A DNA stretch of 64,000 nucleotides, taken from the IMG/VR virus record IMGVR_UViG_2061766007_002263, one strand, 5' to 3'. A program made the position numbers and the translations under genes. Each line of letters starts with the position of its first letter. Positions within the stretch are counted from its first letter, which is position 1. Below, one piece after another: positions 1-64,000 of this stretch. This DNA is from a virus. Taxonomy: Duplodnaviria; Caudoviricetes. The notes beneath the pieces were generated by a model. It saw only the letters and a list, made by a program, of their open reading frames with translations, was not told the DNA's origin and made no database searches.

Positions 1-153
1 CCAAGGTGTATTAGGACAATATGGCGCATTTTCATACTGAATTTCCAATTCAAAGGAAACGTCAGAATATGGAATTTTGTGAACTGTTTTATACGTTTCA
101 CCCGCTTCCCAAGAGGGCTTCTTCAATATTTTAATAATTTCTGTCTTTTCCAT
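1..153 (-). CDS. hypothetical protein, runs off the window edge
   Basis: ATG at 153 (MEKTEIIKILKKPSWEAGE...), directly downstream of ORF 163-498. Confidence 0.6.
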   Translation of the reverse strand, partial: MEKTEIIKILKKPSWEAGETYKTVHKIPYSDVSFELEIQYENAPYCPNTPW

Positions 154-162
154 TTCTAACTC

Positions 163-498
163 TTACAAGTTGAAAACTACTTTCTTTTTCTTTCCACAAC
201 AGTTCTGCCGAAGTGATACATTATCTGCTCCGTACAACCAAAGGTTGTAGATTTCGTTATAATCACCGTCTGCATACATTTCTGCCAATGCACAGAATAC
301 ACGCTCACGGACAATTGAATCACCCACATCCATAAGGTCGTAAATGTCCTTTCCTTTTTTCATTCCGTTAAAGGCTTGTGAAAAAGTGAGCTTAGGATTG
401 ATTTTCGCACCAAGCTCGTCTGTCTTGTATGCTTTCATGTAGTAATCACGAACAAACGAAGTCTTTTTCCAAACTGGCTTTCCAGACCATTCTGCCAT
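163..498 (-). CDS. hypothetical early phage protein
   Basis: 111 aa ORF, AAGGAG RBS, promoter motif at 525-551. Confidence 0.8.
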   Translation of the reverse strand: MAEWSGKPVWKKTSFVRDYYMKAYKTDELGAKINPKLTFSQAFNGMKKGKDIYDLMDVGDSIVRERVFCALAEMYADGDYNEIYNLWLYGADNVSLRQNCCGKKKKVVFNL

Positions 499-732
499 AG
501 TATTTATCTCCTTATGGTATAATTATTATAACCTTACAAGATTTTTATCCTGGCAACTTAATACGCAAGTTCTTGATAGTTATCCTTAAAAATGTATCAT
601 AAAACACAAGTTTTTGCGTATTAAAAAAGCTGAGTTTTTAGCCTAACCCTTAATCTCTTTTTCCATAGTTTTCTCTTTATGGCTTATCTATTATAACCCT
701 GCCAGTCTTTTATCCTAGCAAGGTTATTTATC

Positions 733-1302
733 TTAAGCAAGACCTTCTTTTTCTCGCCAAGCCTTTTCTTTTTCTGCGTATTCTTTCTGACGAGTTATTT
801 CAGATTTGTATTGCCATTCCCAATTGTGTTCTTCGTCAGTCCAAGCGTGTCCGATTGTCTGTCCGTTGCTTCCACCCTCTTGACTGTTGTAGGAATAATT
901 GATAGACATTCCATAGCCAACATTTGGGCAAAGTTTAGAAAAGTCTTCTTCTGAACCATAGTAACCTTTCTTGTTACGCTTGTACCAAAAGTTTCCACCA
1001 AAATTGGTAATTCGCATTTCTTTCCAAGCGTTCCAAAGAATTGTAAACTTGCTTGCAAAGTCTTCGCTTTCGATTTCCAAGTAGTATTCGCCACGGCTTT
1101 CAATCCATTCATACTTAAACTTTAAGTCAATCTTGCTTTCCTTGCAAATCTGCGAAATTAACTGTGGAAGATTTTCAAGCATTTTCTGCTTGCCGATTTC
1201 AACACGCTTTTTACAGTCGTCACGGTAAGCGTCCATTAACTTGCACTGTTCCAAGCCGTAGTGTTCAATAGCCCACTCATCTTCTGCGTACTTATCTTTC
1301 AT
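733..1302 (-). CDS. hypothetical protein, paralog of 5319-5948
   Basis: 189 aa; shared GGSNGxx(I/L)GHA motif. Confidence 0.8.
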   Translation of the reverse strand: MKDKYAEDEWAIEHYGLEQCKLMDAYRDDCKKRVEIGKQKMLENLPQLISQICKESKIDLKFKYEWIESRGEYYLEIESEDFASKFTILWNAWKEMRITNFGGNFWYKRNKKGYYGSEEDFSKLCPNVGYGMSINYSYNSQEGGSNGQTIGHAWTDEEHNWEWQYKSEITRQKEYAEKEKAWREKEGLA

Positions 1303-1510
1303 AAGTACCTACCTTGTCGCCATATTCATAGCCCATAATACCGTGTTCAACATTACGAGCATCGTCAAATGGACTGTTTGCAACAATTTCTGCAACTGCT
1401 ATCGGCATACCATCTTTTTGGTCTGTCCTAGCGTGAATCCTTACACCGTACTGCTTGCAGAGTTTGTCAAGTTTATCAACAAATCTGTCAAGTTTTACAC
1501 TGTCTTTCAT
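1292..1510 (-). CDS. hypothetical protein
   Basis: 72 aa, AGGAG RBS, promoter at 1535. Confidence 0.75.
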   Translation of the reverse strand: MKDSVKLDRFVDKLDKLCKQYGVRIHARTDQKDGMPIAVAEIVANSPFDDARNVEHGIMGYEYGDKVGTYER

Positions 1511-1596
1511 AGTTTAATCTCCTACATAACCAAGATTATAACCTTGTTGCTTCTTTATCCTGTATGTATAAATTTCGAGTTCAAATCTAAATTTAA

Positions 1597-1622
1597 AAAT
1601 CCCTAGAAAAAACTAGGGATTT
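1597..1622 (-). terminator. intrinsic terminator
   Basis: AAATCCCTAG/CTAGGGATTT inverted repeat just after the stop of 1630-2268. Confidence 0.7.
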
Positions 1623-1629
1623 CTAGTGG

Positions 1630-2268
1630 TTATCTGTTATGATTTCTCCAACTGCCTTTTTGAATAATCAGTTCTTTCGGCTTATTTTTAATAAAAACAC
1701 GGTAACACTTGCCGAATTTATCAGCTTCTACATAATCGATGTCGTTCAGTTTTACGGTCTTGAAACCTTTATACTTATTGACGATTGAAAGCACTTTTGG
1801 TGTTGCCTTGAATTTATACATTTTATTTATGCCAGAACTCTCACAACGGTCATAGTGTTTTTTGTCGGCGGCGGTAACAATCTTCAAGTCTTTTACATAG
1901 GAAGTATTGTTGTCCATTTCGTAAACACTATGCTTTCTGTCAAGCAAGTAGTACGTCTGCTTGTTGACAAGTTTACCAGAGCCGTTCCAAAGCGTATCAC
2001 CACGAACATTTTCAAAATCTTCTTCGACAATGTTCAAAGTATCAACTGTCGAATATAGCTTCAAGTCCGCACCACTTATATAATAAACGCTCATGTAGAT
2101 TCTACGAACAGTCTTTCCACCGTCTTTTGTCAAATCCATTTTGCCGAATTCGCCTTGTGTGCCTCTCATTGTCTTTGCATTAAAAACATAGCCTTCCACA
2201 AGCAATTCAGAAAGTCTATCAGTATAAGACTTGACGATTTCCTTTAACTTGATAATTCCATTTTCCAT
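1630..2268 (-). CDS. hypothetical protein (start revised to MENGIIK)
   Basis: AAGGAG RBS before ATG 2268; the track start lies upstream of the promoter motif. Confidence 0.75.
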   Translation of the reverse strand: MENGIIKLKEIVKSYTDRLSELLVEGYVFNAKTMRGTQGEFGKMDLTKDGGKTVRRIYMSVYYISGADLKLYSTVDTLNIVEEDFENVRGDTLWNGSGKLVNKQTYYLLDRKHSVYEMDNNTSYVKDLKIVTAADKKHYDRCESSGINKMYKFKATPKVLSIVNKYKGFKTVKLNDIDYVEADKFGKCYRVFIKNKPKELIIQKGSWRNHNR

Positions 2269-2361
2269 AGTGTTTTGTCTCCTTGCACTTACAAAATTAT
2301 AACCTTGCAGAGTTTCTATCCTGTTAGTACGAATCACTTCCGAAGATAACTTTACCATTTG

Positions 2362-2622
2362 TCATTTTTTCAAAAGGTCAAGAACTTCGTCACGAACTTC
2401 TGAAACAGAATCTTCCAATTTATCTACGTCAAGTTTTACACCAAAGATTTCTGCAAGTGTATTAAAGGCATCACGAACCTTGTCACAAAGTTCATCTTCA
2501 TAAGCCAAGCAAGTTCCGACCAAAAAATACTTCTTTCCGTCTTTTTCAACGGTCATTGTTTCACACTTGCGAAGTTCACTTGCCTTGTTCTGCATCATTT
2601 CTCTTACAGTAAGTTTTTTCAT
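2362..2622 (-). CDS. hypothetical protein (start revised to MKKLTV)
   Basis: AAGGAG RBS, promoter at 2647. Confidence 0.75.
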   Translation of the reverse strand: MKKLTVREMMQNKASELRKCETMTVEKDGKKYFLVGTCLAYEDELCDKVRDAFNTLAEIFGVKLDVDKLEDSVSEVRDEVLDLLKK

Positions 2623-2686
2623 AGGTATCTCCTTTTCAATAAAAAAATTATAACCTTGCAAGATTTCTATCCTGCAAGGTTATTTC

Positions 2687-2872
2687 TTACCACTGACCAC
2701 TTAAATCTTCATAAGTGTCGTTATCTTCAACGCTTACTGTTTCAATGTATTCCGCATTATTCTCCAACGCGGCGGAAGAAAAAATCGGGATTTCTTCAAA
2801 CTTTGCTTTGACCTCGCCCAGGTCCTTTCCTTCAATCACGATTTCACTTTTGAATGTTATGCGGACTTTCAT
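2687..2872 (-). CDS. hypothetical protein
   Basis: 61 aa, GAGG RBS, start overlaps the upstream stop. Confidence 0.7.
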   Translation of the reverse strand: MKVRITFKSEIVIEGKDLGEVKAKFEEIPIFSSAALENNAEYIETVSVEDNDTYEDLSGQW

Positions 2873-2955
2873 TAAAACCTCACTACTTCAAATCGGTCAT
2901 AAACATCGGCACCTGCAAAAGCGTAGCCGTCATAGTTTTCTTTAATTACAAACAT
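2872..2955 (-). CDS. 27-aa microprotein MFVIKENYDGYAFAGADVYDRFEVVRF (below track cutoff)
   Basis: AAGGA RBS; fills the gap exactly and its stop is coupled to the next start. Confidence 0.5.
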   Translation of the reverse strand: MFVIKENYDGYAFAGADVYDRFEVVRF

Positions 2956-2969
2956 AGCGATTCTTCCTT

Positions 2970-3221
2970 TTATACTCTTCCAACTTCTTTTTCGTATACG
3001 CTACAAGCACCCATAACAAAATTATGAAGTTTTGTAAAGTCCACGCTGTCGTTGCTTACAATAAAAGACGGAACTGGACAAAGCAAATCGTCATCGACAG
3101 TCCAAAGATAGAACTTCTTATCATTGTCGTCTGATTGTTTCCGTCTGACTTCGTATTCCCAATTATTGTCGCTTACAAAGTGAATGGTAAGGTTAAGAAG
3201 GAAAATGTCCTTTTTGTCCAT
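2970..3221 (-). CDS. hypothetical protein (start revised to MDKKD)
   Basis: AAGGAG RBS, promoter at 3249. Confidence 0.7.
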   Translation of the reverse strand: MDKKDIFLLNLTIHFVSDNNWEYEVRRKQSDDNDKKFYLWTVDDDLLCPVPSFIVSNDSVDFTKLHNFVMGACSVYEKEVGRV

Positions 3222-3296
3222 TGTCGTTAATCTCCTTATGTTTTTGTAATTATAGCCTTGCATTAGGCTTATCCTGACACAAGGCTATTTTTCAGA

Positions 3297-3593
3297 TTAA
3301 TTAAGTCCGTTTACGTCTTCTCTTTGGTCGATACCGACTACGGAAATTGCACTACGAACCTCATCATAGAATTCTTCGGTAGTACAAATCGTCTCAAAAT
3401 AATGAATGTTTTTGTTTACAGTCATATACATATCGTCTTGTTCCTCAACAGAAAGGTCGTCCCAAGTAATCTTACCTTCCATAATTTCGTCAAAATCACG
3501 GATAAGGTCGTCCTTATCAAAAACGACATAATCCATTACGTCCTCAAATACTTCTGCTGGCTCTCCGTTTTCAAAGTCAATCGTAATTTTCAT
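3297..3593 (-). CDS. acidic hypothetical protein
   Basis: 98 aa, very D/E-rich, GGAG RBS, promoter at 3621. Confidence 0.75.
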   Translation of the reverse strand: MKITIDFENGEPAEVFEDVMDYVVFDKDDLIRDFDEIMEGKITWDDLSVEEQDDMYMTVNKNIHYFETICTTEEFYDEVRSAISVVGIDQREDVNGLN

Positions 3594-3657
3594 TGTTTCT
3601 TTTCTCCCTACGATATTTTTATTATAGTCCTATTAAGTTTGTATCCTTTAAAAACTC

Positions 3658-3963
3658 TCAACAATAAAAGTCAAACGCTCCGATACCACCATGTTCGTCT
3701 ATGATTGTATTGATTTTCTGGTCAAAGGTCATGTCTTTTTTCCGGTCCTTGTCGCTCTTAAACACATTGTAGCCAAAATCCTCAATTGTGGCGCATACCA
3801 GATAGCTTATGTTACTAATGTCCGTTTCTATCGGCTCTGGACGCTTTAAAACGGCATATGCAATCCAGTCCATGTCGCACCATTCTGATTTCGGCATATT
3901 TTCGTATTCCTCAACAGAATTAAGAGGTGTCCACTGTCCATAAGCGTTTACTGTCATTGACAT
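3658..3963 (-). CDS. hypothetical protein
   Basis: 101 aa, AGGAG RBS. Confidence 0.75.
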   Translation of the reverse strand: MSMTVNAYGQWTPLNSVEEYENMPKSEWCDMDWIAYAVLKRPEPIETDISNISYLVCATIEDFGYNVFKSDKDRKKDMTFDQKINTIIDEHGGIGAFDFYC

Positions 3964-4073
3964 GGTTTTAATCTCCTATCGCTATTTAAGCTTATCTTTT
4001 AATTTCTGCATATTTTCATTACTTTTAAAAAATTATAGTCTTACAAGGTGTCTATCCTTGCAAGACTTAATCT

Positions 4074-4688
4074 TTACTCCGCCGCAACCCCAATCACATA
4101 GTATTTGTGAATCTCACGGACAACCGTTCCGTTCTTTACGGATTTGGGCATAGATTTTACATTTTTGGAAACAATACTGAACTCTGCCTTTTCTTCCGAA
4201 CCAGATACAAGAACTTTTGACTTTTCCCACCAAGCGAATCCATTATTTTCAAGAACATAGTTTTTCGCTTTTTTGTCCGCAAGCTCTTGTGTCTTTTCAG
4301 TACTTAATGTTTTCGTATGTCCGTTATTGTCTTCCGTGTAGACAGAAAACATTGTCTGATAGACTGGCTTATTGTTACTAGAACGCTTTGTTTTTTTCAC
4401 AGACCAGACTTCATAGCCGACAATACCCAAGTCCATCGCTTCGCAAGACCATTTCGCCACATTATTACATACGTTGTCAATCATTTCGGCATACTTTTTC
4501 TGTCTCATGAAGTTTTTCAGATTTGTTTCAGTACACTTGTCAAAGACTTTATGTATCTTTTTCAAGTTTGAGCAAGTGTTCCAATCACCACTGTAAATAT
4601 CGTTACTGTCAGACCATGAATCAATTTCATTTGAGTTTAAAAAGCCTTTTGGCAGTTTAACCATTTTAGTAATAATACGAGCACCCAT
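4074..4688 (-). CDS. hypothetical protein
   Basis: 204 aa, AAGGAG RBS, promoter at 4717. Confidence 0.8.
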   Translation of the reverse strand: MGARIITKMVKLPKGFLNSNEIDSWSDSNDIYSGDWNTCSNLKKIHKVFDKCTETNLKNFMRQKKYAEMIDNVCNNVAKWSCEAMDLGIVGYEVWSVKKTKRSSNNKPVYQTMFSVYTEDNNGHTKTLSTEKTQELADKKAKNYVLENNGFAWWEKSKVLVSGSEEKAEFSIVSKNVKSMPKSVKNGTVVREIHKYYVIGVAAE

Positions 4689-4931
4689 AGTACTTTATCT
4701 CCTTATGTCCTCATGGATTATATAGTTATTAAGCTTTTATCCTCGAAACGCTTGCAAACTTACCACGACAATTATCTTTTAGTGAAACGTTGTACGCTCC
4801 GTTAAACCCTAAGTTGTAGACTTCACCGTAGTTATTGTTGGTATAATCTTGCAAAGACTTTATTCCCCAAGAAAAAAAACTCCGTCAAACCTTGTAGAAA
4901 GTCTGACGGTTTATGTGTAGCAAAAAAATCC

Positions 4932-5204
4932 TTACCAACGATAGATTTCTTTCAAAGGTCCTTTACGCTTCTTTGTCTGTCCGAAATGCGTTACATGATA
5001 ATAGCCACACTCTTTACAGTAGTATTTCCTTTTAGGCTTGTCATTGCCCCTTCCGATATGCGAGGAAGTCCGATGTCCTTTCAATCTTGCGAGCTGTTCA
5101 CCTGCTTCACGCTCCGTAAGGCACTGTTTTCCACATACGCAATACCGTACCTTAGACTGACCGAAATCTCCAATAAAATCTTTCATAGTCCTATACTTTG
5201 CCAA
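4932..5204 (-). CDS. small Zn-binding protein
   Basis: CVCGK...YYCKECGYYH motifs; TTG start, exact start uncertain. Confidence 0.65.
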   Translation of the reverse strand: MAKYRTMKDFIGDFGQSKVRYCVCGKQCLTEREAGEQLARLKGHRTSSHIGRGNDKPKRKYYCKECGYYHVTHFGQTKKRKGPLKEIYRW

Positions 5205-5318
5205 GATAACCGATTGTTACTATGACCACCTGAATCTATCTCAGCTTGCAAAATAAAGGCAGTCAAGCCTACTTAAAAAAACTTTGTGAACCACCGAAAA
5301 AAATCGGTGGAATTATCA

Positions 5319-5948
5319 CTATTTTTTGTTAGGAATTTCAGAATCCCAAGCCAACTGACGCTCGAAATCTTCCTTGTTGCGTTCAAGCCGTCTTGCTTTT
5401 TCAGTTTGGATTTCCCAACCCTTTTCTTTAGAAAAGAAAGCGTGTCCGAGTTCTATGCCGTTAGAACCACCACCCCACATTTTAAGTGAATAGTAGATGT
5501 CGATTGAAAATCCGATTTCCGCGTCTTTTGAAGTATCAATGTCCTCGTATTCCCAACCACCATAGTACTTTTGTTTTGCGCCTTTCTTACCAGAGAAACG
5601 AATCCAAGTATAACCGTAGTTAAAGTTTCCGACAGTGATTTCCTCAAATGCCGCGTTAAGATAAAGGCTTTCTTTGTTAAGATTCTGGCTTTCATAGCTT
5701 ATGCCCAAACCATTTCTGCCGTGAACGACTTTGAAATCAAAGTTACAATTAAACCCAAAAGTCTTGTTGATAAGGTCGAAAAGACCTCTCATGATTCCGC
5801 TTGAATAATCCGCAATTTTTGCGAACAACTCTTCTTCACGGTGGATTTGTCCGTTATACCAGTCAACAAATGAATCCGTCCATTCTTTACCGTTCTTTTT
5901 AAGAAGGCCAGCATAAATAGAGCCGCTTTTTTCGATTCTTAATGTCAT
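5319..5948 (-). CDS. hypothetical protein, paralog of 733-1302
   Basis: 209 aa; GGGSNGIELGHA; promoter at 5977. Confidence 0.8.
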   Translation of the reverse strand: MTLRIEKSGSIYAGLLKKNGKEWTDSFVDWYNGQIHREEELFAKIADYSSGIMRGLFDLINKTFGFNCNFDFKVVHGRNGLGISYESQNLNKESLYLNAAFEEITVGNFNYGYTWIRFSGKKGAKQKYYGGWEYEDIDTSKDAEIGFSIDIYYSLKMWGGGSNGIELGHAFFSKEKGWEIQTEKARRLERNKEDFERQLAWDSEIPNKK

Positions 5949-6033
5949 TGTATCATAATCTCCTTACGGTTTACTTATTATAGTCTTACTTCAAGGCTAT
6001 CCTTAAAAGCCATAGCCTTGAAGTTTTCAAGGA

Positions 6034-6471
6034 TTATTCCTCAAATGGAATTCCATTATCAGAACAGTATTCCTGAATCGTTTTCAACGGAACACGGATA
6101 AGTTCCGACTGCCGCTCATTTATGTCAACGAGCCTTTGATACAAGCTGCTCTTGTCAGTAGCTAAAGGCTGGTCAACATAACTGCGCTCAACAATCTTCC
6201 AGCCCTTAATGTAATAAGTTCCGTTATCGTCTCCGTTTGCAAGGTTCGAATAAACGTCTACCCCAAGCGAAAGACCATCTCCGAAAAAATTCCCTATGAC
6301 AGTCGTAAGATATGCCCAACCATAGTCGTCACCCGTAGGCTCACGGAAACCTTTCATTTCACAATACGCAAGGAACGCTTCGATACTCTCAACACCACCG
6401 TTCCAGTGAACATAAATGCCGACACCTTTTTCCCTTTCAATCGCACTTGCGATAATAGCCCGGTTTCCCAT
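6034..6471 (-). CDS. phage protein of the MGNRA...YxHWxG type, function unknown
   Basis: 145 aa, AAGGAG RBS. Confidence 0.75.
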   Translation of the reverse strand: MGNRAIIASAIEREKGVGIYVHWNGGVESIEAFLAYCEMKGFREPTGDDYGWAYLTTVIGNFFGDGLSLGVDVYSNLANGDDNGTYYIKGWKIVERSYVDQPLATDKSSLYQRLVDINERQSELIRVPLKTIQEYCSDNGIPFEE

Positions 6472-6488
6472 AAAATTGCTCCTTTTTA

Positions 6489-6767
6489 TTAAGAAGGTAT
6501 CTTAATACCTTCCAGATAACCTTTATTTTCCCATTCATTCGGAATGTCGTACTCTTCAAGTTCTTTTGCTTCAAGCACACGGTCAAGATAAACAACCGTC
6601 AATGTGTTGGACAACAATACGGAACGTATGACCCCGACATCTTTAGGAAGCGTCATGGGTCCCAGTCCATGTTTCAGTACATACTGGAATCCTTTTCCGG
6701 CTTTCTTGCCGTAAGAAATACGGTCTGGGTCACCATTACCTTTCCTATCTACAAGCACAAATGCCAT
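6489..6767 (-). CDS. hypothetical protein, possibly DarA_C-like domain
   Basis: YVLKHGLGPMTLPK...YLDRVLEAKELEEYDI resembles that domain pattern. Confidence 0.55.
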   Translation of the reverse strand: MAFVLVDRKGNGDPDRISYGKKAGKGFQYVLKHGLGPMTLPKDVGVIRSVLLSNTLTVVYLDRVLEAKELEEYDIPNEWENKGYLEGIKIPS

Positions 6768-6783
6768 TTTCTCGTTTCCTCTT

Positions 6784-7059
6784 TTAGCTTATACGGCAGA
6801 ACTGAATCTCGCCCTCGAACAATGCGCTGTCGAAAAGTGCCTGTGATTCTTCAGAAGTGTATTCGTTGCAGAAGTCTTCGAACTCTTTTTCTCCCACCAA
6901 ATCAAAAAACTTTGTTGCATAATCATAGCTTGTGGCGAAGACTACCTCGTAGGATTCCTCGTCATTCTCGACCACGAAAATAAACTGCGCAAGTTTATGG
7001 CAGACTGGTATTTCCTTATAGTCCCAAGTATTGACAAGCTCCTTATAGCTTTTTTCCAT
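6784..7059 (-). CDS. acidic hypothetical protein
   Basis: 91 aa, AAGGAG RBS, promoter at 7087. Confidence 0.75.
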   Translation of the reverse strand: MEKSYKELVNTWDYKEIPVCHKLAQFIFVVENDEESYEVVFATSYDYATKFFDLVGEKEFEDFCNEYTSEESQALFDSALFEGEIQFCRIS

Positions 7060-7121
7060 AGTTGTTTATCTCCTTACATTCTACAGATTATTCTCTTGTC
7101 TAGCGTCTATCCTTCAAAAAT

Positions 7122-7144
7122 AAGGTGGCTGTTTGAGCCACCTT
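7122..7144 (-). terminator. intrinsic terminator
   Basis: AAGGTGGCT/AGCCACCTT stem after the ATPase stop, T-rich tail on minus strand. Confidence 0.7.
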
Positions 7145-7153
7145 TATAATTAT

Positions 7154-8116
7154 TTAATTGTAGTAATCAAAAGTTTCACCACAAAGCTGAAGCGCGGTGG
7201 ACACATGGCTTTCAGTAATCCCGTTGCTCTCATGCATATCCGCGATTGTTCTCGCAACTTTTATGATTCCACGTTTTACAAGAGCGGAAATACCTTTTAT
7301 TTCACAATAGCTTTCGAGCATGGTTGTTTCGCTCTTTCCCATAGGACAATAGGTTGACACCTCATCCGGCGTAAGGTCAGCGTTCAGTTTGCCCTGCCGC
7401 TTATACTGGAACTCCTGTCCTTTTTTAATCAGCTCACGCAGCTCTTCCAGTGTCCGTTCAGGCTCAAATGTCGTATGCGTCTCATAGAGCATTACACGTA
7501 TCTCCATACGGTCAAGAAGCGGTCCGCTGAACTTCTTCCAATACTGTTCTATTGAACGTGCTGAGCAAATACAAATACGGTCAGAGCCATAATTTCCACA
7601 TGGGCAAGGACTTGTAACCATAGCCAATTGAAAATCGGCTGGATACACATAACATTTACCCGCACGGCTCAACGTAACTGATTTTGTTTCCAGAGGAACA
7701 CGAAGCATTTGAAGAACAGACGTTCTGAATTCCGCCACTTCGTCAAGAAAAAGCATACCTTTATGCGCAAGGCTTATCTCACCCGGTTTGCAGTCGATGC
7801 CACCGCCGCACATACCTTCCAGAGAAGCAGTTTGATGCGGCATACGGAAAGGACGTGGTGTTTTCAAGTCGTCAGGACGTGGTATCCCCGCTACTTCGTA
7901 GATTTTATTGACTTCTTTCATCTCGTCTGCCGTAAGTTCCGGCATGAGCATAGGAAACATCGTAAACATCGCGGTCTTACCACAGCCAGGACTTCCTACG
8001 GCTATAATGTTGTGCCGACCACATACGGCTACAGCCATAGCATACTTCAGAAAATCAATGTTTTTTCCCTTAAAGGAATCAAACTTCTTATCATCAGCTT
8101 TCTCGAACTCAACCAT
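7154..8116 (-). CDS. comM: YifB/ComM-family Mg-chelatase-like AAA+ ATPase, N-terminally truncated
   Basis: GSPGCGKT Walker A, RPFRMPHQTAS, PGEISLAHKGMLFLDE, PCPCG, KFSGPLLDR, KVARTIAD. Confidence 0.85.
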   Translation of the reverse strand: MVEFEKADDKKFDSFKGKNIDFLKYAMAVAVCGRHNIIAVGSPGCGKTAMFTMFPMLMPELTADEMKEVNKIYEVAGIPRPDDLKTPRPFRMPHQTASLEGMCGGGIDCKPGEISLAHKGMLFLDEVAEFRTSVLQMLRVPLETKSVTLSRAGKCYVYPADFQLAMVTSPCPCGNYGSDRICICSARSIEQYWKKFSGPLLDRMEIRVMLYETHTTFEPERTLEELRELIKKGQEFQYKRQGKLNADLTPDEVSTYCPMGKSETTMLESYCEIKGISALVKRGIIKVARTIADMHESNGITESHVSTALQLCGETFDYYN

Positions 8117-8184
8117 AGTTTTTATCTCCCTATGTGTTTGATTATTATACTCTTGTAAATGTTCTATCCTTTAAGTAATTAAAA

Positions 8185-8213
8185 AAGTCGGCGGCTTGAA
8201 AAACCACCGACTT
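8185..8213 (-). terminator. intrinsic terminator
   Basis: AAGTCGGTGG/CCGCCGACTT stem followed by a T run on the minus strand. Confidence 0.7.
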
Positions 8214-8221
8214 GCTTAGTT

Positions 8222-8851
8222 TCAATCGTATAATTCGCTCATCTTGTATAAAGATTCAACCGAATTATTTGGGTCAAGAATCTTGCGTATCTTGGCAAGG
8301 TCTTTTTCTGGAATAGCACGGTACAACCATGAATGTCCGTATTGGTATGGCTTTCCGTTCACTTCGACCTCATACATTCCGTATGTTTTCAGAACTATGC
8401 AGTCAAGCGTATAGCCATGTATATCTCGTAAGCAATTTTCAATCCATTTCTTATAGTAATTGTCAGAATATCCGTACTCAATCCGCGCTTTTTCCCAAAG
8501 TGCTTTGGCATATTCATTGGCGATTGTTTCTCTTTCGTCCTCATGCTCTTTAAGGCACTTTTCCTGTTCCGGAGTACCTGCGTTCATGTCGTTAAGGTGG
8601 TACTTCTCCCACAAATCCTCAATCAAGTTATACAACTTATTATGCTTAAAATATGGCTTGACAGTATCCAAACACTGTCCGCCAGCATGGATATCAGTAT
8701 GTTTGGAATTCCAAACTTTACCAGATACAGTAAAAGCTGGTTTATCAGTGTCCGCGTTTTTCAGCGCAACCTCCAGATTCACGACATTAATCTTACGCCC
8801 TGTTTTATGGTAATCAATTTTTCCAAAATCAAGTGTTCTATACAAATCCAT
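8222..8851 (-). CDS. conserved-looking phage hypothetical protein
   Basis: 209 aa; GGQCLD, HLNDMNAGT, YQYGHSW motifs; promoter at 8874. Confidence 0.8.
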   Translation of the reverse strand: MDLYRTLDFGKIDYHKTGRKINVVNLEVALKNADTDKPAFTVSGKVWNSKHTDIHAGGQCLDTVKPYFKHNKLYNLIEDLWEKYHLNDMNAGTPEQEKCLKEHEDERETIANEYAKALWEKARIEYGYSDNYYKKWIENCLRDIHGYTLDCIVLKTYGMYEVEVNGKPYQYGHSWLYRAIPEKDLAKIRKILDPNNSVESLYKMSELYD

Positions 8852-8918
8852 AATTAAAACCTCTTTTACAAGAATTATAATCTTGCGAGTAATTTATCCT
8901 GTAACAGTTTGTTTTTAG

Positions 8919-10311
8919 GAGACTTTCACGTTCTAAACCTTTGGGGCTTTAGCCTCTAAGATACAGAACGTGTAATATATTTTAGGAACTTTACTATAAT
9001 TTTCCTAAAAGAAAATATTCCTTTTTCCACTAATTAGAGTATGAGTAAGAACGAAAATATCCAAAAAGGATTATTAGAATTAAAAGCAAGAAGAAAGACT
9101 CAGCAAATCAAAGTCTATGAATTGAAGATAAATGTACATTCAACCTCAAAGGAGGATTTTGCAAAATTCAATTCTATGTTCGTTCAAGCAAAATGGGTTG
9201 CAAATGATTGTATTGCTTCTGAGGATATTTTCACTTACAAATATCAAGAACATAAAAAGGTTATCAATTTTGACAAAGATGGAAACAAAGTAGAAAGAAC
9301 AATCAATTTGAATTCCGGTATACACCAAGACATTATTCGTCAAATTAAACAGGACATTGTGAACCTTTCAAAGAAGAAAAAGAAAGGTGGAAAAGTAGGA
9401 AGGCTAAAATTCAAAAGACAAGTAAATACTATCAATTTGAGAGATTTGAAAGTATTGAATTCGAAAACAGTTTCAATCCCAGGCTTCAAAAACTTAAAAG
9501 TGTACGGACTTGAACAATTCATCAGTATTCCTGAATTTGAAATTGCAAGTCCAAAATTGGTAAAAAAAGCTTCAGGAATATACCTAAAAGTTCCTGTATG
9601 TATTCCAAAAGAAACTTCCAAAAGAAAATCCACAAACAAAGAGGTTGGGTTGGATTTTGGAATCAAGGATAACATAACTACATCTGATGGAGAGAAATTC
9701 AACTGTAGTGTGCAAGAATCTGAGTATCTAAAATTTCTACAACGTAAGTTGCACAAGAAACAAAAGAACTCAAAGCGATACCATAAATGTTTGAATCAAC
9801 TCCAAAAAGAGTATGAACATCTCACTAACAAAAAGAATGACGATTCTAACAAATTAATTTCCTACCTTTTGAAGAGCTATGATGTCATCTATTTTCAGGA
9901 CGAGCAAATTTCAAAATGGAGAAAGTTCAACAAAGGATTTGCTAGAAACATCCAACATTCCTATTTGGGAAGAGTGAAAGCAAAGCTTGTGGAGTTACAA
10001 AAGACAAGTAGAAGTTTTGAAATTTCAAAATGGTCTCCCTCTACAAAATTCTGTCCTCAATGTGGTTCTCTAAATGATGGAATCACACTTTCAGACAGAA
10101 TTTTCAAATGTTCATGTGGATATCAATTTGATAGAGATGTTCATGCAGCAAAAAACGTAAAATTGTTTGGCTCAACTAAAAGGGCTGAGTGGTTGGAACA
10201 ACCCCCCGTGGACTCATTGGTCACTACTGCACTAGAATTTTCTGGGACAGCAAATCAAGAGGTTGAAGCGAAAAACGAAGCTGTAGTGTCTTCAGACATT
10301 CGGTAGTTCAC
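8919..10311 (+). mobile_element. non-autonomous IS200/IS605-family (tnpB-only, IS1341-like) element
   Basis: Left end after TTTAG with nested hairpin (CACGTTCT...CTTTAG loop...AGAACGTG); right-end hairpin ending GTTCAC; no tnpA; joining the flanks restores a stop codon. Confidence 0.8.
9041..10306 (+). CDS. tnpB: TnpB RNA-guided nuclease family protein
   Basis: RuvC-I VGLDFG, RuvC-II region IYFQDE, Zn finger CPQC...CSC, RuvC-III DRDVHAAKN. Confidence 0.9.
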   Translation: MSKNENIQKGLLELKARRKTQQIKVYELKINVHSTSKEDFAKFNSMFVQAKWVANDCIASEDIFTYKYQEHKKVINFDKDGNKVERTINLNSGIHQDIIRQIKQDIVNLSKKKKKGGKVGRLKFKRQVNTINLRDLKVLNSKTVSIPGFKNLKVYGLEQFISIPEFEIASPKLVKKASGIYLKVPVCIPKETSKRKSTNKEVGLDFGIKDNITTSDGEKFNCSVQESEYLKFLQRKLHKKQKNSKRYHKCLNQLQKEYEHLTNKKNDDSNKLISYLLKSYDVIYFQDEQISKWRKFNKGFARNIQHSYLGRVKAKLVELQKTSRSFEISKWSPSTKFCPQCGSLNDGITLSDRIFKCSCGYQFDRDVHAAKNVKLFGSTKRAEWLEQPPVDSLVTTALEFSGTANQEVEAKNEAVVSSDIR

Positions 10312-10331
10312 CGTCCGTAAACCTTTTTAGC
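10150..10331 (+). ncRNA. predicted omega/reRNA of TnpB; guide = 10312 onward (5' boundary uncertain)
   Basis: Inferred from the established rule that the scaffold overlaps the tnpB 3' end/right end and the guide is the 3' flank. Confidence 0.5.
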
Positions 10332-10841
10332 ATAATGCAGATTCACACTGTATCCTTTGCTCAAAAGCTTCTCGTGCAAAGTCTGTGGGTCGTCATATTT
10401 ATGATTGTTATAATACGCTTCGCCACGTTTCGTGAGTTTTTTCACCTCGAAACAGTTTACTCCGTCATGATGATACGAATGTATGTTGAATACGCCTTTG
10501 TCGTCAAATATTTTAGTCTTATAGCAAAAACAGACGTTAAGACCATTAAAGCCTTTGAATACCCGACCCCCATAATGCCTTCCGTCCCAGTTTCCTATAA
10601 AACCAGTAATAATATACGTGCTGCCGTCATCAAAGAAATTCTTAAGCAGAGACGATTCCGAATCCCAAGATGTTTCATTGGAAATACGAATTTCCTCTTG
10701 AATTTCCTCGTCAGTCGGTTCCCAATCGGTTTCCTCTGGATATTCTTCAAGATGTCGCTCGATACAATACTTCTCCGCGTCATCCCAATCATAACCGTCA
10801 TGGTCATTATAAATTATTGTTTCCGTTTTTTTCTTTCCCAT
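10308..10841 (-). CDS. hypothetical protein; stop codon supplied by the IS right end
   Basis: 177 aa; WDG and HHDG motifs; promoter at 10870. Confidence 0.8.
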   Translation of the reverse strand: MGKKKTETIIYNDHDGYDWDDAEKYCIERHLEEYPEETDWEPTDEEIQEEIRISNETSWDSESSLLKNFFDDGSTYIITGFIGNWDGRHYGGRVFKGFNGLNVCFCYKTKIFDDKGVFNIHSYHHDGVNCFEVKKLTKRGEAYYNNHKYDDPQTLHEKLLSKGYSVNLHYAKKVYGR

Positions 10842-10942
10842 AGAAATTCCTTTTGAATGTATCTTAAGTATTATAACCTTTCAAATCGTTTATCCTTAGA
10901 AAAACAAAAAGGGCGGAATCAACCGCCCCTTTTCAAGTATTG

Positions 10943-11416
10943 TTAAAACTCCTCTGGATTTATAAATTCAATTTCTGTCGTACCAGACTTTACCTTACCG
11001 AAAAGGTCACCAAAATAGAAAATACCAATTTCACCCGGCTCTATTTCTACTTTAGTACCTTTTTCATTGGAGCAGACGTCTCCCACTGTCGCAAAAATCG
11101 GCTCGTCAGAAGCATTCTTAACATAAAGGTAATCACTGAACCAATTTCCAAAATAGTCTTCCATAAAATTAAGATTCTTTTTTGGAAACAAATCTATAGG
11201 TTCCGAATCGTCAAAATACTGAAAGTTTTCTTTATCAAACTCTCTTACTTCTTTTTTCAAATCGTCAGCCGTTTCGATTCTGGCAAGACGCTCCACAACT
11301 TCCTGACCATAACCTATTACGTCATTACCAACTCTGACGTACATATCACCGTTGAACTCATTAGAAGTTAGAATCTTCCGTTCTTTAGTAACTAATACAA
11401 ACTTACCTCTTGTCAT
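10943..11416 (-). CDS. hypothetical protein
   Basis: 157 aa, AAGGAG RBS, promoter at 11443. Confidence 0.8.
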   Translation of the reverse strand: MTRGKFVLVTKERKILTSNEFNGDMYVRVGNDVIGYGQEVVERLARIETADDLKKEVREFDKENFQYFDDSEPIDLFPKKNLNFMEDYFGNWFSDYLYVKNASDEPIFATVGDVCSNEKGTKVEIEPGEIGIFYFGDLFGKVKSGTTEIEFINPEEF

Positions 11417-11462
11417 AGCATTAATCTCCTTTCGCTTTTTCTATTATAATGTTGAAGTGGTT

Positions 11463-11747
11463 CTATCCTTCCAAAGAATCTTGCACTTCCAATTCAACCC
11501 GCGCAAACGGAAGATTCGTTTTCAAATCCCAGAACTCATAATAATCTGGAAATGCGGAACAATCTACGTCAATGTCTCCAAGAAGTTCTTTTTTAAGGAA
11601 TCCTTTGTCAGCGCAAGCGTTCAGAATGTCGTTAGCAGAAGCGTCCTCACTTACTTCTATAGGATTGCCGGTAAACTTGCCGACATTGTTCACTTCAAAA
11701 TCATCCTCATTTCCCCAAACGTCATAGACACAAAAAATGTATTTCAC
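11463..11747 (-). CDS. acidic hypothetical protein
   Basis: 94 aa, GTG start, AAGGAG RBS, promoter at 11772. Confidence 0.75.
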   Translation of the reverse strand: MKYIFCVYDVWGNEDDFEVNNVGKFTGNPIEVSEDASANDILNACADKGFLKKELLGDIDVDCSAFPDYYEFWDLKTNLPFARVELEVQDSLEG

Positions 11748-11834
11748 GAACTAATCTCCTTTAGAGTTTTTATTATAGTGTTAAGAACATTCTATCCTTC
11801 GAAAATTGAACATGGCTCTAAAAAGGGTTTTTAT

Positions 11835-11887
11835 AGTAAGGTGGCAAGAAAAATGCCACATCTTTAGTGTGGCGTATGAATTGCTAC
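11835..11887 (+). mobile_element. orphan IS200/IS605 left-end-like relic
   Basis: TTTAT followed by GTGGCAA..TGCCACA-TCTTTAG-TGTGGCG..TTGCTAC nested hairpin. Confidence 0.5.
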
Positions 11888-12009
11888 ATCTAATAGTTAT
11901 GAAGCCCCGAAAAAAAAAATCCATTAAATTGCCAGAAAAAAAACGCATTAAAACCTTAGAAAAAAATCTTAAAGGATAACTCAAAAAAATCAGTATAATA
12001 TACTTTTAC

Positions 12010-12417
12010 ATGAATGAAACATTAGAGAAAAGCATTTCCAAAGTATCAAGAAGATTTTGTGAAATCTTCTATTGCAAAGAAAAAGAGCCGCCCGTAATGG
12101 AAGACGGATTCGTTACCTTATCATTTGTACCAGTCAACGACATTACAGACGCTACCATTAAATTACAAATATGTAAAAAAGGTGATTTTTACTTGCGCTT
12201 AGATTGTGGAACTCATTCCTACATGGCGTTTGCTGGTTGGACGGATGATTCGGACAACGATGAGACTATCCAAAAAATGGTTGCAGGAATTTTTGATTTT
12301 TTCTATAATTATACTACAGATGAAAACATCATAGGGCTGGTTCAATGGATAAAATGCACTGGTGCCTCGCCAAGTCTGATTTCTGCGATAAAAAAACTTT
12401 TAGAAAACATTTTTTAA
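12010..12417 (+). CDS. hypothetical protein
   Basis: 135 aa, 10 nt after the TATAAT of promoter 11973. Confidence 0.7.
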   Translation: MNETLEKSISKVSRRFCEIFYCKEKEPPVMEDGFVTLSFVPVNDITDATIKLQICKKGDFYLRLDCGTHSYMAFAGWTDDSDNDETIQKMVAGIFDFFYNYTTDENIIGLVQWIKCTGASPSLISAIKKLLENIF

Positions 12418-12472
12418 TTGAAATATTTAATATCTCCATAGATTTTAAAATACTTGAAGGAGAAAATAATTT

Positions 12473-12898
12473 ATGAGTAAAAAAACTGATTATCTTACTG
12501 CGGACGAAGCAATCGGATTTCTTTCGTTGCTGAATAATTCAGCAGTTCAGAATTACATTAAAGAGCATGTCGAACTCGGAAATGTAAAAGATACTTTGGA
12601 AATAATCCCATGCAAAGAAAGCGATGCGATTCCTGAGACATACGCGGCACAAGGTGAGACGAACTCATGCATTATGTATGATTCTTCATCCTCCGACTAT
12701 ACAGTGGATGATGCCGAGAAAGCAATAGACGAGCTGTTGAAATATCTCAAGAAAGTTAAAGCACCAGTAAAGCTTACATCGCACGAGGATAACTTCTACT
12801 TCCTTGAGACGAATTATACCAAGATTCTGGACTGGGAATCGACATACACAAAAAGCTCCGAAAAAAAAACTAAGGATAACGTAGAAAAAACACTATAG
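12473..12898 (+). CDS. hypothetical protein
   Basis: 141 aa, AAGGAG RBS. Confidence 0.75.
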   Translation: MSKKTDYLTADEAIGFLSLLNNSAVQNYIKEHVELGNVKDTLEIIPCKESDAIPETYAAQGETNSCIMYDSSSSDYTVDDAEKAIDELLKYLKKVKAPVKLTSHEDNFYFLETNYTKILDWESTYTKSSEKKTKDNVEKTL

Positions 12899-12929
12899 TA
12901 TTCCTACCGTAAAGGAGTATGGGGAAAAC

Positions 12930-13991
12930 ATGAAGAAAAAAAATATCGCTATTTGTCTGATTTTACTGAGCCTCTGTGCGTCCGTGTTCGCAAAGCACGT
13001 TGTCTTGGAACGTGACGTAAACAACCACGTGGAAAGATACTACGACAAGACATGGTTCTCTGAGCAAGGCAAAGTAAGGATACATCTGAACGAGTTCTCT
13101 ACTGCCGATGGCAAGCGCAAGTTCGGATGGGCTTATGCCATAGAATCGGACATAGTAGACACGGTAGCCGACAGCTCGCTCATTGCGCTCACTGGCGAGG
13201 ACGAATGCCCATTAATGTACTACGTCGCAAACGGCAAATTTTACATAGGATACGTCTGGACTGGAAGCTATGAGACCGAGATTATTCCTGTACACTCGTT
13301 CTATGAGTTTGACGAAAAAGACGGCTACGATATATATTTCATGTTCGCATACGCTTCAGCGGTAGATTATACCCTTACATACGGAAACAGTATCCATTTC
13401 AGAGAAGTCTACGACAACAAGGGCGTATCCAAGTTCACCACTGGGGAAACACCGGAACTCTCGTTCCGCACGTCCGATTTCCCCGACTACGTAAAATACT
13501 CGGAATACAGAGTTACTAACGGATGTATCAACGGCAACAAGGTCTGGCTTGACGGCGAGTGGCGTGACATAACAAGAAATCCTTATAGAGACCAGTTCGG
13601 AATCCTCTGGGAGTCGTTCACCGACATCACTGGTTTCCACGTGCATTGTACCGAAAGCAGATACAAAGACCGCTGGTTTGAGCCGGCTGTGTTAACTTGT
13701 ACATTCCGTACCGTAGACATGGTGCTCGTAAGGGAAATGTCGAACGGCAGCAGTGAAACCGCCGGAAAAAAAATCTTTGAGAACCTGAAAAAATATGGGC
13801 TGTGGAAATCACTGGAATGTATGTACCTTGGAGACGGAACTACCGTAGGTGAATGGGGTCCGAACGAAGGTATAATCACATGCTGGTATGAGCCGTTCAT
13901 GCGGTACGGAAACATGCAGGACGGATTGAAAGACGTGGTTCAGAAAGACCAGCTCATAGATTTCCAGAAAGTCTCCGTAATAAGAAACTAA
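12930..13991 (+). CDS. secreted/periplasmic protein with Sec signal peptide
   Basis: MKKKNIAICLILLSLCASVFA|KH; 353 aa; promoter at 12873. Confidence 0.8.
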   Translation: MKKKNIAICLILLSLCASVFAKHVVLERDVNNHVERYYDKTWFSEQGKVRIHLNEFSTADGKRKFGWAYAIESDIVDTVADSSLIALTGEDECPLMYYVANGKFYIGYVWTGSYETEIIPVHSFYEFDEKDGYDIYFMFAYASAVDYTLTYGNSIHFREVYDNKGVSKFTTGETPELSFRTSDFPDYVKYSEYRVTNGCINGNKVWLDGEWRDITRNPYRDQFGILWESFTDITGFHVHCTESRYKDRWFEPAVLTCTFRTVDMVLVREMSNGSSETAGKKIFENLKKYGLWKSLECMYLGDGTTVGEWGPNEGIITCWYEPFMRYGNMQDGLKDVVQKDQLIDFQKVSVIRN

Positions 13992-14039
13992 AGAATTTCC
14001 CCCAGAAAAAAAAATCCATAAAATCCCCGAAAAAAAATC

Positions 14040-14079
14040 ACCCCTCTAGGTTAAAAAACCAGAGGGGTTTTTTATTTTT
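14040..14079 (+). terminator. intrinsic (probably bidirectional) terminator
   Basis: ACCCCTCT..AGAGGGGT stem plus T tract between convergent genes. Confidence 0.75.
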
Positions 14080-14142
14080 ATGTTTTTTTGTTTCGTTTTT
14101 CGTTTTAAAAAAAACGATAAAATATATGTCCGGCTAAATGTT

Positions 14143-15324
14143 CTATTTAACGGAATTGTCAAATACCTCGGAATCTTCGTCGTCCGTGTCCGTGTGCTTT
14201 TCCTTATCATGCAAAACTGACTTCCGCTTCAAAGGGCTTCCGAAGTTGGACAGGAGCTTTCCAGTACGTCTTCCGAACAACGCAAGTTTTGACAGTATAT
14301 TCGCATAATATGCTCCGCCTGGTATGAACGCGCCGAGAGCATAAGTAAACGCACCGAACACAATACTTATACCCGACAACGCAAATCCCGCCGCTTTCAA
14401 CGCCTTGCATCCTTTCGCATTTCCTTTAAGGGCGTTCTTGAACTTGTTGTCTTTAATTATCTCGTCATATTGTTTCTGAAGGTCTATGAACTTTTCGATT
14501 ATGTCTTTGAACAGCTCCTCGGCGGTAGGGTCTTTTGTAGTATCTATCTTATTCGAGATTATGTCGGCTTCTATAGCCATAACCATACTGAGCCATTTCT
14601 CACGGTTCATTACCGGTCCGTAAATAAACTCCTTGGAATCAGTTACGAACGTCTTGTCCATCCAGTCAAGCTCAGGGTCTATCAAATAAAAGAACTGCGA
14701 ATATTTGCTGCTCGTTTTCAACGCGCCGAGTGCTTTGAGCACGTTATATTTGTCCTGTGCTTTGTCATAAAGGTCTTTGTCAAGAAGCTTACAGCCAGGC
14801 TTAGTTGATGCGTCCAGCCTCTTCTCAAGATAAAAGTCCTTGAACTCAGTAGAAAGCTTCTCGGCTTTCTCAGACTCAAGCTTTACGGCTTCCTGCTTTT
14901 TCAGCTTATATTCGTCAAAGCATTTATATATATCAACACGATTAACTCCTGTAAGCCGCTGAATAAACGCCATGATATTTCTGAACTCAGCGTCCGGAAC
15001 CATCTTTGTTCCGCATATACTTGAAATGTCCACGGCATTGGCTTTAAGCTCATTGTCCGATAAAATGTTCATAATAATGCCGAACTTTTTCGGGTCAATA
15101 GTAAACATTTTCTTCAGCTCATTCGTACAGTTTTTAATCAGATTTGTTTTGGTTACGGGGCTTGATGTCAAGTCTAAGGTACTCGCATAAAGCTTACGCA
15201 TTTCATCCACAACCATCTCAAGTATGCCGTCTATATCTTTCTTGCTGAGAAGATTTTTGTATGTGATTTTGCTTGCCTCGAACTGCCTGTGCAGATTGTC
15301 GCGATAAATATTGTTGAAGTTCAT
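14143..15324 (-). CDS. probable virion/internal head protein (start revised to MNFNNI)
   Basis: GGAGG RBS, coupled to upstream stop; C-terminal hydrophobic segment; late operon. Confidence 0.7.
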   Translation of the reverse strand: MNFNNIYRDNLHRQFEASKITYKNLLSKKDIDGILEMVVDEMRKLYASTLDLTSSPVTKTNLIKNCTNELKKMFTIDPKKFGIIMNILSDNELKANAVDISSICGTKMVPDAEFRNIMAFIQRLTGVNRVDIYKCFDEYKLKKQEAVKLESEKAEKLSTEFKDFYLEKRLDASTKPGCKLLDKDLYDKAQDKYNVLKALGALKTSSKYSQFFYLIDPELDWMDKTFVTDSKEFIYGPVMNREKWLSMVMAIEADIISNKIDTTKDPTAEELFKDIIEKFIDLQKQYDEIIKDNKFKNALKGNAKGCKALKAAGFALSGISIVFGAFTYALGAFIPGGAYYANILSKLALFGRRTGKLLSNFGSPLKRKSVLHDKEKHTDTDDEDSEVFDNSVK

Positions 15325-15325
15325 C

Positions 15326-15658
15326 TTACGGTGTTCCTCCCGGAGTACCAGTACTGCCCGTTCCACTCGACGCTGTTCCCGGCGGGACTACATTTATTTT
15401 CTGGCAGATTATCGGATTGTTAAGGTCTTTAAGCAGACTTTCGGCACTGGATGCCATATTTCTGAGTTTCTGTATCTGGCTCGAATGCTCATGCCGTTCC
15501 TTTATGGACTCTACACATTCGTTTATGTTCCTTACGAAATCAGTAAGCCCTGACTTGATTTTTTTGTAATTTTCCTTTGTTAGAGCCATACTGCCGCTCA
15601 AGCCTTTTACGGATTCCATGAACAAGCTCATGTCATATATTTCCTGATAGTCAATCAT
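15326..15658 (-). CDS. probable internal head protein
   Basis: 110 aa; LFME-S motif; G/T/P-rich tail. Confidence 0.65.
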   Translation of the reverse strand: MIDYQEIYDMSLFMESVKGLSGSMALTKENYKKIKSGLTDFVRNINECVESIKERHEHSSQIQKLRNMASSAESLLKDLNNPIICQKINVVPPGTASSGTGSTGTPGGTP

Positions 15659-16023
15659 TACTTATTTTTCTCCTCCTGTACGGGCTGCGTATTCTCCGGA
15701 AAATTTACATTAAGGTCTATGGCAAGTACTTTCTGCTTCAAATCAGTCAGAGCCTTGATGTCGTCCTGCTTCTGCTGAACCGTAAGATTCTTGGCTTTCG
15801 AAACACTTATGACTTTAATCATGTTGTCAAGCTGCTTTATTATCGCGGTCCTCTGCTTCTGAAGTTTCTTCAAATTGGAAGCCGGGGAGCCGAACTTGGC
15901 AAGTATGCTTTGTATTATACCGGCTTCTTCAAGCCTGTATACATAAGCGTCTTTCTGAAGCTCATTCATTCTCTCCATATATTTGTTGATTTTATCAATC
16001 TGGGATTCAGTTATTTTCTTCAT
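15658..16023 (-). CDS. probable internal head protein
   Basis: 121 aa; ITE-S and LEE-A motifs; late motif 3 nt upstream of ATG. Confidence 0.7.
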   Translation of the reverse strand: MKKITESQIDKINKYMERMNELQKDAYVYRLEEAGIIQSILAKFGSPASNLKKLQKQRTAIIKQLDNMIKVISVSKAKNLTVQQKQDDIKALTDLKQKVLAIDLNVNFPENTQPVQEEKNK

Positions 16024-16106
16024 GTATAATTAGTGGCTCCGTGATGCATGCTTCACTTAGAAATCAAAAAACCGGACTCCGTATTGTCCGGTTTTCTATA
16101 AAGGGC

Positions 16107-16970
16107 TTATTTTGCCTCTGGATTTCCAGCTTCGGGCTTTGCCTCAGTCTCGTTTTCACTTTGTGCGGGCGTATCTTCGGGCTTCGTTTCCTCAGGTTTT
16201 GCCTCACCTTGATTCTCAGCCGGTTCTTCCGGATTAGTTTCCGTACCTTGTCCGGCGTCTCCTGCTCCTGTGGTTTCTTGATGGTCGTCGTTTCCAGGCT
16301 TGGCTTCGTCGTCTTTAAGAGCGTCGTCAAGCATCTTGATGCTGTTCTCTATGGATGTCTGGATTTCTTCCAAGTCCATCGTAGCATCCGGATTGTCCGG
16401 ATTAGCTTGCTTGATTTTTTCAATCTCGGTATTAACCTCGGACTGAACTTTAATCAGCTCGTCTTTATTGCCTTGTTGTTGTGCGGTTTCGGCGCGTTTC
16501 TCGAACTGCTCAAGCATAAGCATGTGCTGCTCTTCTTCTTTCTGAAGCTGTGCCTCCAAAGCTTTCATCTGCTCCGGATGAAACCGTGCCCTAGCCTCGT
16601 CATATTTTTTGTTCGCATTGATTATATCATTCGTAGCCTTGCTAAGCTGCTCCTTATACTTGGCGAGGTACCTTAAATCTCTCTGCCGTCTGGCATCTGT
16701 AGCCAACGGAGAGGTTTCGATAATCCTTTCCATGCCGGTAAGAGCTTCTATTATTTTCTGGGACGAACTTTCCACCGTAGGAGTGCCTTTGTTAAGCCAT
16801 GCAAGTACTCCATGCAATGACTTGGCTTTCTTGGCATTCCCATTGTTTGCCCCGGCTGCCGCTTCTCTGAAAAACTCTTTACGGAACAAATCTTTTGCGG
16901 ATTCGTCTGTATTCAAAGATTCACAGAGTTCTTCCAGAAGTTCTTTATTGAATTCAACCATTAATTTCAC
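16107..16970 (-). CDS. probable internal head/core protein with acidic P/E-rich tail
   Basis: 287 aa directly downstream of the protease-scaffold gene; LCE-S and FRE-A motifs. Confidence 0.7.
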   Translation of the reverse strand: MKLMVEFNKELLEELCESLNTDESAKDLFRKEFFREAAAGANNGNAKKAKSLHGVLAWLNKGTPTVESSSQKIIEALTGMERIIETSPLATDARRQRDLRYLAKYKEQLSKATNDIINANKKYDEARARFHPEQMKALEAQLQKEEEQHMLMLEQFEKRAETAQQQGNKDELIKVQSEVNTEIEKIKQANPDNPDATMDLEEIQTSIENSIKMLDDALKDDEAKPGNDDHQETTGAGDAGQGTETNPEEPAENQGEAKPEETKPEDTPAQSENETEAKPEAGNPEAK

Positions 16971-17046
16971 CTTCTTTTTAAAAACTTGTTTATATATTCA
17001 CGCATGCCCCTCATTTTCACGTGAGGGGCAATGCTTCGGGGGCTTA

Positions 17047-19620
17047 TTACATCAAGCCAAGTGAAGCGGCAAGTGAATCCAATGTATTGTCCGTGTTATT
17101 GCCCTGATAGAAATCAGATGTCTTTCCTTCCGCAGGAACATATGTCTGGCTCTCGTCAAGCAAATCCTGTGCCTCAAGGTCTTTTGCAACCGACATAAAC
17201 ATTCTCTGAGCCTCACGGAGTGAACGCGCGTTGAGGAAAGAGTTCTTGTACGGCTTTATAGCCTCGCCATAGCGGGCTTCAAGGTCGTTGTAATAAGAAG
17301 ATATGTTGCTCTCCATGCTCTTAACATAATTATCAACGCCGTCGCCAAGGCGGTTCTTAAGATTGCTTACCTCACGGCGGAGTATACGGATTTCACGCTG
17401 AGCAGCCTCGTCAAGCTTGGTCATATCAAGCTTAGTTTCAGGCTCCGGCTGTGATTCTTTCATCTTGAATGTATCGAGAGCCGCTTTAAGAGCTTCATTC
17501 TCTTTCTTCATTTCCTCGAATTCAGCTACGTTTACGCAGCCCGCAACAAGTGATTCCTGAAGCTTTTCTTTATTGCTGGACGCGGCTTTTACGGATTCCT
17601 TGAGCTCAAGAATATCATCCCCGGCTTTATCAAGCTTCGCGTTTGCTTCTTTAAGCTGCGTTTTGAGAAGTCCGTTTGCTTTCTCAAGCTTTGCGTTACC
17701 TTCCTTATATGACTCAAGCTCCTGATTTACTTTTGCAAGATTCTCCTGAAGCTCGTATACCTTTGAGCCGGCATTCTCGTCGAGCTCGTTATACTTTTCC
17801 TCAAGTACCCTTATCTGCTCGGAAAGAGAAACAATCTTAGAGTTCTTGTCAAGGTCGAGACTGTCGTTCGTAGCCTCAGCAAGCTCAAGCTTTGCTTTCA
17901 ATGACTTATACTCATTGACAATCTGCTGGTTGCGCTTTACAACAGCCTCGCAGAGTTTCTTGTAGTCATGTACCTGCTCAACGAGAAGCTTTCCAGACTG
18001 CATGATTGACTTGGCGGACTCGTTAGCCTCGTGAAGTGAGCTTACGTTAAGCTCTTCCTTTATCTTCTGGGCTTCCATAATGTCATTGTTGAGCTTGAGG
18101 TTAAGGTCATTCATAACCTTTCCGGCGCTCTCTTCCAAATCAGTAAACTTGCAGCTCCTTACGAGGTTTACGATTTCTTTTGCTTCTGCAAGAGCAAACA
18201 GCGTATTTTCTTTTGTGAAATCCTTATTGAGGAATTCATTGATGTGCTCACGGAGAACTTTAGCTTGTTCGTCTGAAAGCTTGCTCTCAAGGAACTCGTC
18301 ATCAACTTCATCCCCGACATTATCGCCTAGAACGTCGTTAGCGGCAGTATCAATTGTTGCGTCAACGTCCTTATCTCCTACGGCAAGCGTAGCTCCCGGT
18401 TCATCCGGAAGAATGGTTTCTTTCGTATCAACCAAGGGCTCAGCCGGGAGCTCAGGCTCAACCGGAACTGGTGATTCTTCAACTACGGGCTCGTCAACTT
18501 TGACTACAGTATCGCCATTTGACTGAACTGTTACGTCTGTCTGAGGAGCGTCCTGTGTTACGGTAACAGTTGTTTCTTTCATCTTGAGGCCAAACTCTAC
18601 CATTTCCTCAATCTTTTTCTGCGCTTCCTTGAGTCTTTCCTCAACGTTGTCCTCAAGGTCTGTGAGCTGTCCTTCCTGGATAAGCTTCTGTATTTCTTTC
18701 AAATCATCAAGCTGCTTGATAGGGTTCGTGATTTCCAAGTTCTCTTTGAGATAGTTATTGATGTATTTACGGAGCTCTTTTTCCTCAATCTTTGAGAGAG
18801 CCGACTTAACGCCTGTTTCTTTCGCGTCCATTGATATGTTCTCCTGAATTTTGTTTTCTGATTTGTTCTCGACGGATTCTGAAACTACCGTCTTCTTTGT
18901 ATATTCAATATTGCCAAGGTTGGTCTCGTTGTTTATAACGCCATAAACCGACTGTGACGGATTCAATACAACGTCCGCCAGACGCTCAATCTGGTATGTA
19001 TCCGGATTAACCGTCTCGCCGTCGTCCATGAGCTCACCGAATCCGGAAGAGCTGAATCCTACACGTCCACCAGCGTCAATGATTTCCTGCGCGAGATGAC
19101 CATACGTGCCAACAAATGTTCCGATTCCATAGACAAGATTGTTTTTATAGTCAATATCCATTCCAAGCCAGACTATGCTGCTGTTCTTGAAACTTCCTGG
19201 GTCTGAATCATCCGTAGGGTGATCCGCTAAACCACACAGACCCTTCCAACTGTCTTCCTGATTGTTCATTACGTTTTCCCACAGTTTCGCGGTATATCGT
19301 CTGTGGTTTCCGTTCAACGTTCCTGGTGGGTTAATACGCGCTACAGGCAATCTATAAATCCTGTGCTTGTTTACGTCCACCCCGCCCTCTTTCAGCTTAT
19401 TTATTACTTTCTGGACAATCAAATCGTCCACCTGAGCCTCACGAAGAACTTTAAGAACTTGATTCACACGAAGCGACTCAAGCATCTTCGATTTGCCTTT
19501 GGACGAATTAAGCTCGGTAATCCGGGCGTTCATGGACTCCTTGATAGCCGCAGGCGCGGAATCCGTAATGTCCCTGTAATAGCTGTTGGGCATTGTAAGT
19601 GTTTCTCTTAAATGCAACAT
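17047..19620 (-). CDS. prohead core protease (T4 gp21-like) fused to coiled-coil scaffold
   Basis: NGNHRRY, GLADHP, GFSSSGFG, DVVLNPS motifs then about 600 aa mostly coiled coil; GGAG RBS before ATG 19620. Confidence 0.85.
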   Translation of the reverse strand: MLHLRETLTMPNSYYRDITDSAPAAIKESMNARITELNSSKGKSKMLESLRVNQVLKVLREAQVDDLIVQKVINKLKEGGVDVNKHRIYRLPVARINPPGTLNGNHRRYTAKLWENVMNNQEDSWKGLCGLADHPTDDSDPGSFKNSSIVWLGMDIDYKNNLVYGIGTFVGTYGHLAQEIIDAGGRVGFSSSGFGELMDDGETVNPDTYQIERLADVVLNPSQSVYGVINNETNLGNIEYTKKTVVSESVENKSENKIQENISMDAKETGVKSALSKIEEKELRKYINNYLKENLEITNPIKQLDDLKEIQKLIQEGQLTDLEDNVEERLKEAQKKIEEMVEFGLKMKETTVTVTQDAPQTDVTVQSNGDTVVKVDEPVVEESPVPVEPELPAEPLVDTKETILPDEPGATLAVGDKDVDATIDTAANDVLGDNVGDEVDDEFLESKLSDEQAKVLREHINEFLNKDFTKENTLFALAEAKEIVNLVRSCKFTDLEESAGKVMNDLNLKLNNDIMEAQKIKEELNVSSLHEANESAKSIMQSGKLLVEQVHDYKKLCEAVVKRNQQIVNEYKSLKAKLELAEATNDSLDLDKNSKIVSLSEQIRVLEEKYNELDENAGSKVYELQENLAKVNQELESYKEGNAKLEKANGLLKTQLKEANAKLDKAGDDILELKESVKAASSNKEKLQESLVAGCVNVAEFEEMKKENEALKAALDTFKMKESQPEPETKLDMTKLDEAAQREIRILRREVSNLKNRLGDGVDNYVKSMESNISSYYNDLEARYGEAIKPYKNSFLNARSLREAQRMFMSVAKDLEAQDLLDESQTYVPAEGKTSDFYQGNNTDNTLDSLAASLGLM

Positions 19621-19786
19621 TCTTTTTACTCCATATATCTGGCATTTTAGCCACACGAGGTTTTTAATGCGTATTTTCCGGATAAAAAGACATCTATCCC
19701 CTTGTCCAAAAACTACATACTATAATTAGTTAGTGGTAATTCAATTCAAAACTTTAATATCTAAAGATATAAAGGAGAAAAATCTT

Positions 19787-21256
19787 TTGAAATGTCTCGC
19801 ATGCGGTAAAGATTGTAAAAACAAGTTTTGTCATACATGTATGATAATCAAATCAAAAAAGCATTTCTCAGACGACGAGCTTATACAGTTCAAAAAGCTC
19901 AAAGAATCAAAGATATCAAGCGTAAACGAGCTCAACAACAAGCTTTTTCAAAAGAATACCGTAATAAAGTTCAATTGCATAAAATGTGGCAAAGAATATT
20001 CCGGTCTATATCGTAACATGAAAAACAAAACTGAGCTTCTGTGTGCGCAGTGCGAGCTTGAGAAAGCCAACATGAACAAATATGGCGTGAAAAATGTTTT
20101 TCAGACTGAATCATGCAAATCAAAGATACGCGAGTCAGTAAAAAACAAATACGGAGTCGAGTGTTACCTGCAAACAGACGAAGCAAGAAAAGCAAGGAAA
20201 CGAGTCGATATAGACCACATGAAAGAACGCACCGACAATACGCTCAATCAATACTGCTCCAAGATAGAATATGACGAAACATACAATGTACGTATCAAAG
20301 ACGACTCAGGCATGCTGCATTATCAGAAAATAAACTGCACGTGCGCGTCTTGTGGAAAACAATATATTACGAATGTAAGGGTTCTACAAAGATGCCCTGC
20401 TTGTTTCCCTGAAGATTGGATGAACGGTACGTCCAAACTTGAAAAGTTTATCTACGAATACATATCCGGCATAAGCCCATACCCCGTAATACATAACGCA
20501 TTCGATGTATTGAAAAACAAAGAGCTCGACATCTACATACCGGACATTAACCTCGCATTTGAAGTTGACGGAGATTACTGGCATGGATGCAAATCAACCG
20601 ACAAACAAGTTTTCAACGATATAAAGAATCATTCCGGCGACAAGCAGAAAGAATGCTATAAGAAAGGCATCCGGCTCATAACAATAAAGGAGTGTGATTT
20701 CAGGAACCGACCCGAAGTATTCAAAAGGTTTATAAATGATTTGGTGCTGCCACGAAGAAAAATATACGCGAGGCAATGCAGCATTTACCAGATTGATACA
20801 AAAACCGCAAGGGATTTCTGCGAATATTACCATGTGAACGGCTACAGACAAGGTTCTGAAAAGTATGGATTATTCTATAACAATGAGCTGATATGCGTCG
20901 CCGTATTCGGAAAACATCCTAAGCACCAATACGAATGCATGCGATTATGCTACAAGACCGGCTACGACATAACCGGCGGATGGGCTAAAATTGTCAAGCA
21001 TTTTGGAAAACCTTTCATACACTACGTGAACCTTATGTATTTCATGGGCGAAGACAAAACAGGCATAGGGTACAGATTTAGTAAAGGCGACAGGACTCTA
21101 TCCAGGAACACATTACAAAAGCATACACAGCTTTATAAGTATTGCAAGGACATAAACCCGGATTTCTCGGACGTACAGAACTGCATTCATAACGGTTTCC
21201 TCGCTATATTCGACTGTGGAAACGACATAAGATTCTATAACCAGAGCAAGAATTAA
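19787..21256 (+). CDS. Hef-like free-standing homing endonuclease (Zn ribbons, KYGV repeats, PD-(D/E)XK-type nuclease)
   Basis: CxxC pairs, KYGVKNVFQ, ELDIYIP...FEVDGDYWH, RKIYARQC domain; AAGGAG RBS before TTG 19787. Confidence 0.7.
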   Translation: MKCLACGKDCKNKFCHTCMIIKSKKHFSDDELIQFKKLKESKISSVNELNNKLFQKNTVIKFNCIKCGKEYSGLYRNMKNKTELLCAQCELEKANMNKYGVKNVFQTESCKSKIRESVKNKYGVECYLQTDEARKARKRVDIDHMKERTDNTLNQYCSKIEYDETYNVRIKDDSGMLHYQKINCTCASCGKQYITNVRVLQRCPACFPEDWMNGTSKLEKFIYEYISGISPYPVIHNAFDVLKNKELDIYIPDINLAFEVDGDYWHGCKSTDKQVFNDIKNHSGDKQKECYKKGIRLITIKECDFRNRPEVFKRFINDLVLPRRKIYARQCSIYQIDTKTARDFCEYYHVNGYRQGSEKYGLFYNNELICVAVFGKHPKHQYECMRLCYKTGYDITGGWAKIVKHFGKPFIHYVNLMYFMGEDKTGIGYRFSKGDRTLSRNTLQKHTQLYKYCKDINPDFSDVQNCIHNGFLAIFDCGNDIRFYNQSKN

Positions 21257-21285
21257 AAACGCCGTCCTTTTCTTAGACGGCGTTT
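21257..21285. terminator. bidirectional terminator
   Basis: AAACGCCGTC/GACGGCGTTT between convergent genes. Confidence 0.7.
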
Positions 21286-21291
21286 CAGTCA

Positions 21292-22032
21292 TTAATACCT
21301 TGCTGACATGTAAAAGTTCTTAGGGTTCATTTCGTCAGGAATGTTGTACACATAAAAATATGTACCATTATTAAGCTCTGTATTTACCGCGGACACTAAG
21401 CCGTCTTCGGAGCCGTCTGAAAAGAACGGCTGACGGCTTATACATATCTGCCGGAACTCTTGTGTAACAGTAAAGAACGGTTCATTTGACTGATATGCCA
21501 CAAGCTTGCTTTCTTTATCGTCGTCAAGATATCTCAATATCATTTTTCCGTCAGCTTCCATTTCGTTGTTGTATATACGGAAAATTACAACGTCGTTTTC
21601 CAGAACGCCGCGTTTCTCAAAATAGTTCTTGGTACGGTCACGTCTATTGTCCGGGTTCGCTTTGTCCGGATTATGCTCATTCGACTCCAGATAAAACCCA
21701 AGATTTGTCAGAATCTGTCTTTCTTGACCCGTTTGCGGGCGATAAACGCGATGCGTCGCCGTATACTGAGGAATAAGCGTAAGTTTGTCTGTGTTGAATG
21801 TAAACCGATATGGAGCTTCTGTTTTTCTTGGGAAATCAAGCCTCAACGAAAGGTTATATTCATGTTTTTCAAAAGTATCATGGCCATTTACAATCTCCGA
21901 AGAAAACTCCAAATTCTCAAGCTGCTCAAAAAACATATGCCTTATCTTGGTATTAGTCGTAATGTCATTCTCGTCGAATTTTTTCTGGGAAATTTCGGAG
22001 TGCCGCTCCACCCATTCTGAAAGTTTGCTCAT
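21292..22032 (-). CDS. hypothetical protein (possibly structural)
   Basis: 246 aa, GGAGG RBS. Confidence 0.7.
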   Translation of the reverse strand: MSKLSEWVERHSEISQKKFDENDITTNTKIRHMFFEQLENLEFSSEIVNGHDTFEKHEYNLSLRLDFPRKTEAPYRFTFNTDKLTLIPQYTATHRVYRPQTGQERQILTNLGFYLESNEHNPDKANPDNRRDRTKNYFEKRGVLENDVVIFRIYNNEMEADGKMILRYLDDDKESKLVAYQSNEPFFTVTQEFRQICISRQPFFSDGSEDGLVSAVNTELNNGTYFYVYNIPDEMNPKNFYMSARY

Positions 22033-22036
22033 TTAT

Positions 22037-22237
22037 TTATTTTTCCTCCTGCCAATCCTTTGCCGCGAAATCAACCAACGTAAGCTTTCTACGGGACCAT
22101 TCGAATTTCTCATTGTCCCAATAGTCAAACTCCGAGAAACCTTTCCCGGTATCCACAAGGGAAATGTAATCCCGTTTTGCCCATGACGCGCGGCGGATTT
22201 TAGTTTTTTTAGCTTTGACCAGTTCAAAAAATGTCAT
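22037..22237 (-). CDS. DUF2829/Tad2-like small protein
   Basis: MxF...K.KIRRASW...DFAAKDW pattern, 66 aa. Confidence 0.55.
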   Translation of the reverse strand: MTFFELVKAKKTKIRRASWAKRDYISLVDTGKGFSEFDYWDNEKFEWSRRKLTLVDFAAKDWQEEK

Positions 22238-22357
22238 ACAGACAATTAGCGGTTAAACAAACTTTTCAGAATATCATTTAATATGAATTTCGAAAGAAAC
22301 GCATCCGGAGCGTTCCGTTCAAAAATAATTTTTCCGGAAAAAGAGGTGATTTACACA

Positions 22358-22534
22358 ATGGTTACGGTACAAGTCGAAAATGACAACATTGAGCTCGCAT
22401 TGCGCAAGTTCAAAAAGGCTATCGAAAAAGAATGCGTCCTTGATGAATACAAGAAACGCAGATACTTCGTCAAGCCTTCCACTATTCGACATCAGAAAAA
22501 AGTTGCCGCAAAACGTCAGCTCCACAAGAAGTAA
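22358..22534 (+). CDS. rpsU: 30S ribosomal protein bS21 (phage-encoded)
   Basis: VENDNIELALRKFKKAIEKECVLDEYKKRRYFVKPS; GAGGTG RBS before ATG 22358. Confidence 0.9.
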   Translation: MVTVQVENDNIELALRKFKKAIEKECVLDEYKKRRYFVKPSTIRHQKKVAAKRQLHKK

Positions 22535-22558
22535 AAGACTCCGAGCTGGCAAAAAAAG

Positions 22559-22584
22559 AACCCGGATTATTATATCCGGGTTTT
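22559..22584. terminator. bidirectional terminator
   Basis: AACCCGGAT/ATCCGGGTT stem with flanking A/T tracts. Confidence 0.7.
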
Positions 22585-22646
22585 CGTGTTTTAAAATAAA
22601 TATTTTTAAACATTACCATGAATGTTTTTTAAATACCCTATGTATA

Positions 22647-23069
22647 CTACTTTATTCTTTCACGGACTTCACGCAAGTCATCCTTAACATGCTCCATATC
22701 CGTCTTTACCGAAGCCATGTCCGTTCTCAGAACATTGACTGAATTGTTAACTTCGTCGATTTTGTCAAGACGAAGATTAAACTTCTCGATAGCTTCCTTC
22801 AAATTCTCTTCTTGTTTAAGATAATTTGCTTTGCTAATCTGCTTTTCTTCATCCAATTCTTTCTCCAGACGCTCAACTTTCGTATCTACATCTTTCTGAA
22901 GATTGTCCGCTTTCTCGTCCAAGTCGCTTTTAAGATTGATGAGCTTTTCGTCGTGCGAATCCAATCTGGACTTAATGCGCTCTTTGAATGTTACGATACC
23001 GGCAATAAAGCCGATAATCATAAACACCAAAGAAACAAGCCCCAATAAATTGTTCAAAAACCATTCCAT
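22647..23069 (-). CDS. membrane protein, single N-terminal TM plus coiled coil (holin-like candidate)
   Basis: Hydrophobic residues 4-28, then heptad-rich; late motif upstream. Confidence 0.6.
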   Translation of the reverse strand: MEWFLNNLLGLVSLVFMIIGFIAGIVTFKERIKSRLDSHDEKLINLKSDLDEKADNLQKDVDTKVERLEKELDEEKQISKANYLKQEENLKEAIEKFNLRLDKIDEVNNSVNVLRTDMASVKTDMEHVKDDLREVRERIK

Positions 23070-23207
23070 AGTAATGTGTCCCTTAATAGATTAAGTGTAA
23101 TCATGATTCAAGGAATAAGACCCAGCACAACAAAATGCTGATATCCGATTTTGCCTCTCTCCTATCGTCATTTAATTAGTGGTAACTTGATTTTAATTTT
23201 AAATTCT

Positions 23208-24674
23208 CTACTGATTGGACAGGCACTTCCTGACTATCATCAAGTCCTTGTCATTAGCCCTGACAAACTGTATGCCCTTGTTCATCTGCGCATCGCTGAC
23301 CTCGCCCTCTCCGGCATTGGCTATTTTTTTGGTATACAGCTCCTTAGTCCTCGTACCTTTAGAATCCTCACTGTCAAGCTCCTGCAGAATTATCTCTATC
23401 TCCTCACGGTCGTCCTCTATCTGCTTCTGGTACTTGTTTATTTTCTTGGTATCAGACTCCATGGCTATCTTTCTCTCAAGCTCGTCTATCTCGTCCTCAA
23501 GTTTCTGTATCTTCTTGTCATGCTTGTATACGTCATAACCAGATACGCCTTTGATTTTACGATAATTCGGGTCCTCATACTTACGCGCGTCGTACCTCGT
23601 GTCATCGGATTCCATACCAAGTACATCCGGAATAAAATGTCCGGCATTATATACTTTCTCCAAATCATTGTCCAGTTTGGTACGGTTAAATACATGACTC
23701 AAAGTGTCCACGGTATTTTTCCAATCCTCATCATCACCATTCGCGTTCTTGTTAAGATAATCCACGAACTGTCCGGCGGACGTATCTTTCCAATAGTCTA
23801 TGTCGCTCGACTGCTTGTTAAGCCTTGTGTGTTTATAAGTGTCATGGTCAAAATGTTTGTTCAAGCCCCGTACAGTAGTGCTGAAGGACTTCTTGGATTT
23901 CACGTTCTCAAGCTCCGTATTCAATACGCTGCTGTTGGCGGCACATGTTGCTACCATGAAACCAAGGTATTTCTCGAATTCGTCTTTAGGATGAAACGAG
24001 CTGTTCGGCTTGATTACTTCCGACTCATTACGGAATTTTTCCGCTTCCTTGGTCAGCGCGTTCATTACCGGCAGGGTCTTGAGCTCATACTGCATGTATA
24101 TACCGTTGGCATAGACTACGTTGGAGCTCCTTATTTTTTGATATCCTGTTCCGGTTATCATGTCTACCGGCGTAAAAAGTCGGTTCCCTTTATTCGCCTC
24201 TATGAGGTTCTTGAGCTTATGCCATGAACCAACATGGTCATAGAAATCCTGTCCAACCTCGTCTGATTTGAGCTTATAGAAATCTTTTATAACGTCTATT
24301 CCGGCAATGTTGTTTCCAAGCCCGGAATTGACATAATCACGTGTCATCTTGGAGAAAATTGTGCATTGTATAGTGTCTTTGATAAACGACGGAAGGACTT
24401 TCAGGTTCCTATATGCATTACGATGAAGGTTGTAATCGTCCAGGGCTTGTTTGTAATAGTCAATCATACTTTTGGACAAGCCCTTGCATGTATTGTCGAA
24501 CACAAGGAACGGAAACGGGTCAAAAACGAAATAGGTATTAAGCCCGATGTACGAGCTGTCCGTTCCTATGGTTTTCGTATCTTCCTGAAACAAATCTCCG
24601 ACTATATTATCCATGGTAGATTCCATCTCAGTCTCCACCAACATATTCCTCAAATATTCCTCAAGCTCATTCAT
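23208..24674 (-). CDS. hypothetical late protein (start revised to MNELEE)
   Basis: AGGAG RBS, overlaps upstream stop; LVE-T and EME-S motifs near N-terminus. Confidence 0.7.
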   Translation of the reverse strand: MNELEEYLRNMLVETEMESTMDNIVGDLFQEDTKTIGTDSSYIGLNTYFVFDPFPFLVFDNTCKGLSKSMIDYYKQALDDYNLHRNAYRNLKVLPSFIKDTIQCTIFSKMTRDYVNSGLGNNIAGIDVIKDFYKLKSDEVGQDFYDHVGSWHKLKNLIEANKGNRLFTPVDMITGTGYQKIRSSNVVYANGIYMQYELKTLPVMNALTKEAEKFRNESEVIKPNSSFHPKDEFEKYLGFMVATCAANSSVLNTELENVKSKKSFSTTVRGLNKHFDHDTYKHTRLNKQSSDIDYWKDTSAGQFVDYLNKNANGDDEDWKNTVDTLSHVFNRTKLDNDLEKVYNAGHFIPDVLGMESDDTRYDARKYEDPNYRKIKGVSGYDVYKHDKKIQKLEDEIDELERKIAMESDTKKINKYQKQIEDDREEIEIILQELDSEDSKGTRTKELYTKKIANAGEGEVSDAQMNKGIQFVRANDKDLMIVRKCLSNQ

Positions 24675-25260
24675 TACTGTCATTCTCCTGTTTGAACGCG
24701 ACATCCAGTTTCTGAGCGAGCTTAGGTATATAAAGCTCCATATCACCGGCTATCTGCGCCAAATGCTTTGTAAGATGTATGTTCTTATTAGTTAGTCCTC
24801 CAGAGCTCATATGCCTGTCATTCCATATTCCGTTACCCTTGGGTCCGGGAAACTTGAATATACTCAGGTCATTCAAATCCAAACCTTCCCAGCACCCCTG
24901 CATTGAAAAAGAAGGGTCGCTGGAATATAACCTTACATTGCATTTATAAATTACATTACGGAGCATTTCCTCAACTTTGGAATATTTCGCTTTCTTGGGG
25001 TCTTCGGTAAAATACTTGTCCACGTCATACCATCTGAAAACTATGTCGTATGTGCCCCCACCATCCGTAGCATCGGCTTTGAACCATGCCTCATAGTATT
25101 TTTCGCCTACGTTATAAAAGCTCGACTGCACATCAACCTTGCTGTCGCCGTAATGTTTCCTGTAATCCAAAAAACTTTGAGTGGCATTAGAGACGCCGGT
25201 TTTCAAAAGCTCATTAATCGTTGTTTCCATAAGAAGAGATAACATTATGGTCTTCCTCAT
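24667..25260 (-). CDS. hypothetical protein next to portal
   Basis: 197 aa; start may be at 25245 or 25230. Confidence 0.7.
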   Translation of the reverse strand: MRKTIMLSLLMETTINELLKTGVSNATQSFLDYRKHYGDSKVDVQSSFYNVGEKYYEAWFKADATDGGGTYDIVFRWYDVDKYFTEDPKKAKYSKVEEMLRNVIYKCNVRLYSSDPSFSMQGCWEGLDLNDLSIFKFPGPKGNGIWNDRHMSSGGLTNKNIHLTKHLAQIAGDMELYIPKLAQKLDVAFKQENDSNE

Positions 25261-27361
25261 TACGCTTGAAGTTCTCAGCTGCCATTTTCATAGCGTTTTT
25301 TATGTCGATGGTCTCCACTGTTTTCGGCTTATTTACCCTCAATGCCGCATTCAACGCTAAAGTTTCCTGCAGCTTGTTATACCCTTTCTTATTGCGGAGC
25401 TTCTTACCGGTTGCCATTTTGGTATAAGACTCATAGCTCGGATTATTCTCGATAATCTGTGGCACATTGAAATAGTGCTTACGTGTTCCGTTAAACTTGG
25501 ATTCCCAGACGAAATCCGTCATATGCTGTGACTCTATGAATTTCATAAAAATGTCATTCTTGGAATCACGATATCTCTCTTTGATTTCCTTAAGCCTCTT
25601 GAGCCGGGTCTCTTTAAGAAGATTCAAACTGCCGTCATTACGTTTACGGTTTTCCTCAAGCTCCTCGTCTCCTTCGTCACCGGTATCGTCGTCTTCGTCA
25701 TTATGTATAATGTTTTTAGCGAATGACGAGAGCTTAAGCCATTTCTCTATATCCGTCGGGTCAAGGAAAGAGTATTTGGACAACACATCTGTAATTACGT
25801 CTTCCGGAAGAGGCTCGCCTTCCTCTATTCCAAGCACTGTCTGTATAAGTTCGATTATGCCTTGTGAAAGCTCCAGAGAAGATTGCTGCGCGGACCTCTT
25901 TGAGTCCGTTTCCTCTTCCGCCGGGAATCTCATCGAAAGAACAAAAGGCGTATTATAGTCAAACTCGCCCGTTATGGCAAAATGCATACGGATAAGCTCA
26001 CCCAAGCCCTGAAGAAAAGCTGACTGTATGTTGTATATATGCCTTGCAAATACCTTAAGCTGCTCACGCAGCGCAACTCCCGACTCACCCCAAGACTCAT
26101 GGTTAGGGTCTATGTATCCTATAGGTACTCCACACGCCAACGCAACCTGCTTCTGATAATTCTCCAAGTCACCGATATAGTCATAATCTGATTTTGATTC
26201 CTTAACGTCTATGTCAACCAAGCCGTCCGGTATCCAAATCTTGGTATTTACAGTATAAGCCTCCGTACCTTGAGTTGACGGAGTTACACCGAGATTATCA
26301 TACTGCTGGCGTACAGTGTTTACAACGTCGAACGCCGTTCCCGGCAACATACCTTCCGTGTTCTTTACCTTATACATTGTAATAGGAAAAGACATGGCAC
26401 GTGCCAGTCCTTGGAGAGCCTGTGTAGAATGAGCCGCCTTGAAGTGGCTCAATGCATTAAGCAGAGGCGGACGACCATACGGAAAAAACTCGCCGCAGTC
26501 AAGCCTGAAATGCGTTATCGTCCACGGTGGTGCCACCATGCCGCCCTCAAGCTCAAAACCAAAGAGCTTGGTATCAAACATATCAGCCAAATTACTCGCC
26601 GCTTCAAAAGCATCCTGCCCTGAAAGCATATCCACAAGCTCGCCTATCTTTGTGCCACGGCTTCGGTCCGCGCTGTTCCATCCGTCGCGTTCCGCAAGGT
26701 ATTTCGCCATTTGTGCCGGTGAGAACTCAAGCCTCTCCGTAATCTGATTAGGGAACAAAGGTACGATTCTTTCTATCCCATTGGGGCTTGCTTTCTGAGC
26801 CCAGAACGATTCACCGTAAAGCTGCAATTCCAAACATGCCTTATGTATCGTGTTCTGCGTTATTCCCCAGGAGTTCATGAGCTGATATACCCTCTCAATA
26901 AACGTAGCGTTCGGCGACTCCACGGATATAAGACGGTCTTGTACGTCCTGTTGCGTGGCTTCGTCAGCGCATAGCTGGCATGCCTTATAAAGGAAGCAGT
27001 CGTTATAATAGGCATATGTAAGCTCGTTAAGCCTCCGTTGCCTGTCCTGTATGTCACTGTAAGATGTGCTTGTCTCAGTAAGATATGAGTCTAAATATCT
27101 TTCCAAGTCCTTCGAAAACTTCTGGGATTGATACACTGAGCCTATAGCCGCATTACGCACACGATATGCGTCGTTGTTAAGGTCTACACGTACCAGTTTT
27201 ATTCCGTACTTTTTCTCGAAGTCCGTGGCATTCTCGCTGTCAGATTTACCAGTCCGGAAACCAAACAGGCTGTTCAAGCGTTGTATGAATGAAGAGTTTA
27301 ATATAGCGGATTTCGGCTTATCGTTACTATGAAAAGTCATGCCGTTTTTATCTGTAGCCAT
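25214..27361 (-). CDS. portal protein (T4 gp20-like)
   Basis: CADEAT, LYGESF, HFRL...FFPYGRPPL, DLENYQKQVALACGVP; acidic stretch near C-terminus. Confidence 0.8.
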   Translation of the reverse strand: MATDKNGMTFHSNDKPKSAILNSSFIQRLNSLFGFRTGKSDSENATDFEKKYGIKLVRVDLNNDAYRVRNAAIGSVYQSQKFSKDLERYLDSYLTETSTSYSDIQDRQRRLNELTYAYYNDCFLYKACQLCADEATQQDVQDRLISVESPNATFIERVYQLMNSWGITQNTIHKACLELQLYGESFWAQKASPNGIERIVPLFPNQITERLEFSPAQMAKYLAERDGWNSADRSRGTKIGELVDMLSGQDAFEAASNLADMFDTKLFGFELEGGMVAPPWTITHFRLDCGEFFPYGRPPLLNALSHFKAAHSTQALQGLARAMSFPITMYKVKNTEGMLPGTAFDVVNTVRQQYDNLGVTPSTQGTEAYTVNTKIWIPDGLVDIDVKESKSDYDYIGDLENYQKQVALACGVPIGYIDPNHESWGESGVALREQLKVFARHIYNIQSAFLQGLGELIRMHFAITGEFDYNTPFVLSMRFPAEEETDSKRSAQQSSLELSQGIIELIQTVLGIEEGEPLPEDVITDVLSKYSFLDPTDIEKWLKLSSFAKNIIHNDEDDDTGDEGDEELEENRKRNDGSLNLLKETRLKRLKEIKERYRDSKNDIFMKFIESQHMTDFVWESKFNGTRKHYFNVPQIIENNPSYESYTKMATGKKLRNKKGYNKLQETLALNAALRVNKPKTVETIDIKNAMKMAAENFKRNEEDHNVISSYGNND

Positions 27362-27477
27362 TTACTAAAATAATTCTCCCGAAAAAAAAATAATATTTCG
27401 TGCTGAATATTTAGTACGCTGCTACAGAATATAACGGCAAACCTATGAAAAAAATATGAATTTCTTGTGAAAAAAAT

Positions 27478-28584
27478 TTACTCCAAATTATCAAAAACTT
27501 GCTCGTCATAGAATCCTTTTTCTATAGCGTTCAAGAAAAATGAAACGTCTTCCTCAGATACCGGGCGATAATTGTGCGCGTCTATTCCTACGTCCAGTCC
27601 GCCTTTTGTCTTGTCACCGTTCTTACCTTTGATAAGGCATCTGGAGTGTATATGTCCGAACAACGCGAACTCGTCTTTTCCCAGTTTATTCCCGGAAATC
27701 GGTTCATGCCTCAAGGTACATTTATAACCCCCGATGTCAATCTTGCATTCATCGTTGTCGTATACAATCACGTCTTTCTTGCCTTTAAGCTCTTTCATTA
27801 TCTCAGGTATCTTATCACGCTCATAATTGCCTTTCACAAAATGCAGTGTCTTAAAGTTAAGACAATCCAAGTATTTGAAGCTTTCCCCGAAATCACCGAG
27901 TATGTACAACTCGTCTTTCATTCTTACGCGCTTGTTCAAGTTAGAGATAATCTCCAAATCCATTTCACGTACAGTCTTGAACGGACGACGTGATAATGTC
28001 AGAGTCCTCTCCTGGCCGAGATGCAAATCAGACGTGAACCATTTCCTGCCACCAGTATCAAGCTCCTTTACGGCTGCGGCAAGCGTATCTTCCAATGTAT
28101 CATACACAGGAACACCCCTGTTCTCGGCATGAATACGAATATATCTATTGGCGTTCTTTGTATCGTCTTTAGGCATGTAGATGAAAATACTCGGACAATC
28201 CATGTAATCAAACAGCTCACAGTTCGTCGTGAATCCCGGATTCTTTTCTGTTCTCGCCGTACAGAACACAATAGCTGACGCTTTATGCATAGCCTCATAT
28301 TCCCATTCAGTTTGATTTTTCAAAAAATCCGGATTCTCAGAATTATAGCAGTCATTTGTAGGCGTAATTATGGTTCCGGTGAAACACAAGTTCTCAAGTA
28401 TCTTGAACGCCTCAGTCCGCCAATCATTATTGGCATAATCCTCTCTCGGACACGGTCCCGCAAGGAATATCGCATTTTTTATGTCACTCAAATCCGTCCA
28501 CGGTGATGTTTTGCTTGACTGAGGTTTTATAATTCTCATAGTTTCCTTTTTCTTTGCTTCACGATAAATTTCTTCGAAGTTCAT
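27478..28584 (-). CDS. nucleoside 2-deoxyribosyltransferase-like domain fused to calcineurin-like metallophosphoesterase
   Basis: IFLAGP...DWR...QTEWE...ASAIVF; then FTSDLH, LGDF, KGNYE, HEP, FGHIH. Confidence 0.8.
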   Translation of the reverse strand: MNFEEIYREAKKKETMRIIKPQSSKTSPWTDLSDIKNAIFLAGPCPREDYANNDWRTEAFKILENLCFTGTIITPTNDCYNSENPDFLKNQTEWEYEAMHKASAIVFCTARTEKNPGFTTNCELFDYMDCPSIFIYMPKDDTKNANRYIRIHAENRGVPVYDTLEDTLAAAVKELDTGGRKWFTSDLHLGQERTLTLSRRPFKTVREMDLEIISNLNKRVRMKDELYILGDFGESFKYLDCLNFKTLHFVKGNYERDKIPEIMKELKGKKDVIVYDNDECKIDIGGYKCTLRHEPISGNKLGKDEFALFGHIHSRCLIKGKNGDKTKGGLDVGIDAHNYRPVSEEDVSFFLNAIEKGFYDEQVFDNLE

Positions 28585-28755
28585 TGTTTCTCCTTTTCAA
28601 TATATAGTTGCATTAAAATTAAATGAACTAAGCATAACGGTACATTTTTGCGCAAATATTCTTTTTCGTGGGCAAACCCTTGTTAAGATACTTAATATCT
28701 TGAAGTATAGCTCAAAAAATCGGTGTGAACTGTAAAAAATAGGGGATAAAGGAAA

Positions 28756-28962
28756 ATGACTAGAGAAATATATGACATTATGCCAATCGCAGAAATACAT
28801 ACACCAAAAGAACAGTGTAATCAGATAGGCAAAAGAATTGCAAAGAAAGCAATACAAAACTTAATTGACAATTGTGACTATTATTGCATTGATTTGAAAT
28901 GTGCTTTAGATGTCTTTAGGAAAGAACTTTCTAAAATGTATAACAAGTATGACGGAGATTAA
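28756..28962 (+). CDS. hypothetical protein
   Basis: 68 aa, first gene of a co-oriented AT-rich block. Confidence 0.55.
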   Translation: MTREIYDIMPIAEIHTPKEQCNQIGKRIAKKAIQNLIDNCDYYCIDLKCALDVFRKELSKMYNKYDGD

Positions 28963-28989
28963 GGAGATAGGGACAAAGATATAACAGAA

Positions 28990-29289
28990 ATGGCAAAAGA
29001 ACAAAAGAAACAAAAGAGAATAAAAAAACTCTGGAAGAAATTAAATGAAGCAAAATTTAAGCGAGAGCATAAAAAAGTATTTTTTCCACACTTCTTATGG
29101 TGTGCTTTCTGCGTAACTAAGCCAAAGGTTGGATTTGTAAAGTTTGATTTTGACACTTGGAGTGAAGAAAGTTTTGTTCGTAAGGGATTTGCAAAATATG
29201 ATACTGAAACAAAAGACGTATATATCGAAACAGAAAAATATAAATTGATTTGGATTCCTTGTGGATTTAGATTTTTTATGTGGGTTTAA
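28990..29289 (+). CDS. hypothetical protein
   Basis: 99 aa, basic. Confidence 0.6.
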   Translation: MAKEQKKQKRIKKLWKKLNEAKFKREHKKVFFPHFLWCAFCVTKPKVGFVKFDFDTWSEESFVRKGFAKYDTETKDVYIETEKYKLIWIPCGFRFFMWV

Positions 29290-29302
29290 GGAGTAATGGA
29301 AG

Positions 29303-29605
29303 ATGACATTCAAAGATTGGTATAAAACTTTCGTTGATGAAAATGGTCGTTCGCCTACCATTGAAGAAGCGTATAACGCGGGCACAAAAAGTAACGGCGC
29401 AGTTTGGCATGATTTGAGCAAGAATCCGCAAGATTTGCCAAAAGATGATAGGGACGTTTATGTTGCAACGCTTTCACCTTACGAGGAAAAAGAAAACGCT
29501 TTCGAATATGATTTTGATTCCTGGAACGGAGAAGAATGGTTTATAACAGCGGTAAACGACGTTGTGGCTTGGCGCGAAACACCAATGTTTGAGGAGCAGG
29601 AATGA
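29303..29605 (+). CDS. DUF551-like phage protein
   Basis: WHDL...DLP...V.V...W......VVAWRETP pattern. Confidence 0.6.
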   Translation: MTFKDWYKTFVDENGRSPTIEEAYNAGTKSNGAVWHDLSKNPQDLPKDDRDVYVATLSPYEEKENAFEYDFDSWNGEEWFITAVNDVVAWRETPMFEEQE

Positions 29606-29820
29606 TACAAGAAGAACAATTTGTGATTGCGCATATGAATACTCTAGACTTATACAGAGATGATAAGTCTTTAAGATTTACTACGAGAGATGAAGCAAAA
29701 AAATTTCTTAATAAAACCTTAATATCTTGCCTACACTGTTTTTGGTTTATCTGCACGATAAAAGATTACAATCAATCTTGTGCGCGATGGGGAGTGCTTT
29801 ACAAGCAGATTAAAGATTGA
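29602..29820 (+). CDS. hypothetical protein
   Basis: 72 aa, ATGA overlap with upstream gene. Confidence 0.55.
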   Translation: MIQEEQFVIAHMNTLDLYRDDKSLRFTTRDEAKKFLNKTLISCLHCFWFICTIKDYNQSCARWGVLYKQIKD

Positions 29821-29824
29821 GTTT

Positions 29825-30292
29825 ATGACAGAAGAAGAAATACAGAAGATAAAAGAGCATATAGAAATACACGCAAGAAGAGAACCTGGAGCCGTAAAAA
29901 TTACACGAATTTTGTGGAAAGCGGTTGAAGAATTAGAAGCAACAAATGAACTTCAAGAAGAAATTGCGGAGCTGAAAAGCCGTGAGTATTATGTCGGAGA
30001 GATAAACAGAGAAAACATGGAGCTTCATCAGACAATCCATTTAATGGAAAATCGGATTTCAGAACTTGAAGAGAAGATAAATAAAATGAAAAAGTATGCA
30101 AAGCTCCTTCAAGACATTTGTGTTGTATTGGGAAACGATGATTATATGGTCGCGGTTCAACTTGAAGGAGTTGTCAAACACTTATGGGATACAAGCGAAG
30201 AAAAAGAAGGGCTAGAAATGTGTGATGACATTCTTAACAGACTCCTCGAAATTAAAGTGGACGAATGGGCGGAAATCACTAAGTGGGGTTAG
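29825..30292 (+). CDS. coiled-coil hypothetical protein (start revised to MTEEEI)
   Basis: ATG 4 nt after upstream stop. Confidence 0.6.
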   Translation: MTEEEIQKIKEHIEIHARREPGAVKITRILWKAVEELEATNELQEEIAELKSREYYVGEINRENMELHQTIHLMENRISELEEKINKMKKYAKLLQDICVVLGNDDYMVAVQLEGVVKHLWDTSEEKEGLEMCDDILNRLLEIKVDEWAEITKWG

Positions 30293-30327
30293 CAGAATAA
30301 ACCTCGACCTGATTTCCAGAGAATTAG

Positions 30328-30376
30328 GGGGGTGCCAATTCTAAAAGTCTTTAGCTTCTAGGTCGTTGAAGTGCCC
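30328..30376 (+). mobile_element. possible orphan IS200/IS605 end relic
   Basis: TTAG followed by GGGTGCCAA..CTAAAAG-TCTTTAG-CTTCTAG..TTGAAGTGCCC nested imperfect hairpin. Confidence 0.35.
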
Positions 30377-30404
30377 TCTTAAAATTAAATATTAATAAAA
30401 AATT

Positions 30405-30436
30405 AAGCCCCCAAGAACTTTCGTTCTCAGGGGCTT
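30405..30436. terminator. terminator after the capsid gene
   Basis: AAGCCCC..AGAAC-TTTC-GTTCT..GGGGCTT. Confidence 0.7.
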
Positions 30437-30476
30437 TTTCGGATTACTTAAGAATCAGAAGTTTCACAGACTGTGC

Positions 30477-32132
30477 TTATGCACGTGCTGTTGTGTCCTT
30501 AAGGTGCTCAAGTGTAATTATAGAAAGGTAGCGGCGGTTAAGGATTGCCCAATCACCGTATGTTGCCAAACCAGCTTCCTTGTAGAAGTTTTTACGCTGG
30601 ATTACACCAGTAGAGAAGAAGGGTACAAAGGTACCAAATGCAATGCTTATGTCTGCCTCATTTGAAGGGTTCTTCCATACTGTAAGAATCTCGTTTGTAG
30701 GGATTACTTCATCAGGTACCTTGAATGTTGGAATACCATCCAATTCACCGAACTGGTGTGCGCCCTCAGCCGGCATTGCGCCCTTGTTTGTGAACAAGTT
30801 GTTGAGGCGGAGGTATGTACCAGCAGACGGACCGCATACGAGGCGGCTTACACCACCACGCTTGATGTCGTTGTACATAACGTCACCAACTGTAGCTACT
30901 GCGGAAAGGAATGTCTGCGCGTTGTCGCGGTATCCTTCCTTTGTACCATTTGAGCCTGAAACAACATTTGTCGTGTTGTATGCAGCGTCGAATGAAACCT
31001 GATAAGCGGCTGGGTTTGTCTTAGCAGCCATGTAAGCGATACGGATTGCACGATAGTCAAGTTCCTGCTTGATAGCGGCTGCAGCGTATGTTACAAGGTA
31101 TTCCTCAGCGGATACACCGAAAGATGCGTCCAATGTGAGCTCAGAGAGCTGTGACCATGTTACACCGATTGTTGTTGGGCGTGGTCTGAACTCGTAGTCA
31201 GACATGCGGATTTCAACCTCACCAAGATAGTCGCCTACGAAATCCTCTTCTGAATCGAAACGAGCATATGCTTTGGCGAGAACTTCATTATTGTAAATCT
31301 TTGCCCAAGCTGTAGCGTCCGTTCCCTTACTGATAGTGATTTTATATCCTGCGTCTGTTTTTTCAGAGCTAACTTTAACGTCATAATCGCCGGCTACAAA
31401 CCAAGCCTTTGTTCTCTTGTCCTGAACGGCGATAACGTCTTTTTCAGTTGCGCCGTAAACAACGCCGTAACCGTCAATTACTTTCTCACCTTTTGGACCC
31501 CATTTCTTGGTCTCTGGCTTACCGTTATCTGGCTTGAAATCAAAAACAACCTTTTCTGGTGTTGCATTATCACCTTCACCAGCAGCCGCAAAATGCTCTC
31601 CGGCAATTGTAGCGAGCTCCTGGTTGATGCGGTCAGCAGTTGTCTCATAGATAGCGCGGCGAGCCTCAGCGTTGTTGATGTCGTTGAACTCGTCAGCGTC
31701 CTCATAGATACGTTTGTAATCGTCAACACGGTCAGTAAGAGCATTGCCGTTCTGTGTGTTGCTGTAAACAGGCTTAATGTACTTGATGCTGTCACGTGCT
31801 GTTTCCATAGCAAATTCTGTAAAGATTTTGCTGCGTACTACAGCCGGCATTGCAAGACGTACAAGACGGAGCATGTTCTCAGGTGTGAAACCAGAGAAAG
31901 AAGTAGAAACCTGAGTTTCTGTCAAGCGGCTCATGTGTGCTGCCTGGTTGTCAAGGAAGCAAGCGAGGTTGCGCTGTGTTGCTTCATCCAAAGATGTCAT
32001 GCCGTTTCCGATTCCCGGAACATTGGCCCAGAACTTTACGCGCTCGTTAAGCTTGAATGTACGAGCATTTCCTTTTCCCATAACTGAACCAGCCTTAGCA
32101 GCTGACTCGTTCATGCGATTTGATAAAGACAT
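30477..32132 (-). CDS. major capsid protein (T4 gp23-like, HK97 fold)
   Basis: LACFLDNQ, LRLVRLAMP, EFRPRPTTIGVTWSQ, IKQELDYR, IAFGTFVP; strongly biased codons; two tandem late motifs upstream. Confidence 0.85.
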   Translation of the reverse strand: MSLSNRMNESAAKAGSVMGKGNARTFKLNERVKFWANVPGIGNGMTSLDEATQRNLACFLDNQAAHMSRLTETQVSTSFSGFTPENMLRLVRLAMPAVVRSKIFTEFAMETARDSIKYIKPVYSNTQNGNALTDRVDDYKRIYEDADEFNDINNAEARRAIYETTADRINQELATIAGEHFAAAGEGDNATPEKVVFDFKPDNGKPETKKWGPKGEKVIDGYGVVYGATEKDVIAVQDKRTKAWFVAGDYDVKVSSEKTDAGYKITISKGTDATAWAKIYNNEVLAKAYARFDSEEDFVGDYLGEVEIRMSDYEFRPRPTTIGVTWSQLSELTLDASFGVSAEEYLVTYAAAAIKQELDYRAIRIAYMAAKTNPAAYQVSFDAAYNTTNVVSGSNGTKEGYRDNAQTFLSAVATVGDVMYNDIKRGGVSRLVCGPSAGTYLRLNNLFTNKGAMPAEGAHQFGELDGIPTFKVPDEVIPTNEILTVWKNPSNEADISIAFGTFVPFFSTGVIQRKNFYKEAGLATYGDWAILNRRYLSIITLEHLKDTTARA

Positions 32133-32514
32133 GTATTTTATTCCTCTTATGTTTAAGTGTTAGTAAAAAAATATGAATACGAAACGGCGTATGTTTTTTT
32201 CTCTCTGCCATTTCTTATTCCCTACAAAAAATGTAACCTTATCAGTCCGACTTCGAAAGATACCGTTAATTAAAACATGTGTACCCAAGGAAAACTCATT
32301 TTAATTTTTTCCGAATGCCTACGCAGTTAAAGAGCCCAAGGCAATGAAACCAACCATAAAATGTTTATGTATAATTAGTGGAAGTTGAATTCAAACAATT
32401 AAATTTCTATTAAACTTCCGACTAATCTAATACAATATAATTAGTGGAGTCTCGAAAAAAAACTAAATTATTTCAAACAACTAATTTTAAAATTCTTTGG
32501 GAGAAATATAGAAA

Positions 32515-32652
32515 ATGATGATTTTAGCTGTTTTACTTAGTCTGGCAAGCGTAGTATGCATGTTGGTACTGGACGTTTATCCAGTAGGATTCGCGTTGTT
32601 GTTCGCGGCAAGCTCTTTGCTTATATTTCTGAGCCACACCACAGGTCTCTAA
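32515..32652 (+). CDS. 45-aa two-TM membrane microprotein (not in track)
   Basis: MMILAVLLSLASVVCMLVLDVYPVGFALLFAASSLLIFLSHTTGL; GGAG RBS. Confidence 0.55.
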   Translation: MMILAVLLSLASVVCMLVLDVYPVGFALLFAASSLLIFLSHTTGL

Positions 32653-32683
32653 GCTTTTCAGCGTCGTTTTAATATACTTTTAT

Positions 32684-33514
32684 ATGTATTTTAATTATGC
32701 GATAGGAAACCCGCCTTACGAGGGACGTAACTTTCTGTATACAAAGATACTTTATCCGGTCTGGAACAATACGGACTGCGTAGTATGGTTATGTCCGACG
32801 ACGTTCGTAGACGGCGTATACAAAAGAAACGACACATTCAACACCGTAATAAGAACATTCGGAAAGGCATTGGATTCATTTGAAGACGTTGACCCTTCCG
32901 GATTTGATATGCAGGTCGCGCAGAACACCCTTGGCATTTTTTGTTTCAATAAAAGCTGCAAGGAACCGGAAGACATGGACGAGCTTTGCTGGCGGTTCTA
33001 TGAAGAGCCGAAAAAAATAAAAGAAATCTGCAAAAAAATTCTGACGTATTGCAAAGAAAGCAGCCTTAAAAAAACCCGGCTATCTCCGAAAAAAGTCATA
33101 GGCACTGCCCCGCAACCAGACCCTAACTTCAAATGCAACCCGAATAAATGGTATCTCGGATGCTCATGGGTAAGAGGCACTATAGGCGACTGGACTTGGA
33201 TTACGTTGCTGGGCGACAAGGACATTCCGGTTAAAGGCAATGTCAGGGATACTTGGTTTCATGCATGGGAGTTTGAATCAGAACCACTCGTAAACAATTT
33301 TCTCGATTATCTGAATAATTCAGATATCTTGAAGTTTTCTGTACATTTAGAGAAAATAAATCAGACAAACAACCCTGGGTCATTCGCATACTATCCTATG
33401 CCCTGTAAACTGCCTTGGGACGAAAAGACACTACAAGCCGACATAAACCTTACAGACGAGGAAACAATGTTGATAAAAAGTATACTTAAAAAGTACAAAG
33501 ATAAAACAAGATAA
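32684..33514 (+). CDS. amino-DNA methyltransferase C-terminal half (NPPY catalytic motif plus TRD)
   Basis: FNYAIGNPPY at residues 3-12; no SAM-binding FxGxG motif found. Confidence 0.7.
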   Translation: MYFNYAIGNPPYEGRNFLYTKILYPVWNNTDCVVWLCPTTFVDGVYKRNDTFNTVIRTFGKALDSFEDVDPSGFDMQVAQNTLGIFCFNKSCKEPEDMDELCWRFYEEPKKIKEICKKILTYCKESSLKKTRLSPKKVIGTAPQPDPNFKCNPNKWYLGCSWVRGTIGDWTWITLLGDKDIPVKGNVRDTWFHAWEFESEPLVNNFLDYLNNSDILKFSVHLEKINQTNNPGSFAYYPMPCKLPWDEKTLQADINLTDEETMLIKSILKKYKDKTR

Positions 33515-33519
33515 TTAAA

Positions 33520-33547
33520 AACCCTTGGTATCAATCTACCAAGGGTT
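33520..33547. terminator. bidirectional terminator
   Basis: AACCCTTGGTA/TACCAAGGGTT. Confidence 0.75.
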
Positions 33548-33557
33548 CGTTTTTTAT

Positions 33558-33607
33558 AGCAAAATGAGAAAGAAAAATGTTCGGTCTTTAGCCGAATATC
33601 CGTTCAC
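33558..33607 (+). mobile_element. 50-bp IS200/IS605-derived miniature element
   Basis: After TTTAT; TTCGG-TCTTTAG-CCGAA hairpin; ends GTTCAC like the tnpB element. Confidence 0.55.
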
Positions 33608-34362
33608 TAGTCTTTACTGTCGTGATTCCAGAGCAATTCGTTTATGTTCAGAGTATCATTGGCAACATTGGTTTTGATAGGCTTGACGTTCTCTTTAAGC
33701 CAGTCTGTATTCACCCATGCGCCCCTTGTCAAGCAATTAGCCTGAGGATTCTCACCGGAACGAACTTCCAGAATTACATCGTCGTTCTCGTCAAGCATCC
33801 TGATTCTATCACAGTTCTTTCTGGAAACATACTCCAGCTTTCGGGCTTTCTTCGCGAGCTCTTCTATCTCGAACAGATAATAGAAGGTCTCTCCGGTACT
33901 TTTATCCTGGACCTGCATAAAATCCGGCGGTAAAGCGTATTTACTGAAATACTTGTTCATTTTCTTGCCAGTAACTTTGCTTGAATCGTCGTAGATTTCT
34001 TTCAGTTCCGTAAAGTATTTATTGCCTGCCATAGTGGAAGCCTGTGCGAATCCGGGCTGGTATCTTTTTACCTGAAAGTCATAGTCACACTCTATCCCAC
34101 CTAAAGATAAATCCGCCTTGGATTTGTCCTCAGGGTCTTTGATGTCGTGACATGCGTCCTGTAACGCGAATCTTAATACAGACTCAAATCTGTTGCCCGC
34201 GTTTCTTCCGTTTCCTATGATGTTTCCGTTAGCATCCTTTTCGGTAGCCACGGCGTATGTAATGTCAGATACTTTTTGATAATTGATGTCCTCGTCCATA
34301 AGACGGGACTTAATAGAGTTAAATGATGTTGTTTGTCTCAAAAATTGTTTTTTCTCCTTCAA
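33607..34362 (-). CDS. PD-(D/E)XK restriction-endonuclease-like protein
   Basis: GNRFE...KADL...FQVK motif spacing. Confidence 0.55.
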   Translation of the reverse strand: MKEKKQFLRQTTSFNSIKSRLMDEDINYQKVSDITYAVATEKDANGNIIGNGRNAGNRFESVLRFALQDACHDIKDPEDKSKADLSLGGIECDYDFQVKRYQPGFAQASTMAGNKYFTELKEIYDDSSKVTGKKMNKYFSKYALPPDFMQVQDKSTGETFYYLFEIEELAKKARKLEYVSRKNCDRIRMLDENDDVILEVRSGENPQANCLTRGAWVNTDWLKENVKPIKTNVANDTLNINELLWNHDSKD

Positions 34363-34461
34363 TAAATTTTTTAATAATTAAATATTAACCATAATGAGAC
34401 AAAAAAACCGCCCACATGCTTTATACACGTAGGCGGGACTGAAATCAAATCTTAATCTGTT

Positions 34462-37383
34462 TTATTCCTGTCCAAGGACAGTGAACTGAAGAAGAACGTA
34501 ATCGCTGTAAGGATAGACCTTTACACGACATGAGATTACAAACTTTCTCTGTGACTTTGTTTGTGGCGTGTTGACAGAAGCAATGTCCACAGTAGCCTCA
34601 GCCCAAATCGGGTCTGAGCCGGAAAGTCTCTTGTCAAGTATAGCTTGTACTTGTTTTGTACGTACTTTATACCAGTAGTCGTTGATACGCTTATGTAACT
34701 GGTCAACCATGACTTTATCACGAATCTCGCGCTTACAAAGGTCAAAAGACATTGAATGTCCGAGATATGACCAATCCGTTACCGCTCCGTCCTGTGTTGA
34801 CTTATGACCTTGTATCATAAGTCCATTCTTGGAGTCGTATGTAATCGGGTTCAAGCCTTTTGCGTCGAGAATTTCAAGAGTCTCATTCGAGAAATTCCAT
34901 CTCTTGTCAAGTACTGCCCTTGAAAGCACACCACCAAGTCCGTTGCTGTCATTTGTTCCCGCAGGAGCGATACCACCGAGTTTCTTCTCCATGATACGCG
35001 CAAGGTTAACACCTACATCACCAATAGGCTGACACCAGTAGTATTTTCCTGTATAGGAGTCATACATCTTGAACTCACCGATGTATTGAGCCGTACCTTT
35101 TGAGCGTCCGGCAACCACAATTGTCTCAGGCTTGTTGAATTCCGCCTTCGTAATAATCTTCGGTGAGATTATCGTGCTTGTATCGTGATATGTAGTACGA
35201 AGAACCATAAGAGGAGCCTTGAAAACTTCTTGTCCGGAGCACTCCATGAAAACAAGAGCGTCGTCATAGCTGTTCTGCTGCGCCTCAATGATACCGTCTT
35301 TTATAGCAGCCGTAAATACAGCGTCTACCCGTGCTTCATCATCATTCGGAAGAGCATTCTGTGTCCATGCACATCCAAGAGTACCCGCATCGATGTTTGC
35401 TTGTACAGCATTTGTCATAGTGCGCTGACCTTTGATTGTGAACGTCTTAACATCTTGTGCCGGACCGATTATGTCTATAATCTTCTCGCCTGTAAAGAAT
35501 CCCTTATCGTCCATTACGCCGAGCTCATCGAACGTATGTACCGGAGTAACCTCGATAAAAGAAGCGTCACTTGATGAAAGAACGTTAGGCCAGTAAATGT
35601 TAACTCCGTCCGCGCTCACGCCGGTCTCAGAAAGAGAGCCAGTCCATTCACCACCAGACATGTACTGTCCAGGGTAAACCTGCTCTTTGCATGAAATCGT
35701 AACTGTATTATAATTTATGTCAGACTGAAGCTTGTATGTTCCACCAAGGCTGCGTCTGAATGTCTGATGACCATATTTTCCGGGTTTTGCCGTATTAGCT
35801 ACATACCAAATAGTTCCAGTACATGCCGCATTGACAACATTACCTGATTCAGACGAGTATGCCTCACCCATATGGTCAAAATCGTCATCATAGCCGGAAC
35901 AGATAAGCGGTCCTGAAACATAAATGTTCTTTGTCTTGTAATCAGGTGTAACATCCGTCCAAACTTCCGCATTGACATCATACTGCCAAAGAGAATGAAG
36001 TCTGTCGTCCTCAGGAGTAAGCCACTTGCTCTCTTCTTCACTCGCAATAACGTCAATTATGTATTTGTCGTTAGATGCCGCAAGGTCTTTAAGGAAAACT
36101 TTCGGTTTGATACCGGATGAATGAATTGCGCTCTCGCCCATTTTCTTGAGGTCACGAAGACCTATGATATTCTGGCTTGAATCAGACTCAAAATCTTTCT
36201 TGAGAATGTATTTTACATTGATATCATAAAGGTATTTGTCATATCCAATGTTGCTCAATGTAATGGATGTCGGTGTCTCGTTAGGTGACTTCTGTGAGAT
36301 ACGGAGGAAACAATCATTCTTGATGTTCACACGATAATAAAGTCTGTCCTCGATGCCTACGATAGGTGAGAAAGTCTTTACTATGGCGTTATTGCCGCCA
36401 TTATTCGCCGCGCTGATTTGCAGCGTAAACTTCTGTCCACCTGAGCCTTTCAAAAGAAGCTGCTCAATAAGTGCCTCGCCCTTAAGACTTCCTAATCCGT
36501 TGATGTTCTCTACCAGTTCAACTGTAGGATTAATCTGCGAGCGATTCTCACCGTCCGTAAAGATAAATCCCGGCATAGCGTCATTTCCCGGCTCAGAACC
36601 ATAATTGAAAATGTTCATAAAGTTCAGGAACGGAACGCCGTATGTCGTAGCTGAAAATGATGGTTTCGTGAACTCAACAGTACCGTTAACTTCTTGCTGG
36701 CTTACCGCACCGAACACAATAGTATATGTTCCTTCCGCCGTAAGCATATAGTATCCTACCGCGGACTCAGTATCAACGTCGTCAACAACGGCATAAATAA
36801 GACCATTATCAAAGTGATAAGCAACCTCGTCACCTTCGTCAAGGCCTGTTCCGTTGTCCTGCCATGACTTCAAGTTCATGTAGTTCAGTTTTGCAATCAA
36901 AGCCGGGCTTACATTTGTAATCTGTATAACACCCTGTCTTGTAGACGAAGTGTTTATCTCCGGGATAGAAATCTCTGACGGCGATATAGAGCTGTCAAAA
37001 TCACAGTCCTCATATCCAGGATATACCTGAACTTCGTAGCTTGGATTGTCCTTATCGTCTACTCTCCAATAATTGTACATGGATTTCGTTGTAAGATATA
37101 CACCACCGTAATATGACGGATAATTTTTTGATGTTCCCGGAGGAGCGGAAATGTAAAGACCGTATTCAGAGTTGAACGCGACCGCTTCGTACAAGTCCGG
37201 CCAGTTAGCCGTCTGCAAGCCTATCATGGCATTAATGGTTTTCTCGTTCCCATAAGGAAAATATGTAGCTTCCGTAGTACCTTTCGGCGCACGGCAAACC
37301 ATGTATCCCTTTATAGGAGCTTCAACCGTAGATGTCGTAAAAGACTCGTCAACGTCTACAAATATCAAACGGAATGACTTCAT
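34462..37383 (-). CDS. contractile tail sheath protein (large, 973 aa)
   Basis: C-terminal APAG, LDAKGLNPI, GHKSTQ, VNTP...FVISCRVKVYPYSDYVLLQF sheath signature. Confidence 0.8.
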   Translation of the reverse strand: MKSFRLIFVDVDESFTTSTVEAPIKGYMVCRAPKGTTEATYFPYGNEKTINAMIGLQTANWPDLYEAVAFNSEYGLYISAPPGTSKNYPSYYGGVYLTTKSMYNYWRVDDKDNPSYEVQVYPGYEDCDFDSSISPSEISIPEINTSSTRQGVIQITNVSPALIAKLNYMNLKSWQDNGTGLDEGDEVAYHFDNGLIYAVVDDVDTESAVGYYMLTAEGTYTIVFGAVSQQEVNGTVEFTKPSFSATTYGVPFLNFMNIFNYGSEPGNDAMPGFIFTDGENRSQINPTVELVENINGLGSLKGEALIEQLLLKGSGGQKFTLQISAANNGGNNAIVKTFSPIVGIEDRLYYRVNIKNDCFLRISQKSPNETPTSITLSNIGYDKYLYDINVKYILKKDFESDSSQNIIGLRDLKKMGESAIHSSGIKPKVFLKDLAASNDKYIIDVIASEEESKWLTPEDDRLHSLWQYDVNAEVWTDVTPDYKTKNIYVSGPLICSGYDDDFDHMGEAYSSESGNVVNAACTGTIWYVANTAKPGKYGHQTFRRSLGGTYKLQSDINYNTVTISCKEQVYPGQYMSGGEWTGSLSETGVSADGVNIYWPNVLSSSDASFIEVTPVHTFDELGVMDDKGFFTGEKIIDIIGPAQDVKTFTIKGQRTMTNAVQANIDAGTLGCAWTQNALPNDDEARVDAVFTAAIKDGIIEAQQNSYDDALVFMECSGQEVFKAPLMVLRTTYHDTSTIISPKIITKAEFNKPETIVVAGRSKGTAQYIGEFKMYDSYTGKYYWCQPIGDVGVNLARIMEKKLGGIAPAGTNDSNGLGGVLSRAVLDKRWNFSNETLEILDAKGLNPITYDSKNGLMIQGHKSTQDGAVTDWSYLGHSMSFDLCKREIRDKVMVDQLHKRINDYWYKVRTKQVQAILDKRLSGSDPIWAEATVDIASVNTPQTKSQRKFVISCRVKVYPYSDYVLLQFTVLGQE

Positions 37384-37581
37384 TTATTAATCTCCTTATA
37401 TAGTTTTCTAAAAAAAGTATATACAATTAGTAGCGTTTAAGCATAAAACCCTAAGAATCACGGGTTTCCGAGCCCCTACTAAATTGTCCGACCCTTTTTA
37501 ATTAGTTAATGAGACTATAGAAGAAGACACAAAAAAGGCCAAGGAAAAATATCCTTGACCTTAGAAAAAAAAATCCTAATT

Positions 37582-38124
37582 TTATACCGTTTTTTCTTTC
37601 TTTTCTTTCAAAGGGGGCGTTACGTCCACCAGCTCGCCTTTAACGTTGCGCTTAAAAATCCTCTGGTTGCTGCTGCCCCGTAATTTAAGGGTAATATCCC
37701 TGAGCTCCTGCACGAACCTTCCCTCGACAAGATAATCCACTTTGCTAAGCGCAAGGTTTATGTCCTCGTCACCGGCATCACGAAGCTCCTCTATAGTATA
37801 CCCGGACCATAAATAAATCCTTATAGAAGGACATTTCTCCTTTATACGGTTTATAATGTATGCGACACCTTTACGATTCCAAGGTGCCATCGGCTCACCT
37901 CCAAGTATAGAAAAGCATCTCTCCATACCGTTCCTATGTATCGCACGAAGTATGCGTGTAGTAAGTCCGTCCAAGTCTGTGCATTCCGTACCGGTCTCTT
38001 TGTCCCAATACTGCGCATTCTGACATCCCGGACATTTAAAATTACATCCCGCCGTCCATAAGGACACTGCAAAACCGTCCACTGAATCTACTATGTCGTT
38101 TGTTTTTAATGCGACCAAATACAT
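37582..38124 (-). CDS. nrdG: anaerobic ribonucleotide reductase activase
   Basis: GCNFKCPGCQN radical-SAM motif, LGGEP, DYLVEGRF, RGSSNQR. Confidence 0.95.
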   Translation of the reverse strand: MYLVALKTNDIVDSVDGFAVSLWTAGCNFKCPGCQNAQYWDKETGTECTDLDGLTTRILRAIHRNGMERCFSILGGEPMAPWNRKGVAYIINRIKEKCPSIRIYLWSGYTIEELRDAGDEDINLALSKVDYLVEGRFVQELRDITLKLRGSSNQRIFKRNVKGELVDVTPPLKEKKEKTV

Positions 38125-38269
38125 TTTTCAAAAACCTCATTTTTAAGTTTCAATTGCTTCCGTTCCTCAGAATACTTCTGATTCTTTCCCTCGTCAAATA
38201 AGCCCTAAATTAGCTGCGCCTCAAAATTCCCAAACCCTATAGAAACATAAATCTGCAATCTATTATATA

Positions 38270-39442
38270 TTACGCTCTTTTTCTAAACCCGGCAAGATAA
38301 CCTTTGCCATAAGTTATGTTTATATAATCAAGATACAATTTTATATCATTCTTTCGAATAAACCTTACGCCGTTTTTAAGCCCGCACTGACGTTTCGCCT
38401 CAAACATACCGTCTTTTGAAGGGTCATAAGGATTCCGCATCGTACCGTTCTCATTAAAGAACTGGTCGCCTTTTATTTCTATAAGCTCACCGTTCAGCCG
38501 GAAATCCGGAAAATAATAATGCCTCTCACCGTCGTACTCATATTCTAACCTCACCGGCTCACGTTCTATTATCATGTCATGGTCAACCGCATAAATCCAT
38601 ACCGCAAGCTCCCATTTGCTGTCGAACCGCATACCGTTATAATCATACCTCGCATATGCCCTTCTCCTAAGTTCAACAGATTGCGACGGGTTCTCAACAC
38701 CATATCTTTCCACACAAGTTCTGCTTGACTTCTCCTTAAAATCATCCGTAAGCCAGTAATGCTTACCATAGATGCCTTCAAAAATCTCCGACTGCTTCTT
38801 CAGAGCCCTGCATTTTATCGGCTCATAAAGCATCGGATGCTCAACGCCGTATCTTTCCATACATGTTTCTTTGTTACGCTCAGGATTGTTAAAATTCTCG
38901 TCCCCATACCGCTCCAGTTTAGTCCGTTTTATTTTTGAAACTATGTTCTCAAGGTGTTCACCATATCTCGCGCGTTTTGTATCTATGACTTTCACGACAA
39001 GCTCCTCAGATTGCAAAGTGGTCGGAGCCCCGTACCTTTCATTCATTGTCTGACGGGCTTTCTCGGAATTGCTGTAATTCTCGTCGCCATATTTCTCCAG
39101 CTTGGTTTTCTTCGCTTTCACCATAAGCTCCTTGGACTTAAACGCATTGTCCACACCAAACTTACGGGTCATCGTGTCTTTAGCTTTGGTCTGTATGTAT
39201 TCAAGATATTTGTCAAACGAGCCATACTTTTTGTCTATTGACTCGTGTCTCTTTCTGTTTGATTCCAGTTTCTGCTCGCTTGTCCTTTTGGATTTGCCGT
39301 CCTTTATATTGCATTCGGCACAATACAACTGATGCTTGGTAGATTTTCTGAATTCCTTTTCCGTCAATTTTCCACATCCTTGACAATAAAAAGACACACG
39401 TGACGGAAATTTCAAAATTTCATCATAAGATTCTATAAACAT
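38270..39442 (-). CDS. free-standing homing-endonuclease-like protein (Zn ribbon, about 8 (K/R)YG repeats, PD-(D/E)XK domain)
   Basis: CQGCG, KYGDEN/RYGVEN repeats, FDSKWE...YFPDF...IEIKG. Confidence 0.75.
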   Translation of the reverse strand: MFIESYDEILKFPSRVSFYCQGCGKLTEKEFRKSTKHQLYCAECNIKDGKSKRTSEQKLESNRKRHESIDKKYGSFDKYLEYIQTKAKDTMTRKFGVDNAFKSKELMVKAKKTKLEKYGDENYSNSEKARQTMNERYGAPTTLQSEELVVKVIDTKRARYGEHLENIVSKIKRTKLERYGDENFNNPERNKETCMERYGVEHPMLYEPIKCRALKKQSEIFEGIYGKHYWLTDDFKEKSSRTCVERYGVENPSQSVELRRRAYARYDYNGMRFDSKWELAVWIYAVDHDMIIEREPVRLEYEYDGERHYYFPDFRLNGELIEIKGDQFFNENGTMRNPYDPSKDGMFEAKRQCGLKNGVRFIRKNDIKLYLDYINITYGKGYLAGFRKRA

Positions 39443-39523
39443 ATGTATCAATTAGAAGCTTAAAATAGAAAACGGCGAACAACACCGTTTTTCATGGCTG
39501 CTCACCGTTTTCATTAAATCTCA

Positions 39524-40075
39524 TCACTCCGGATTGTTATTCCAATCCACCAAAGAACTTGAATGTTTGTATCTGTGATTTACTTCGTCCACCTTTCCTT
39601 CATTGAAAGCGTCGAGGTAGGAACCAGTAAGATAACCGGTAACACGACGCAGACGCTGTATCACACGATGTCCTGGGACGTCATGCGCACCGCATACAGG
39701 GCATTCGTTGTCGATGTTTCCTTGATAACCACATTCAAGGCATGTGTCCGCTGGACAGTTTATTGCGAAATATGGAATATCTTTCTCCATCGCATAGTCT
39801 ACAATTTGCTCCAATGCCTTAAGATTGTTCTGCGTTCTATCATCAAGCTCGACATACGTAATACATCCTGCATTCGAATATCCGGTAAGCTGACTCTCAA
39901 TGTCAATCTTTTCAAACGGGTCTATTTTCGTCCAGACCGGAACATGCATGGAGTTTGTGAAAAACTGCCTGTAATCTTTCTTGTCCGAACCTTCAATATC
40001 CGAATATGTAACGTCCTTTATCTCACCGTATTTCGCACGGAACTTTTTCATCGCTGTATAACAAAGACTTTCAGC
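39524..40075 (-). CDS. nrdD: NrdD part B, exon 3 (AESLCY...glycyl-radical loop)
   Basis: FFTNSMHVPV, NAGCITYVE, CLECG/CPVCG, RRVTGYL. Confidence 0.9.
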   Translation of the reverse strand, partial: AESLCYTAMKKFRAKYGEIKDVTYSDIEGSDKKDYRQFFTNSMHVPVWTKIDPFEKIDIESQLTGYSNAGCITYVELDDRTQNNLKALEQIVDYAMEKDIPYFAINCPADTCLECGYQGNIDNECPVCGAHDVPGHRVIQRLRRVTGYLTGSYLDAFNEGKVDEVNHRYKHSSSLVDWNNNPE

Positions 40076-40371
40076 CGTTAAACCTAAAAACTTTCGTTAA
40101 TAGCCAGACTATATTTTCATCTTTTAATTCTTTTACCAAATTAAAAGCGCCTCTCATTTCGCTAAGATTATTAGCTACTCTACTCATTTATTCATTTAAG
40201 TATTTCACTTAAACTATACTTTCGATAGTCGTTAGAGTCACCCAAAAAGCTTTGGGCTTCCTACGGGGTTAGCTTGCTCTTGTTTAGCCTTTCTTACCAG
40301 ATTATTACTCTTCGCCCGTTTAGAGAGGGATTTTCATTTGTTGTCACCAACAAAGCACCCACTTAAAATCT
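40076..40371 (-). ncRNA. group I intron 2 in nrdD (296 nt, no ORF)
   Basis: YYTP|AESL restored in frame; exon ends U, intron ends G; P1 CACCU/GGGUG; P7 GACUAU/AUAGUC with AAAAUAUAGUC S element; P10 pairing. Confidence 0.9.
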
Positions 40372-40932
40372 AGGTGTATAATAAACTCCAAAATTAAGTT
40401 TATATTCTTCTTTGAACTCCGCGCATCTTTTTTTGAAAAGACCCTCAATCTTCTTGGCGACTTCCATACCTTTCTCGGTTGTCTGGTCACATCCTACAAG
40501 AAGCTGCAATGTCTCCGCCAAGCCAAGCTGACCTATTACGAGTGTACCGTGCTTGAGCGCGGAACGGATTCCTTCCTCTTCCCTATAACCATACATAGTA
40601 CCGTTTTCATACATGAACTTCGCCGAGTTCTTGTTCTGTGCCGCTATCCAGTTGTATCTTTCTAGCAGACCGTCCTTACAATCATGTATGGCTTTGTCAA
40701 GTATATCCATAAAACAGTCCACAAATAAATCCGGATTGTTCTTGGCTTTTTTCCTGGCTTCCATAGCCAAAGTAGGAAGAATTATCGTAGCCGGAGCGAG
40801 GTTTCCCCGTCCGTCTTTCTGCTGTCCTGTAGCAAGAAAATTATATTCCGGAATCTTGCCGTCAATCACGCTGTTGACAGCTTTAACCCACTCGTCATAC
40901 CAGTTTACATCAAAACCATTGGCTGTTCTACA
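40372..40932 (-). CDS. nrdD: NrdD part B, exon 2 (CRTANG...YYTP)
   Basis: Catalytic CRT, GRGNLAP, IGQLGLAE. Confidence 0.9.
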
Positions 40933-41190
40933 CATATTTATCTTATGTCACCATAAGCACTGACTATATCTTCTACTTTTCAGTAGTCTTCCGCTTCGAA
41001 CTGGCGCTTATCTCCAGCCCTACTCCGCTACATTCATCACGGATAGTCGATACAGGTTCTTGGTTTCCCAAGCTTCCCACGGTCTCATCTTGCAAATCTT
41101 ACAAGACCTAACCGTTAGCAGACTCTTTTTCAGAATCCACACCCCTTAAGCAGGGTTCAAAAGATTTTAGATGAGCTGTAGTTTACACTT
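40933..41190 (-). ncRNA. group I intron 1 in nrdD (258 nt, no ORF)
   Basis: MG|CRT restored in frame; exon ends U, intron ends G; P1 GAUGGGU/GCUCAUC; P10 CUACA/UGUAG; GACUA and AAGAUAUAGUC core elements. Confidence 0.92.
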
Positions 41191-41799
41191 ACCCATCGTT
41201 GAAAAGATTGCGGCCGGCGCATTCTTTTCAGGAACAATTTTTAGCTTCTTTGCGTCCTCTACAAGCTCCAAGCCCAAACGGTCTGACAAGCCCTTGTTGT
41301 TTTTAAGCATTCCTATAAGGCTCGACATTTTTTCGTCGCTCAATTCCCCCAAGAAATCTTCCTTAAGAGCATAGGATTTACTGTCGTCATTTCCTGACCA
41401 ATCACAATTCGCATAGTTCGGATAAAGACGCTTTGAGGTGGATTTCAATGCCAGCTTATAAAGGTCATAATTCTTGCTGCCCTTGTCATTCACACCTTTC
41501 ATTTTCTGAAAGATGCCACAAGGGAAAATAGAAGTCCTATGAAGCTTTCCAACGCCATCAATAGAAACATTCAAAATAGCTTTCGTTACCATACGCCCTT
41601 CCGGAAGCGTACAAGTTCCGTAATTAATAGATGAAAAAGGAAGCTGGTTACCCGACCTGCTTTGCAAGCTATTGAGGTTATGATAAAGGCCTTCCGTAGC
41701 TTGGTATACTTCTTTTTCCAACATAGCTAGAGCGTACTGATACGCTTTCTCATGCGCTTTATAACGCTTATCTTTAATAGATACTTCTTCTATCCCCAT
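41191..41799 (-). CDS. nrdD: NrdD part B, exon 1
   Basis: HNLNSLQSRSGNQLPFSSINYG, IFPCGIF, RLYPNY, STMG; own GAGG RBS. Confidence 0.9.
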
Positions 41800-41815
41800 A
41801 GTATTTTCCTCTTGT

Positions 41816-42682
41816 TTATTCTCCTTTTATGTCTTTTATGAAGCTTTCTATTTCTTCGTCAGACAAGCCTTCCACGTATTTAAGTCCGTCCTTAAAATGC
41901 TTAAGAAATGATTTTCTTACATAAGGAACCATACTCCAGTCGATGTGCGTCGCCGAAACGCCCCCGAACTGCTGCAATGACTGAAGCTGAAACAATACCG
42001 CTACGAGCTGCATGGCTGTATTGACTGAACCGGCAGGACGGATATCAACTTGTCTTGTGTTGAATCCTTTGGACAATAAATCATCTATCGGAACCGAGAG
42101 ACAGTTATGACATCCGATTACATACGAATCCAGGTCGTGTATATAGATTCTGTTGTCGATATGATTCTTGGCGAATTTCGGGCTTATGTAATAATCCAAT
42201 GCCATCTGCTTCAGAAGCTCGCTGTCTGCCTCACCTTTACGACCTCCGAAAGAGTTCTCGTCAAGATTGGCATTCTGGTTCTGAACATCAGACGCATCAA
42301 GCTTTGTCTTGATACGTTTCATTATGTCAAGACGCTTGAACCGTTCCTTAGCCCGCTCATTGCGATAAAGGATAAAAGCTTTGGCAACGTCATAGCAGTT
42401 TTTGTTCTGAAGACCTTTCTCAACAAGGTCCTGAATCTCCTCGACGTTTACCTGGAAAGCTTCTCGTTCATCCTCTGGTTTTTTAAGCTGTTCCTTTTCG
42501 AAAGACTCCTTGTTCTTCTCAAGGGTTTTCGTTACGAACTCCAGTACTTTTTGAATCTGCTCGTCGGTGATTCGGTGTTCCAGACTCACCGCGTTGTTGG
42601 CGGCACTGATAGCGTTTATAATGTTTTTTTCCTTAAAATCTACACGCTTGCCGTCCCTTTTTACAACTTTTGTGTTTTCCAT
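41816..42682 (-). CDS. nrdD: NrdD part A (ATP cone plus N-terminal catalytic region)
   Basis: VVKRDG, VEEIQDLVE, IYIHDLD, HNCL, QQFGG. Confidence 0.9.
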   Translation of the reverse strand: MENTKVVKRDGKRVDFKEKNIINAISAANNAVSLEHRITDEQIQKVLEFVTKTLEKNKESFEKEQLKKPEDEREAFQVNVEEIQDLVEKGLQNKNCYDVAKAFILYRNERAKERFKRLDIMKRIKTKLDASDVQNQNANLDENSFGGRKGEADSELLKQMALDYYISPKFAKNHIDNRIYIHDLDSYVIGCHNCLSVPIDDLLSKGFNTRQVDIRPAGSVNTAMQLVAVLFQLQSLQQFGGVSATHIDWSMVPYVRKSFLKHFKDGLKYVEGLSDEEIESFIKDIKGE

Positions 42683-42831
42683 TGTGTCTTCTAGTATAGC
42701 CTCCTTTAAAACAGATATAGTTAGTAGACACCATACATAAGGCTCTTTGTTATCATAGCCACTAGATGTAGTGTTTTTGTATATCCAAGATATTTAGAGG
42801 TGGCATTAAATTGTCACCCCTTGATTATTTT

Positions 42832-45024
42832 CTATTCGTTAGTCCAAAACTTTCCCTTATGCACATAGAAAGTTCTCAAGCTCGGCGCGAATGAATTAAT
42901 AATGTCGCGTACCATCGGTTTATGGCTTATTATGAAAAGCTGGTCAAACAAATCATTCGCAAGTATCGCCTTGAACATGAGCTCAGAATTCTCGTCTGTT
43001 CCGGCTTGGTCTATCTCATCCATGAAAGCGAACCTCAAGTTATATGCGCGGCATAGCGCAACCTTGAACGCGATTGAAAGAATCGCTTTCTCGAATCCTG
43101 ATGCCATCTTAGCATTAAGCAGATTTTCCTTGGTATGTATGCGTCCGTTATTCTTGTCAGTAGTATAGAAAAACTCAACGCCCCGCTTGTTCTGAAAAAG
43201 CTTGACCTCCATCTGCGGGAACACGACTTGTATAAAGCTGTTCATCTCATGCTCAAGCATCTGACATGTCTTGAGAATAAGCCATGCCGGGAATGTCTTG
43301 TCCAAAAGAACAATTGCATCGTCATACGTCGCTTTCTGACGGCGGTATGTCTCGACCGAAGCTTTGGACTCCTCTATCTTCCTTGTCATGTCTTCTATCG
43401 ATTTACGGATGTTCTCGTTGTTCTGGAGAATAACATTATTCTGCGCAACTTCGGCATTATAATCAGAAATCTTCTGCTGCACGTCCCGAAGCTTTGACTG
43501 ATACTCCGCGTATTTGTCAGTAACCTCACCAAAGCTGTTGATTTTTAAGTCACATTCGCTTATCTCAGACTCTATTCCGACAAGACGCTCTTTTTGCCCT
43601 GCAATCTGTTCCTTAATGTTGGAAATATCAGACGCATTTGAGCTGTACTGGTTTATCTGCTCATCCAGACGCTCTTTCGAAGCTAGATTGGACGTAATCT
43701 GATTATCGACGTTCTGAATCCGATATTCCAATGTAGAAATGTCCTTTTTAGTATTGGATATCTCTATCTCTTTATTCCGTAACTTCTCACGCATTGCCTT
43801 TACTTCGGCATCAGCGAATGACGCTTCGGATTGCCTCTGGTTCTTTATGCTCTCAATTTCATCTTTGACTTTTATGGCAGTATTCAATGCGTCGTTATAC
43901 TTTGACTGGTCTGCCCTGTCGAAAGCATGTCCACATTCAGGACATGTTCCCAGCTTTATCATGTCCATATGTTTCTGCGCATGTTGCACATCCGCAATTT
44001 TACCGGCAAGCTGAACATTAAGCTCATTAAGCTCCGAGCTCTTTTTAAGGTATTCGTCATGCTTTGCCGTAATCTCGGCTGAAATTGAGTCTTTTTCCTC
44101 AATTTCCATAGAAAGCTCTTCATTAAGGTCTTTTATGTTGATGACATAGTTTTTTTTCTCTTCGGTCAAAGTATTATTTAACGCAACGTATTCATTGGAT
44201 TTCTGTACCAATGTATCAATCATGCCTTTGTTAGATTCTATGAGCTCTATGTCATGCTCCAATTTGGTAATCTGTTGCTTTACATTGTACATGTCTTTTT
44301 GAAGGTCGGATTTTCTAGACAAAACTGTGTCTTTCTCTTTTATGAGCACAGCTGTCTTGGTAAGCTCATTATTTATAGCCTCCACGGAATCATTCAGTTC
44401 CCGGATTTCTTCTTCCTTGAATGACAAGGGCTTGACCTCACGGATTTCTTTCTTACGTTCGTCAATGGATATTGTATTGAAATTTATCTGTGCCGTTTGA
44501 TAATCGATGCTTTCCTTGATTCCGGCCAAATCTTCCTTGAGCTTTCCGATTTTCTCCGTAAAATCAAACTGGAACAATTTCTGAAGGAACTGCTCGCGTT
44601 CACTGGGCTTAAGCTTTGTAATGTCGCCCTCATTCTGCATGGACATTATTATATCCGCATAATATGCGATATCAAACGAATCCAACAAATCCGTAACTTG
44701 TGAATTAACATACGTTTTCCCGCCATATTCTGCGGTACGTCCAAGTCCGGATGTCTTATCATTCAGTGTAATAGTTATCTTAAGCGGTCCGCCTTTTATT
44801 TCAGCCTCAAGGGTTACGGAGCAATTGTCCTTGCCCAACATGATAAACTCCTGATATCTGTCAGAACGTTTATCTTCCAAAAGACATAGTGTTACCGCCT
44901 GTAATACCGTGGACTTTCCTTGTCCATTGCTTCCGACTATAAGGTTCACGCCGTCATCAAAATTGAGCACGGCATGTTCTACACACATAAAGTTATTGAG
45001 AATCAGCTTTTTTAATTTCAACAT
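42832..45024 (-). CDS. Rad50/SbcC/T4 gp46-like recombination ATPase
   Basis: GSNGQGKS, coiled coil with CPECG hook, ASGFE signature, MDEID, IISH. Confidence 0.9.
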   Translation of the reverse strand: MLKLKKLILNNFMCVEHAVLNFDDGVNLIVGSNGQGKSTVLQAVTLCLLEDKRSDRYQEFIMLGKDNCSVTLEAEIKGGPLKITITLNDKTSGLGRTAEYGGKTYVNSQVTDLLDSFDIAYYADIIMSMQNEGDITKLKPSEREQFLQKLFQFDFTEKIGKLKEDLAGIKESIDYQTAQINFNTISIDERKKEIREVKPLSFKEEEIRELNDSVEAINNELTKTAVLIKEKDTVLSRKSDLQKDMYNVKQQITKLEHDIELIESNKGMIDTLVQKSNEYVALNNTLTEEKKNYVINIKDLNEELSMEIEEKDSISAEITAKHDEYLKKSSELNELNVQLAGKIADVQHAQKHMDMIKLGTCPECGHAFDRADQSKYNDALNTAIKVKDEIESIKNQRQSEASFADAEVKAMREKLRNKEIEISNTKKDISTLEYRIQNVDNQITSNLASKERLDEQINQYSSNASDISNIKEQIAGQKERLVGIESEISECDLKINSFGEVTDKYAEYQSKLRDVQQKISDYNAEVAQNNVILQNNENIRKSIEDMTRKIEESKASVETYRRQKATYDDAIVLLDKTFPAWLILKTCQMLEHEMNSFIQVVFPQMEVKLFQNKRGVEFFYTTDKNNGRIHTKENLLNAKMASGFEKAILSIAFKVALCRAYNLRFAFMDEIDQAGTDENSELMFKAILANDLFDQLFIISHKPMVRDIINSFAPSLRTFYVHKGKFWTNE

Positions 45025-45072
45025 ATCTTATTGAAATATTAATCTGCTTTGAAAATGGGGATATTCGTAGTA

Positions 45073-45693
45073 TTAATCGATTCCTTGGCGGACTATTGGC
45101 TGTATGCTGAAAAGAAACTTATCGGCGTTGTCCAGCAGCTCGAAACCGTCCATCTCCGGCTTTTTATTTCCATCCCGGAAATCAACGAACATGGAGTCAC
45201 AATGCAGCCCGTCAACATTCACAGGAATACGTACCTTGAAAAGATGAACGTCCTTGTCCTGTTTTTGCTTATGTATCCCCAAGTCCACAATATTCTCGTT
45301 GTTCTCATTTACCTCAAGACCGGTCTCTTCCTTGAGCTCGCGTATCGCCGTGGACAAGTCATCCGAATCAACATTCCTGCAACCTTTCGGTATGTCATAT
45401 ATTCCCGACGGCTGACCGGTAGGATGACAGCCTAGATATTTTCCGGTTGATTCGTCCTGTACCAAAAAACCACATGAAAGCTTGCGTCCATTCGGTCTCA
45501 GATACAAATCCTCAAAGCCCTCGCCATTCCAATGCGTAAGTATTCCGTCATGATACCAATCACCATGACGGTCGAACTGCGGACCGGGACTCCTGCTGCC
45601 ACCATGACTATGGGAGCCGTGATGATGTCCGTAATGAGCCTCATTGTATACTTCGAGAAAAAAATCTTCCATGTTTTCCATTTTTATATCCAT
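45073..45693 (-). CDS. Nudix hydrolase with N-terminal His-rich extension
   Basis: PKG...AIRELKEETGL Nudix box; PEMDGF C-terminal motif as in T4 NudE-like enzymes. Confidence 0.85.
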   Translation of the reverse strand: MDIKMENMEDFFLEVYNEAHYGHHHGSHSHGGSRSPGPQFDRHGDWYHDGILTHWNGEGFEDLYLRPNGRKLSCGFLVQDESTGKYLGCHPTGQPSGIYDIPKGCRNVDSDDLSTAIRELKEETGLEVNENNENIVDLGIHKQKQDKDVHLFKVRIPVNVDGLHCDSMFVDFRDGNKKPEMDGFELLDNADKFLFSIQPIVRQGID

Positions 45694-48344
45694 TCTCCTC
45701 TTAGGATAGGTATACGGTTATGGTCAGAAACATAACGCCAGTCACCAAACGCCGAGAGGTAAACGTCAGAAGACGAATATTTCTCCGGGTCTTCGCTTAA
45801 TGCCGGAGATGTTCCATAATTCTCGACGTATCTGATATGTCCGTTCATTTTCTGCTCAAGAGAACGCCAGTCTTCGTCGTCGATAGTAGCCTTGGCACCA
45901 CATGTTTCACCCGCACCGTCAAAGCCGGTATTAGTTCCACCATTATTATAGAATGTATTCGGATTGGTAACGTCAAAATTATAGTTACGATGCATCTGAT
46001 ACAGAGAACCGGAAGTGAAATTAGACAAGTCTTTCAACCCGCCTTCCTTAACCACTTCCCCGGTAACTTTACCAAGTCCACCGGTAACGGCGAAGTTCTC
46101 TTTTATGAACCTAGACTGCGTTATAAGGTTATACTTGTTGCCCATTATCATGGCTTCAAGCTCACGGATTGAATAAGGTATTCTTCTCGGTGCCCATGCC
46201 TTCTTCTCGTTGTCCTCTGAATCGGAAGTTACGGTTTCTTTATGCTCAACTTTCTCGTCGGACGTTGAAGCCTCGGTAACGTCGGCCCACGCGGTAAAGT
46301 TCTCGATGTCACGGCGAAGAGTCTCCGGTTCGCCGTCTTCTTTCTGAATGTCACACTTACCTTCATGGTTCTTGGTAAGACTGATAATGTCATCAGACAA
46401 ACGGCGCAATGAACCATAAAGAGGATATGTAATACCGTTATTCTGATTGACGAACTTAGTAACGCTCAGTTTCTGATTATACAAATTAAATGACTCGGCG
46501 TTGTTATCGTATTCAAACTTGAAATCAATCGGGTCTCCGTGCTTGTTGTCGGGCCCCATATCAAAATTGAACTCAGCGTCCGGAACCTCTGACATCTTCG
46601 TGTCCGTATCATTCTCATAGTGTCCTGTTCCTCTAGGAAGACCCAAATCGAGGGTTTCCGCACGGTTCACATTGTGACTTTGGTCTTCAAAGTTTACGTC
46701 ACTTGAGCGGCCGCCGGTAATCTTCTTAAGCATTATCCAGATTTCATCTATAGTAGGTCCGATAATACGACCGTCAACATAGAGGTTTCCGTCGGACGGC
46801 AGTACAGACGGAAACTTGCCCATCCTGCGGTAATAATCATCGTCCATGCGGCTCTCTGGGTCAAACCAGTTAGGCGGTATAAGAGAATTAGAGCCGACAT
46901 TATAGTTGGTATCCACCATGCCGCCACGGTTTATAGCCGCCACAGGAAGACTGCGTACTATGGAGTTGCCGTTATTGGACAGCTTGTTTTCGATGAAATC
47001 GTCTATAGGAGTGCCTGTTTCCGGCATTTTAAGCCTTGACGAATAGTTTGACGTATCTATCTGCTCGGTCGGCGATTGAGTCATTTTTATTCCACTAAGC
47101 TGCGCGTCAAGCATCTTGGACGTATAAATATCAACTGTAGGAGATGTCTTCGGTATGTAAGGCATACTGAGCTCAGACATACCTACAAGCTTAAGGTCTG
47201 TATCAGACGAGTTCCTATCGGACAAGCCTACGCCCGGAAGGTTTACGTTGTTCGGAACATCAGGATAATTCCGGTTAGTTACTGTGGAAGACGACATGCT
47301 GTACATATCGTATTTCTTGAAATCACCCGCACCTGAAAGCATGAGCTCATTATGAACTACCTTGGAGTCCGGAGTCAAATCCTGCTCAAAGCTGTCTGGT
47401 TTTATGTAGTCGGCATAGAAAGGTGCGCGTACCCAGACAAAAGTATTCTTGAGGAGTGTTCTCCATCTGTCACCACTGTAATTTTCATTGGTTTCGTCTA
47501 TATGCTCCGTAGCAAGTCTTCCGGATATAATTGCTTTCGCTATGCAGAGATTTTCGCTGTCCCTGGTATCCCAGAAGTCTTTGTAATCTCTGAATACCAT
47601 TGTCGTCGGCGACGCATTCTTGAAATCATTGGCTCCGATACCAAGCAAGGACTGGTATTTCATACCGGTAGCTTTGACTACAAGACATACACCAAACCAT
47701 GTATACGGGTTGACCATAATCTTATTGTACGCGCTGAAACCGTCACGTGTAACAAGCGTACTCTTGAACGCCACGTCCGGCGAGGAAAGAAGTATATCGG
47801 CTTGATTGTCTACACCCGGAACAAAAGGTGCTATAGACGGAGGAAGATAATTCGCGGACGTAACGGTATTTCCTGCGAAATTGTACATAACGCCGCGTGA
47901 CGTGAAAACGTCAGTGGAACTTGGCTCAAGCGCAGAGTCCTTGTCATATAATGTAAACTTTCTTCCGGGAAATATGTCGTCTTCGGAAGTCGTACCTCCG
48001 ACTATCGTAACCGGTATACTCGCGTTACATGTTATTTCCTTAGACCTCGCTCGTGCGTCATAGATAGGAAGCGAGATATCTATACCGTTTCTCCACCAGT
48101 CCGCGCTTCGTATATCCGGAGCGGAGGTAAGGTCAATGCTGTTATCGGATTTAAGCATCGCGGAGTTAAGACAGATAATGTCGTGCTCAAGCGAACATCC
48201 TGCCGTAGTATTCTCTGATTCTACCCAAAGTCTGTCCGTCTTGCTGTCGTAGAAGAGGTCATATAAGCTTACAAGCGAGTTCTCTGTATTTGTAGGAGTA
48301 GTCGCAAGGACTTTTTTCCATGGTCTAGTAGATGATTTAGTCAT
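45684..48344 (-). CDS. large late protein, probably virion structural
   Basis: 886 aa, S/T/D/N-rich, late motif at 48380, AAGGAG RBS. Confidence 0.65.
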   Translation of the reverse strand: MTKSSTRPWKKVLATTPTNTENSLVSLYDLFYDSKTDRLWVESENTTAGCSLEHDIICLNSAMLKSDNSIDLTSAPDIRSADWWRNGIDISLPIYDARARSKEITCNASIPVTIVGGTTSEDDIFPGRKFTLYDKDSALEPSSTDVFTSRGVMYNFAGNTVTSANYLPPSIAPFVPGVDNQADILLSSPDVAFKSTLVTRDGFSAYNKIMVNPYTWFGVCLVVKATGMKYQSLLGIGANDFKNASPTTMVFRDYKDFWDTRDSENLCIAKAIISGRLATEHIDETNENYSGDRWRTLLKNTFVWVRAPFYADYIKPDSFEQDLTPDSKVVHNELMLSGAGDFKKYDMYSMSSSTVTNRNYPDVPNNVNLPGVGLSDRNSSDTDLKLVGMSELSMPYIPKTSPTVDIYTSKMLDAQLSGIKMTQSPTEQIDTSNYSSRLKMPETGTPIDDFIENKLSNNGNSIVRSLPVAAINRGGMVDTNYNVGSNSLIPPNWFDPESRMDDDYYRRMGKFPSVLPSDGNLYVDGRIIGPTIDEIWIMLKKITGGRSSDVNFEDQSHNVNRAETLDLGLPRGTGHYENDTDTKMSEVPDAEFNFDMGPDNKHGDPIDFKFEYDNNAESFNLYNQKLSVTKFVNQNNGITYPLYGSLRRLSDDIISLTKNHEGKCDIQKEDGEPETLRRDIENFTAWADVTEASTSDEKVEHKETVTSDSEDNEKKAWAPRRIPYSIRELEAMIMGNKYNLITQSRFIKENFAVTGGLGKVTGEVVKEGGLKDLSNFTSGSLYQMHRNYNFDVTNPNTFYNNGGTNTGFDGAGETCGAKATIDDEDWRSLEQKMNGHIRYVENYGTSPALSEDPEKYSSSDVYLSAFGDWRYVSDHNRIPILRGEWI

Positions 48345-48424
48345 AATTAAACAAAATCTCCTTATATAAAAGAAGCTGTTTAATTAGTTGAGAAAAATTG
48401 ATATGTCCGAGAAATCATTATGAA

Positions 48425-48808
48425 TCAATTATGGTCTGTGATGTTCTCAACCACGGGCTCAATGAACTTTTTCTGAACATAGTTCGAGAGCTCTCCATAA
48501 TTGCCGTTCTGTGATTTCATAAAAAGATTTTTAAATGTGTCCGAAAGAGAAACAAACACGTCAAGCTCCGGCTCTACGCCTTTAGGAGTAGTAACCATAC
48601 CCAGCGTCTTTATTCCGATGCTTCCGATATATGGGAGCTTAATCCGGGTAAGCTTGGTATCATCCGACTCGGCCACACGGAGCATGATACTGAAAACTGT
48701 ATACTGCCAGACTTGTCTGACTATATCCGACTTGACACCAAACAACGACGAGATTTCAAGTATCATTTTTTTAGTGTCTTCATCTTCCTTAAAAATATTA
48801 TCTGCCAT
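48425..48808 (-). CDS. HU/IHF-like DNA-binding protein (tentative)
   Basis: Two N-terminal helices then IKLPYIGSI strand pattern. Confidence 0.45.
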   Translation of the reverse strand: MADNIFKEDEDTKKMILEISSLFGVKSDIVRQVWQYTVFSIMLRVAESDDTKLTRIKLPYIGSIGIKTLGMVTTPKGVEPELDVFVSLSDTFKNLFMKSQNGNYGELSNYVQKKFIEPVVENITDHN

Positions 48809-48863
48809 TTTTGTACGTACCTTTTAATGAATATTAACTGCATTGCCTGAAAGCTAAATATCC

Positions 48864-49436
48864 ATGAAATGCAAAGACTACTTGTTCAAAATGCATCATG
48901 GACTTCACATCACTTACGACGATGACGACCTCATAAAAGAAATTTCATCCGAAGGAGGAGGACTGCCTTTCCGTGTCCGCGCCGACAACAGATATACCGT
49001 TACCGACGAGGAATATAAAGCCTTCGAAAAAAATGCCGGGGTCATCATGAACAACGGTCTTCCATTTCCAAACGCCAACGGAACAAGCGGTCCGCAAGGT
49101 CATCGCAATACTTGGGACGGATGCCAGTTTGACAGCGTTTGGGAATATGCGTTCTACAGATACCACAAGGAAGTTGCCGGCAACGTAATCACACGCAACG
49201 AAACAGAATGGATTCCATATTTCGACGAAACCGGCAAACAGAGAAAATTCTACTTCGACTTTCTCGTGAACGCCGTTCCTTATGAAGTAAAAGGATTTTT
49301 CCGTCCGTCCGACATGGCGAAAATGCAGTCAACGTCTGGTCAGGTTACATTTGTATCGAAGCCAGATATACTTCCTATAATGAAAGAACTCGACAAACAA
49401 ATACCGGGATGGCGCAGCGACTGCATTTTCAACTGA
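48864..49436 (+). CDS. PD-(D/E)XK nuclease (TnsA-N/T4 gp4-like)
   Basis: FDSVWE...IPY...FYFDF...EVKG. Confidence 0.7.
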   Translation: MKCKDYLFKMHHGLHITYDDDDLIKEISSEGGGLPFRVRADNRYTVTDEEYKAFEKNAGVIMNNGLPFPNANGTSGPQGHRNTWDGCQFDSVWEYAFYRYHKEVAGNVITRNETEWIPYFDETGKQRKFYFDFLVNAVPYEVKGFFRPSDMAKMQSTSGQVTFVSKPDILPIMKELDKQIPGWRSDCIFN

Positions 49437-49447
49437 CAGTCACATAG

Positions 49448-50335
49448 TTATTCCTTCAAATGATATGTTACATACCGTTCCTGAACATTTCCAAGCTCGC
49501 GCGATGCCTTGCATCCTTTATATCCGTCTTTATTAGGATTACCACCAAGATGCTCGCACCAGTTGCATATAAAAGACGGACATCCCAAGCTGTCCAAATC
49601 CTCGTGCTCCCAATCGTGCGCTTTTATTTCCTGAATGGTCACAAGGTAGTCATTTATGCATTTCTGGAGCACGGACTCGTCGTATTTGATTTCCTTTACG
49701 GACGCAAGCATTTTGTCATGGTCGTCAACGGCTATGTTCTGCTCCGACAAAGGGAAGAACAAGAAGAGCTTTATATTCTCAGCCGTTTTCTTCAAATCCC
49801 AGCCATGCTCAAGTCCTTTCAGATATGAATATAACAGGAGCTGTTCCTTATACTTTGATATGGACGGAGATTTGCCGGACTTGTAATCATATACCTCAAC
49901 CTTTTCGCCATTATCAAGGCAGACATCAAGAGCCCCGATAAAATGCTCACCCCCAAGGTCTCCTGATACCCAGCCTTCCTGAGCAACTTTATATCCATTT
50001 TTTTCCTTGCTCGCGATGAACTCGTCCCAGAAAAGAAAAAACCTCTCTATTCCGGATTTCTCGTCGTATTTATCAAGGTCAATGTTATGCTCCACGGCTT
50101 TTTCGGCAAGCCTCTTGAACACGTCCTCACGGTTTTCGCCGGTAAAATATTTCTCCACGGTTTCGTGAAATACCGTACCTTTTCTTGCAAGCTCGTCGTC
50201 GGCCGGCTTTGAGCACCGCCACTTCTGTACATACGTATAGAAATATTTAAGGGGACACTGTCTGTAAGTCGATATACGGCTCGCCGACCAGTTCGGCTTG
50301 TTTGACGAACGTACTTGTGAATTATATTGTGGCAT
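49448..50335 (-). CDS. RecB/AddB/Cas4-like PD-(D/E)XK exonuclease with probable Fe-S ligands
   Basis: SASRI...CP, GTVFH, GALD, DYKSG, QL..Y, CNWC...C. Confidence 0.85.
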   Translation of the reverse strand: MPQYNSQVRSSNKPNWSASRISTYRQCPLKYFYTYVQKWRCSKPADDELARKGTVFHETVEKYFTGENREDVFKRLAEKAVEHNIDLDKYDEKSGIERFFLFWDEFIASKEKNGYKVAQEGWVSGDLGGEHFIGALDVCLDNGEKVEVYDYKSGKSPSISKYKEQLLLYSYLKGLEHGWDLKKTAENIKLFLFFPLSEQNIAVDDHDKMLASVKEIKYDESVLQKCINDYLVTIQEIKAHDWEHEDLDSLGCPSFICNWCEHLGGNPNKDGYKGCKASRELGNVQERYVTYHLKE

Positions 50336-50338
50336 TGA

Positions 50339-50680
50339 TTAAAGGTCTCCATGAATCTTGTTTACACGCGGACTTATAGGAGTGCTCTCTATTTCCTCGT
50401 CAGTGATGACCACGCCGATTTCCTCATACTTTCTGCACAAAAGCTTCAAAGGATTATCTTCCGTGTCCCTCAGCAAATATTCATCACCATGTTTCGGAAA
50501 CCGTGCGTCCGAAACTGAACCACAATCAAGGCAGCTTACTACAAACCGCTCTTCTTTCGGAGCAAGCGTAGAAATAACAAGCTGCCCCCCGCATTTACAT
50601 TCACCAAGAAATTTTACACTGTCAAGCAGTTTACCACTGGTTTCATGTTTTTTTAATTTTCTAATTGTTTTCTTTTTCAT
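50339..50680 (-). CDS. Zn-ribbon protein
   Basis: CKCGG...CLDCG. Confidence 0.65.
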   Translation of the reverse strand: MKKKTIRKLKKHETSGKLLDSVKFLGECKCGGQLVISTLAPKEERFVVSCLDCGSVSDARFPKHGDEYLLRDTEDNPLKLLCRKYEEIGVVITDEEIESTPISPRVNKIHGDL

Positions 50681-50807
50681 AAATGAATATTAATCCATAT
50701 CCACATTTCCATATGGTATGTGATAATACGTATCAGGACATACTTTTCCTGTAGTTTTATTTTTAGAGGATGTTTTCAATGTAACTTGTATTATTTCAAA
50801 GTGATTT

Positions 50808-52505
50808 TCATGCTTTCAACCGGATTTTTTCAGTAAAAAGTCTCATAAAAGGACTCAAAAGTTTTTTTCTGAAAGCAAAATTATGTTTATTTGTCCCATA
50901 TATATTATAATAGATAGGAGAGAGGAGGAAACTAGCAGATTTGATTTGTACATTTGATTTTTCTTTTTTACAGATTTTCTTTATTTCATTTGTATAATCT
51001 TTTGAATTTTCTAATTCCAGTTTTTCTATTTCTTGTGATTTCATCACATATTTGTTTCCGAATTTTTTATTTCCTTTATTAAATCTTGCAATACTTTCGG
51101 CATTGTCTATGCTCATTTGAGATGCATAAAGCATCGTGTGTTCTATTTCTTTTTCGGACATGTTACGGTATCTTGATACAGTAGTCCTTGACATTCCCAG
51201 CTTTTTTGCCGCTTCACGGCATGTCAGGTTTTCAGGCAGCAGAGATAGACGGAGCATATTGGAATACTTGCATGCTTTTTTATAAAGCATTCCTTTTCTT
51301 CTCTGCTCGTCCGTATATCTTTTTTGAGTGGATTTTTTGTATTTTGCTAAGGACCATTTATATACATTTTTACAAACCGCATCCAGCTCGGAAATAGTCT
51401 TTTTGTCTTTTCCAGGTAGAAGCGAATCCGCATATGCCTCTATGACATTCAAGGCATTCCTGGCTTCCCCATAGAGAGGTGCCTTGTCCGAATGTTTCCT
51501 CATGTATTCCCATATCCATTCCCTGAGGCATTTCATCTCATAATAATTGCGGGAGCTTGCCGCAGGATGTATATTGCAGGTAGTCTTGTTGGTAACGTCT
51601 ACTATTACATTCTCCAGCAGATTCAGGTTTATCTCGTCCTCTATCTCCTTGGTTCCGGGCTTCGGGAAAAAAGGCTTCAAAACTTTATGTAATGTGTCAA
51701 AACTTTTTTCTAAAGAAGATGTCTTACGGAAATAGATTTTCGAGGTTTTTATCTCGGTATTTTTGTTATAGGGGTTTTTGCATTGCCAACCGGTGAAATG
51801 AGTGTCACCCGGCATTCCTTTATAGTAAGACCATAAATCAGCAAGGGCATGCCCCATGTTGAGGTATGTGCGGCATCCGTTCTCGTTATATCTCGCATTA
51901 TACCTGACCGAATCAGAGGGATGAAAAAACCATCCGGCTTGTATATTCCCGCTTTTGTGGTTATAATAGATATAGCTCTGTTTGGGAAGCTTATACTTTT
52001 TTACGAATGCCCGGATGTCTTTCTCGGCTTCGTCGAAAGTACGATAACCGTATGGAGTTCCGTCCGATAACGGAGGAAAGTATTTGTTCGCGTCGAAATC
52101 AAGGACGAGCACTTCACGAAGATAATGTGTGCGTCCGGTGGATGTCTGTATGAAAAATGATAGTTCTTTGTCGTCGCCTACGGCTTTCCATGCGTCAGGA
52201 AGACTTTTATAATCGTCTTTCATTACCTCATATTTTATGGCTTTTTTGTCGCCTTTTTTATGATTCTTGTAATTTCTTTTATATGTTTCGGCATTCTCGT
52301 CGTAATATGGGATAAATGACTTGATTATGCCTGTCCCCTCGCGCGTCTTGAAGCGCATGCATATGCCTTTGTCCAAGGCGATGTCCATGGAGTTTCCGTG
52401 ATGCAGGAAAACTTTTTTGGGTTTTTGGCTCTGATTCGTTATGTTTTGTGCCGAAATCGGCGTTTTTTGTTGTGAATTGTTTATGTCTACTAAATATTCA
52501 GACAT
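50808..52505 (-). CDS. ColE2-type plasmid replicase/primase-like protein (AEP plus PriCT plus HTH)
   Basis: VLDFD, NHKSGNIQ, GDTHFTGWQCKNP, SRN......R.W, HTH REAAKKLGMSRTTVSRY. Confidence 0.65.
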   Translation of the reverse strand: MSEYLVDINNSQQKTPISAQNITNQSQKPKKVFLHHGNSMDIALDKGICMRFKTREGTGIIKSFIPYYDENAETYKRNYKNHKKGDKKAIKYEVMKDDYKSLPDAWKAVGDDKELSFFIQTSTGRTHYLREVLVLDFDANKYFPPLSDGTPYGYRTFDEAEKDIRAFVKKYKLPKQSYIYYNHKSGNIQAGWFFHPSDSVRYNARYNENGCRTYLNMGHALADLWSYYKGMPGDTHFTGWQCKNPYNKNTEIKTSKIYFRKTSSLEKSFDTLHKVLKPFFPKPGTKEIEDEINLNLLENVIVDVTNKTTCNIHPAASSRNYYEMKCLREWIWEYMRKHSDKAPLYGEARNALNVIEAYADSLLPGKDKKTISELDAVCKNVYKWSLAKYKKSTQKRYTDEQRRKGMLYKKACKYSNMLRLSLLPENLTCREAAKKLGMSRTTVSRYRNMSEKEIEHTMLYASQMSIDNAESIARFNKGNKKFGNKYVMKSQEIEKLELENSKDYTNEIKKICKKEKSNVQIKSASFLLSPIYYNIYGTNKHNFAFRKKLLSPFMRLFTEKIRLKA

Positions 52506-52540
52506 TGCAAAATATTCCTATCTGTGTTTTGTGATGTCCA

Positions 52541-52571
52541 GAAGCCGTTTGTTTTGCGTCAAACGGCTTCG
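52541..52571. repeat. 11-bp perfect inverted repeat upstream of the rep-like gene
   Basis: GAAGCCGTTTG-N8-CAAACGGCTTC; CCGTTTGTTTT recurs at about 52586. Confidence 0.7.
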
Positions 52572-52894
52572 CTTACCATTCAAAACCGTTTGTTTTACAA
52601 ACTTGAAATATAATTTATTTACTTTGCTTCCAGCAATGTATCTTGTCTTTTTTAGAGTTCCAATACAATTTCAGCACTATCTTGTATAATGTATAGTATC
52701 ATGCATTAATGTATATTAAATTAAAAAAACAATACATTAATTAGTGGTGTCTCGATAAAAAACACATATGAAAATTTCATGCTTTTTAGGTTTTTTCTGA
52801 AATGTATAATATAAGAAAGAAATTATATAAAACGGAGAAAATAAAAAAAGTCGCGGGTATCTGAAAAAAATACTCGAATATTTTTTAGCTATGC

Positions 52895-54025
52895 ATGAAA
52901 AAATATGATTATCTGAAAATACTCTCTGGTTTCAACGAGCAGGAATATTCCATTTTCTATCAGCTTTCCACGAATGAGGCACAGGTGGCGGAGTCTATAT
53001 ACGACGCTATGTGTATTGCGGTGAAAGAATGTTCCGGCATGTTCCTTAAAACTAAGAATGAGTTCATACAATGGCTTACGTTCTGTTCTCCGGAGAACGA
53101 ATGCTTGTCGTATTTTGATACGAAACTCATAGGACAGATATACAGGAACAAAGAGTGGGCGGATGACTATTACGGGGACATCTCGAACACAGAAGGACTT
53201 ACGACTTATCTGATTTCGTCATGGCGCAACAAGACGAAAACGCTCAAAAATAACCTGAACTATTTGCAGATGATTTATCTGGAATACATACGTTTTGCGA
53301 ACACTGAAAAAGGACAGGATTTTATTTATGGAAAATCCATGGATTCCTTGGTTCAATACGACGACATAAATGAGGACGCTCTTTCATATGAGGACAAGCC
53401 TTTCTGGGAGTCTGAGCTGTACCGTGAGCAGCAGCTCCTGAAGTTCAAGAAAAACGTGCTTCTGAAATGCAGCAAGAACGCGCTTCAGAATGTCGCGCTC
53501 CGGGCTATATGGGAGCAGACTTTCAGCTCCGGGAAGAAGTTCAACATAAAGGAAGCCGAGAATAAAGTATGGGAAGTTACCGGAAAGGACTGTATCTCGC
53601 ATACCACATTGTACAAGGAAATACGAAAATTAAGGGTATTGATGTTCAAAAAAATCTACGAATATCTGGACTCTGATTTTGAGTATTTTGCCGATATTCC
53701 GTTCTGTCTTGATGGTAAGGTAACTACGTTCAAGAAAGCGATTAAGGACTGGCTCCTTGAAGCAAAAATAGACAAAGTTTATAATGATACATGTGATAGA
53801 AAAGCGGATTTTGACGCATACGTTACGAAAGTGGCGACTGACTGGGCGGTTAAGAACGGTCTTGTATATTCGCTTTGTTCTGATTGCAAGAATGTACTGG
53901 TCCGGGTAAAAGGCGACTCTTATGGACGGACACATTCAAACTGGAAGACTTATTTTTATAAAGGAGGGGGTTACAAGGATTTTTATAATGGCCTGAAAGG
54001 CTCTTATAAAGATTTTGAGCGTTGA
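52895..54025 (+). CDS. hypothetical protein
   Basis: 376 aa ORF upstream of the helicase. Confidence 0.75.
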   Translation: MKKYDYLKILSGFNEQEYSIFYQLSTNEAQVAESIYDAMCIAVKECSGMFLKTKNEFIQWLTFCSPENECLSYFDTKLIGQIYRNKEWADDYYGDISNTEGLTTYLISSWRNKTKTLKNNLNYLQMIYLEYIRFANTEKGQDFIYGKSMDSLVQYDDINEDALSYEDKPFWESELYREQQLLKFKKNVLLKCSKNALQNVALRAIWEQTFSSGKKFNIKEAENKVWEVTGKDCISHTTLYKEIRKLRVLMFKKIYEYLDSDFEYFADIPFCLDGKVTTFKKAIKDWLLEAKIDKVYNDTCDRKADFDAYVTKVATDWAVKNGLVYSLCSDCKNVLVRVKGDSYGRTHSNWKTYFYKGGGYKDFYNGLKGSYKDFER

Positions 54026-54052
54026 TTCCGTTTCATACGCTCTTCTTATACA

Positions 54053-55954
54053 ATGGTTAAAATTACTGCGAACAAGTCTCGCGGAGTCCTGGAGCTCAGG
54101 GTATACGGCGACAAATTCATGGACACCGTGGAGACATTGAGACTCAACGGGGCAAAATATCATGCTCCAACAAAATCATGGAATGTAAATATACTCAGTC
54201 TGGACGACATAATCACGGAGCTTAATTTCGAGGGTGAGGTGGTGGAGGTGTCCGCGCTTACCAAAAAGGAAGTAGAGGAATATCGTGAGTCCTTAAAAGA
54301 GCTTGAGATTTGTAAGGAACGGCGTGTTCTCCGTCTTGACCTTCTTAATTTCCCGCCGCTCGTAGGCAAGCATCCGTTCGAGAACTATCAGTCGGACGAT
54401 TTGGGAAAAGCCCTGAGAAGAAACAGATATCTTTTCAACTGGAGCATGGGCTTGGGAAAGTCATGGGCTCTTGCCGCGCTTATAGAAAATCTGAGGTACT
54501 ATAAGCTTATAAATAAATGCCTTATTTTTTCGACGGGCGTAGGTGTATATAATCTTAAGAGCGAGTTGTGTAAGTTCGGCAAGAACATGAATCCGGACGA
54601 TATCTTTGTTCTGGATTCGATTATGATACTTGAAGACCGTGACCTTTTCAATTCTGAAAAATATCCCCAGAGCATTTTCATAATGACATATGATACTTTT
54701 AAAGGTATCAACAATTATTATTATGATATGGCTAAAGGCACAAAAAAAGACCCGCACCCTTCAACAAAAACTGACTACAAAAAATCATATGTTCCTATAA
54801 AGGAATGGCTGAACGGCTATCACGGCGCGTTGTTCCTTGACGAGTGCCACAGCCTTGCCAATCCGAAATCAAGGCGTTCCGAGATAATCGAGATGAACTT
54901 GATGTACTTCAAGTACAGATATGAGTTTACCGGTACTCTGGCCGACAAGTATGAGAAGCTTTATGAGCCCCTGAAAGTTCTTGACCGTGCTTTGGTTGAC
55001 GGATTGAAATACAATGAATGGCTCAAGGAATACAATGAAATAGGAAACAAGTACAGCGAGTACGCCGCGAATCCCGATAAATGGGACATGAAGAAGATAG
55101 GTGAGCTTAACTGCCGTCTGCTTGACAACTATGCTTCCAAGAGGGAGATGAAAGACTGCCTTGACCTTCCTCTGGACTTTGAGGTTCCTACGATGTACAT
55201 AGACATGTCGCCATTGCACAGACGGATTTATGAGGGCTTCGTTAAAGTAGAGCTTGAGCTCGCAAAGGAGAGGAGACTTTCCGGGGAGTCTACTGTCAAA
55301 GATTCTATAATGAACATGTTCGGTGTTTTCCAGCTCGCATGTGAGAATGTTGAGTGCCTTAAGGACACGCCTTCTTTCGAAAAGTTCCCGGATGAGCTCA
55401 AGTCCATGATTCTCTCGTATGACTGGTTCAATGACAACAGTAAGGTCAGGGCTATAAAAGAGGTTCTTCAGGAACGTGTTGACGAATGCGGCGAGAGAGG
55501 GATAGTCTGGTACTATCATCCAAAAACCAAGGATTGTCTGGTTAAGCTGCTCAAGAAATATAACCCTACCGTAATAGAGGCAGGAATGGGGCCTGAGAAG
55601 ATGTCGGCTACGCTGGACGAGTTCAAGTCTGACGAAAAGCATAAGATAATCATAGCGTCGATAAACATCATGAACACCTCGGTAACGCTTACGCAGTGCA
55701 AATGGAATCTTTATGTTGAGAGAACTTTCAATTACACGGTCTACTCTCAGTCACGCGGAAGAATCTATAGGCCCGGACAGAAGGATTTGTGCCGCACGTA
55801 TATGATTTGTTTCAACCGGTCGATAGACAACCTTCAGCTCCAGAACTTGCAGGAGAAAGGTGCGGTGTTGGACAGCCTTCTGAATAAGAACATCATAAGC
55901 CAGAATGTATGGAAGATGATTTTCAGCGCGACCGGCAGGGAAAAGTGGTATTAG
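54053..55954 (+). CDS. SNF2-family superfamily 2 helicase
   Basis: MGLGKS, LDECH, FTGT, QSRGRIYRPGQ. Confidence 0.9.
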   Translation: MVKITANKSRGVLELRVYGDKFMDTVETLRLNGAKYHAPTKSWNVNILSLDDIITELNFEGEVVEVSALTKKEVEEYRESLKELEICKERRVLRLDLLNFPPLVGKHPFENYQSDDLGKALRRNRYLFNWSMGLGKSWALAALIENLRYYKLINKCLIFSTGVGVYNLKSELCKFGKNMNPDDIFVLDSIMILEDRDLFNSEKYPQSIFIMTYDTFKGINNYYYDMAKGTKKDPHPSTKTDYKKSYVPIKEWLNGYHGALFLDECHSLANPKSRRSEIIEMNLMYFKYRYEFTGTLADKYEKLYEPLKVLDRALVDGLKYNEWLKEYNEIGNKYSEYAANPDKWDMKKIGELNCRLLDNYASKREMKDCLDLPLDFEVPTMYIDMSPLHRRIYEGFVKVELELAKERRLSGESTVKDSIMNMFGVFQLACENVECLKDTPSFEKFPDELKSMILSYDWFNDNSKVRAIKEVLQERVDECGERGIVWYYHPKTKDCLVKLLKKYNPTVIEAGMGPEKMSATLDEFKSDEKHKIIIASINIMNTSVTLTQCKWNLYVERTFNYTVYSQSRGRIYRPGQKDLCRTYMICFNRSIDNLQLQNLQEKGAVLDSLLNKNIISQNVWKMIFSATGREKWY

Positions 55955-56008
55955 GGAACAGTAACTAATTTTTTGTATCTTGTATAAAGATACCCTGGAG
56001 GTTTTTGA

Positions 56009-56503
56009 ATGAAATTAATCAGAGACATTTCTATCGTATGCATGGCATTGATATTCCTTTTCAGTATGTTTTATATAAACGGACTGGACACGGGGGAATA
56101 CATTCTTGTCAGTTCGTTTATGGCGTTTGGTATTTTGTACGTGGTATCAAAGCATATGATTGAGCGTCCCAAGAAGACGCCTGTTGGACCCGGCGGCGAG
56201 AAGGTAGGGGCGATATATGGCGAGACTCCCGTACTTACGGAGGAGCAGGTTCTGGTTGAAGGCTTTATGAACGACGTGCTTGATTACTGCGCCAGTAAAG
56301 GAATGAACTGTACTATAACGAACGAGCCTGACGGACTTTGGATAGTCCGTGTTGACGACGATTCCGGCATGTTTGACAAGCTCATAAACCTTACGATGCC
56401 GGATGAGAAAAGCGTAACGAAAGATAACATTAAGGGCATACTCAAGAGGGTATGTGACGAGATAGATGTAAAGCTTAACGAGCTTGACAAAAAAAGTAAA
56501 TAA
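56009..56503 (+). CDS. two-TM membrane protein
   Basis: Two hydrophobic segments in the first 50 aa; GGAGG RBS. Confidence 0.7.
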   Translation: MKLIRDISIVCMALIFLFSMFYINGLDTGEYILVSSFMAFGILYVVSKHMIERPKKTPVGPGGEKVGAIYGETPVLTEEQVLVEGFMNDVLDYCASKGMNCTITNEPDGLWIVRVDDDSGMFDKLINLTMPDEKSVTKDNIKGILKRVCDEIDVKLNELDKKSK

Positions 56504-56530
56504 TTTTCTTGGAGGAAAAACAATAGCATT

Positions 56531-57325
56531 ATGTCAAAGAAACTTGTAATCAAAGACGTAGAATTTGGTAAGGTTCCGTATGGATATGGAAATGGCATGT
56601 CGTCAATCGCCATTTATTTCGACGAAGAGGAAGGCGAGTATACCTACAAGGCACCGGAAGTCGAGGGAAAGACTTTCGTTGAGGAAGAGATTGTGGCTCA
56701 TGGTCTCGTGATGGACTTGATGGACAAGCTCAAGGATAAAGGCATCGAGGACAAGTGGAGCGAGGTTCTTCTCGCGCGTAACTGGGTATACTTTGTCGGC
56801 GCATGTCTTGCTTCACCGGAGCATCGCAAATTTTCGGCTCCGTTCCTTGAGTTCATCGATAAACTCGCGCTTGATATCCAGGTCAAGGTAATCAAAGACC
56901 GCGTTCTTCCGGAAGGCGGCGACGACGATAAGGTTAAGGCTGAGATTATGAAACGCTTGCAGTCACCTCTTACGGCGTTTGTATGTGAGCCGAAGTATTT
57001 TACCGGCAAGGACGATTTCTATCAGAGGTTCCGTACCATACTCTGTAAATACCCTCTGGGCGAGAAGGACGAGTTCAACCAGATGGCATGCGTTGAAATC
57101 GGAAACCATAATTTCTCTACCGTAGTGTTCGACGTAAAGGATTTCAAGAAAGAAAAGGAAACCATCGAGAAACGGTACATAGACATCGGCGCGGTTACTG
57201 TAAGCGATGACCGTGTTTACATGATTGACCATACCGGCGATGCAGACCTTGCGAAATATGCTATCGGAAAGGGCTATCGCCTTAACCGTGCGTTGGACTA
57301 CGAAGGACTTGTATTGAAGTTCTAG
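56531..57325 (+). CDS. hypothetical protein, possibly a degenerate QueE/radical-SAM-fold protein
   Basis: 264 aa; termini resemble QueE but no CxxxCxxC. Confidence 0.6.
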   Translation: MSKKLVIKDVEFGKVPYGYGNGMSSIAIYFDEEEGEYTYKAPEVEGKTFVEEEIVAHGLVMDLMDKLKDKGIEDKWSEVLLARNWVYFVGACLASPEHRKFSAPFLEFIDKLALDIQVKVIKDRVLPEGGDDDKVKAEIMKRLQSPLTAFVCEPKYFTGKDDFYQRFRTILCKYPLGEKDEFNQMACVEIGNHNFSTVVFDVKDFKKEKETIEKRYIDIGAVTVSDDRVYMIDHTGDADLAKYAIGKGYRLNRALDYEGLVLKF

Positions 57326-57336
57326 GATATCGAAAA

Positions 57337-57366
57337 CGGGGCTTCTTAAAGATAGGAAGCCCCGTA
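57337..57366 (+). terminator. hairpin/terminator
   Basis: ACGGGGCTTC/GAAGCCCCGT. Confidence 0.65.
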
Positions 57367-57373
57367 ATTTTAA

Positions 57374-57631
57374 GTGGGGATTCTGAGATTGGCTGATAAG
57401 CTCAAGATAGGTGACATATGTTTGGTCGAGAACAATTCCGTTGATTCATTGGTATTCTGGAAGCAGATGTCCAGGCGGTTTCCTTATCTGCTTTGTCCAT
57501 GCAGCATAAAGTCAACTACGAGGCTTGTTGTGGCGGAGCTTCTTGGCAGCTCAAGCGTCCTTGTGCAGCTACAGTCAGACCCAAAAAAACTCTCCGTTTT
57601 CCGTAACAAAGACCTTAAAATAGTACACTAA
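57374..57631 (+). CDS. hypothetical protein
   Basis: 85 aa, start uncertain. Confidence 0.5.
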   Translation: MGILRLADKLKIGDICLVENNSVDSLVFWKQMSRRFPYLLCPCSIKSTTRLVVAELLGSSSVLVQLQSDPKKLSVFRNKDLKIVH

Positions 57632-57638
57632 ATATTTT

Positions 57639-59351
57639 ATGGGATACGACTCCAAATCAATTCTAAGCGACATACATAAATCCGACCCTTTGCCGTCTAA
57701 AGGCAAAATAACGAAACTCTCCAAAACAAACAACATCAACAAATCCTTGGATGCCGCGTTGTCACCGGAAGAAAGGGATGCCGCGTTGCTGCTTTATAGT
57801 ATCATAACTAAGGTATTCGGCGTTGACTGTAAGAAGCCTTTCTATGACCCTGAGAAAGATGCTATGAAATCCGACGCTCTCAAGTCTTTGTCTGAGGCTG
57901 AGGAATCAGGAAGCTTCACGTCCATTGATTTGATGTACGTCAAGATTTCGTCACAGTTCATTAAGGATTATGACGATTTGGATTATGTATATGCCAATAA
58001 GCTCCTGCAATTTTATGGGTATGATTTAGACGGACTGTATAAAAACCTGGGAATAGTTCCTAACCGAGAGCTTAAAACCAGCGCGTCTATGACCAAAGCA
58101 TATCTTACCGATACCAAAGGCAAGATGAGGTTCATACGTTCGGCGAACCACATGATGCAGGTAAAGGAGAAAAAAACCGGCGATTATTATTTCAACGGAT
58201 TCGGTAAAGACGGCAAGTTAGGTTTGTCCAAGCTCTTTGAAAGTTTCAGTAAAGTTTTTTCGGAAGTAGTGGAGAACTTTTTGAAAGAGCCGTTTAACGA
58301 CGACGTAAAGACAGGCGTAGACCCGTATGTTATAAATGCGTTCGTAGGACTCCTTAACAAAAGCATAAAATTAAATGGCAGAAGTTTTGCCCTCCGGCCT
58401 ATAGCCATACCGAAAGACAAGCAGATTCCTGAGAAAGAAAAATCTTTGTCTAAAAGCAATGTCATGTTGGACAAGTTCGCGCAGACTAAAGTTGGTAAGT
58501 TCTTGACAAACCTGGTGCAAAAAACTATGTACGGCTCGGCGTTGTCACAAGTGGCGAGAAAACTTACCGAGGCTCTTGAGATAAATGATAATATATTGAG
58601 AGCAATATCCGAGGAACATCCTGAGCTGGCCGGCAAAACGCTCAAGGATTTGGAGAATGATTGGAAGACTCCTCATTGCAGGGACATGGACACGAGGGAT
58701 AACAAAGTTCTCCTTGATTTCAGCAACAAAGTAAAAAATGGTGACGATTTTAAGAAATATTGGGATAATACCGAAAACATAAATGAGCTTTTGGACTCGA
58801 TAAGCCGTCAGCTTTATTACACTACTAACAAAAAGCTGTACCTTTATACATGGGACAAGAACCAGAACTGGTTGTGCTTGAAGAACGACGATAAATACAG
58901 TGAATACGTGAGCGACGTTGAGTATGACAACCGTATGAAAGACGAGGCGGATATGGAGGCGTTCGAAAGCAACAGACGCGCTTCCGGTATAGACGATTTG
59001 ATTTATGAGTACAATAACGCGCATTATGGCGATACTGCCGGAAATCAGTTCGAGCTTGAGCATCCGTCCTTGAAGGACATTAATGAGCTGTCACGTGTCG
59101 TGGATGTAATAGCATCGGCCGCACCGTTCAAGCAGATTAAGCTCAGCGACGAGCTTGGGGTCTGTATACCGGACCGTAATGACATAGAGACTTTCAAGGG
59201 ATTCCAGACGGAGCTTAAAGGGAACTTTCCGGAGGCATGCAGGAACGAAGTGTATGAGTCATTGAGAAAATTGCTTTCAAGAAGCAATGCTGTCGAGAGC
59301 ATAACGAGTGTGGCGGAGCGTATGAGGGAGCTTTTAGAAAAAAGTTGTTAA
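57639..59351 (+). CDS. hypothetical late protein, probable internal head protein
   Basis: 570 aa; late motif 4 nt before ATG; many (L/V/F)xE-(S/A) sites. Confidence 0.7.
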   Translation: MGYDSKSILSDIHKSDPLPSKGKITKLSKTNNINKSLDAALSPEERDAALLLYSIITKVFGVDCKKPFYDPEKDAMKSDALKSLSEAEESGSFTSIDLMYVKISSQFIKDYDDLDYVYANKLLQFYGYDLDGLYKNLGIVPNRELKTSASMTKAYLTDTKGKMRFIRSANHMMQVKEKKTGDYYFNGFGKDGKLGLSKLFESFSKVFSEVVENFLKEPFNDDVKTGVDPYVINAFVGLLNKSIKLNGRSFALRPIAIPKDKQIPEKEKSLSKSNVMLDKFAQTKVGKFLTNLVQKTMYGSALSQVARKLTEALEINDNILRAISEEHPELAGKTLKDLENDWKTPHCRDMDTRDNKVLLDFSNKVKNGDDFKKYWDNTENINELLDSISRQLYYTTNKKLYLYTWDKNQNWLCLKNDDKYSEYVSDVEYDNRMKDEADMEAFESNRRASGIDDLIYEYNNAHYGDTAGNQFELEHPSLKDINELSRVVDVIASAAPFKQIKLSDELGVCIPDRNDIETFKGFQTELKGNFPEACRNEVYESLRKLLSRSNAVESITSVAERMRELLEKSC

Positions 59352-59417
59352 TATTATATCAATGATTCGGAGTTTCCGATAATATAAAATATCTTTTAAA
59401 AAAACAGAGGACATCGA

Positions 59418-59726
59418 ATGACGATAAAGTATGGCTTTCTGCCTTATGACGAGGCAAAGAAACCCAAGGAAACTGAAGTTCCCAAGAAGCTTTTCGACTT
59501 TAATGTAAAGAATCCTGAGACTGCTGATGCTCGTTCACTTGCTCAATCTCTTTCGGAGGACGTGTACGAGAACCTTGCCGGCAAGACCAAGTTTCGCTTC
59601 TACATTACGGACGACAATGGTTCGAGTCTTGTCTATCAGGTTAATTTCGATACGGAGCCGCGTGACTTCTTCGAATCCGAGATAGAGGACGATATCAGGA
59701 CGCTTCTGGGCAAGACGAAGTATTAA
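59418..59726 (+). CDS. hypothetical protein
   Basis: 102 aa, GAGG RBS. Confidence 0.7.
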   Translation: MTIKYGFLPYDEAKKPKETEVPKKLFDFNVKNPETADARSLAQSLSEDVYENLAGKTKFRFYITDDNGSSLVYQVNFDTEPRDFFESEIEDDIRTLLGKTKY

Positions 59727-59855
59727 AAAGAAAAAATAGTTCTGCAATGTCTGTCAGACATTACGGACGTTTTGAAAAAATGGAAACATAGTTTTCCAAA
59801 AGAAATTGAAGTGTCGTAAGTACACGAGAAACAAAAGGAGAAAAAACTTAAAACA

Positions 59856-61232
59856 ATGGCTTACACAATTACAGAAGATGACGAATTCGCTGAATTCGCG
59901 AAACGTGCGGAAGAAGAGGCTAACAACTCTGGCTCAAAGGGAAGTTTTTCCAAAAGCTATGACCCCATTAAATGGGTAGGTCTTGAGTCGAAGGCGAAGA
60001 TTTTCCGTATTGTTGGTGGTGCTCCTGCTTCCATGAAGCCCGGCTCACATTCTAAACCAACGGACGCACATGAGATTTTCGTATCAAGAATTCTTGATGA
60101 TAACGGAAATAGGATGAAGCTCAAGCTTCCACTTCATGCTGAAGACCCTGCTCATGAGCATATCATGTGGCGTATCATAAATAAAGTCAATGAGGTTCTT
60201 TGGGTAAAAGACCCGGTAACAGGTAAATCCGATAAGAAGTACAAGTATGCTGACAGACCTTGGTTTGAGAAAGTTAACAAAGGCGGATACGCTCCTACAG
60301 ACCAGGCATATCAGTATTCAAAAGGCTGGAAAGGTCAGCAGGTCATCATAATGAACGTTATTGACCGTGAGGACAATTGGTGTAAGGAAAACAAGCATAC
60401 AAAGCTTCTTTCCAAGAAAATCAATGTCAGTACAGACGGCACAGAATACCCAGAGGACGGAGTTCCGTCATTTGGATTCTGCAATGAGCTTTCCAAGATT
60501 GTAACTACATACGGTTCATGGGAAAGATACGACGTTCAGATTCGCCGTACTGGTCAGAAGACTTCACCTATCGAAGTAAAGGCCGCATCTATTTTCAAGA
60601 AAAGCGGACTCATCGTTGAGATTGACAAGGACAAGGCAAAATATGTTCTTGATAATGATACTCTTACTCCTGAGGAACTTGAGTACGAGAGATATGATAT
60701 CTCGAAGTTCTTTGCTCCGACAACTTACCAGAAGATTCTGAGCAAGCTCGGAAATACTATCAAGGGTATTGACGCAGACCTTCGTACAAATTTCTATAAT
60801 GAGCTTCAGGCTCTGGCTGAAAAGGAAAAGAAAGAGTTCGACGAGATTTACGGAAATACTGCGGAAACGGCAGATGAAGGGGCTCAGGCTACGGACGTTC
60901 CTGTAGCTCAGGTTACGGCTGCTCCGGTTGCCGAAACGCCGGTTGCGTCAAGAACTGTCGTTCGTGAAGCGGCTCCTGCAAGAGCCACAGGTCTTACGTC
61001 AGATAAGATTGCCCTTCTTAAGGGATGGAATGCTCTTACTGACGAGGAAAAAGCGGCTATCGTGGACGTAGTAAAAAATCCTGACGGTACTCTTAACGAG
61101 GTTATTTATCGTGAAGGCGAAACTACGGTAACATGTCCTACTACACAGCCACTCAAGAGCGGCAACCTTGGATGTGGATTTCCTTCACCAGAATGGTTCA
61201 CAAGATGTCCTGTCTGTGGTGAGGAATACTAG
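59856..61232 (+). CDS. single-stranded DNA-binding protein (T4 gp32-like) with C-terminal Zn ribbon
   Basis: FRIV, IIMNVIDRED, YDVQIRRTG core; A/P/T linker; terminal CP...C...CPVCG; highly biased codons. Confidence 0.6.
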   Translation: MAYTITEDDEFAEFAKRAEEEANNSGSKGSFSKSYDPIKWVGLESKAKIFRIVGGAPASMKPGSHSKPTDAHEIFVSRILDDNGNRMKLKLPLHAEDPAHEHIMWRIINKVNEVLWVKDPVTGKSDKKYKYADRPWFEKVNKGGYAPTDQAYQYSKGWKGQQVIIMNVIDREDNWCKENKHTKLLSKKINVSTDGTEYPEDGVPSFGFCNELSKIVTTYGSWERYDVQIRRTGQKTSPIEVKAASIFKKSGLIVEIDKDKAKYVLDNDTLTPEELEYERYDISKFFAPTTYQKILSKLGNTIKGIDADLRTNFYNELQALAEKEKKEFDEIYGNTAETADEGAQATDVPVAQVTAAPVAETPVASRTVVREAAPARATGLTSDKIALLKGWNALTDEEKAAIVDVVKNPDGTLNEVIYREGETTVTCPTTQPLKSGNLGCGFPSPEWFTRCPVCGEEY

Positions 61233-61288
61233 TCAGTTCTAATGCCCTAATTTTCAGACATTGCAAGGGGCATTAAGTACTATACATT

Positions 61289-61318
61289 GGCGGCTCCATT
61301 TGGAGCCGTCTTTTTTTT
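61289..61318 (+). terminator. intrinsic terminator
   Basis: GGCGGCTCCA/TGGAGCCGTC plus T8. Confidence 0.8.
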
Positions 61319-61339
61319 GTAGCAGGTTAATATTTATAT

Positions 61340-61759
61340 ATGAAAAATAATGATATGTACATTTCTAATATTGGCGAGGGGGTGGAGAGTTCGCTCGTCG
61401 CGGTAAGAAGTACCGAGATTAAGGAAATGGTTGAGATTTCAATACAGAATAGTAAAAAAATCACCACAGAATCTCCGATTTGTTTAATATCATCAGACAA
61501 GGATTTCAAACGATTTTTGAATAAACTCCAGAAAGAAATATCTTCTCATTCTACTCCGGAATTATATACAGTAGCAACATTGTATTGTTTGTCTGGTTGT
61601 GAAATTCTGAGGGTAATAAAAGTAGATAATGACAGCTTTGATGTCTTGATGTACTATAATTACCGTAGAAAACGAACCAGAAAATGCAAGGATTATGTGA
61701 ATTTGAGGGTGGCCGATTTGGACAAGTTTATACAGGGAACAGGAACTAAAGTCTCTTAG
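61340..61759 (+). CDS. hypothetical protein
   Basis: 139 aa ORF. Confidence 0.6.
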   Translation: MKNNDMYISNIGEGVESSLVAVRSTEIKEMVEISIQNSKKITTESPICLISSDKDFKRFLNKLQKEISSHSTPELYTVATLYCLSGCEILRVIKVDNDSFDVLMYYNYRRKRTRKCKDYVNLRVADLDKFIQGTGTKVS

Positions 61760-61830
61760 GAGAGGATGATGTTCATAAAAATTTCAAAACATAAAATGTC
61801 GTTTTTTATTTAAAAAAAACGAAAAAAAAC

Positions 61831-62781
61831 ATGAGGGAATTAATCTTGAAAGAATCTAACTACATGAAGTACTGCAAGGGAAATCTAAAAAATGCAAACA
61901 AATCTTGGGCAAACGGTAATCCGCTTATAATGCCTAGAATGGTGAGGGGCGACATTGATGATGCCCCACCAAGTGACCCGGCATGGCTTGGATGGAATAT
62001 CCGCCGTCAAGGAAGTCATATTTATTTTTATGAGGAAATCAATTGTGTTACTCAGTTAATTCTTGAGGTAATGCTAAGGGATGCGGTCAAGGATGTTCTT
62101 ACGTCGCATGTAATTTCCGGTGGTGATACGCCGGAGCCGGTAACTATTCATGTCAATTCGCCGGGTGGAGAGATGTTCAGTGGTTTTGCGTTGTATGATT
62201 ACATCAAGACAAGTCAGATTCCGATAGTCTGTCTTGTGGAAGGGCTATGTGCGTCCGCCGCGACGCTTATTATGCTCGCATGTCAGCATCGTATCATGTC
62301 ACCGAATAGTTCGTTTCTTATGCATCAGTGCTCATGGGGGGCATACGGCGATAACCGCCTTATGCAGGATTTGGCTGGGAATGCCAATAAAGACATGAAA
62401 CGCCTTCGTAAAATTTATATGACAGAAACAAAAATCGGAAGCGAGTTTACAGACCCTGTTGAGCGCGAGAAATATGTCCAGCATCTTTTGGAACATGATT
62501 TTGAATTTGATGCGGAAGAATGCGAGAAGTTTGGAATTTGTACGCCTTGCGAGGATGACGACGGAGATGTTGAGCTTTCCGAAGAGCGCGTAAAGAAGCT
62601 TCAGGATTTCATAAAGAAACTTGCCGAAGAACAGCAGAAAGAGAACGATAAAAAAGAGTCCGAAGAAAAAGCTAAAGCGGAAAAAGCCGCCAAAAAAGAA
62701 AATAAGCTTACGAAAAAAATCTCGGAAAAAGCCGCCAAGGTTGAAAAGAAAGAAAAGGCAGATAAGAAGAAAAAGGAATAA
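61831..62781 (+). CDS. clpP: ClpP-family (S14) protease with charged C-terminal tail
   Basis: IHVNSPGG, GLCASAAT, NSSFLMHQ. Confidence 0.85.
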   Translation: MRELILKESNYMKYCKGNLKNANKSWANGNPLIMPRMVRGDIDDAPPSDPAWLGWNIRRQGSHIYFYEEINCVTQLILEVMLRDAVKDVLTSHVISGGDTPEPVTIHVNSPGGEMFSGFALYDYIKTSQIPIVCLVEGLCASAATLIMLACQHRIMSPNSSFLMHQCSWGAYGDNRLMQDLAGNANKDMKRLRKIYMTETKIGSEFTDPVEREKYVQHLLEHDFEFDAEECEKFGICTPCEDDDGDVELSEERVKKLQDFIKKLAEEQQKENDKKESEEKAKAEKAAKKENKLTKKISEKAAKVEKKEKADKKKKE

Positions 62782-62799
62782 TATAAATTTATGTTTATA

Positions 62800-62828
62800 A
62801 AAAAAGCCAGTCAAAGACTGGCTTTTTT
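62800..62828. terminator. bidirectional terminator
   Basis: AAAAAAGCCAGTC-AAA-GACTGGCTTTTTT. Confidence 0.8.
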
Positions 62829-62830
62829 AG

Positions 62831-63787
62831 TTATGAAATAGTTCCGAAATGAAACTTCTGTTTGGAGCTGGGGTTGCGCCCTAAAGTCGTTTCTATAAGT
62901 GTGTTGTAGCTTGGGTTGTCTGGATGGTACTGTATGTATTTTGTAACGTCGTCACAACGGCACTTTATGAGCCGCAGATTGTTTTTGAAGGCATCAAGCG
63001 CGTCGTCGGAAACAGAAATAAGCGTCAGGATATCCTCTATATGAGATTTTTCTGTTTTTTCCATGAGCTCAAGCTTCTTTGAGTTGTTCATAACGTCATA
63101 CACTTGTTCCAGTGTTGTGTTGGCTTTAGAAAGCTCTTTTATCAACGCTTTTATGAACTTTGTGGAATCTTTGTAGATTCGATTTTTAATTGTAAGTACT
63201 GGTTCTATGCAATCCGCGGGGTCGCCGAATATGGCTTTGTCAAGTGTGATTGCGGTTACTGTAGGAAAATATCCTTTTTCCTCGAAGAATGCATTCCTTG
63301 TATATGGATTGTCAAATCCTTCATTTATCATATGAACTCTGTCCGAAATGTATCTTGCCCAGTCCATGTCATTCGAAACTAAAGCTATCATTCCGGTACT
63401 CTCAAGATTTACCAATCCTTCTACAAAATCATCAGCCTCCATATGATTTGAGATTACAATTCTGTAATCCGGTCCTCGATACGTATAATACTTTTTCAGC
63501 AGTTTAAGTGCTTCCAATATGATTGGCTCATGCGTTCTGTTGGATTTGTAGTCCTTGCTTATTTTTTTGCGGTCTGTGCTGAACTTGAAGTTTTTGGACA
63601 TACCGAGGTCACTTTTTGGCAAGGGGTCAAAAGCAAGATAAATCTTTCCGTCTGGTTCAAGCCGTTGCTTAATTTCTTCCTCGATAAAGTCTATGACATT
63701 GTTCGCTATCCTTTTTGAGTCAAAAAGATTCGCTCTTTTTTTATACGTCAGATTGAACATGTCAATTATAAACGTCTTATAAGTCAA
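62831..63787 (-). CDS. 5'-3' exonuclease/flap endonuclease (T4 RNase H-like)
   Basis: IIDMFN, AFD, YKSNR, EADD, SNDMDW, GDPAD. Confidence 0.85.
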   Translation of the reverse strand: MTYKTFIIDMFNLTYKKRANLFDSKRIANNVIDFIEEEIKQRLEPDGKIYLAFDPLPKSDLGMSKNFKFSTDRKKISKDYKSNRTHEPIILEALKLLKKYYTYRGPDYRIVISNHMEADDFVEGLVNLESTGMIALVSNDMDWARYISDRVHMINEGFDNPYTRNAFFEEKGYFPTVTAITLDKAIFGDPADCIEPVLTIKNRIYKDSTKFIKALIKELSKANTTLEQVYDVMNNSKKLELMEKTEKSHIEDILTLISVSDDALDAFKNNLRLIKCRCDDVTKYIQYHPDNPSYNTLIETTLGRNPSSKQKFHFGTIS

Positions 63788-63861
63788 TTGTAAAAATACC
63801 TCCGGGTTTTTCTTGTAAAAAAAATATTAAAAAATCACTAAATTTTTGTATAGTATTTTTG

Positions 63862-64000
63862 CTATTCAACCATTCTTTTAAGCGTTCTATAGCATCCAGG
63901 ATTATTCTTGTCTTCGATGATTCTTACGGCTTTGTTTTTTCTCGCCTCGTCAAGCTGTTCCAGTGAAACTATGCTGCCATCAAGCGTTATAACTACTTTA
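63862..64000 (-). CDS. hypothetical protein, C-terminal part only
   Basis: Open frame ...VITLDGSIVSLEQLDEARKNKAVRIIEDKNNPGCYRTLKRMVE* from the window edge. Confidence 0.55.
   Translation of the reverse strand, partial: KVVITLDGSIVSLEQLDEARKNKAVRIIEDKNNPGCYRTLKRMVE

Follow-up and report, generated by a model that had tools for sequence, protein, structure and literature searches.

At the left side of the window (the whole 64-kb stretch of phage DNA analysed here), the hexamer TATAAT recurs in front of one small gene after another, with AGGATA at a fixed distance upstream. This raises the question of which class of promoter these sites could belong to, and of what would read them.

Motif, genes and terminators

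The exact motif AGGATA-N15-TATAAT was found 16 times in the window (shuffled sequences: mean 0.02, max 1), and 18 times when up to one mismatch was allowed (shuffles: mean 0.44). Both one-mismatch copies were altered in the -10 box only: AATAAT at 7087 and TATAGT at 12873. The - strand has sixteen of the copies (525..11798), the + strand the other two (11973 and 12873). The spacer was 15 in every exact copy, with 0 copies at spacers 10-14 or 16-22. An unbiased count of the hexamers upstream of all 90 TATAAT sites ranked AGGATA at spacer 15 first (n=16), the runners-up being shifted versions of AGGATA. When a weight matrix trained on the 18 sites was run over the 64 kb, the sites scored 22-38 bits and the next best match 11 bits, no more than shuffled sequence reaches; thus, there are no motif copies past 12.9 kb. 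All 18 copies are intergenic, between 525 and 12899, and each one points at a downstream start codon in the same orientation as the next gene. The original prediction had claimed 18 copies (16 exact and two with a change in the -10 box), a constant 15-nt spacer, co-orientation with the next gene and no copies beyond 13 kb, and we recovered the same counts, coordinates and arrangement.

The full element is larger than first described and reads T-N3-AGGATA-R-A-N8-Y-AAG-R-N-TATAAT. In the box just before TATAAT (n=18), A occupies position 17 in 18/18 sites and position 18 in 15/18, position 19 is G or C (13 and 5 sites, respectively), and position 20 is R in 17/18. These base counts agree with the (C)AAG(G/A)N that had been noticed ahead of TATAAT; what they add is AAG, at -17 to -15, as a third conserved element. 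Spacer positions 9-16 hold about 0 bits, and 14 positions are invariant or nearly invariant. Since the conservation is position-specific and the cargo genes include only one weak paralogue pair, it points to selection rather than to the residue of recent duplication. Presuming that transcription starts about 7 nt past TATAAT, the fixed T would fall at -37, AGGATA(R)(A) would cover -33 to -26, AAG(R) would cover -17 to -14, and the near-perfect TATAAT would span -12 to -7.

The features of the block are as follows (promoters are putative, and target genes are as predicted):

1..13991: about 23 small genes, mostly orphans, arrayed in 18 putative transcription units; extends past the left edge of the window
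525..551, - strand: promoter copy, 37.3 bits, ahead of 163-498 (111 aa)
690..716, - strand: promoter copy inside a hairpin; all that comes after it is an ORF of 7 codons and a T-rich stem
1535..1561, - strand: promoter copy ahead of 1292-1510 (72 aa), probably also serving 733-1302 (189 aa)
2296..2322, - strand: promoter copy ahead of 1630-2268 (212 aa)
2647..2673, - strand: promoter copy inside a terminator with a 15-bp stem (2650-2683), T-run after TATAAT; ahead of 2362-2622
3249..3275, - strand: promoter copy within a hairpin, ahead of 2970-3221, probably also serving 2687-2872
3621..3647, - strand: promoter copy ahead of 3297-3593 (98 aa)
4032..4058, - strand: promoter copy inside the terminator hairpin 4037-4067; 70-nt leader to 3658-3963
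4717..4743, - strand: promoter copy ahead of 4074-4688 (204 aa)
4840..4866, - strand: degenerate copy GGGAATA..CAAGATTATACC scoring 10.9 bits; it follows terminator 4882-4909 where ORFs are few, and is probably what is left of a cassette
5977..6003, - strand: promoter copy within a hairpin, ahead of 5319-5948 (209 aa)
7087..7113, - strand: promoter copy with -10 AATAAT, behind terminator 7122-7144; ahead of 6784-7059, 6489-6767 and 6034-6471
8144..8170, - strand: promoter copy behind terminator 8185-8213, ahead of the ComM/Mg-chelatase-like AAA+ gene 7154-8116
8874..8900, - strand: promoter copy ahead of 8222-8851 (209 aa)
10870..10896, - strand: promoter copy behind terminator 10906-10933, ahead of 10308-10841
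11443..11469, - strand: promoter copy whose own TAG is the stop codon of 11463-11747; ahead of 10943-11416
11772..11798, - strand: rightmost promoter copy on this strand, ahead of 11463-11747 (GTG start)
11973..11999, + strand: divergent promoter copy; the ATG of 12010-12417 is only 10 nt past TATAAT (near-leaderless); probably also drives 12473-12898
12873..12899, + strand: promoter copy with -10 TATAGT, the TAG of which is the stop codon of 12473-12898; ahead of 12930-13991 (353 aa, signal peptide)

Terminator-like hairpins were enriched (24 found vs 10.7 expected) and located just upstream of the box or over it. About 10 of the 18 sites have one just upstream or over them; some copies are overlapped, and most copies are without a hairpin. 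At five of the 18 sites the box belongs to an inverted repeat. On the other side of the promoter, the start codon follows TATAAT by 22-30 nt in 15/18 sites, behind a TAAGGAGAT ribosome site, within a stereotyped leader of 16-23 nt with a strong Shine-Dalgarno site. Each promoter would be placed directly behind, or within, the terminator hairpin of the preceding gene, and this terminator-promoter-leader layout suggests that nearly every small gene of the block is its own transcription unit. The cargo genes are orphans. Four window proteins that we tested had no protein match to deposited phages, and the helicase had distant matches only.

Comparison with known promoter classes

The -10 hexamer is of the sigma-70/sigma-A type, with TATAAT exact in 16/18 sites and one change in 2/18. 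A TTGACA-like -35 at 16-18 nt was absent from the 18 sites, where those positions read n-a-A-G-G-A. Promoters of the TTGACA type were not enriched in 1-16 kb (30 vs 40.6 expected), nor were those of the TTGACA-17-TATAAT type across the 64 kb (34 vs 39.9 expected). The extended -10 (TGn / TRTG) was absent as well: positions 17-21 read A-A-G/C-R-N, and the T position of TGn (19) held a T in 0/18 sites. With no -35 hexamer, no TGn and TTGACA sites at or below chance, the sites do not fit the housekeeping sigma-A class, and the claim that they behave as promoters of a non-canonical kind is supported.

AGGATA had also been assigned to the position of a MotA box, and this is where it lies: nAGGATARA is 13 nt from the -10 element, inside the T4 MotA-box geometry of 12+/-1 bp (PMC2988021). 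Identity with the MotA box was rejected, because the box reads AGGATA(R)A and not (a/t)(a/t)(a/t)TGCTTtA. Judged by its sequence, the AGGATA upstream box matches no known bacterial or phage promoter type.

T4 middle promoters join a MotA box to a sigma-70 -10 element and work by AsiA/MotA sigma appropriation (PMC2988021, PMC6755090). As in these promoters, the sites here have a host-type -10 with a stringent match and an asymmetric box of about 9 bp near -30 instead of a -35. However, the box is AGGRTA here and TGCTT in T4, the spacer is invariant here and +/-1 in T4, and an additional AAG is conserved here at the place of TGn. Moreover, the sites precede apparently earliest orphan genes and no replication genes, the proteins of the window gave no MotA or AsiA family match, and the host is probably a Firmicute.

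SPO1 passes from sigma-A to phage sigmas (PMC13401047). Its host-takeover module resembles our array in that small genes are tightly packed and have strong ribosome sites and numerous strong promoters of their own, whereas the early promoters of SPO1 are canonical sigma-A promoters. In the gp28-dependent middle promoters of SPO1, the -35 box AGGAGA is one base off AGGATA, and the -10 box TTTNTTT is unlike TATAAT. A further likeness is to the promoters that phages copy from host activator systems (class II marbox with MarA/SoxS; PafBC 'sigma adaptation'), in which another element takes the place of the -35 at a constant distance from a good -10, and which are repeated ahead of many early genes. 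Unlike these, AGGRTA is without a known host regulon or binding protein, and it was not enriched in the sampled bacterial genomes.

A second phage with a one-base variant, and crossovers at the box

Like the terminator link, the following two observations go beyond the original prediction. At least 28 copies of C-AGGGTA-R-N8-YAAGGT-TATAAT are present on one strand of the metagenomic phage contig Ga0326512_10000025, with spacer 15 and each ahead of a start codon; the cargo of this contig has no protein in common with the window. At an orthologous site between strains, the sole difference was AGGGTA vs AGGATA. The consensus of about 24 bits has a MotA-box-like position and a new sequence, and it is conserved, with one base varying, across two uncultured phages without common early genes. 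Scanning IMG/VR and a collection of metagenome contigs (JGI, ENA, others) with sub-patterns of the motif, we found no other arrays.

Recombination was seen between two strains of this second phage, L131 and L194. In a hybrid promoter of L131, the upstream flank comes from one L194 copy, and the spacer, the -10 and the gene come from a different L194 copy; the crossover is within CAGGGTA, and the net result is exactly one cassette removed. In a second change between these strains, one cassette was replaced between two copies, with its edges at promoter copies. The repeated boxes also act as crossover points for the gain, loss or replacement of cassettes, like the PeSL elements of T4-type phages.

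PeSLs are composite terminator/promoter cassettes of T4-like phages (PMC2839356, PMC4122927). The likeness lies in a short conserved unit of terminator and early promoter around small variable genes, and in indels between close strains (L131 vs L194) with edges in that unit. However, PeSLs contain a standard sigma-70 early promoter, and the upstream elements here are non-canonical; the two units show no similarity in sequence and belong to different phage lineages. PeSL-type promoter-mediated gene shuffling, until now described for T4-like phages, is here seen in an unrelated lineage.

What may read the box

From the sequence we infer that the sites act as promoters, that the genes are early, and what kind of factor reads the box. 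Pfam, PHROGs and PDB sequence searches of the window returned no DNA-binding candidate, whether of the sigma, MotA or AsiA kind or of another, in accordance with the earlier remark that no cognate factor was recognisable in it; neither MotA nor AsiA families appeared among its ORFs (Pfam, PHROG). An RNA polymerase family was found neither in the window nor in G409, a 240-kb relative with about 25 core genes in common with this phage. No sigma gene was found in the relatives G002-G004 (Pfam r2) or in G409 (Pfam r2 or r4). G409 shows no Pfam-detectable sigma or RNA polymerase, and the 76% of it that is assembled has no such array. A protein common to the motif phages and missing from the motif-less relative would be a handle on a new polymerase-redirecting factor.

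We consider it probable that the sites are a lineage-private three-element early promoter, read via a sigma-70-type -10 and a dedicated factor, and that they are also a PeSL-like module, although the lack of a recognised reader in the window and of an array in the assembled part of G409 speaks against it. The bacterial (host) core RNA polymerase would read the -10 through region 2 of a sigma-70-family protein, and a dedicated specificity factor recognising AGGRTA and the AAG box would replace the -35 and TGn contacts of the housekeeping sigma. This factor might be a sigma of the phage itself, or two proteins that appropriate sigma in the manner of MotA/AsiA; it would be encoded outside the window or carried in with the virion. 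Should this block be expressed before all other genes, a factor that the phage has to make raises a bootstrap problem, except where it enters with the DNA or is produced from promoters in another part of the genome.

That problem disappears if a host factor reads the box, either an alternative sigma or a class II-type activator replacing the -35 contact, with no phage factor needed at time zero. Such a reader, which we think unlikely, would agree with a -10 element of housekeeping consensus (the perfect TATAAT could equally be attributed to an alternative pathway of the host) and with one code serving two phages whose cargo is unrelated. In Firmicutes, sigma-H is known to use AGGA-type -35 boxes; however, the consensus sequences of sigma-H, -F, -E, -G and -K misfit the spacing and the -10 box of the motif, and the spacer is constant over all 46 sites. 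The bacterial genomes and metagenome contigs searched gave scattered single copies at most, a weak counter-argument as they need not include the host, and the conserved bacterial instances that we checked were two pairs in coding sequence and one pair in conserved sequence of unknown kind. The original prediction had named as its refutation that the motif is simply the host housekeeping consensus. This idea gained no support in 401 Clostridia genomes, with 0-10 copies per genome; the two genomes with the nearest TnpB had 0 copies. The actual host may still use the motif.

It is quite doubtful that the sites are ordinary host sigma-A promoters on a perfect -10, with AGGATA and AAG as operators for a phage repressor of the early block. 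Large phages often shut off their early genes through repeated operators. The box also lies over the core promoter, which is where repressors act, and it stands in an inverted repeat at five sites. However, a -10 box alone, without -35 or TGn, is normally a poor promoter, the inverted repeats, confined to those five of 18 sites, resemble terminator stems with T-runs, and one asymmetric box whose distance from the -10 never varies typifies a polymerase-bound reader. Several jumbo phages and crAss-like phages inject a polymerase of their own to transcribe early genes. The same is true of N4 (PMC4496689), and several large proteins of the window are without family assignment; even so, a phage-encoded RNA polymerase, virion-borne or early, that reads the whole element of roughly 32 bp seems very improbable, given two blocks, an uninformative spacer and a textbook TATAAT, the signature of sigma-type recognition, and the lack of an RNA polymerase family noted above. 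Scarcely plausible is that the sites are no promoters at all, but instead signal recombination or cassette boundaries, or belong to terminators, and contain TATAAT by chance. Crossovers in the box and hairpins over some copies fit this; the fixed distance to ribosome site and start codon, the co-orientation with the next gene and the majority of copies, which are without hairpins, do not, and homology alone predicts recombination at repeated promoters, as for PeSLs (PMC4122927).

Within the dedicated-factor explanation, we entertain a bolder version only tentatively: a phage without any host-type promoters, with about 70 early genes on a private code (AGGRTA-N15-TATAAT and AAG at -17) and a phage-supplied reader only. 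The factor would be divergent, sigma-like or MotA-like, arriving with the DNA or from a handful of pre-early genes. If true, host RNA polymerase would be re-targeted from the first minute, and these boxes would also drive cassette exchange among related phages.

Phage-specific promoter classes are a means by which large phages take over the host polymerase. To our knowledge, few of them are solved: T4 MotA/AsiA, SPO1 gp28/gp34, and the N4 and phiKZ polymerases. The motif described here permits the annotation of early genes in this lineage.

The AGGATA promoter class in the window

At the level of counts, the window contains 16 exact copies of AGGATA-N15-TATAAT, against a mean of 0.02 and a maximum of 1 in dinucleotide shuffles. 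Allowing up to one mismatch, there are 18 copies in the 64 kb against 0.44 expected, which confirms the 18 sites (16 exact and two variants), their coordinates, and the 15-nt spacer of the original prediction. Sixteen lie on the minus strand (525 to 11798) and two on the plus strand (11973 and 12873), with the divergent point of the promoter block at ~11.9 kb. All exact copies have a spacer of 15, and spacers of 10-14 and 16-22 retrieved none. When every hexamer at every spacer ahead of all 90 TATAAT sites was counted without prior assumptions, AGGATA at spacer 15 ranked top. A weight matrix built from the 18 sites scored its members at 22-38 bits and the next best position of the window at 11 bits, the level of shuffled sequence. 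Thus, the class is all-or-none and stops at 12.9 kb, in line with the earlier observation that copies are lacking past 13 kb.

The 18 aligned sites display two conserved blocks. The upstream one presents a T four bases 5′ of the box (16/18), the box itself (18/18), and then R (17/18) and A (14/18). Eight positions with essentially zero information follow, and the block before TATAAT reads Y, A (18/18), A (15/18), G or C (13 and 5 sites), R (17/18), and N. Assuming the usual start ~7 nt past the -10 box, the elements sit at -37, -33 to -26, -17 to -14, and -12 to -7. The positions where a -35 hexamer is expected read n-a-A-G-G-A, and TGn is absent. TTGACA-16/18-TATAAT-like sites do not exceed chance (30 vs. 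40.6 in 1-16 kb; 34 vs. 39.9 in the whole window), and the majority of the TTGACA-type sites lie within genes. The AGGATA class is the only one in this window with a host-type -10 box. We consider it very likely that these sites act as promoters and form a distinct class other than sigma-A. On inspection against the respective consensus sequences, sigma-F/G/E/K/H promoters did not fit in sequence or spacing, and neither did a DnaA box or an archaeal TATA/BRE pair.

A start codon lies 22-30 nt past TATAAT in 15 of the 18 copies, with a TAAGGAGAT-type ribosome site ahead of it. The exceptions are 4032 (70-nt leader), 11973 (near-leaderless, ATG after 10 nt), and 690 (7-codon ORF). At 640-716 (minus strand), a full-strength promoter copy is followed by just a 7-codon ORF (MEKEIKG) and a T-rich stem; this unit might produce a small RNA or a leader peptide, or be what remains of a lost cassette. 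Most copies are 13-81 nt from the end of the upstream gene. The motif as a supplier of upstream stop codons was rejected, as this applies to one gene stopping at the TAG of the box and another stopping at the TAG of a variant -10 box, TATAGT. The 1-16 kb region has more terminator-like hairpins (24) than shuffled sequence (10.7), and about ten copies are associated with one.

Hairpins at promoter copies (left coordinate of the copy)
1535, 7087, 8144, 10870, 11772: terminator-like hairpin directly 5′ of the box
2647, 4032: terminator stem enclosing the box and the AAGG element, with the T-run past TATAAT
690, 3249, 5977: copy sitting in a similar hairpin

The stretch 4744-5318 is ORF-poor and looks like a decaying cassette; at ~4840 it holds a degenerate copy (10.9 bits), preceded by an intact terminator (4882-4909).

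A sister phage with an AGGGTA variant

Using an extended sub-pattern of the motif, we scanned a collection of metagenome contigs and retrieved 83 stretches, of which three come from a single phage type: two stretches (L194 and L162) of the 130-kb contig Ga0326512_10000025, and a strain fragment (L131) 93-98% identical to it. Separately, the three motif matches of the locus L099 were dismissed as chance, in coding DNA of 28% GC. This sister phage harbors 28 sites on one strand within 16.2 kb, with spacer 15 and the consensus ttnnC-AGGGTA-R-N8-Y-A-a-G-G-T-TATAAT, and for most of them a start codon lies downstream at a distance similar to that in the window or shorter. The box is AGGGTA in 26 sites and AGGATA in two, and at one orthologous promoter the two strains differ, one having AGGGTA and the other AGGATA. 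Thus, position 4 of the box accepts A or G. G002, whose sheath is the most similar to that of the window, contains two AGGGTAAT...TATAAT sites, one of them a perfect match to the AGGGTA variant consensus. Several units of L194 and L162 are leaderless, with the ATG a mere ~12 nt past TATAAT, and the sister-phage ribosome sites are rich in G (AAGGGGG), in contrast to the TAAGGAGAT found in the window.

Window proteins gave zero matches at E <= 1e-3 against the sister-phage loci, and the sole nucleotide match was promoter against promoter. Thus, the promoter code was kept and the cargo, meaning the small genes behind the copies, was wholly replaced. When the two strains are compared, L194 contains one extra cassette (4497-5071) flanked by two promoter copies. 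At that place, L131 has a single hybrid promoter, with the upstream flank and CAGGGTA from one copy and the spacer, -10 box, and gene from the other. A second cassette (L194, 7353-7722) is swapped for 190 unrelated bases between promoter copies. The same behavior was reported for the promoter-early stem-loop (PeSL) motifs of T4-like phages, composite terminator/promoter cassettes at which exchange takes place (PMC2839356, PMC4122927). We are fairly confident that the boxes mediate cassette exchange, as observed in the sister phage and as would apply, by extension, to the phage of the window. The unit joins two things of kinds already known, a promoter class specific to phages and a PeSL-like cassette; a literature search on the motif itself found nothing relevant.

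Possible readers of the box

Two blocks at a rigid distance, a spacer devoid of information, and a perfect TATAAT indicate sigma-type recognition by a bacterial polymerase, but the upstream elements are not those of sigma-A. We favor a dedicated specificity factor as the reader, which could be an activator of the sigma-appropriation kind or a phage sigma whose region 2 resembles that of sigma-A. If the box is read as nAGGATARA, its end lies 13 nt ahead of the -10 element, the same placement as the T4 MotA box (12+/-1 bp away, centered at -30), and T4 middle promoters are similarly demanding of an excellent -10 match (PMC2988021). A spacer that never varies and an AAG box that is not TGn make us lean slightly toward a sigma. 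As originally predicted, no cognate factor is identifiable in the window: family searches of its ORFs turned up neither sigma, MotA, nor AsiA, nor any convincing DNA-binding family, and sequence searches of the ESM atlas and PDB with candidate proteins retrieved nothing.

A Firmicutes host is suggested by the strong Shine-Dalgarno sites and by the closest relatives of the TnpB (~50% identical, in one Clostridia and one Bacilli MAG). The motif has no copies in either of these two genomes, and the 401 sampled Clostridia genomes each have 0-10 occurrences and no array. The cross-species conserved bacterial instances checked were two pairs in coding sequence and one pair in conserved sequence of unknown kind. 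The original prediction named the host housekeeping consensus as the reading that would overturn it; the Clostridia counts lend it no support and make it less likely, although exact-match counts are a weak test of a host consensus.

Among phages, relatives found by protein search share the sheath with the window at 70% (G002), 64% (G003), and 40% (G004) identity. The AGGATA-type array is absent from G004 (74 kb) and G408 (109 kb), and from the 76% of G409 (240 kb) that is assembled. G409, a contig with 30% GC, has ~25 core genes in common with the window (25-63% identity) and none of its genes from below 14 kb; it also lacks a comparable cassette block in the assembled part and any Pfam-detectable sigma or multisubunit polymerase. 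Since the code is absent from other phages and from bacteria in very large scans, a reader encoded by the phage lineage is favored over a host one, and we give a phage-specified reader somewhat better than even chances. The bootstrap problem of early genes keeps alive two other readers: an injected factor, and a host factor, against which the absence of the code from bacteria counts.

G409 presents a recurrent TTACATATTAT-like box ahead of small genes (stretches L209-L220, e.g., ~53.5, 55.5, 61.6, 235.6, and 237.4 kb), which may be its own promoter class. A GTAAC-N15-TATAC signal there was spurious, reflecting a 69-bp coding tandem repeat (contig 2974-3400, L209).

Cargo genes and other motifs of the window

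The 18 units carry ~23 genes, many encoding small and acidic proteins. The sole paralogue pair is a weak one (733-1302 vs. 5319-5948, 30% identity). This fact, together with the information-free spacer, implies that the motif is conserved by position-specific selection rather than as the residue of recent duplication. The cargo proteins lack Pfam or PHROG assignments save three: one matching a PHROG of unknown function and the first two listed below. Rfam gave zero matches in 1-14.5 kb.

Genes of the promoter block
7154-8116: ComM/Mg-chelatase-like AAA+ protein
9029-10306, plus strand: TnpB/IS605 OrfB-like gene, 421 aa, on the opposite strand between two cassettes
12930-13991, plus strand: last gene of the block, for a protein of 353 aa that starts with a signal peptide (MKKKNIAICLILLSLCASVFA)

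The signal-peptide protein could be a surface or superinfection-exclusion protein. The block resembles a typical early or host-takeover region, from which we infer its timing.

Outside the AGGATA class, ACTAAWTA boxes (12 vs. 6.4 expected in the window) are found just 5′ of structural and other genes, some a mere 3-5 nt from the ATG (leaderless).

Other boxes in the window
16027, 19723, 23173, 27408, 32372, 32438, 37499, 48381, 52738, minus strand: ACTAAWTA box
57627, plus strand: ACTAAWTA box
32684, 45024, 48808, 61340: GTTAATAT-like box ahead of several replication-type genes

A ACTAATTA late-type box ends 4 nt 5′ of the TnpB ATG, an arrangement that would place the inserted gene under the late promoter class of the phage. 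Three homing-endonuclease-like genes (HNH/DUF7487) lie at 19733-21256, 38270-39451, and 48864-49436, and one of them adjoins a multi-piece nrdD.

Follow-up and report, generated by a model that had tools for sequence, protein, structure and literature searches.

In Aeromonas phage Aeh1 the class Ia ribonucleotide reductase (RNR) is encoded by genes in pieces, in the order nrdA-a, mobE and nrdA-b (Friedrich et al. 2007, as presented in PMC3653736). NrdA-a and NrdA-b, whose genes are split by mobE, give an active enzyme that cannot do without the tails generated by the insertion (Crona et al. 2010, PMC3045599; PMC3653736). In Thermus phage phiYS40 a class II RNR is split into nrdJa and nrdJb with an intergenic gap of 12 nt, while the nrdD of Aeromonas phage phiAS4 consists of several ORFs separated by short overlaps or gaps and without intein; this last case concerns a single genome, fragmented for no identified cause, which shares 97% identity with an uninterrupted relative (PMC3653736). 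The nrdD gene of T4 carries a group I intron (PMC3653736), and the class III enzymes NrdD of T4, Prevotella copri and Streptococcus thermophilus (PDB 1H78, 8P23 and 9D3X) are single polypeptides. A conserved NrdD made of two chains was not found in the literature searched.

The nrdD described here, which codes for the oxygen-sensitive, anaerobic enzyme of DNA-precursor synthesis, belongs to an uncultured phage and lies on the minus strand of the window, the whole stretch of 64,000 nucleotides that was analysed. As the original prediction had proposed, it is organized as two separately translated ORFs, chain A and chain B, each with its own stop, ribosome-binding site and start. Chain B is in turn interrupted, and its exon borders were set by aligning the intron-less B chain (508 aa) of a related locus, L162, which gave three blocks (41799-41191, 40932-40372 and 40075-39527). 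The elements of the locus, in the order of transcription, are the following:

41819..42682, minus strand: NrdD chain A coding sequence, 288 aa (ORF; Pfam and PDB matches)
41816..41818, minus strand: chain A stop codon TAA (sequence; the DIKGE C-terminus is also present in variants P0002-P0004)
41800..41815, minus strand: spacer of 16 nt, ACAAGAGGAAAATACT, holding the ribosome-binding site AGAGG (sequence)
41191..41799, minus strand: chain B exon 1, 203 codons, from ATG 41799 to STMG plus a final T (L162 alignment; Pfam NRDD 129-248)
40933..41190, minus strand: group I intron 1, 258 nt, without ORF, between MG and CR, directly before the finger-loop catalytic Cys codon (Rfam Intron_gpI)
40372..40932, minus strand: chain B exon 2, 187 codons, CRTANG to YYTP (L162 alignment; Pfam NRDD 272-414)
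40076..40371, minus strand: group I intron 2, 296 nt, without ORF, between YTP and AE (Rfam Intron_gpI)
39524..40075, minus strand: chain B exon 3, 183 codons plus stop, with zinc ribbon and glycyl-radical motif RRVTGYL (Pfam NRDD 426-562)
38270..39451, minus strand: free-standing endonuclease-like gene, 393 aa, with DUF7487 repeats, between nrdD and nrdG (Pfam DUF7487 E 1.1e-27; phrog_3339 E 2.6e-16)
37582..38124, minus strand: nrdG, radical SAM activase (Pfam Fer4_12 E 7.9e-33)

The 3′ end of chain A reads AAA GAC ATA AAA GGA GAA TAA, with the final sense codon GAA at 41821-41819, and chain B starts with ATG GGG ATA GAA at 41799, in frame +1 with respect to chain A. The sequence hence agrees with the predicted end of part A (DIKGE-TAA at 41816) and with the restart of part B, 16 nt further on, in another frame. 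The B frame is shut upstream by a TAA at 41829-41827 and ATG 41799 is the first start after that stop, so that chain B cannot begin upstream of this position. The AGAGG motif that had been expected ahead of the ATG is present at 41812-41808; only its spacing, given as seven nucleotides, was trivially miscounted, and is eight. A scan for promoters and terminators between A and B found none on the coding (minus) strand. Neither a group I intron nor an intein was found at the break, the only Rfam matches being located at 40941-41216 and 40085-40381, and since just 16 nt separate stop and start there is no space for either element, as had been argued beforehand. The assignment of the break to a variable segment was likewise borne out: in 78 continuous relatives from IMG/VR the distance between the conserved blocks that flank this hypervariable loop ranges from -12 to +198 nt. 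According to PDB searches, the break falls between the residues aligned to ~154 and ~158 of T4 NrdD, and to ~253 and ~276 of P. copri NrdD. The two cysteine motifs of the active site end up on different chains, also as foreseen, HNCL (with a Cys invariant among split A chains) on chain A and GCR, with intron 1 between the G and the CR, on chain B.

Chain A contains an ATP-cone (Pfam, E 1.6e-17) followed by the first part of the catalytic barrel, including the HNCL cysteine (NRDD profile positions 2-139, E 6.6e-27), and matches the NrdD structures 8p23 and 9d3x. Exon 1 of chain B is 78% identical to the L162 B chain. The Rfam Intron_gpI matches of both introns remain under the gathering score (E 3.3e-4 for intron 1, and a weak E 0.2 for intron 2); in both cases the exon ends in U and the intron in G, and protein alignment across the borders restores MG-CRT and YTP-AESL, respectively. 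Exon 3 displays a CxxC...CxxC zinc ribbon, and its matches to Pfam NRDD 426-562 (E 6.5e-41) and Gly_radical (E 1.5e-11) are strong. After splicing chain B has 573 aa, and Pfam PF13597 (NRDD) is covered end to end by four pieces (2-139, 129-248, 272-414 and 426-562). The hallmarks of a class III NrdD are all present: an ATP-cone, two active-site cysteines, a C-terminal zinc ribbon, the glycyl-radical motif and a nearby nrdG. The fold and motifs are thus those of the one-chain enzymes of T4, P. copri and S. thermophilus, from which the enzyme of the window differs in not being a single polypeptide. With nrdJ of phiYS40 it shares the layout of two consecutive ORFs for one RNR catalytic subunit, a very short spacer and nothing inserted, and differs from it in the RNR class, in the break point and in that no link to an endonuclease is reported for phiYS40 in PMC3653736. 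As a separate feature, exon 1 contains, at 41380-41200 (minus strand) and just before the STMG-CR finger loop, an insertion of ~50 residues, roughly ALKEDFLGELSDEK...EKNAPAAI, that is missing from the L162 B chain.

The locus gave no match by megablast against GenBank phages. Its best protein-level relative, Thomasclavelia phage TR-TP1 (51%), was discarded as an instance of the same break because its HNH-bearing insert is placed at the GCR site and not at the loop. At the site of the break 78 of 80 relatives from IMG/VR (49-69% identity) read through. The same split was nevertheless found when sought more widely. A search of 5.8 billion proteins gave many chain-A-like proteins of 259-304 aa, and among the best 120 chain A homologues, 114 of them classifiable, 21 stop 24-36 residues after the PYVRKSF motif. 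Most of these split A chains come from the protein database, their stops being inferred from the protein ends; several of the 21 are located on contigs of 40-103 kb, so that contig ends do not account for the stops. B chains beginning at the loop, obtained in a profile-free search with chain B, form at least seven clusters at 50% identity. At the DNA level, scanning GTDB genomes and JGI metagenomes contributed 160 further loci, for a total of 241, of which 222 are continuous at the site, six end ahead of an assessable chain B and five have a true two-ORF layout (L162, L108, L180, L188 and L200). Every B chain in the two-ORF loci has a start codon, most of them with a purine-rich, SD-like stretch upstream, and no group I intron was detected with Rfam at the break of any of the five.

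Some loci that resemble splits were set aside. The apparent stops of L015, L098, L104, L124, L176 and L203 are introns located ~40 codons into chain B. L156 and L186 have an in-frame TAG at the loop, probably as a result of stop-codon reassignment, and were left out of the split count. The in-frame TAG codons of nrdD lie at L186:3930-4160 and L156:5700-5860; in L186 a second one falls within a conserved block, and the ORFs of both loci become longer if TAG is read as sense, which points to phages with a probably reassigned TAG. In the short locus L044 (5800-5830) precisely this loop carries an in-frame TGA, with an ATG 15 nt further on; either a further split or reassignment of TGA could account for it. 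The frame changes in the C-terminal part of nrdD in L010, L013, L014 and L064, three of which come from sample 3300045988, look like assembly indels rather than biology.

The content of the break differs among the five loci: three carry a homing-endonuclease gene of the phrog_3339 family, one a decayed remnant and one a short spacer. In L162, whose chain A is 68% identical to that of the window, chain A is followed after 1 nt by a 498-aa phrog_3339 endonuclease ORF (E 2.5e-110) and, after a further 4 nt, by the intron-less chain B. L108 and L180 have homologous endonucleases in the same place, with 38-44% identity to one another and to that of L162; the phrog_3339 matches of the three range from E 2.5e-110 to 2.5e-36. 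L188, whose A chain is sister to that of L180, retains only short remnants of the endonuclease gene, and L200 has a 47-nt spacer with a GTG start for chain B. No homing-endonuclease gene is present between the nrdD halves of the window, where there are only 16 nt. The spacer and B start of the window do align at the DNA level with L162, over the 3′ end of its endonuclease gene and the B start that follows, and the run AATACTATGG is common to both, being located in L162 at the 3′ end of the endonuclease gene. This suggests that a deletion took out the endonuclease gene in the window, the aligned stretch being too short for proof. The comparison of L180, with an intact endonuclease, and L188, with remnants of one next to a sister A chain, indicates decay in place, and favours such a loss also in the window.

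Two other genes of the window are related to these endonucleases. The product of the gene between nrdD and nrdG has a nuclease-like domain besides its DUF7487 repeats and gives a weak BLASTP match to the L162 endonuclease, being a distant kin of the endonucleases resident in the break of other phages; it might act on the introns, which have no ORF of their own, or on the A/B site. In addition, a full-length free-standing endonuclease gene of 507 aa, homologous to the L162 break endonuclease (30% over 314 aa, tblastn E 4.7e-33), is found at 19733-21256 on the plus strand, flanked by ORFs of 869 and 246 aa that are both on the opposite strand. The break-type endonuclease family is therefore present elsewhere in the genome of this phage.

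The distribution of the break among relatives is patchy. On a maximum-likelihood tree of the A region, built with the tail left out, the split and continuous states change 15 times, and at least 10 of these changes are forced by well-supported branches. Near-identical A regions can be in opposite states (P0012 and P0026; P0097 and P0086). The sequences flanking the break have affinities of their own. In sliding-window comparison the ATP-cone of L162 is ~93% identical to that of the continuous L163 and L164, whereas the ~200 residues around its break are closer to the window (85-93%). Conversely, the window is 80% identical to the continuous P0009, save for ~70 residues at the break that match only L162. 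As judged from these identities, the flanks of the break are inherited as a mosaic cassette, and mosaic flanks are the pattern expected of co-conversion during endonuclease-driven homing. The tail helix of chain A is associated with the split state as well: the motif [ST][DE]x[EK]I was found in 21 of 21 split A chains and in 10 of the 93 continuous ones (Fisher p 1e-15, for a pattern picked after inspection of the data and with the sequences treated without regard to phylogeny).

On this basis, we consider it very likely that the locus encodes a true gene-in-pieces class III reductase of two chains, whose break was caused by insertion of a phrog_3339 endonuclease gene that has probably since been lost. 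Several other explanations have to be weighed against it. A one-base error in a short A run might have broken a continuous nrdD: the frames differ by +1, the sole homopolymer near the break is an A4 (41828-41825), one A fewer in it would fuse the frames, and the large majority of the IMG/VR relatives, as stated above, are continuous at the site. However, an A4 is not error-prone for short reads, and the exact 288-aa chain A was found by look-up on two contigs. The Logan/ENA assemblies contain two more variants of 288 aa, each with two substitutions, and a copy truncated at the N-terminus, all of them ending in DIKGE, and four other contigs have a called B chain that begins MGIEEVSIKD. Stop and restart are thus the same in at least three sequence variants from separate assemblies; the presence of three chain A variants in independent assemblies indicates that the break is not an assembly error, and the architecture is shared by diverged relatives whose halves lie 47 nt to 1.8 kb apart. 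We regard an artefact as exceedingly improbable. The same low credence is given to recoding, by which a single chain would be produced through a +1 shift, or through a hop from the GAA before the TAA to the GAA within GAGGAA. The site does offer matched GAA codons, a TAA right after the take-off codon, a landing GAA that lies 10 nt further on and is in frame with chain B, and a GAG immediately ahead of it, features that partially recall T4 gene 60 (for the criteria, see bioRxiv 10.1101/2022.08.31.505936). But no stem-loop is found at the take-off site, only a weak long-range pairing (-7.3 kcal/mol, z -2.2), and the GAG abuts the landing codon, while in gene-60-type bypass the mini-SD lies 5-7 nt upstream. 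Chain B, moreover, has an SD and ATG of its own, and relatives with 1.2-1.8 kb between the halves keep the design yet cannot use such a route, as an insert of this length does not allow a single chain to be made by ribosomal slipping. Low-level frameshifting may occur all the same.

A recent inactivation is also very unlikely. Under it, nrdD would be a decaying pseudogene in the lineage of the window and the downstream ATG would be fortuitous, and it is true that phage RNR genes are at times found fragmented for unknown cause, as is the nrdD of phiAS4 (PMC3653736). Against this, all four pieces have open frames in which the motifs of the catalytic Cys, the zinc ribbon and RVTGY are preserved, both introns have canonical ends, nrdG is intact, and the start context of chain B is common to the window and L162. 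Split forms at 52-71% identity retain both halves, with pN far under pS. Between the window and L162 pS is 0.76-0.85, synonymous sites being saturated, and pN stays at 0.13-0.20 across chain A and the three exons of B, which points to purifying selection and, with the retention of the split across lineages, bears indirectly on the activity of the two-chain enzyme; the catalytic residues are invariant among split A chains. The alternative to which we give most room, while still considering it unlikely, concerns the order of events: a frameshift in the loop would have split the gene first and endonucleases would have settled later in the gap, the window then being ancestral and not the product of a loss. 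Free-standing homing endonucleases usually reside between genes, and at the break of the window and of L200 such a gene is missing. In contrast, the sister A chains of L180 and L188 speak for decay in place, and the patchy distribution on the tree together with the mosaic flanks fit spread with a mobile cassette. Such an order would alter only the sequence of events, not the nature of the locus. Locally, the break may have originated by a simple frameshift in a once-continuous allele, in keeping with the fusion of the frames by one base fewer in the A4.

How a barrel could be divided at this point was approached with AF2. For the continuous relative L165, an alignment of 50 sequences yielded a model with a mean pLDDT of 86.7, which superimposes on the NrdD of P. 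copri and T4 with TM 0.78-0.90. The break maps on it to the loop that follows helix 254-266; in 10-residue blocks over 251-270 the pLDDT drops to 72-79, compared with at least 90 on both sides. By this model, chain A would contribute the cone, the next helices, strands 158-160, 172-175 (with the catalytic Cys) and 221-223, and the tail helix, and chain B would supply the finger loop, the zinc ribbon, the radical glycine and the ~7 remaining strands. In a model of chain A by itself the cone is predicted with confidence and a tail helix, SDEEIESFIKDIKGE, is seen at 275-286, while the segments with barrel strands, 176-197 and 235-255, are predicted at pLDDT <50. This is consistent with chain A being a fragment without autonomous fold, which folds only together with chain B.

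Taking into account the above results, we propose the following model for the gene in pieces. The hypervariable surface loop after the short helix would be the homing site of free-standing phrog_3339 endonuclease genes, and the insertion of one of them, with its flanks carried along, would have made the stop and restart signals. The phage of the window has probably lost the endonuclease gene at this site, which would have left two ORFs 16 nt apart. Chain A (288 aa, with no more than the first two or three strands of the barrel) and chain B (573 aa, after removal of the two group I introns) would be produced from one transcript, with chain B translated from its own AGAGG-N8-ATG, whose short distance from the chain A stop would permit coupled translation. 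Both would then co-assemble into one barrel, to be activated by NrdG. Hence, the mature product would be a heteromeric enzyme whose formation needs both RNA splicing and two-chain assembly, as had been suggested at the outset. Assembly and activity of A plus B are inferred, and the heteromeric reading is backed by the same break being kept in many diverged lineages, with intact halves and with start signals of their own.

The proposed system resembles that of Aeh1 in several respects. In both, the catalytic subunit of an RNR is divided between two genes that are translated separately, the point of division is one exploited by a free-standing homing endonuclease, the break is not repaired by RNA or protein splicing, active-site residues are distributed over both chains, and terminal peptide segments are found at the break. 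They differ in that the Aeh1 enzyme is of class Ia and its endonuclease is MobE, whereas here the enzyme is a class III glycyl-radical one and the endonucleases belong to phrog_3339, with DUF7487 repeats and a PD-(D/E)XK-like domain. Furthermore, the break of the window lacks an endonuclease gene, the break recurs in many lineages, and chain B also requires the removal of its two introns. Being recurrent and tied to a homing-endonuclease family, the break is a close analogue of that of Aeh1 and not a one-off; given that no endonuclease gene is present in it, the nrdD of the window is classed, by analogy, as working like the Aeh1 type and as probably derived from it by loss of that gene. From the fragmented nrdD of phiAS4 it is set apart by the conservation of its break across diverged lineages with proper restart signals.

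A broader reading, which we put forward tentatively and hold to be rather less probable than its negation, is that the tail helix of chain A, with its [ST][DE]x[EK]I motif, and the start of chain B constitute a portable split-and-dock cassette that travels with phrog_3339 genes. Three effects are claimed jointly. The cassette would allow the endonuclease to invade the essential glycyl-radical barrel without killing the enzyme; through co-conversion, naive nrdD alleles would acquire the two-chain design; and what remains once the endonuclease is lost would be either stable two-gene enzymes, as in the window, or re-fused chains that keep the helix.

To our knowledge, Aeh1 NrdA is the only endonuclease-fragmented gene shown to yield a functional product in the absence of splicing. 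With a recurrent NrdD of two chains, this solution would reach a glycyl-radical enzyme, with a ten-stranded barrel built from two polypeptides. The relatives would offer a natural series of stages for comparison, with the endonuclease present, decaying, gone or re-fused, and a permissive split site in NrdD would be useful for studies of barrel assembly and radical transfer. In practice, the output of gene callers for such a locus is a set of partial NrdD proteins, and consequently surveys of phage RNRs will miscount these loci.

Further interruptions of chain B are seen among related loci. In P0007, which represents sister strains, the B chain called on the four other contigs is identical to that of the window for 50 residues, then diverges after SRSG and ends. 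The divergence point is where L023 and L061 are interrupted by ~1.1-1.6 kb, and the sister strains may carry a third intron that is absent from the window. In L108 (5800-9900), besides the endonuclease at the break, chain B is interrupted at least twice more, after ~codon 46 and before the GCR cysteine, making this nrdD, located on a 410-kb contig, a heavily invaded allele.
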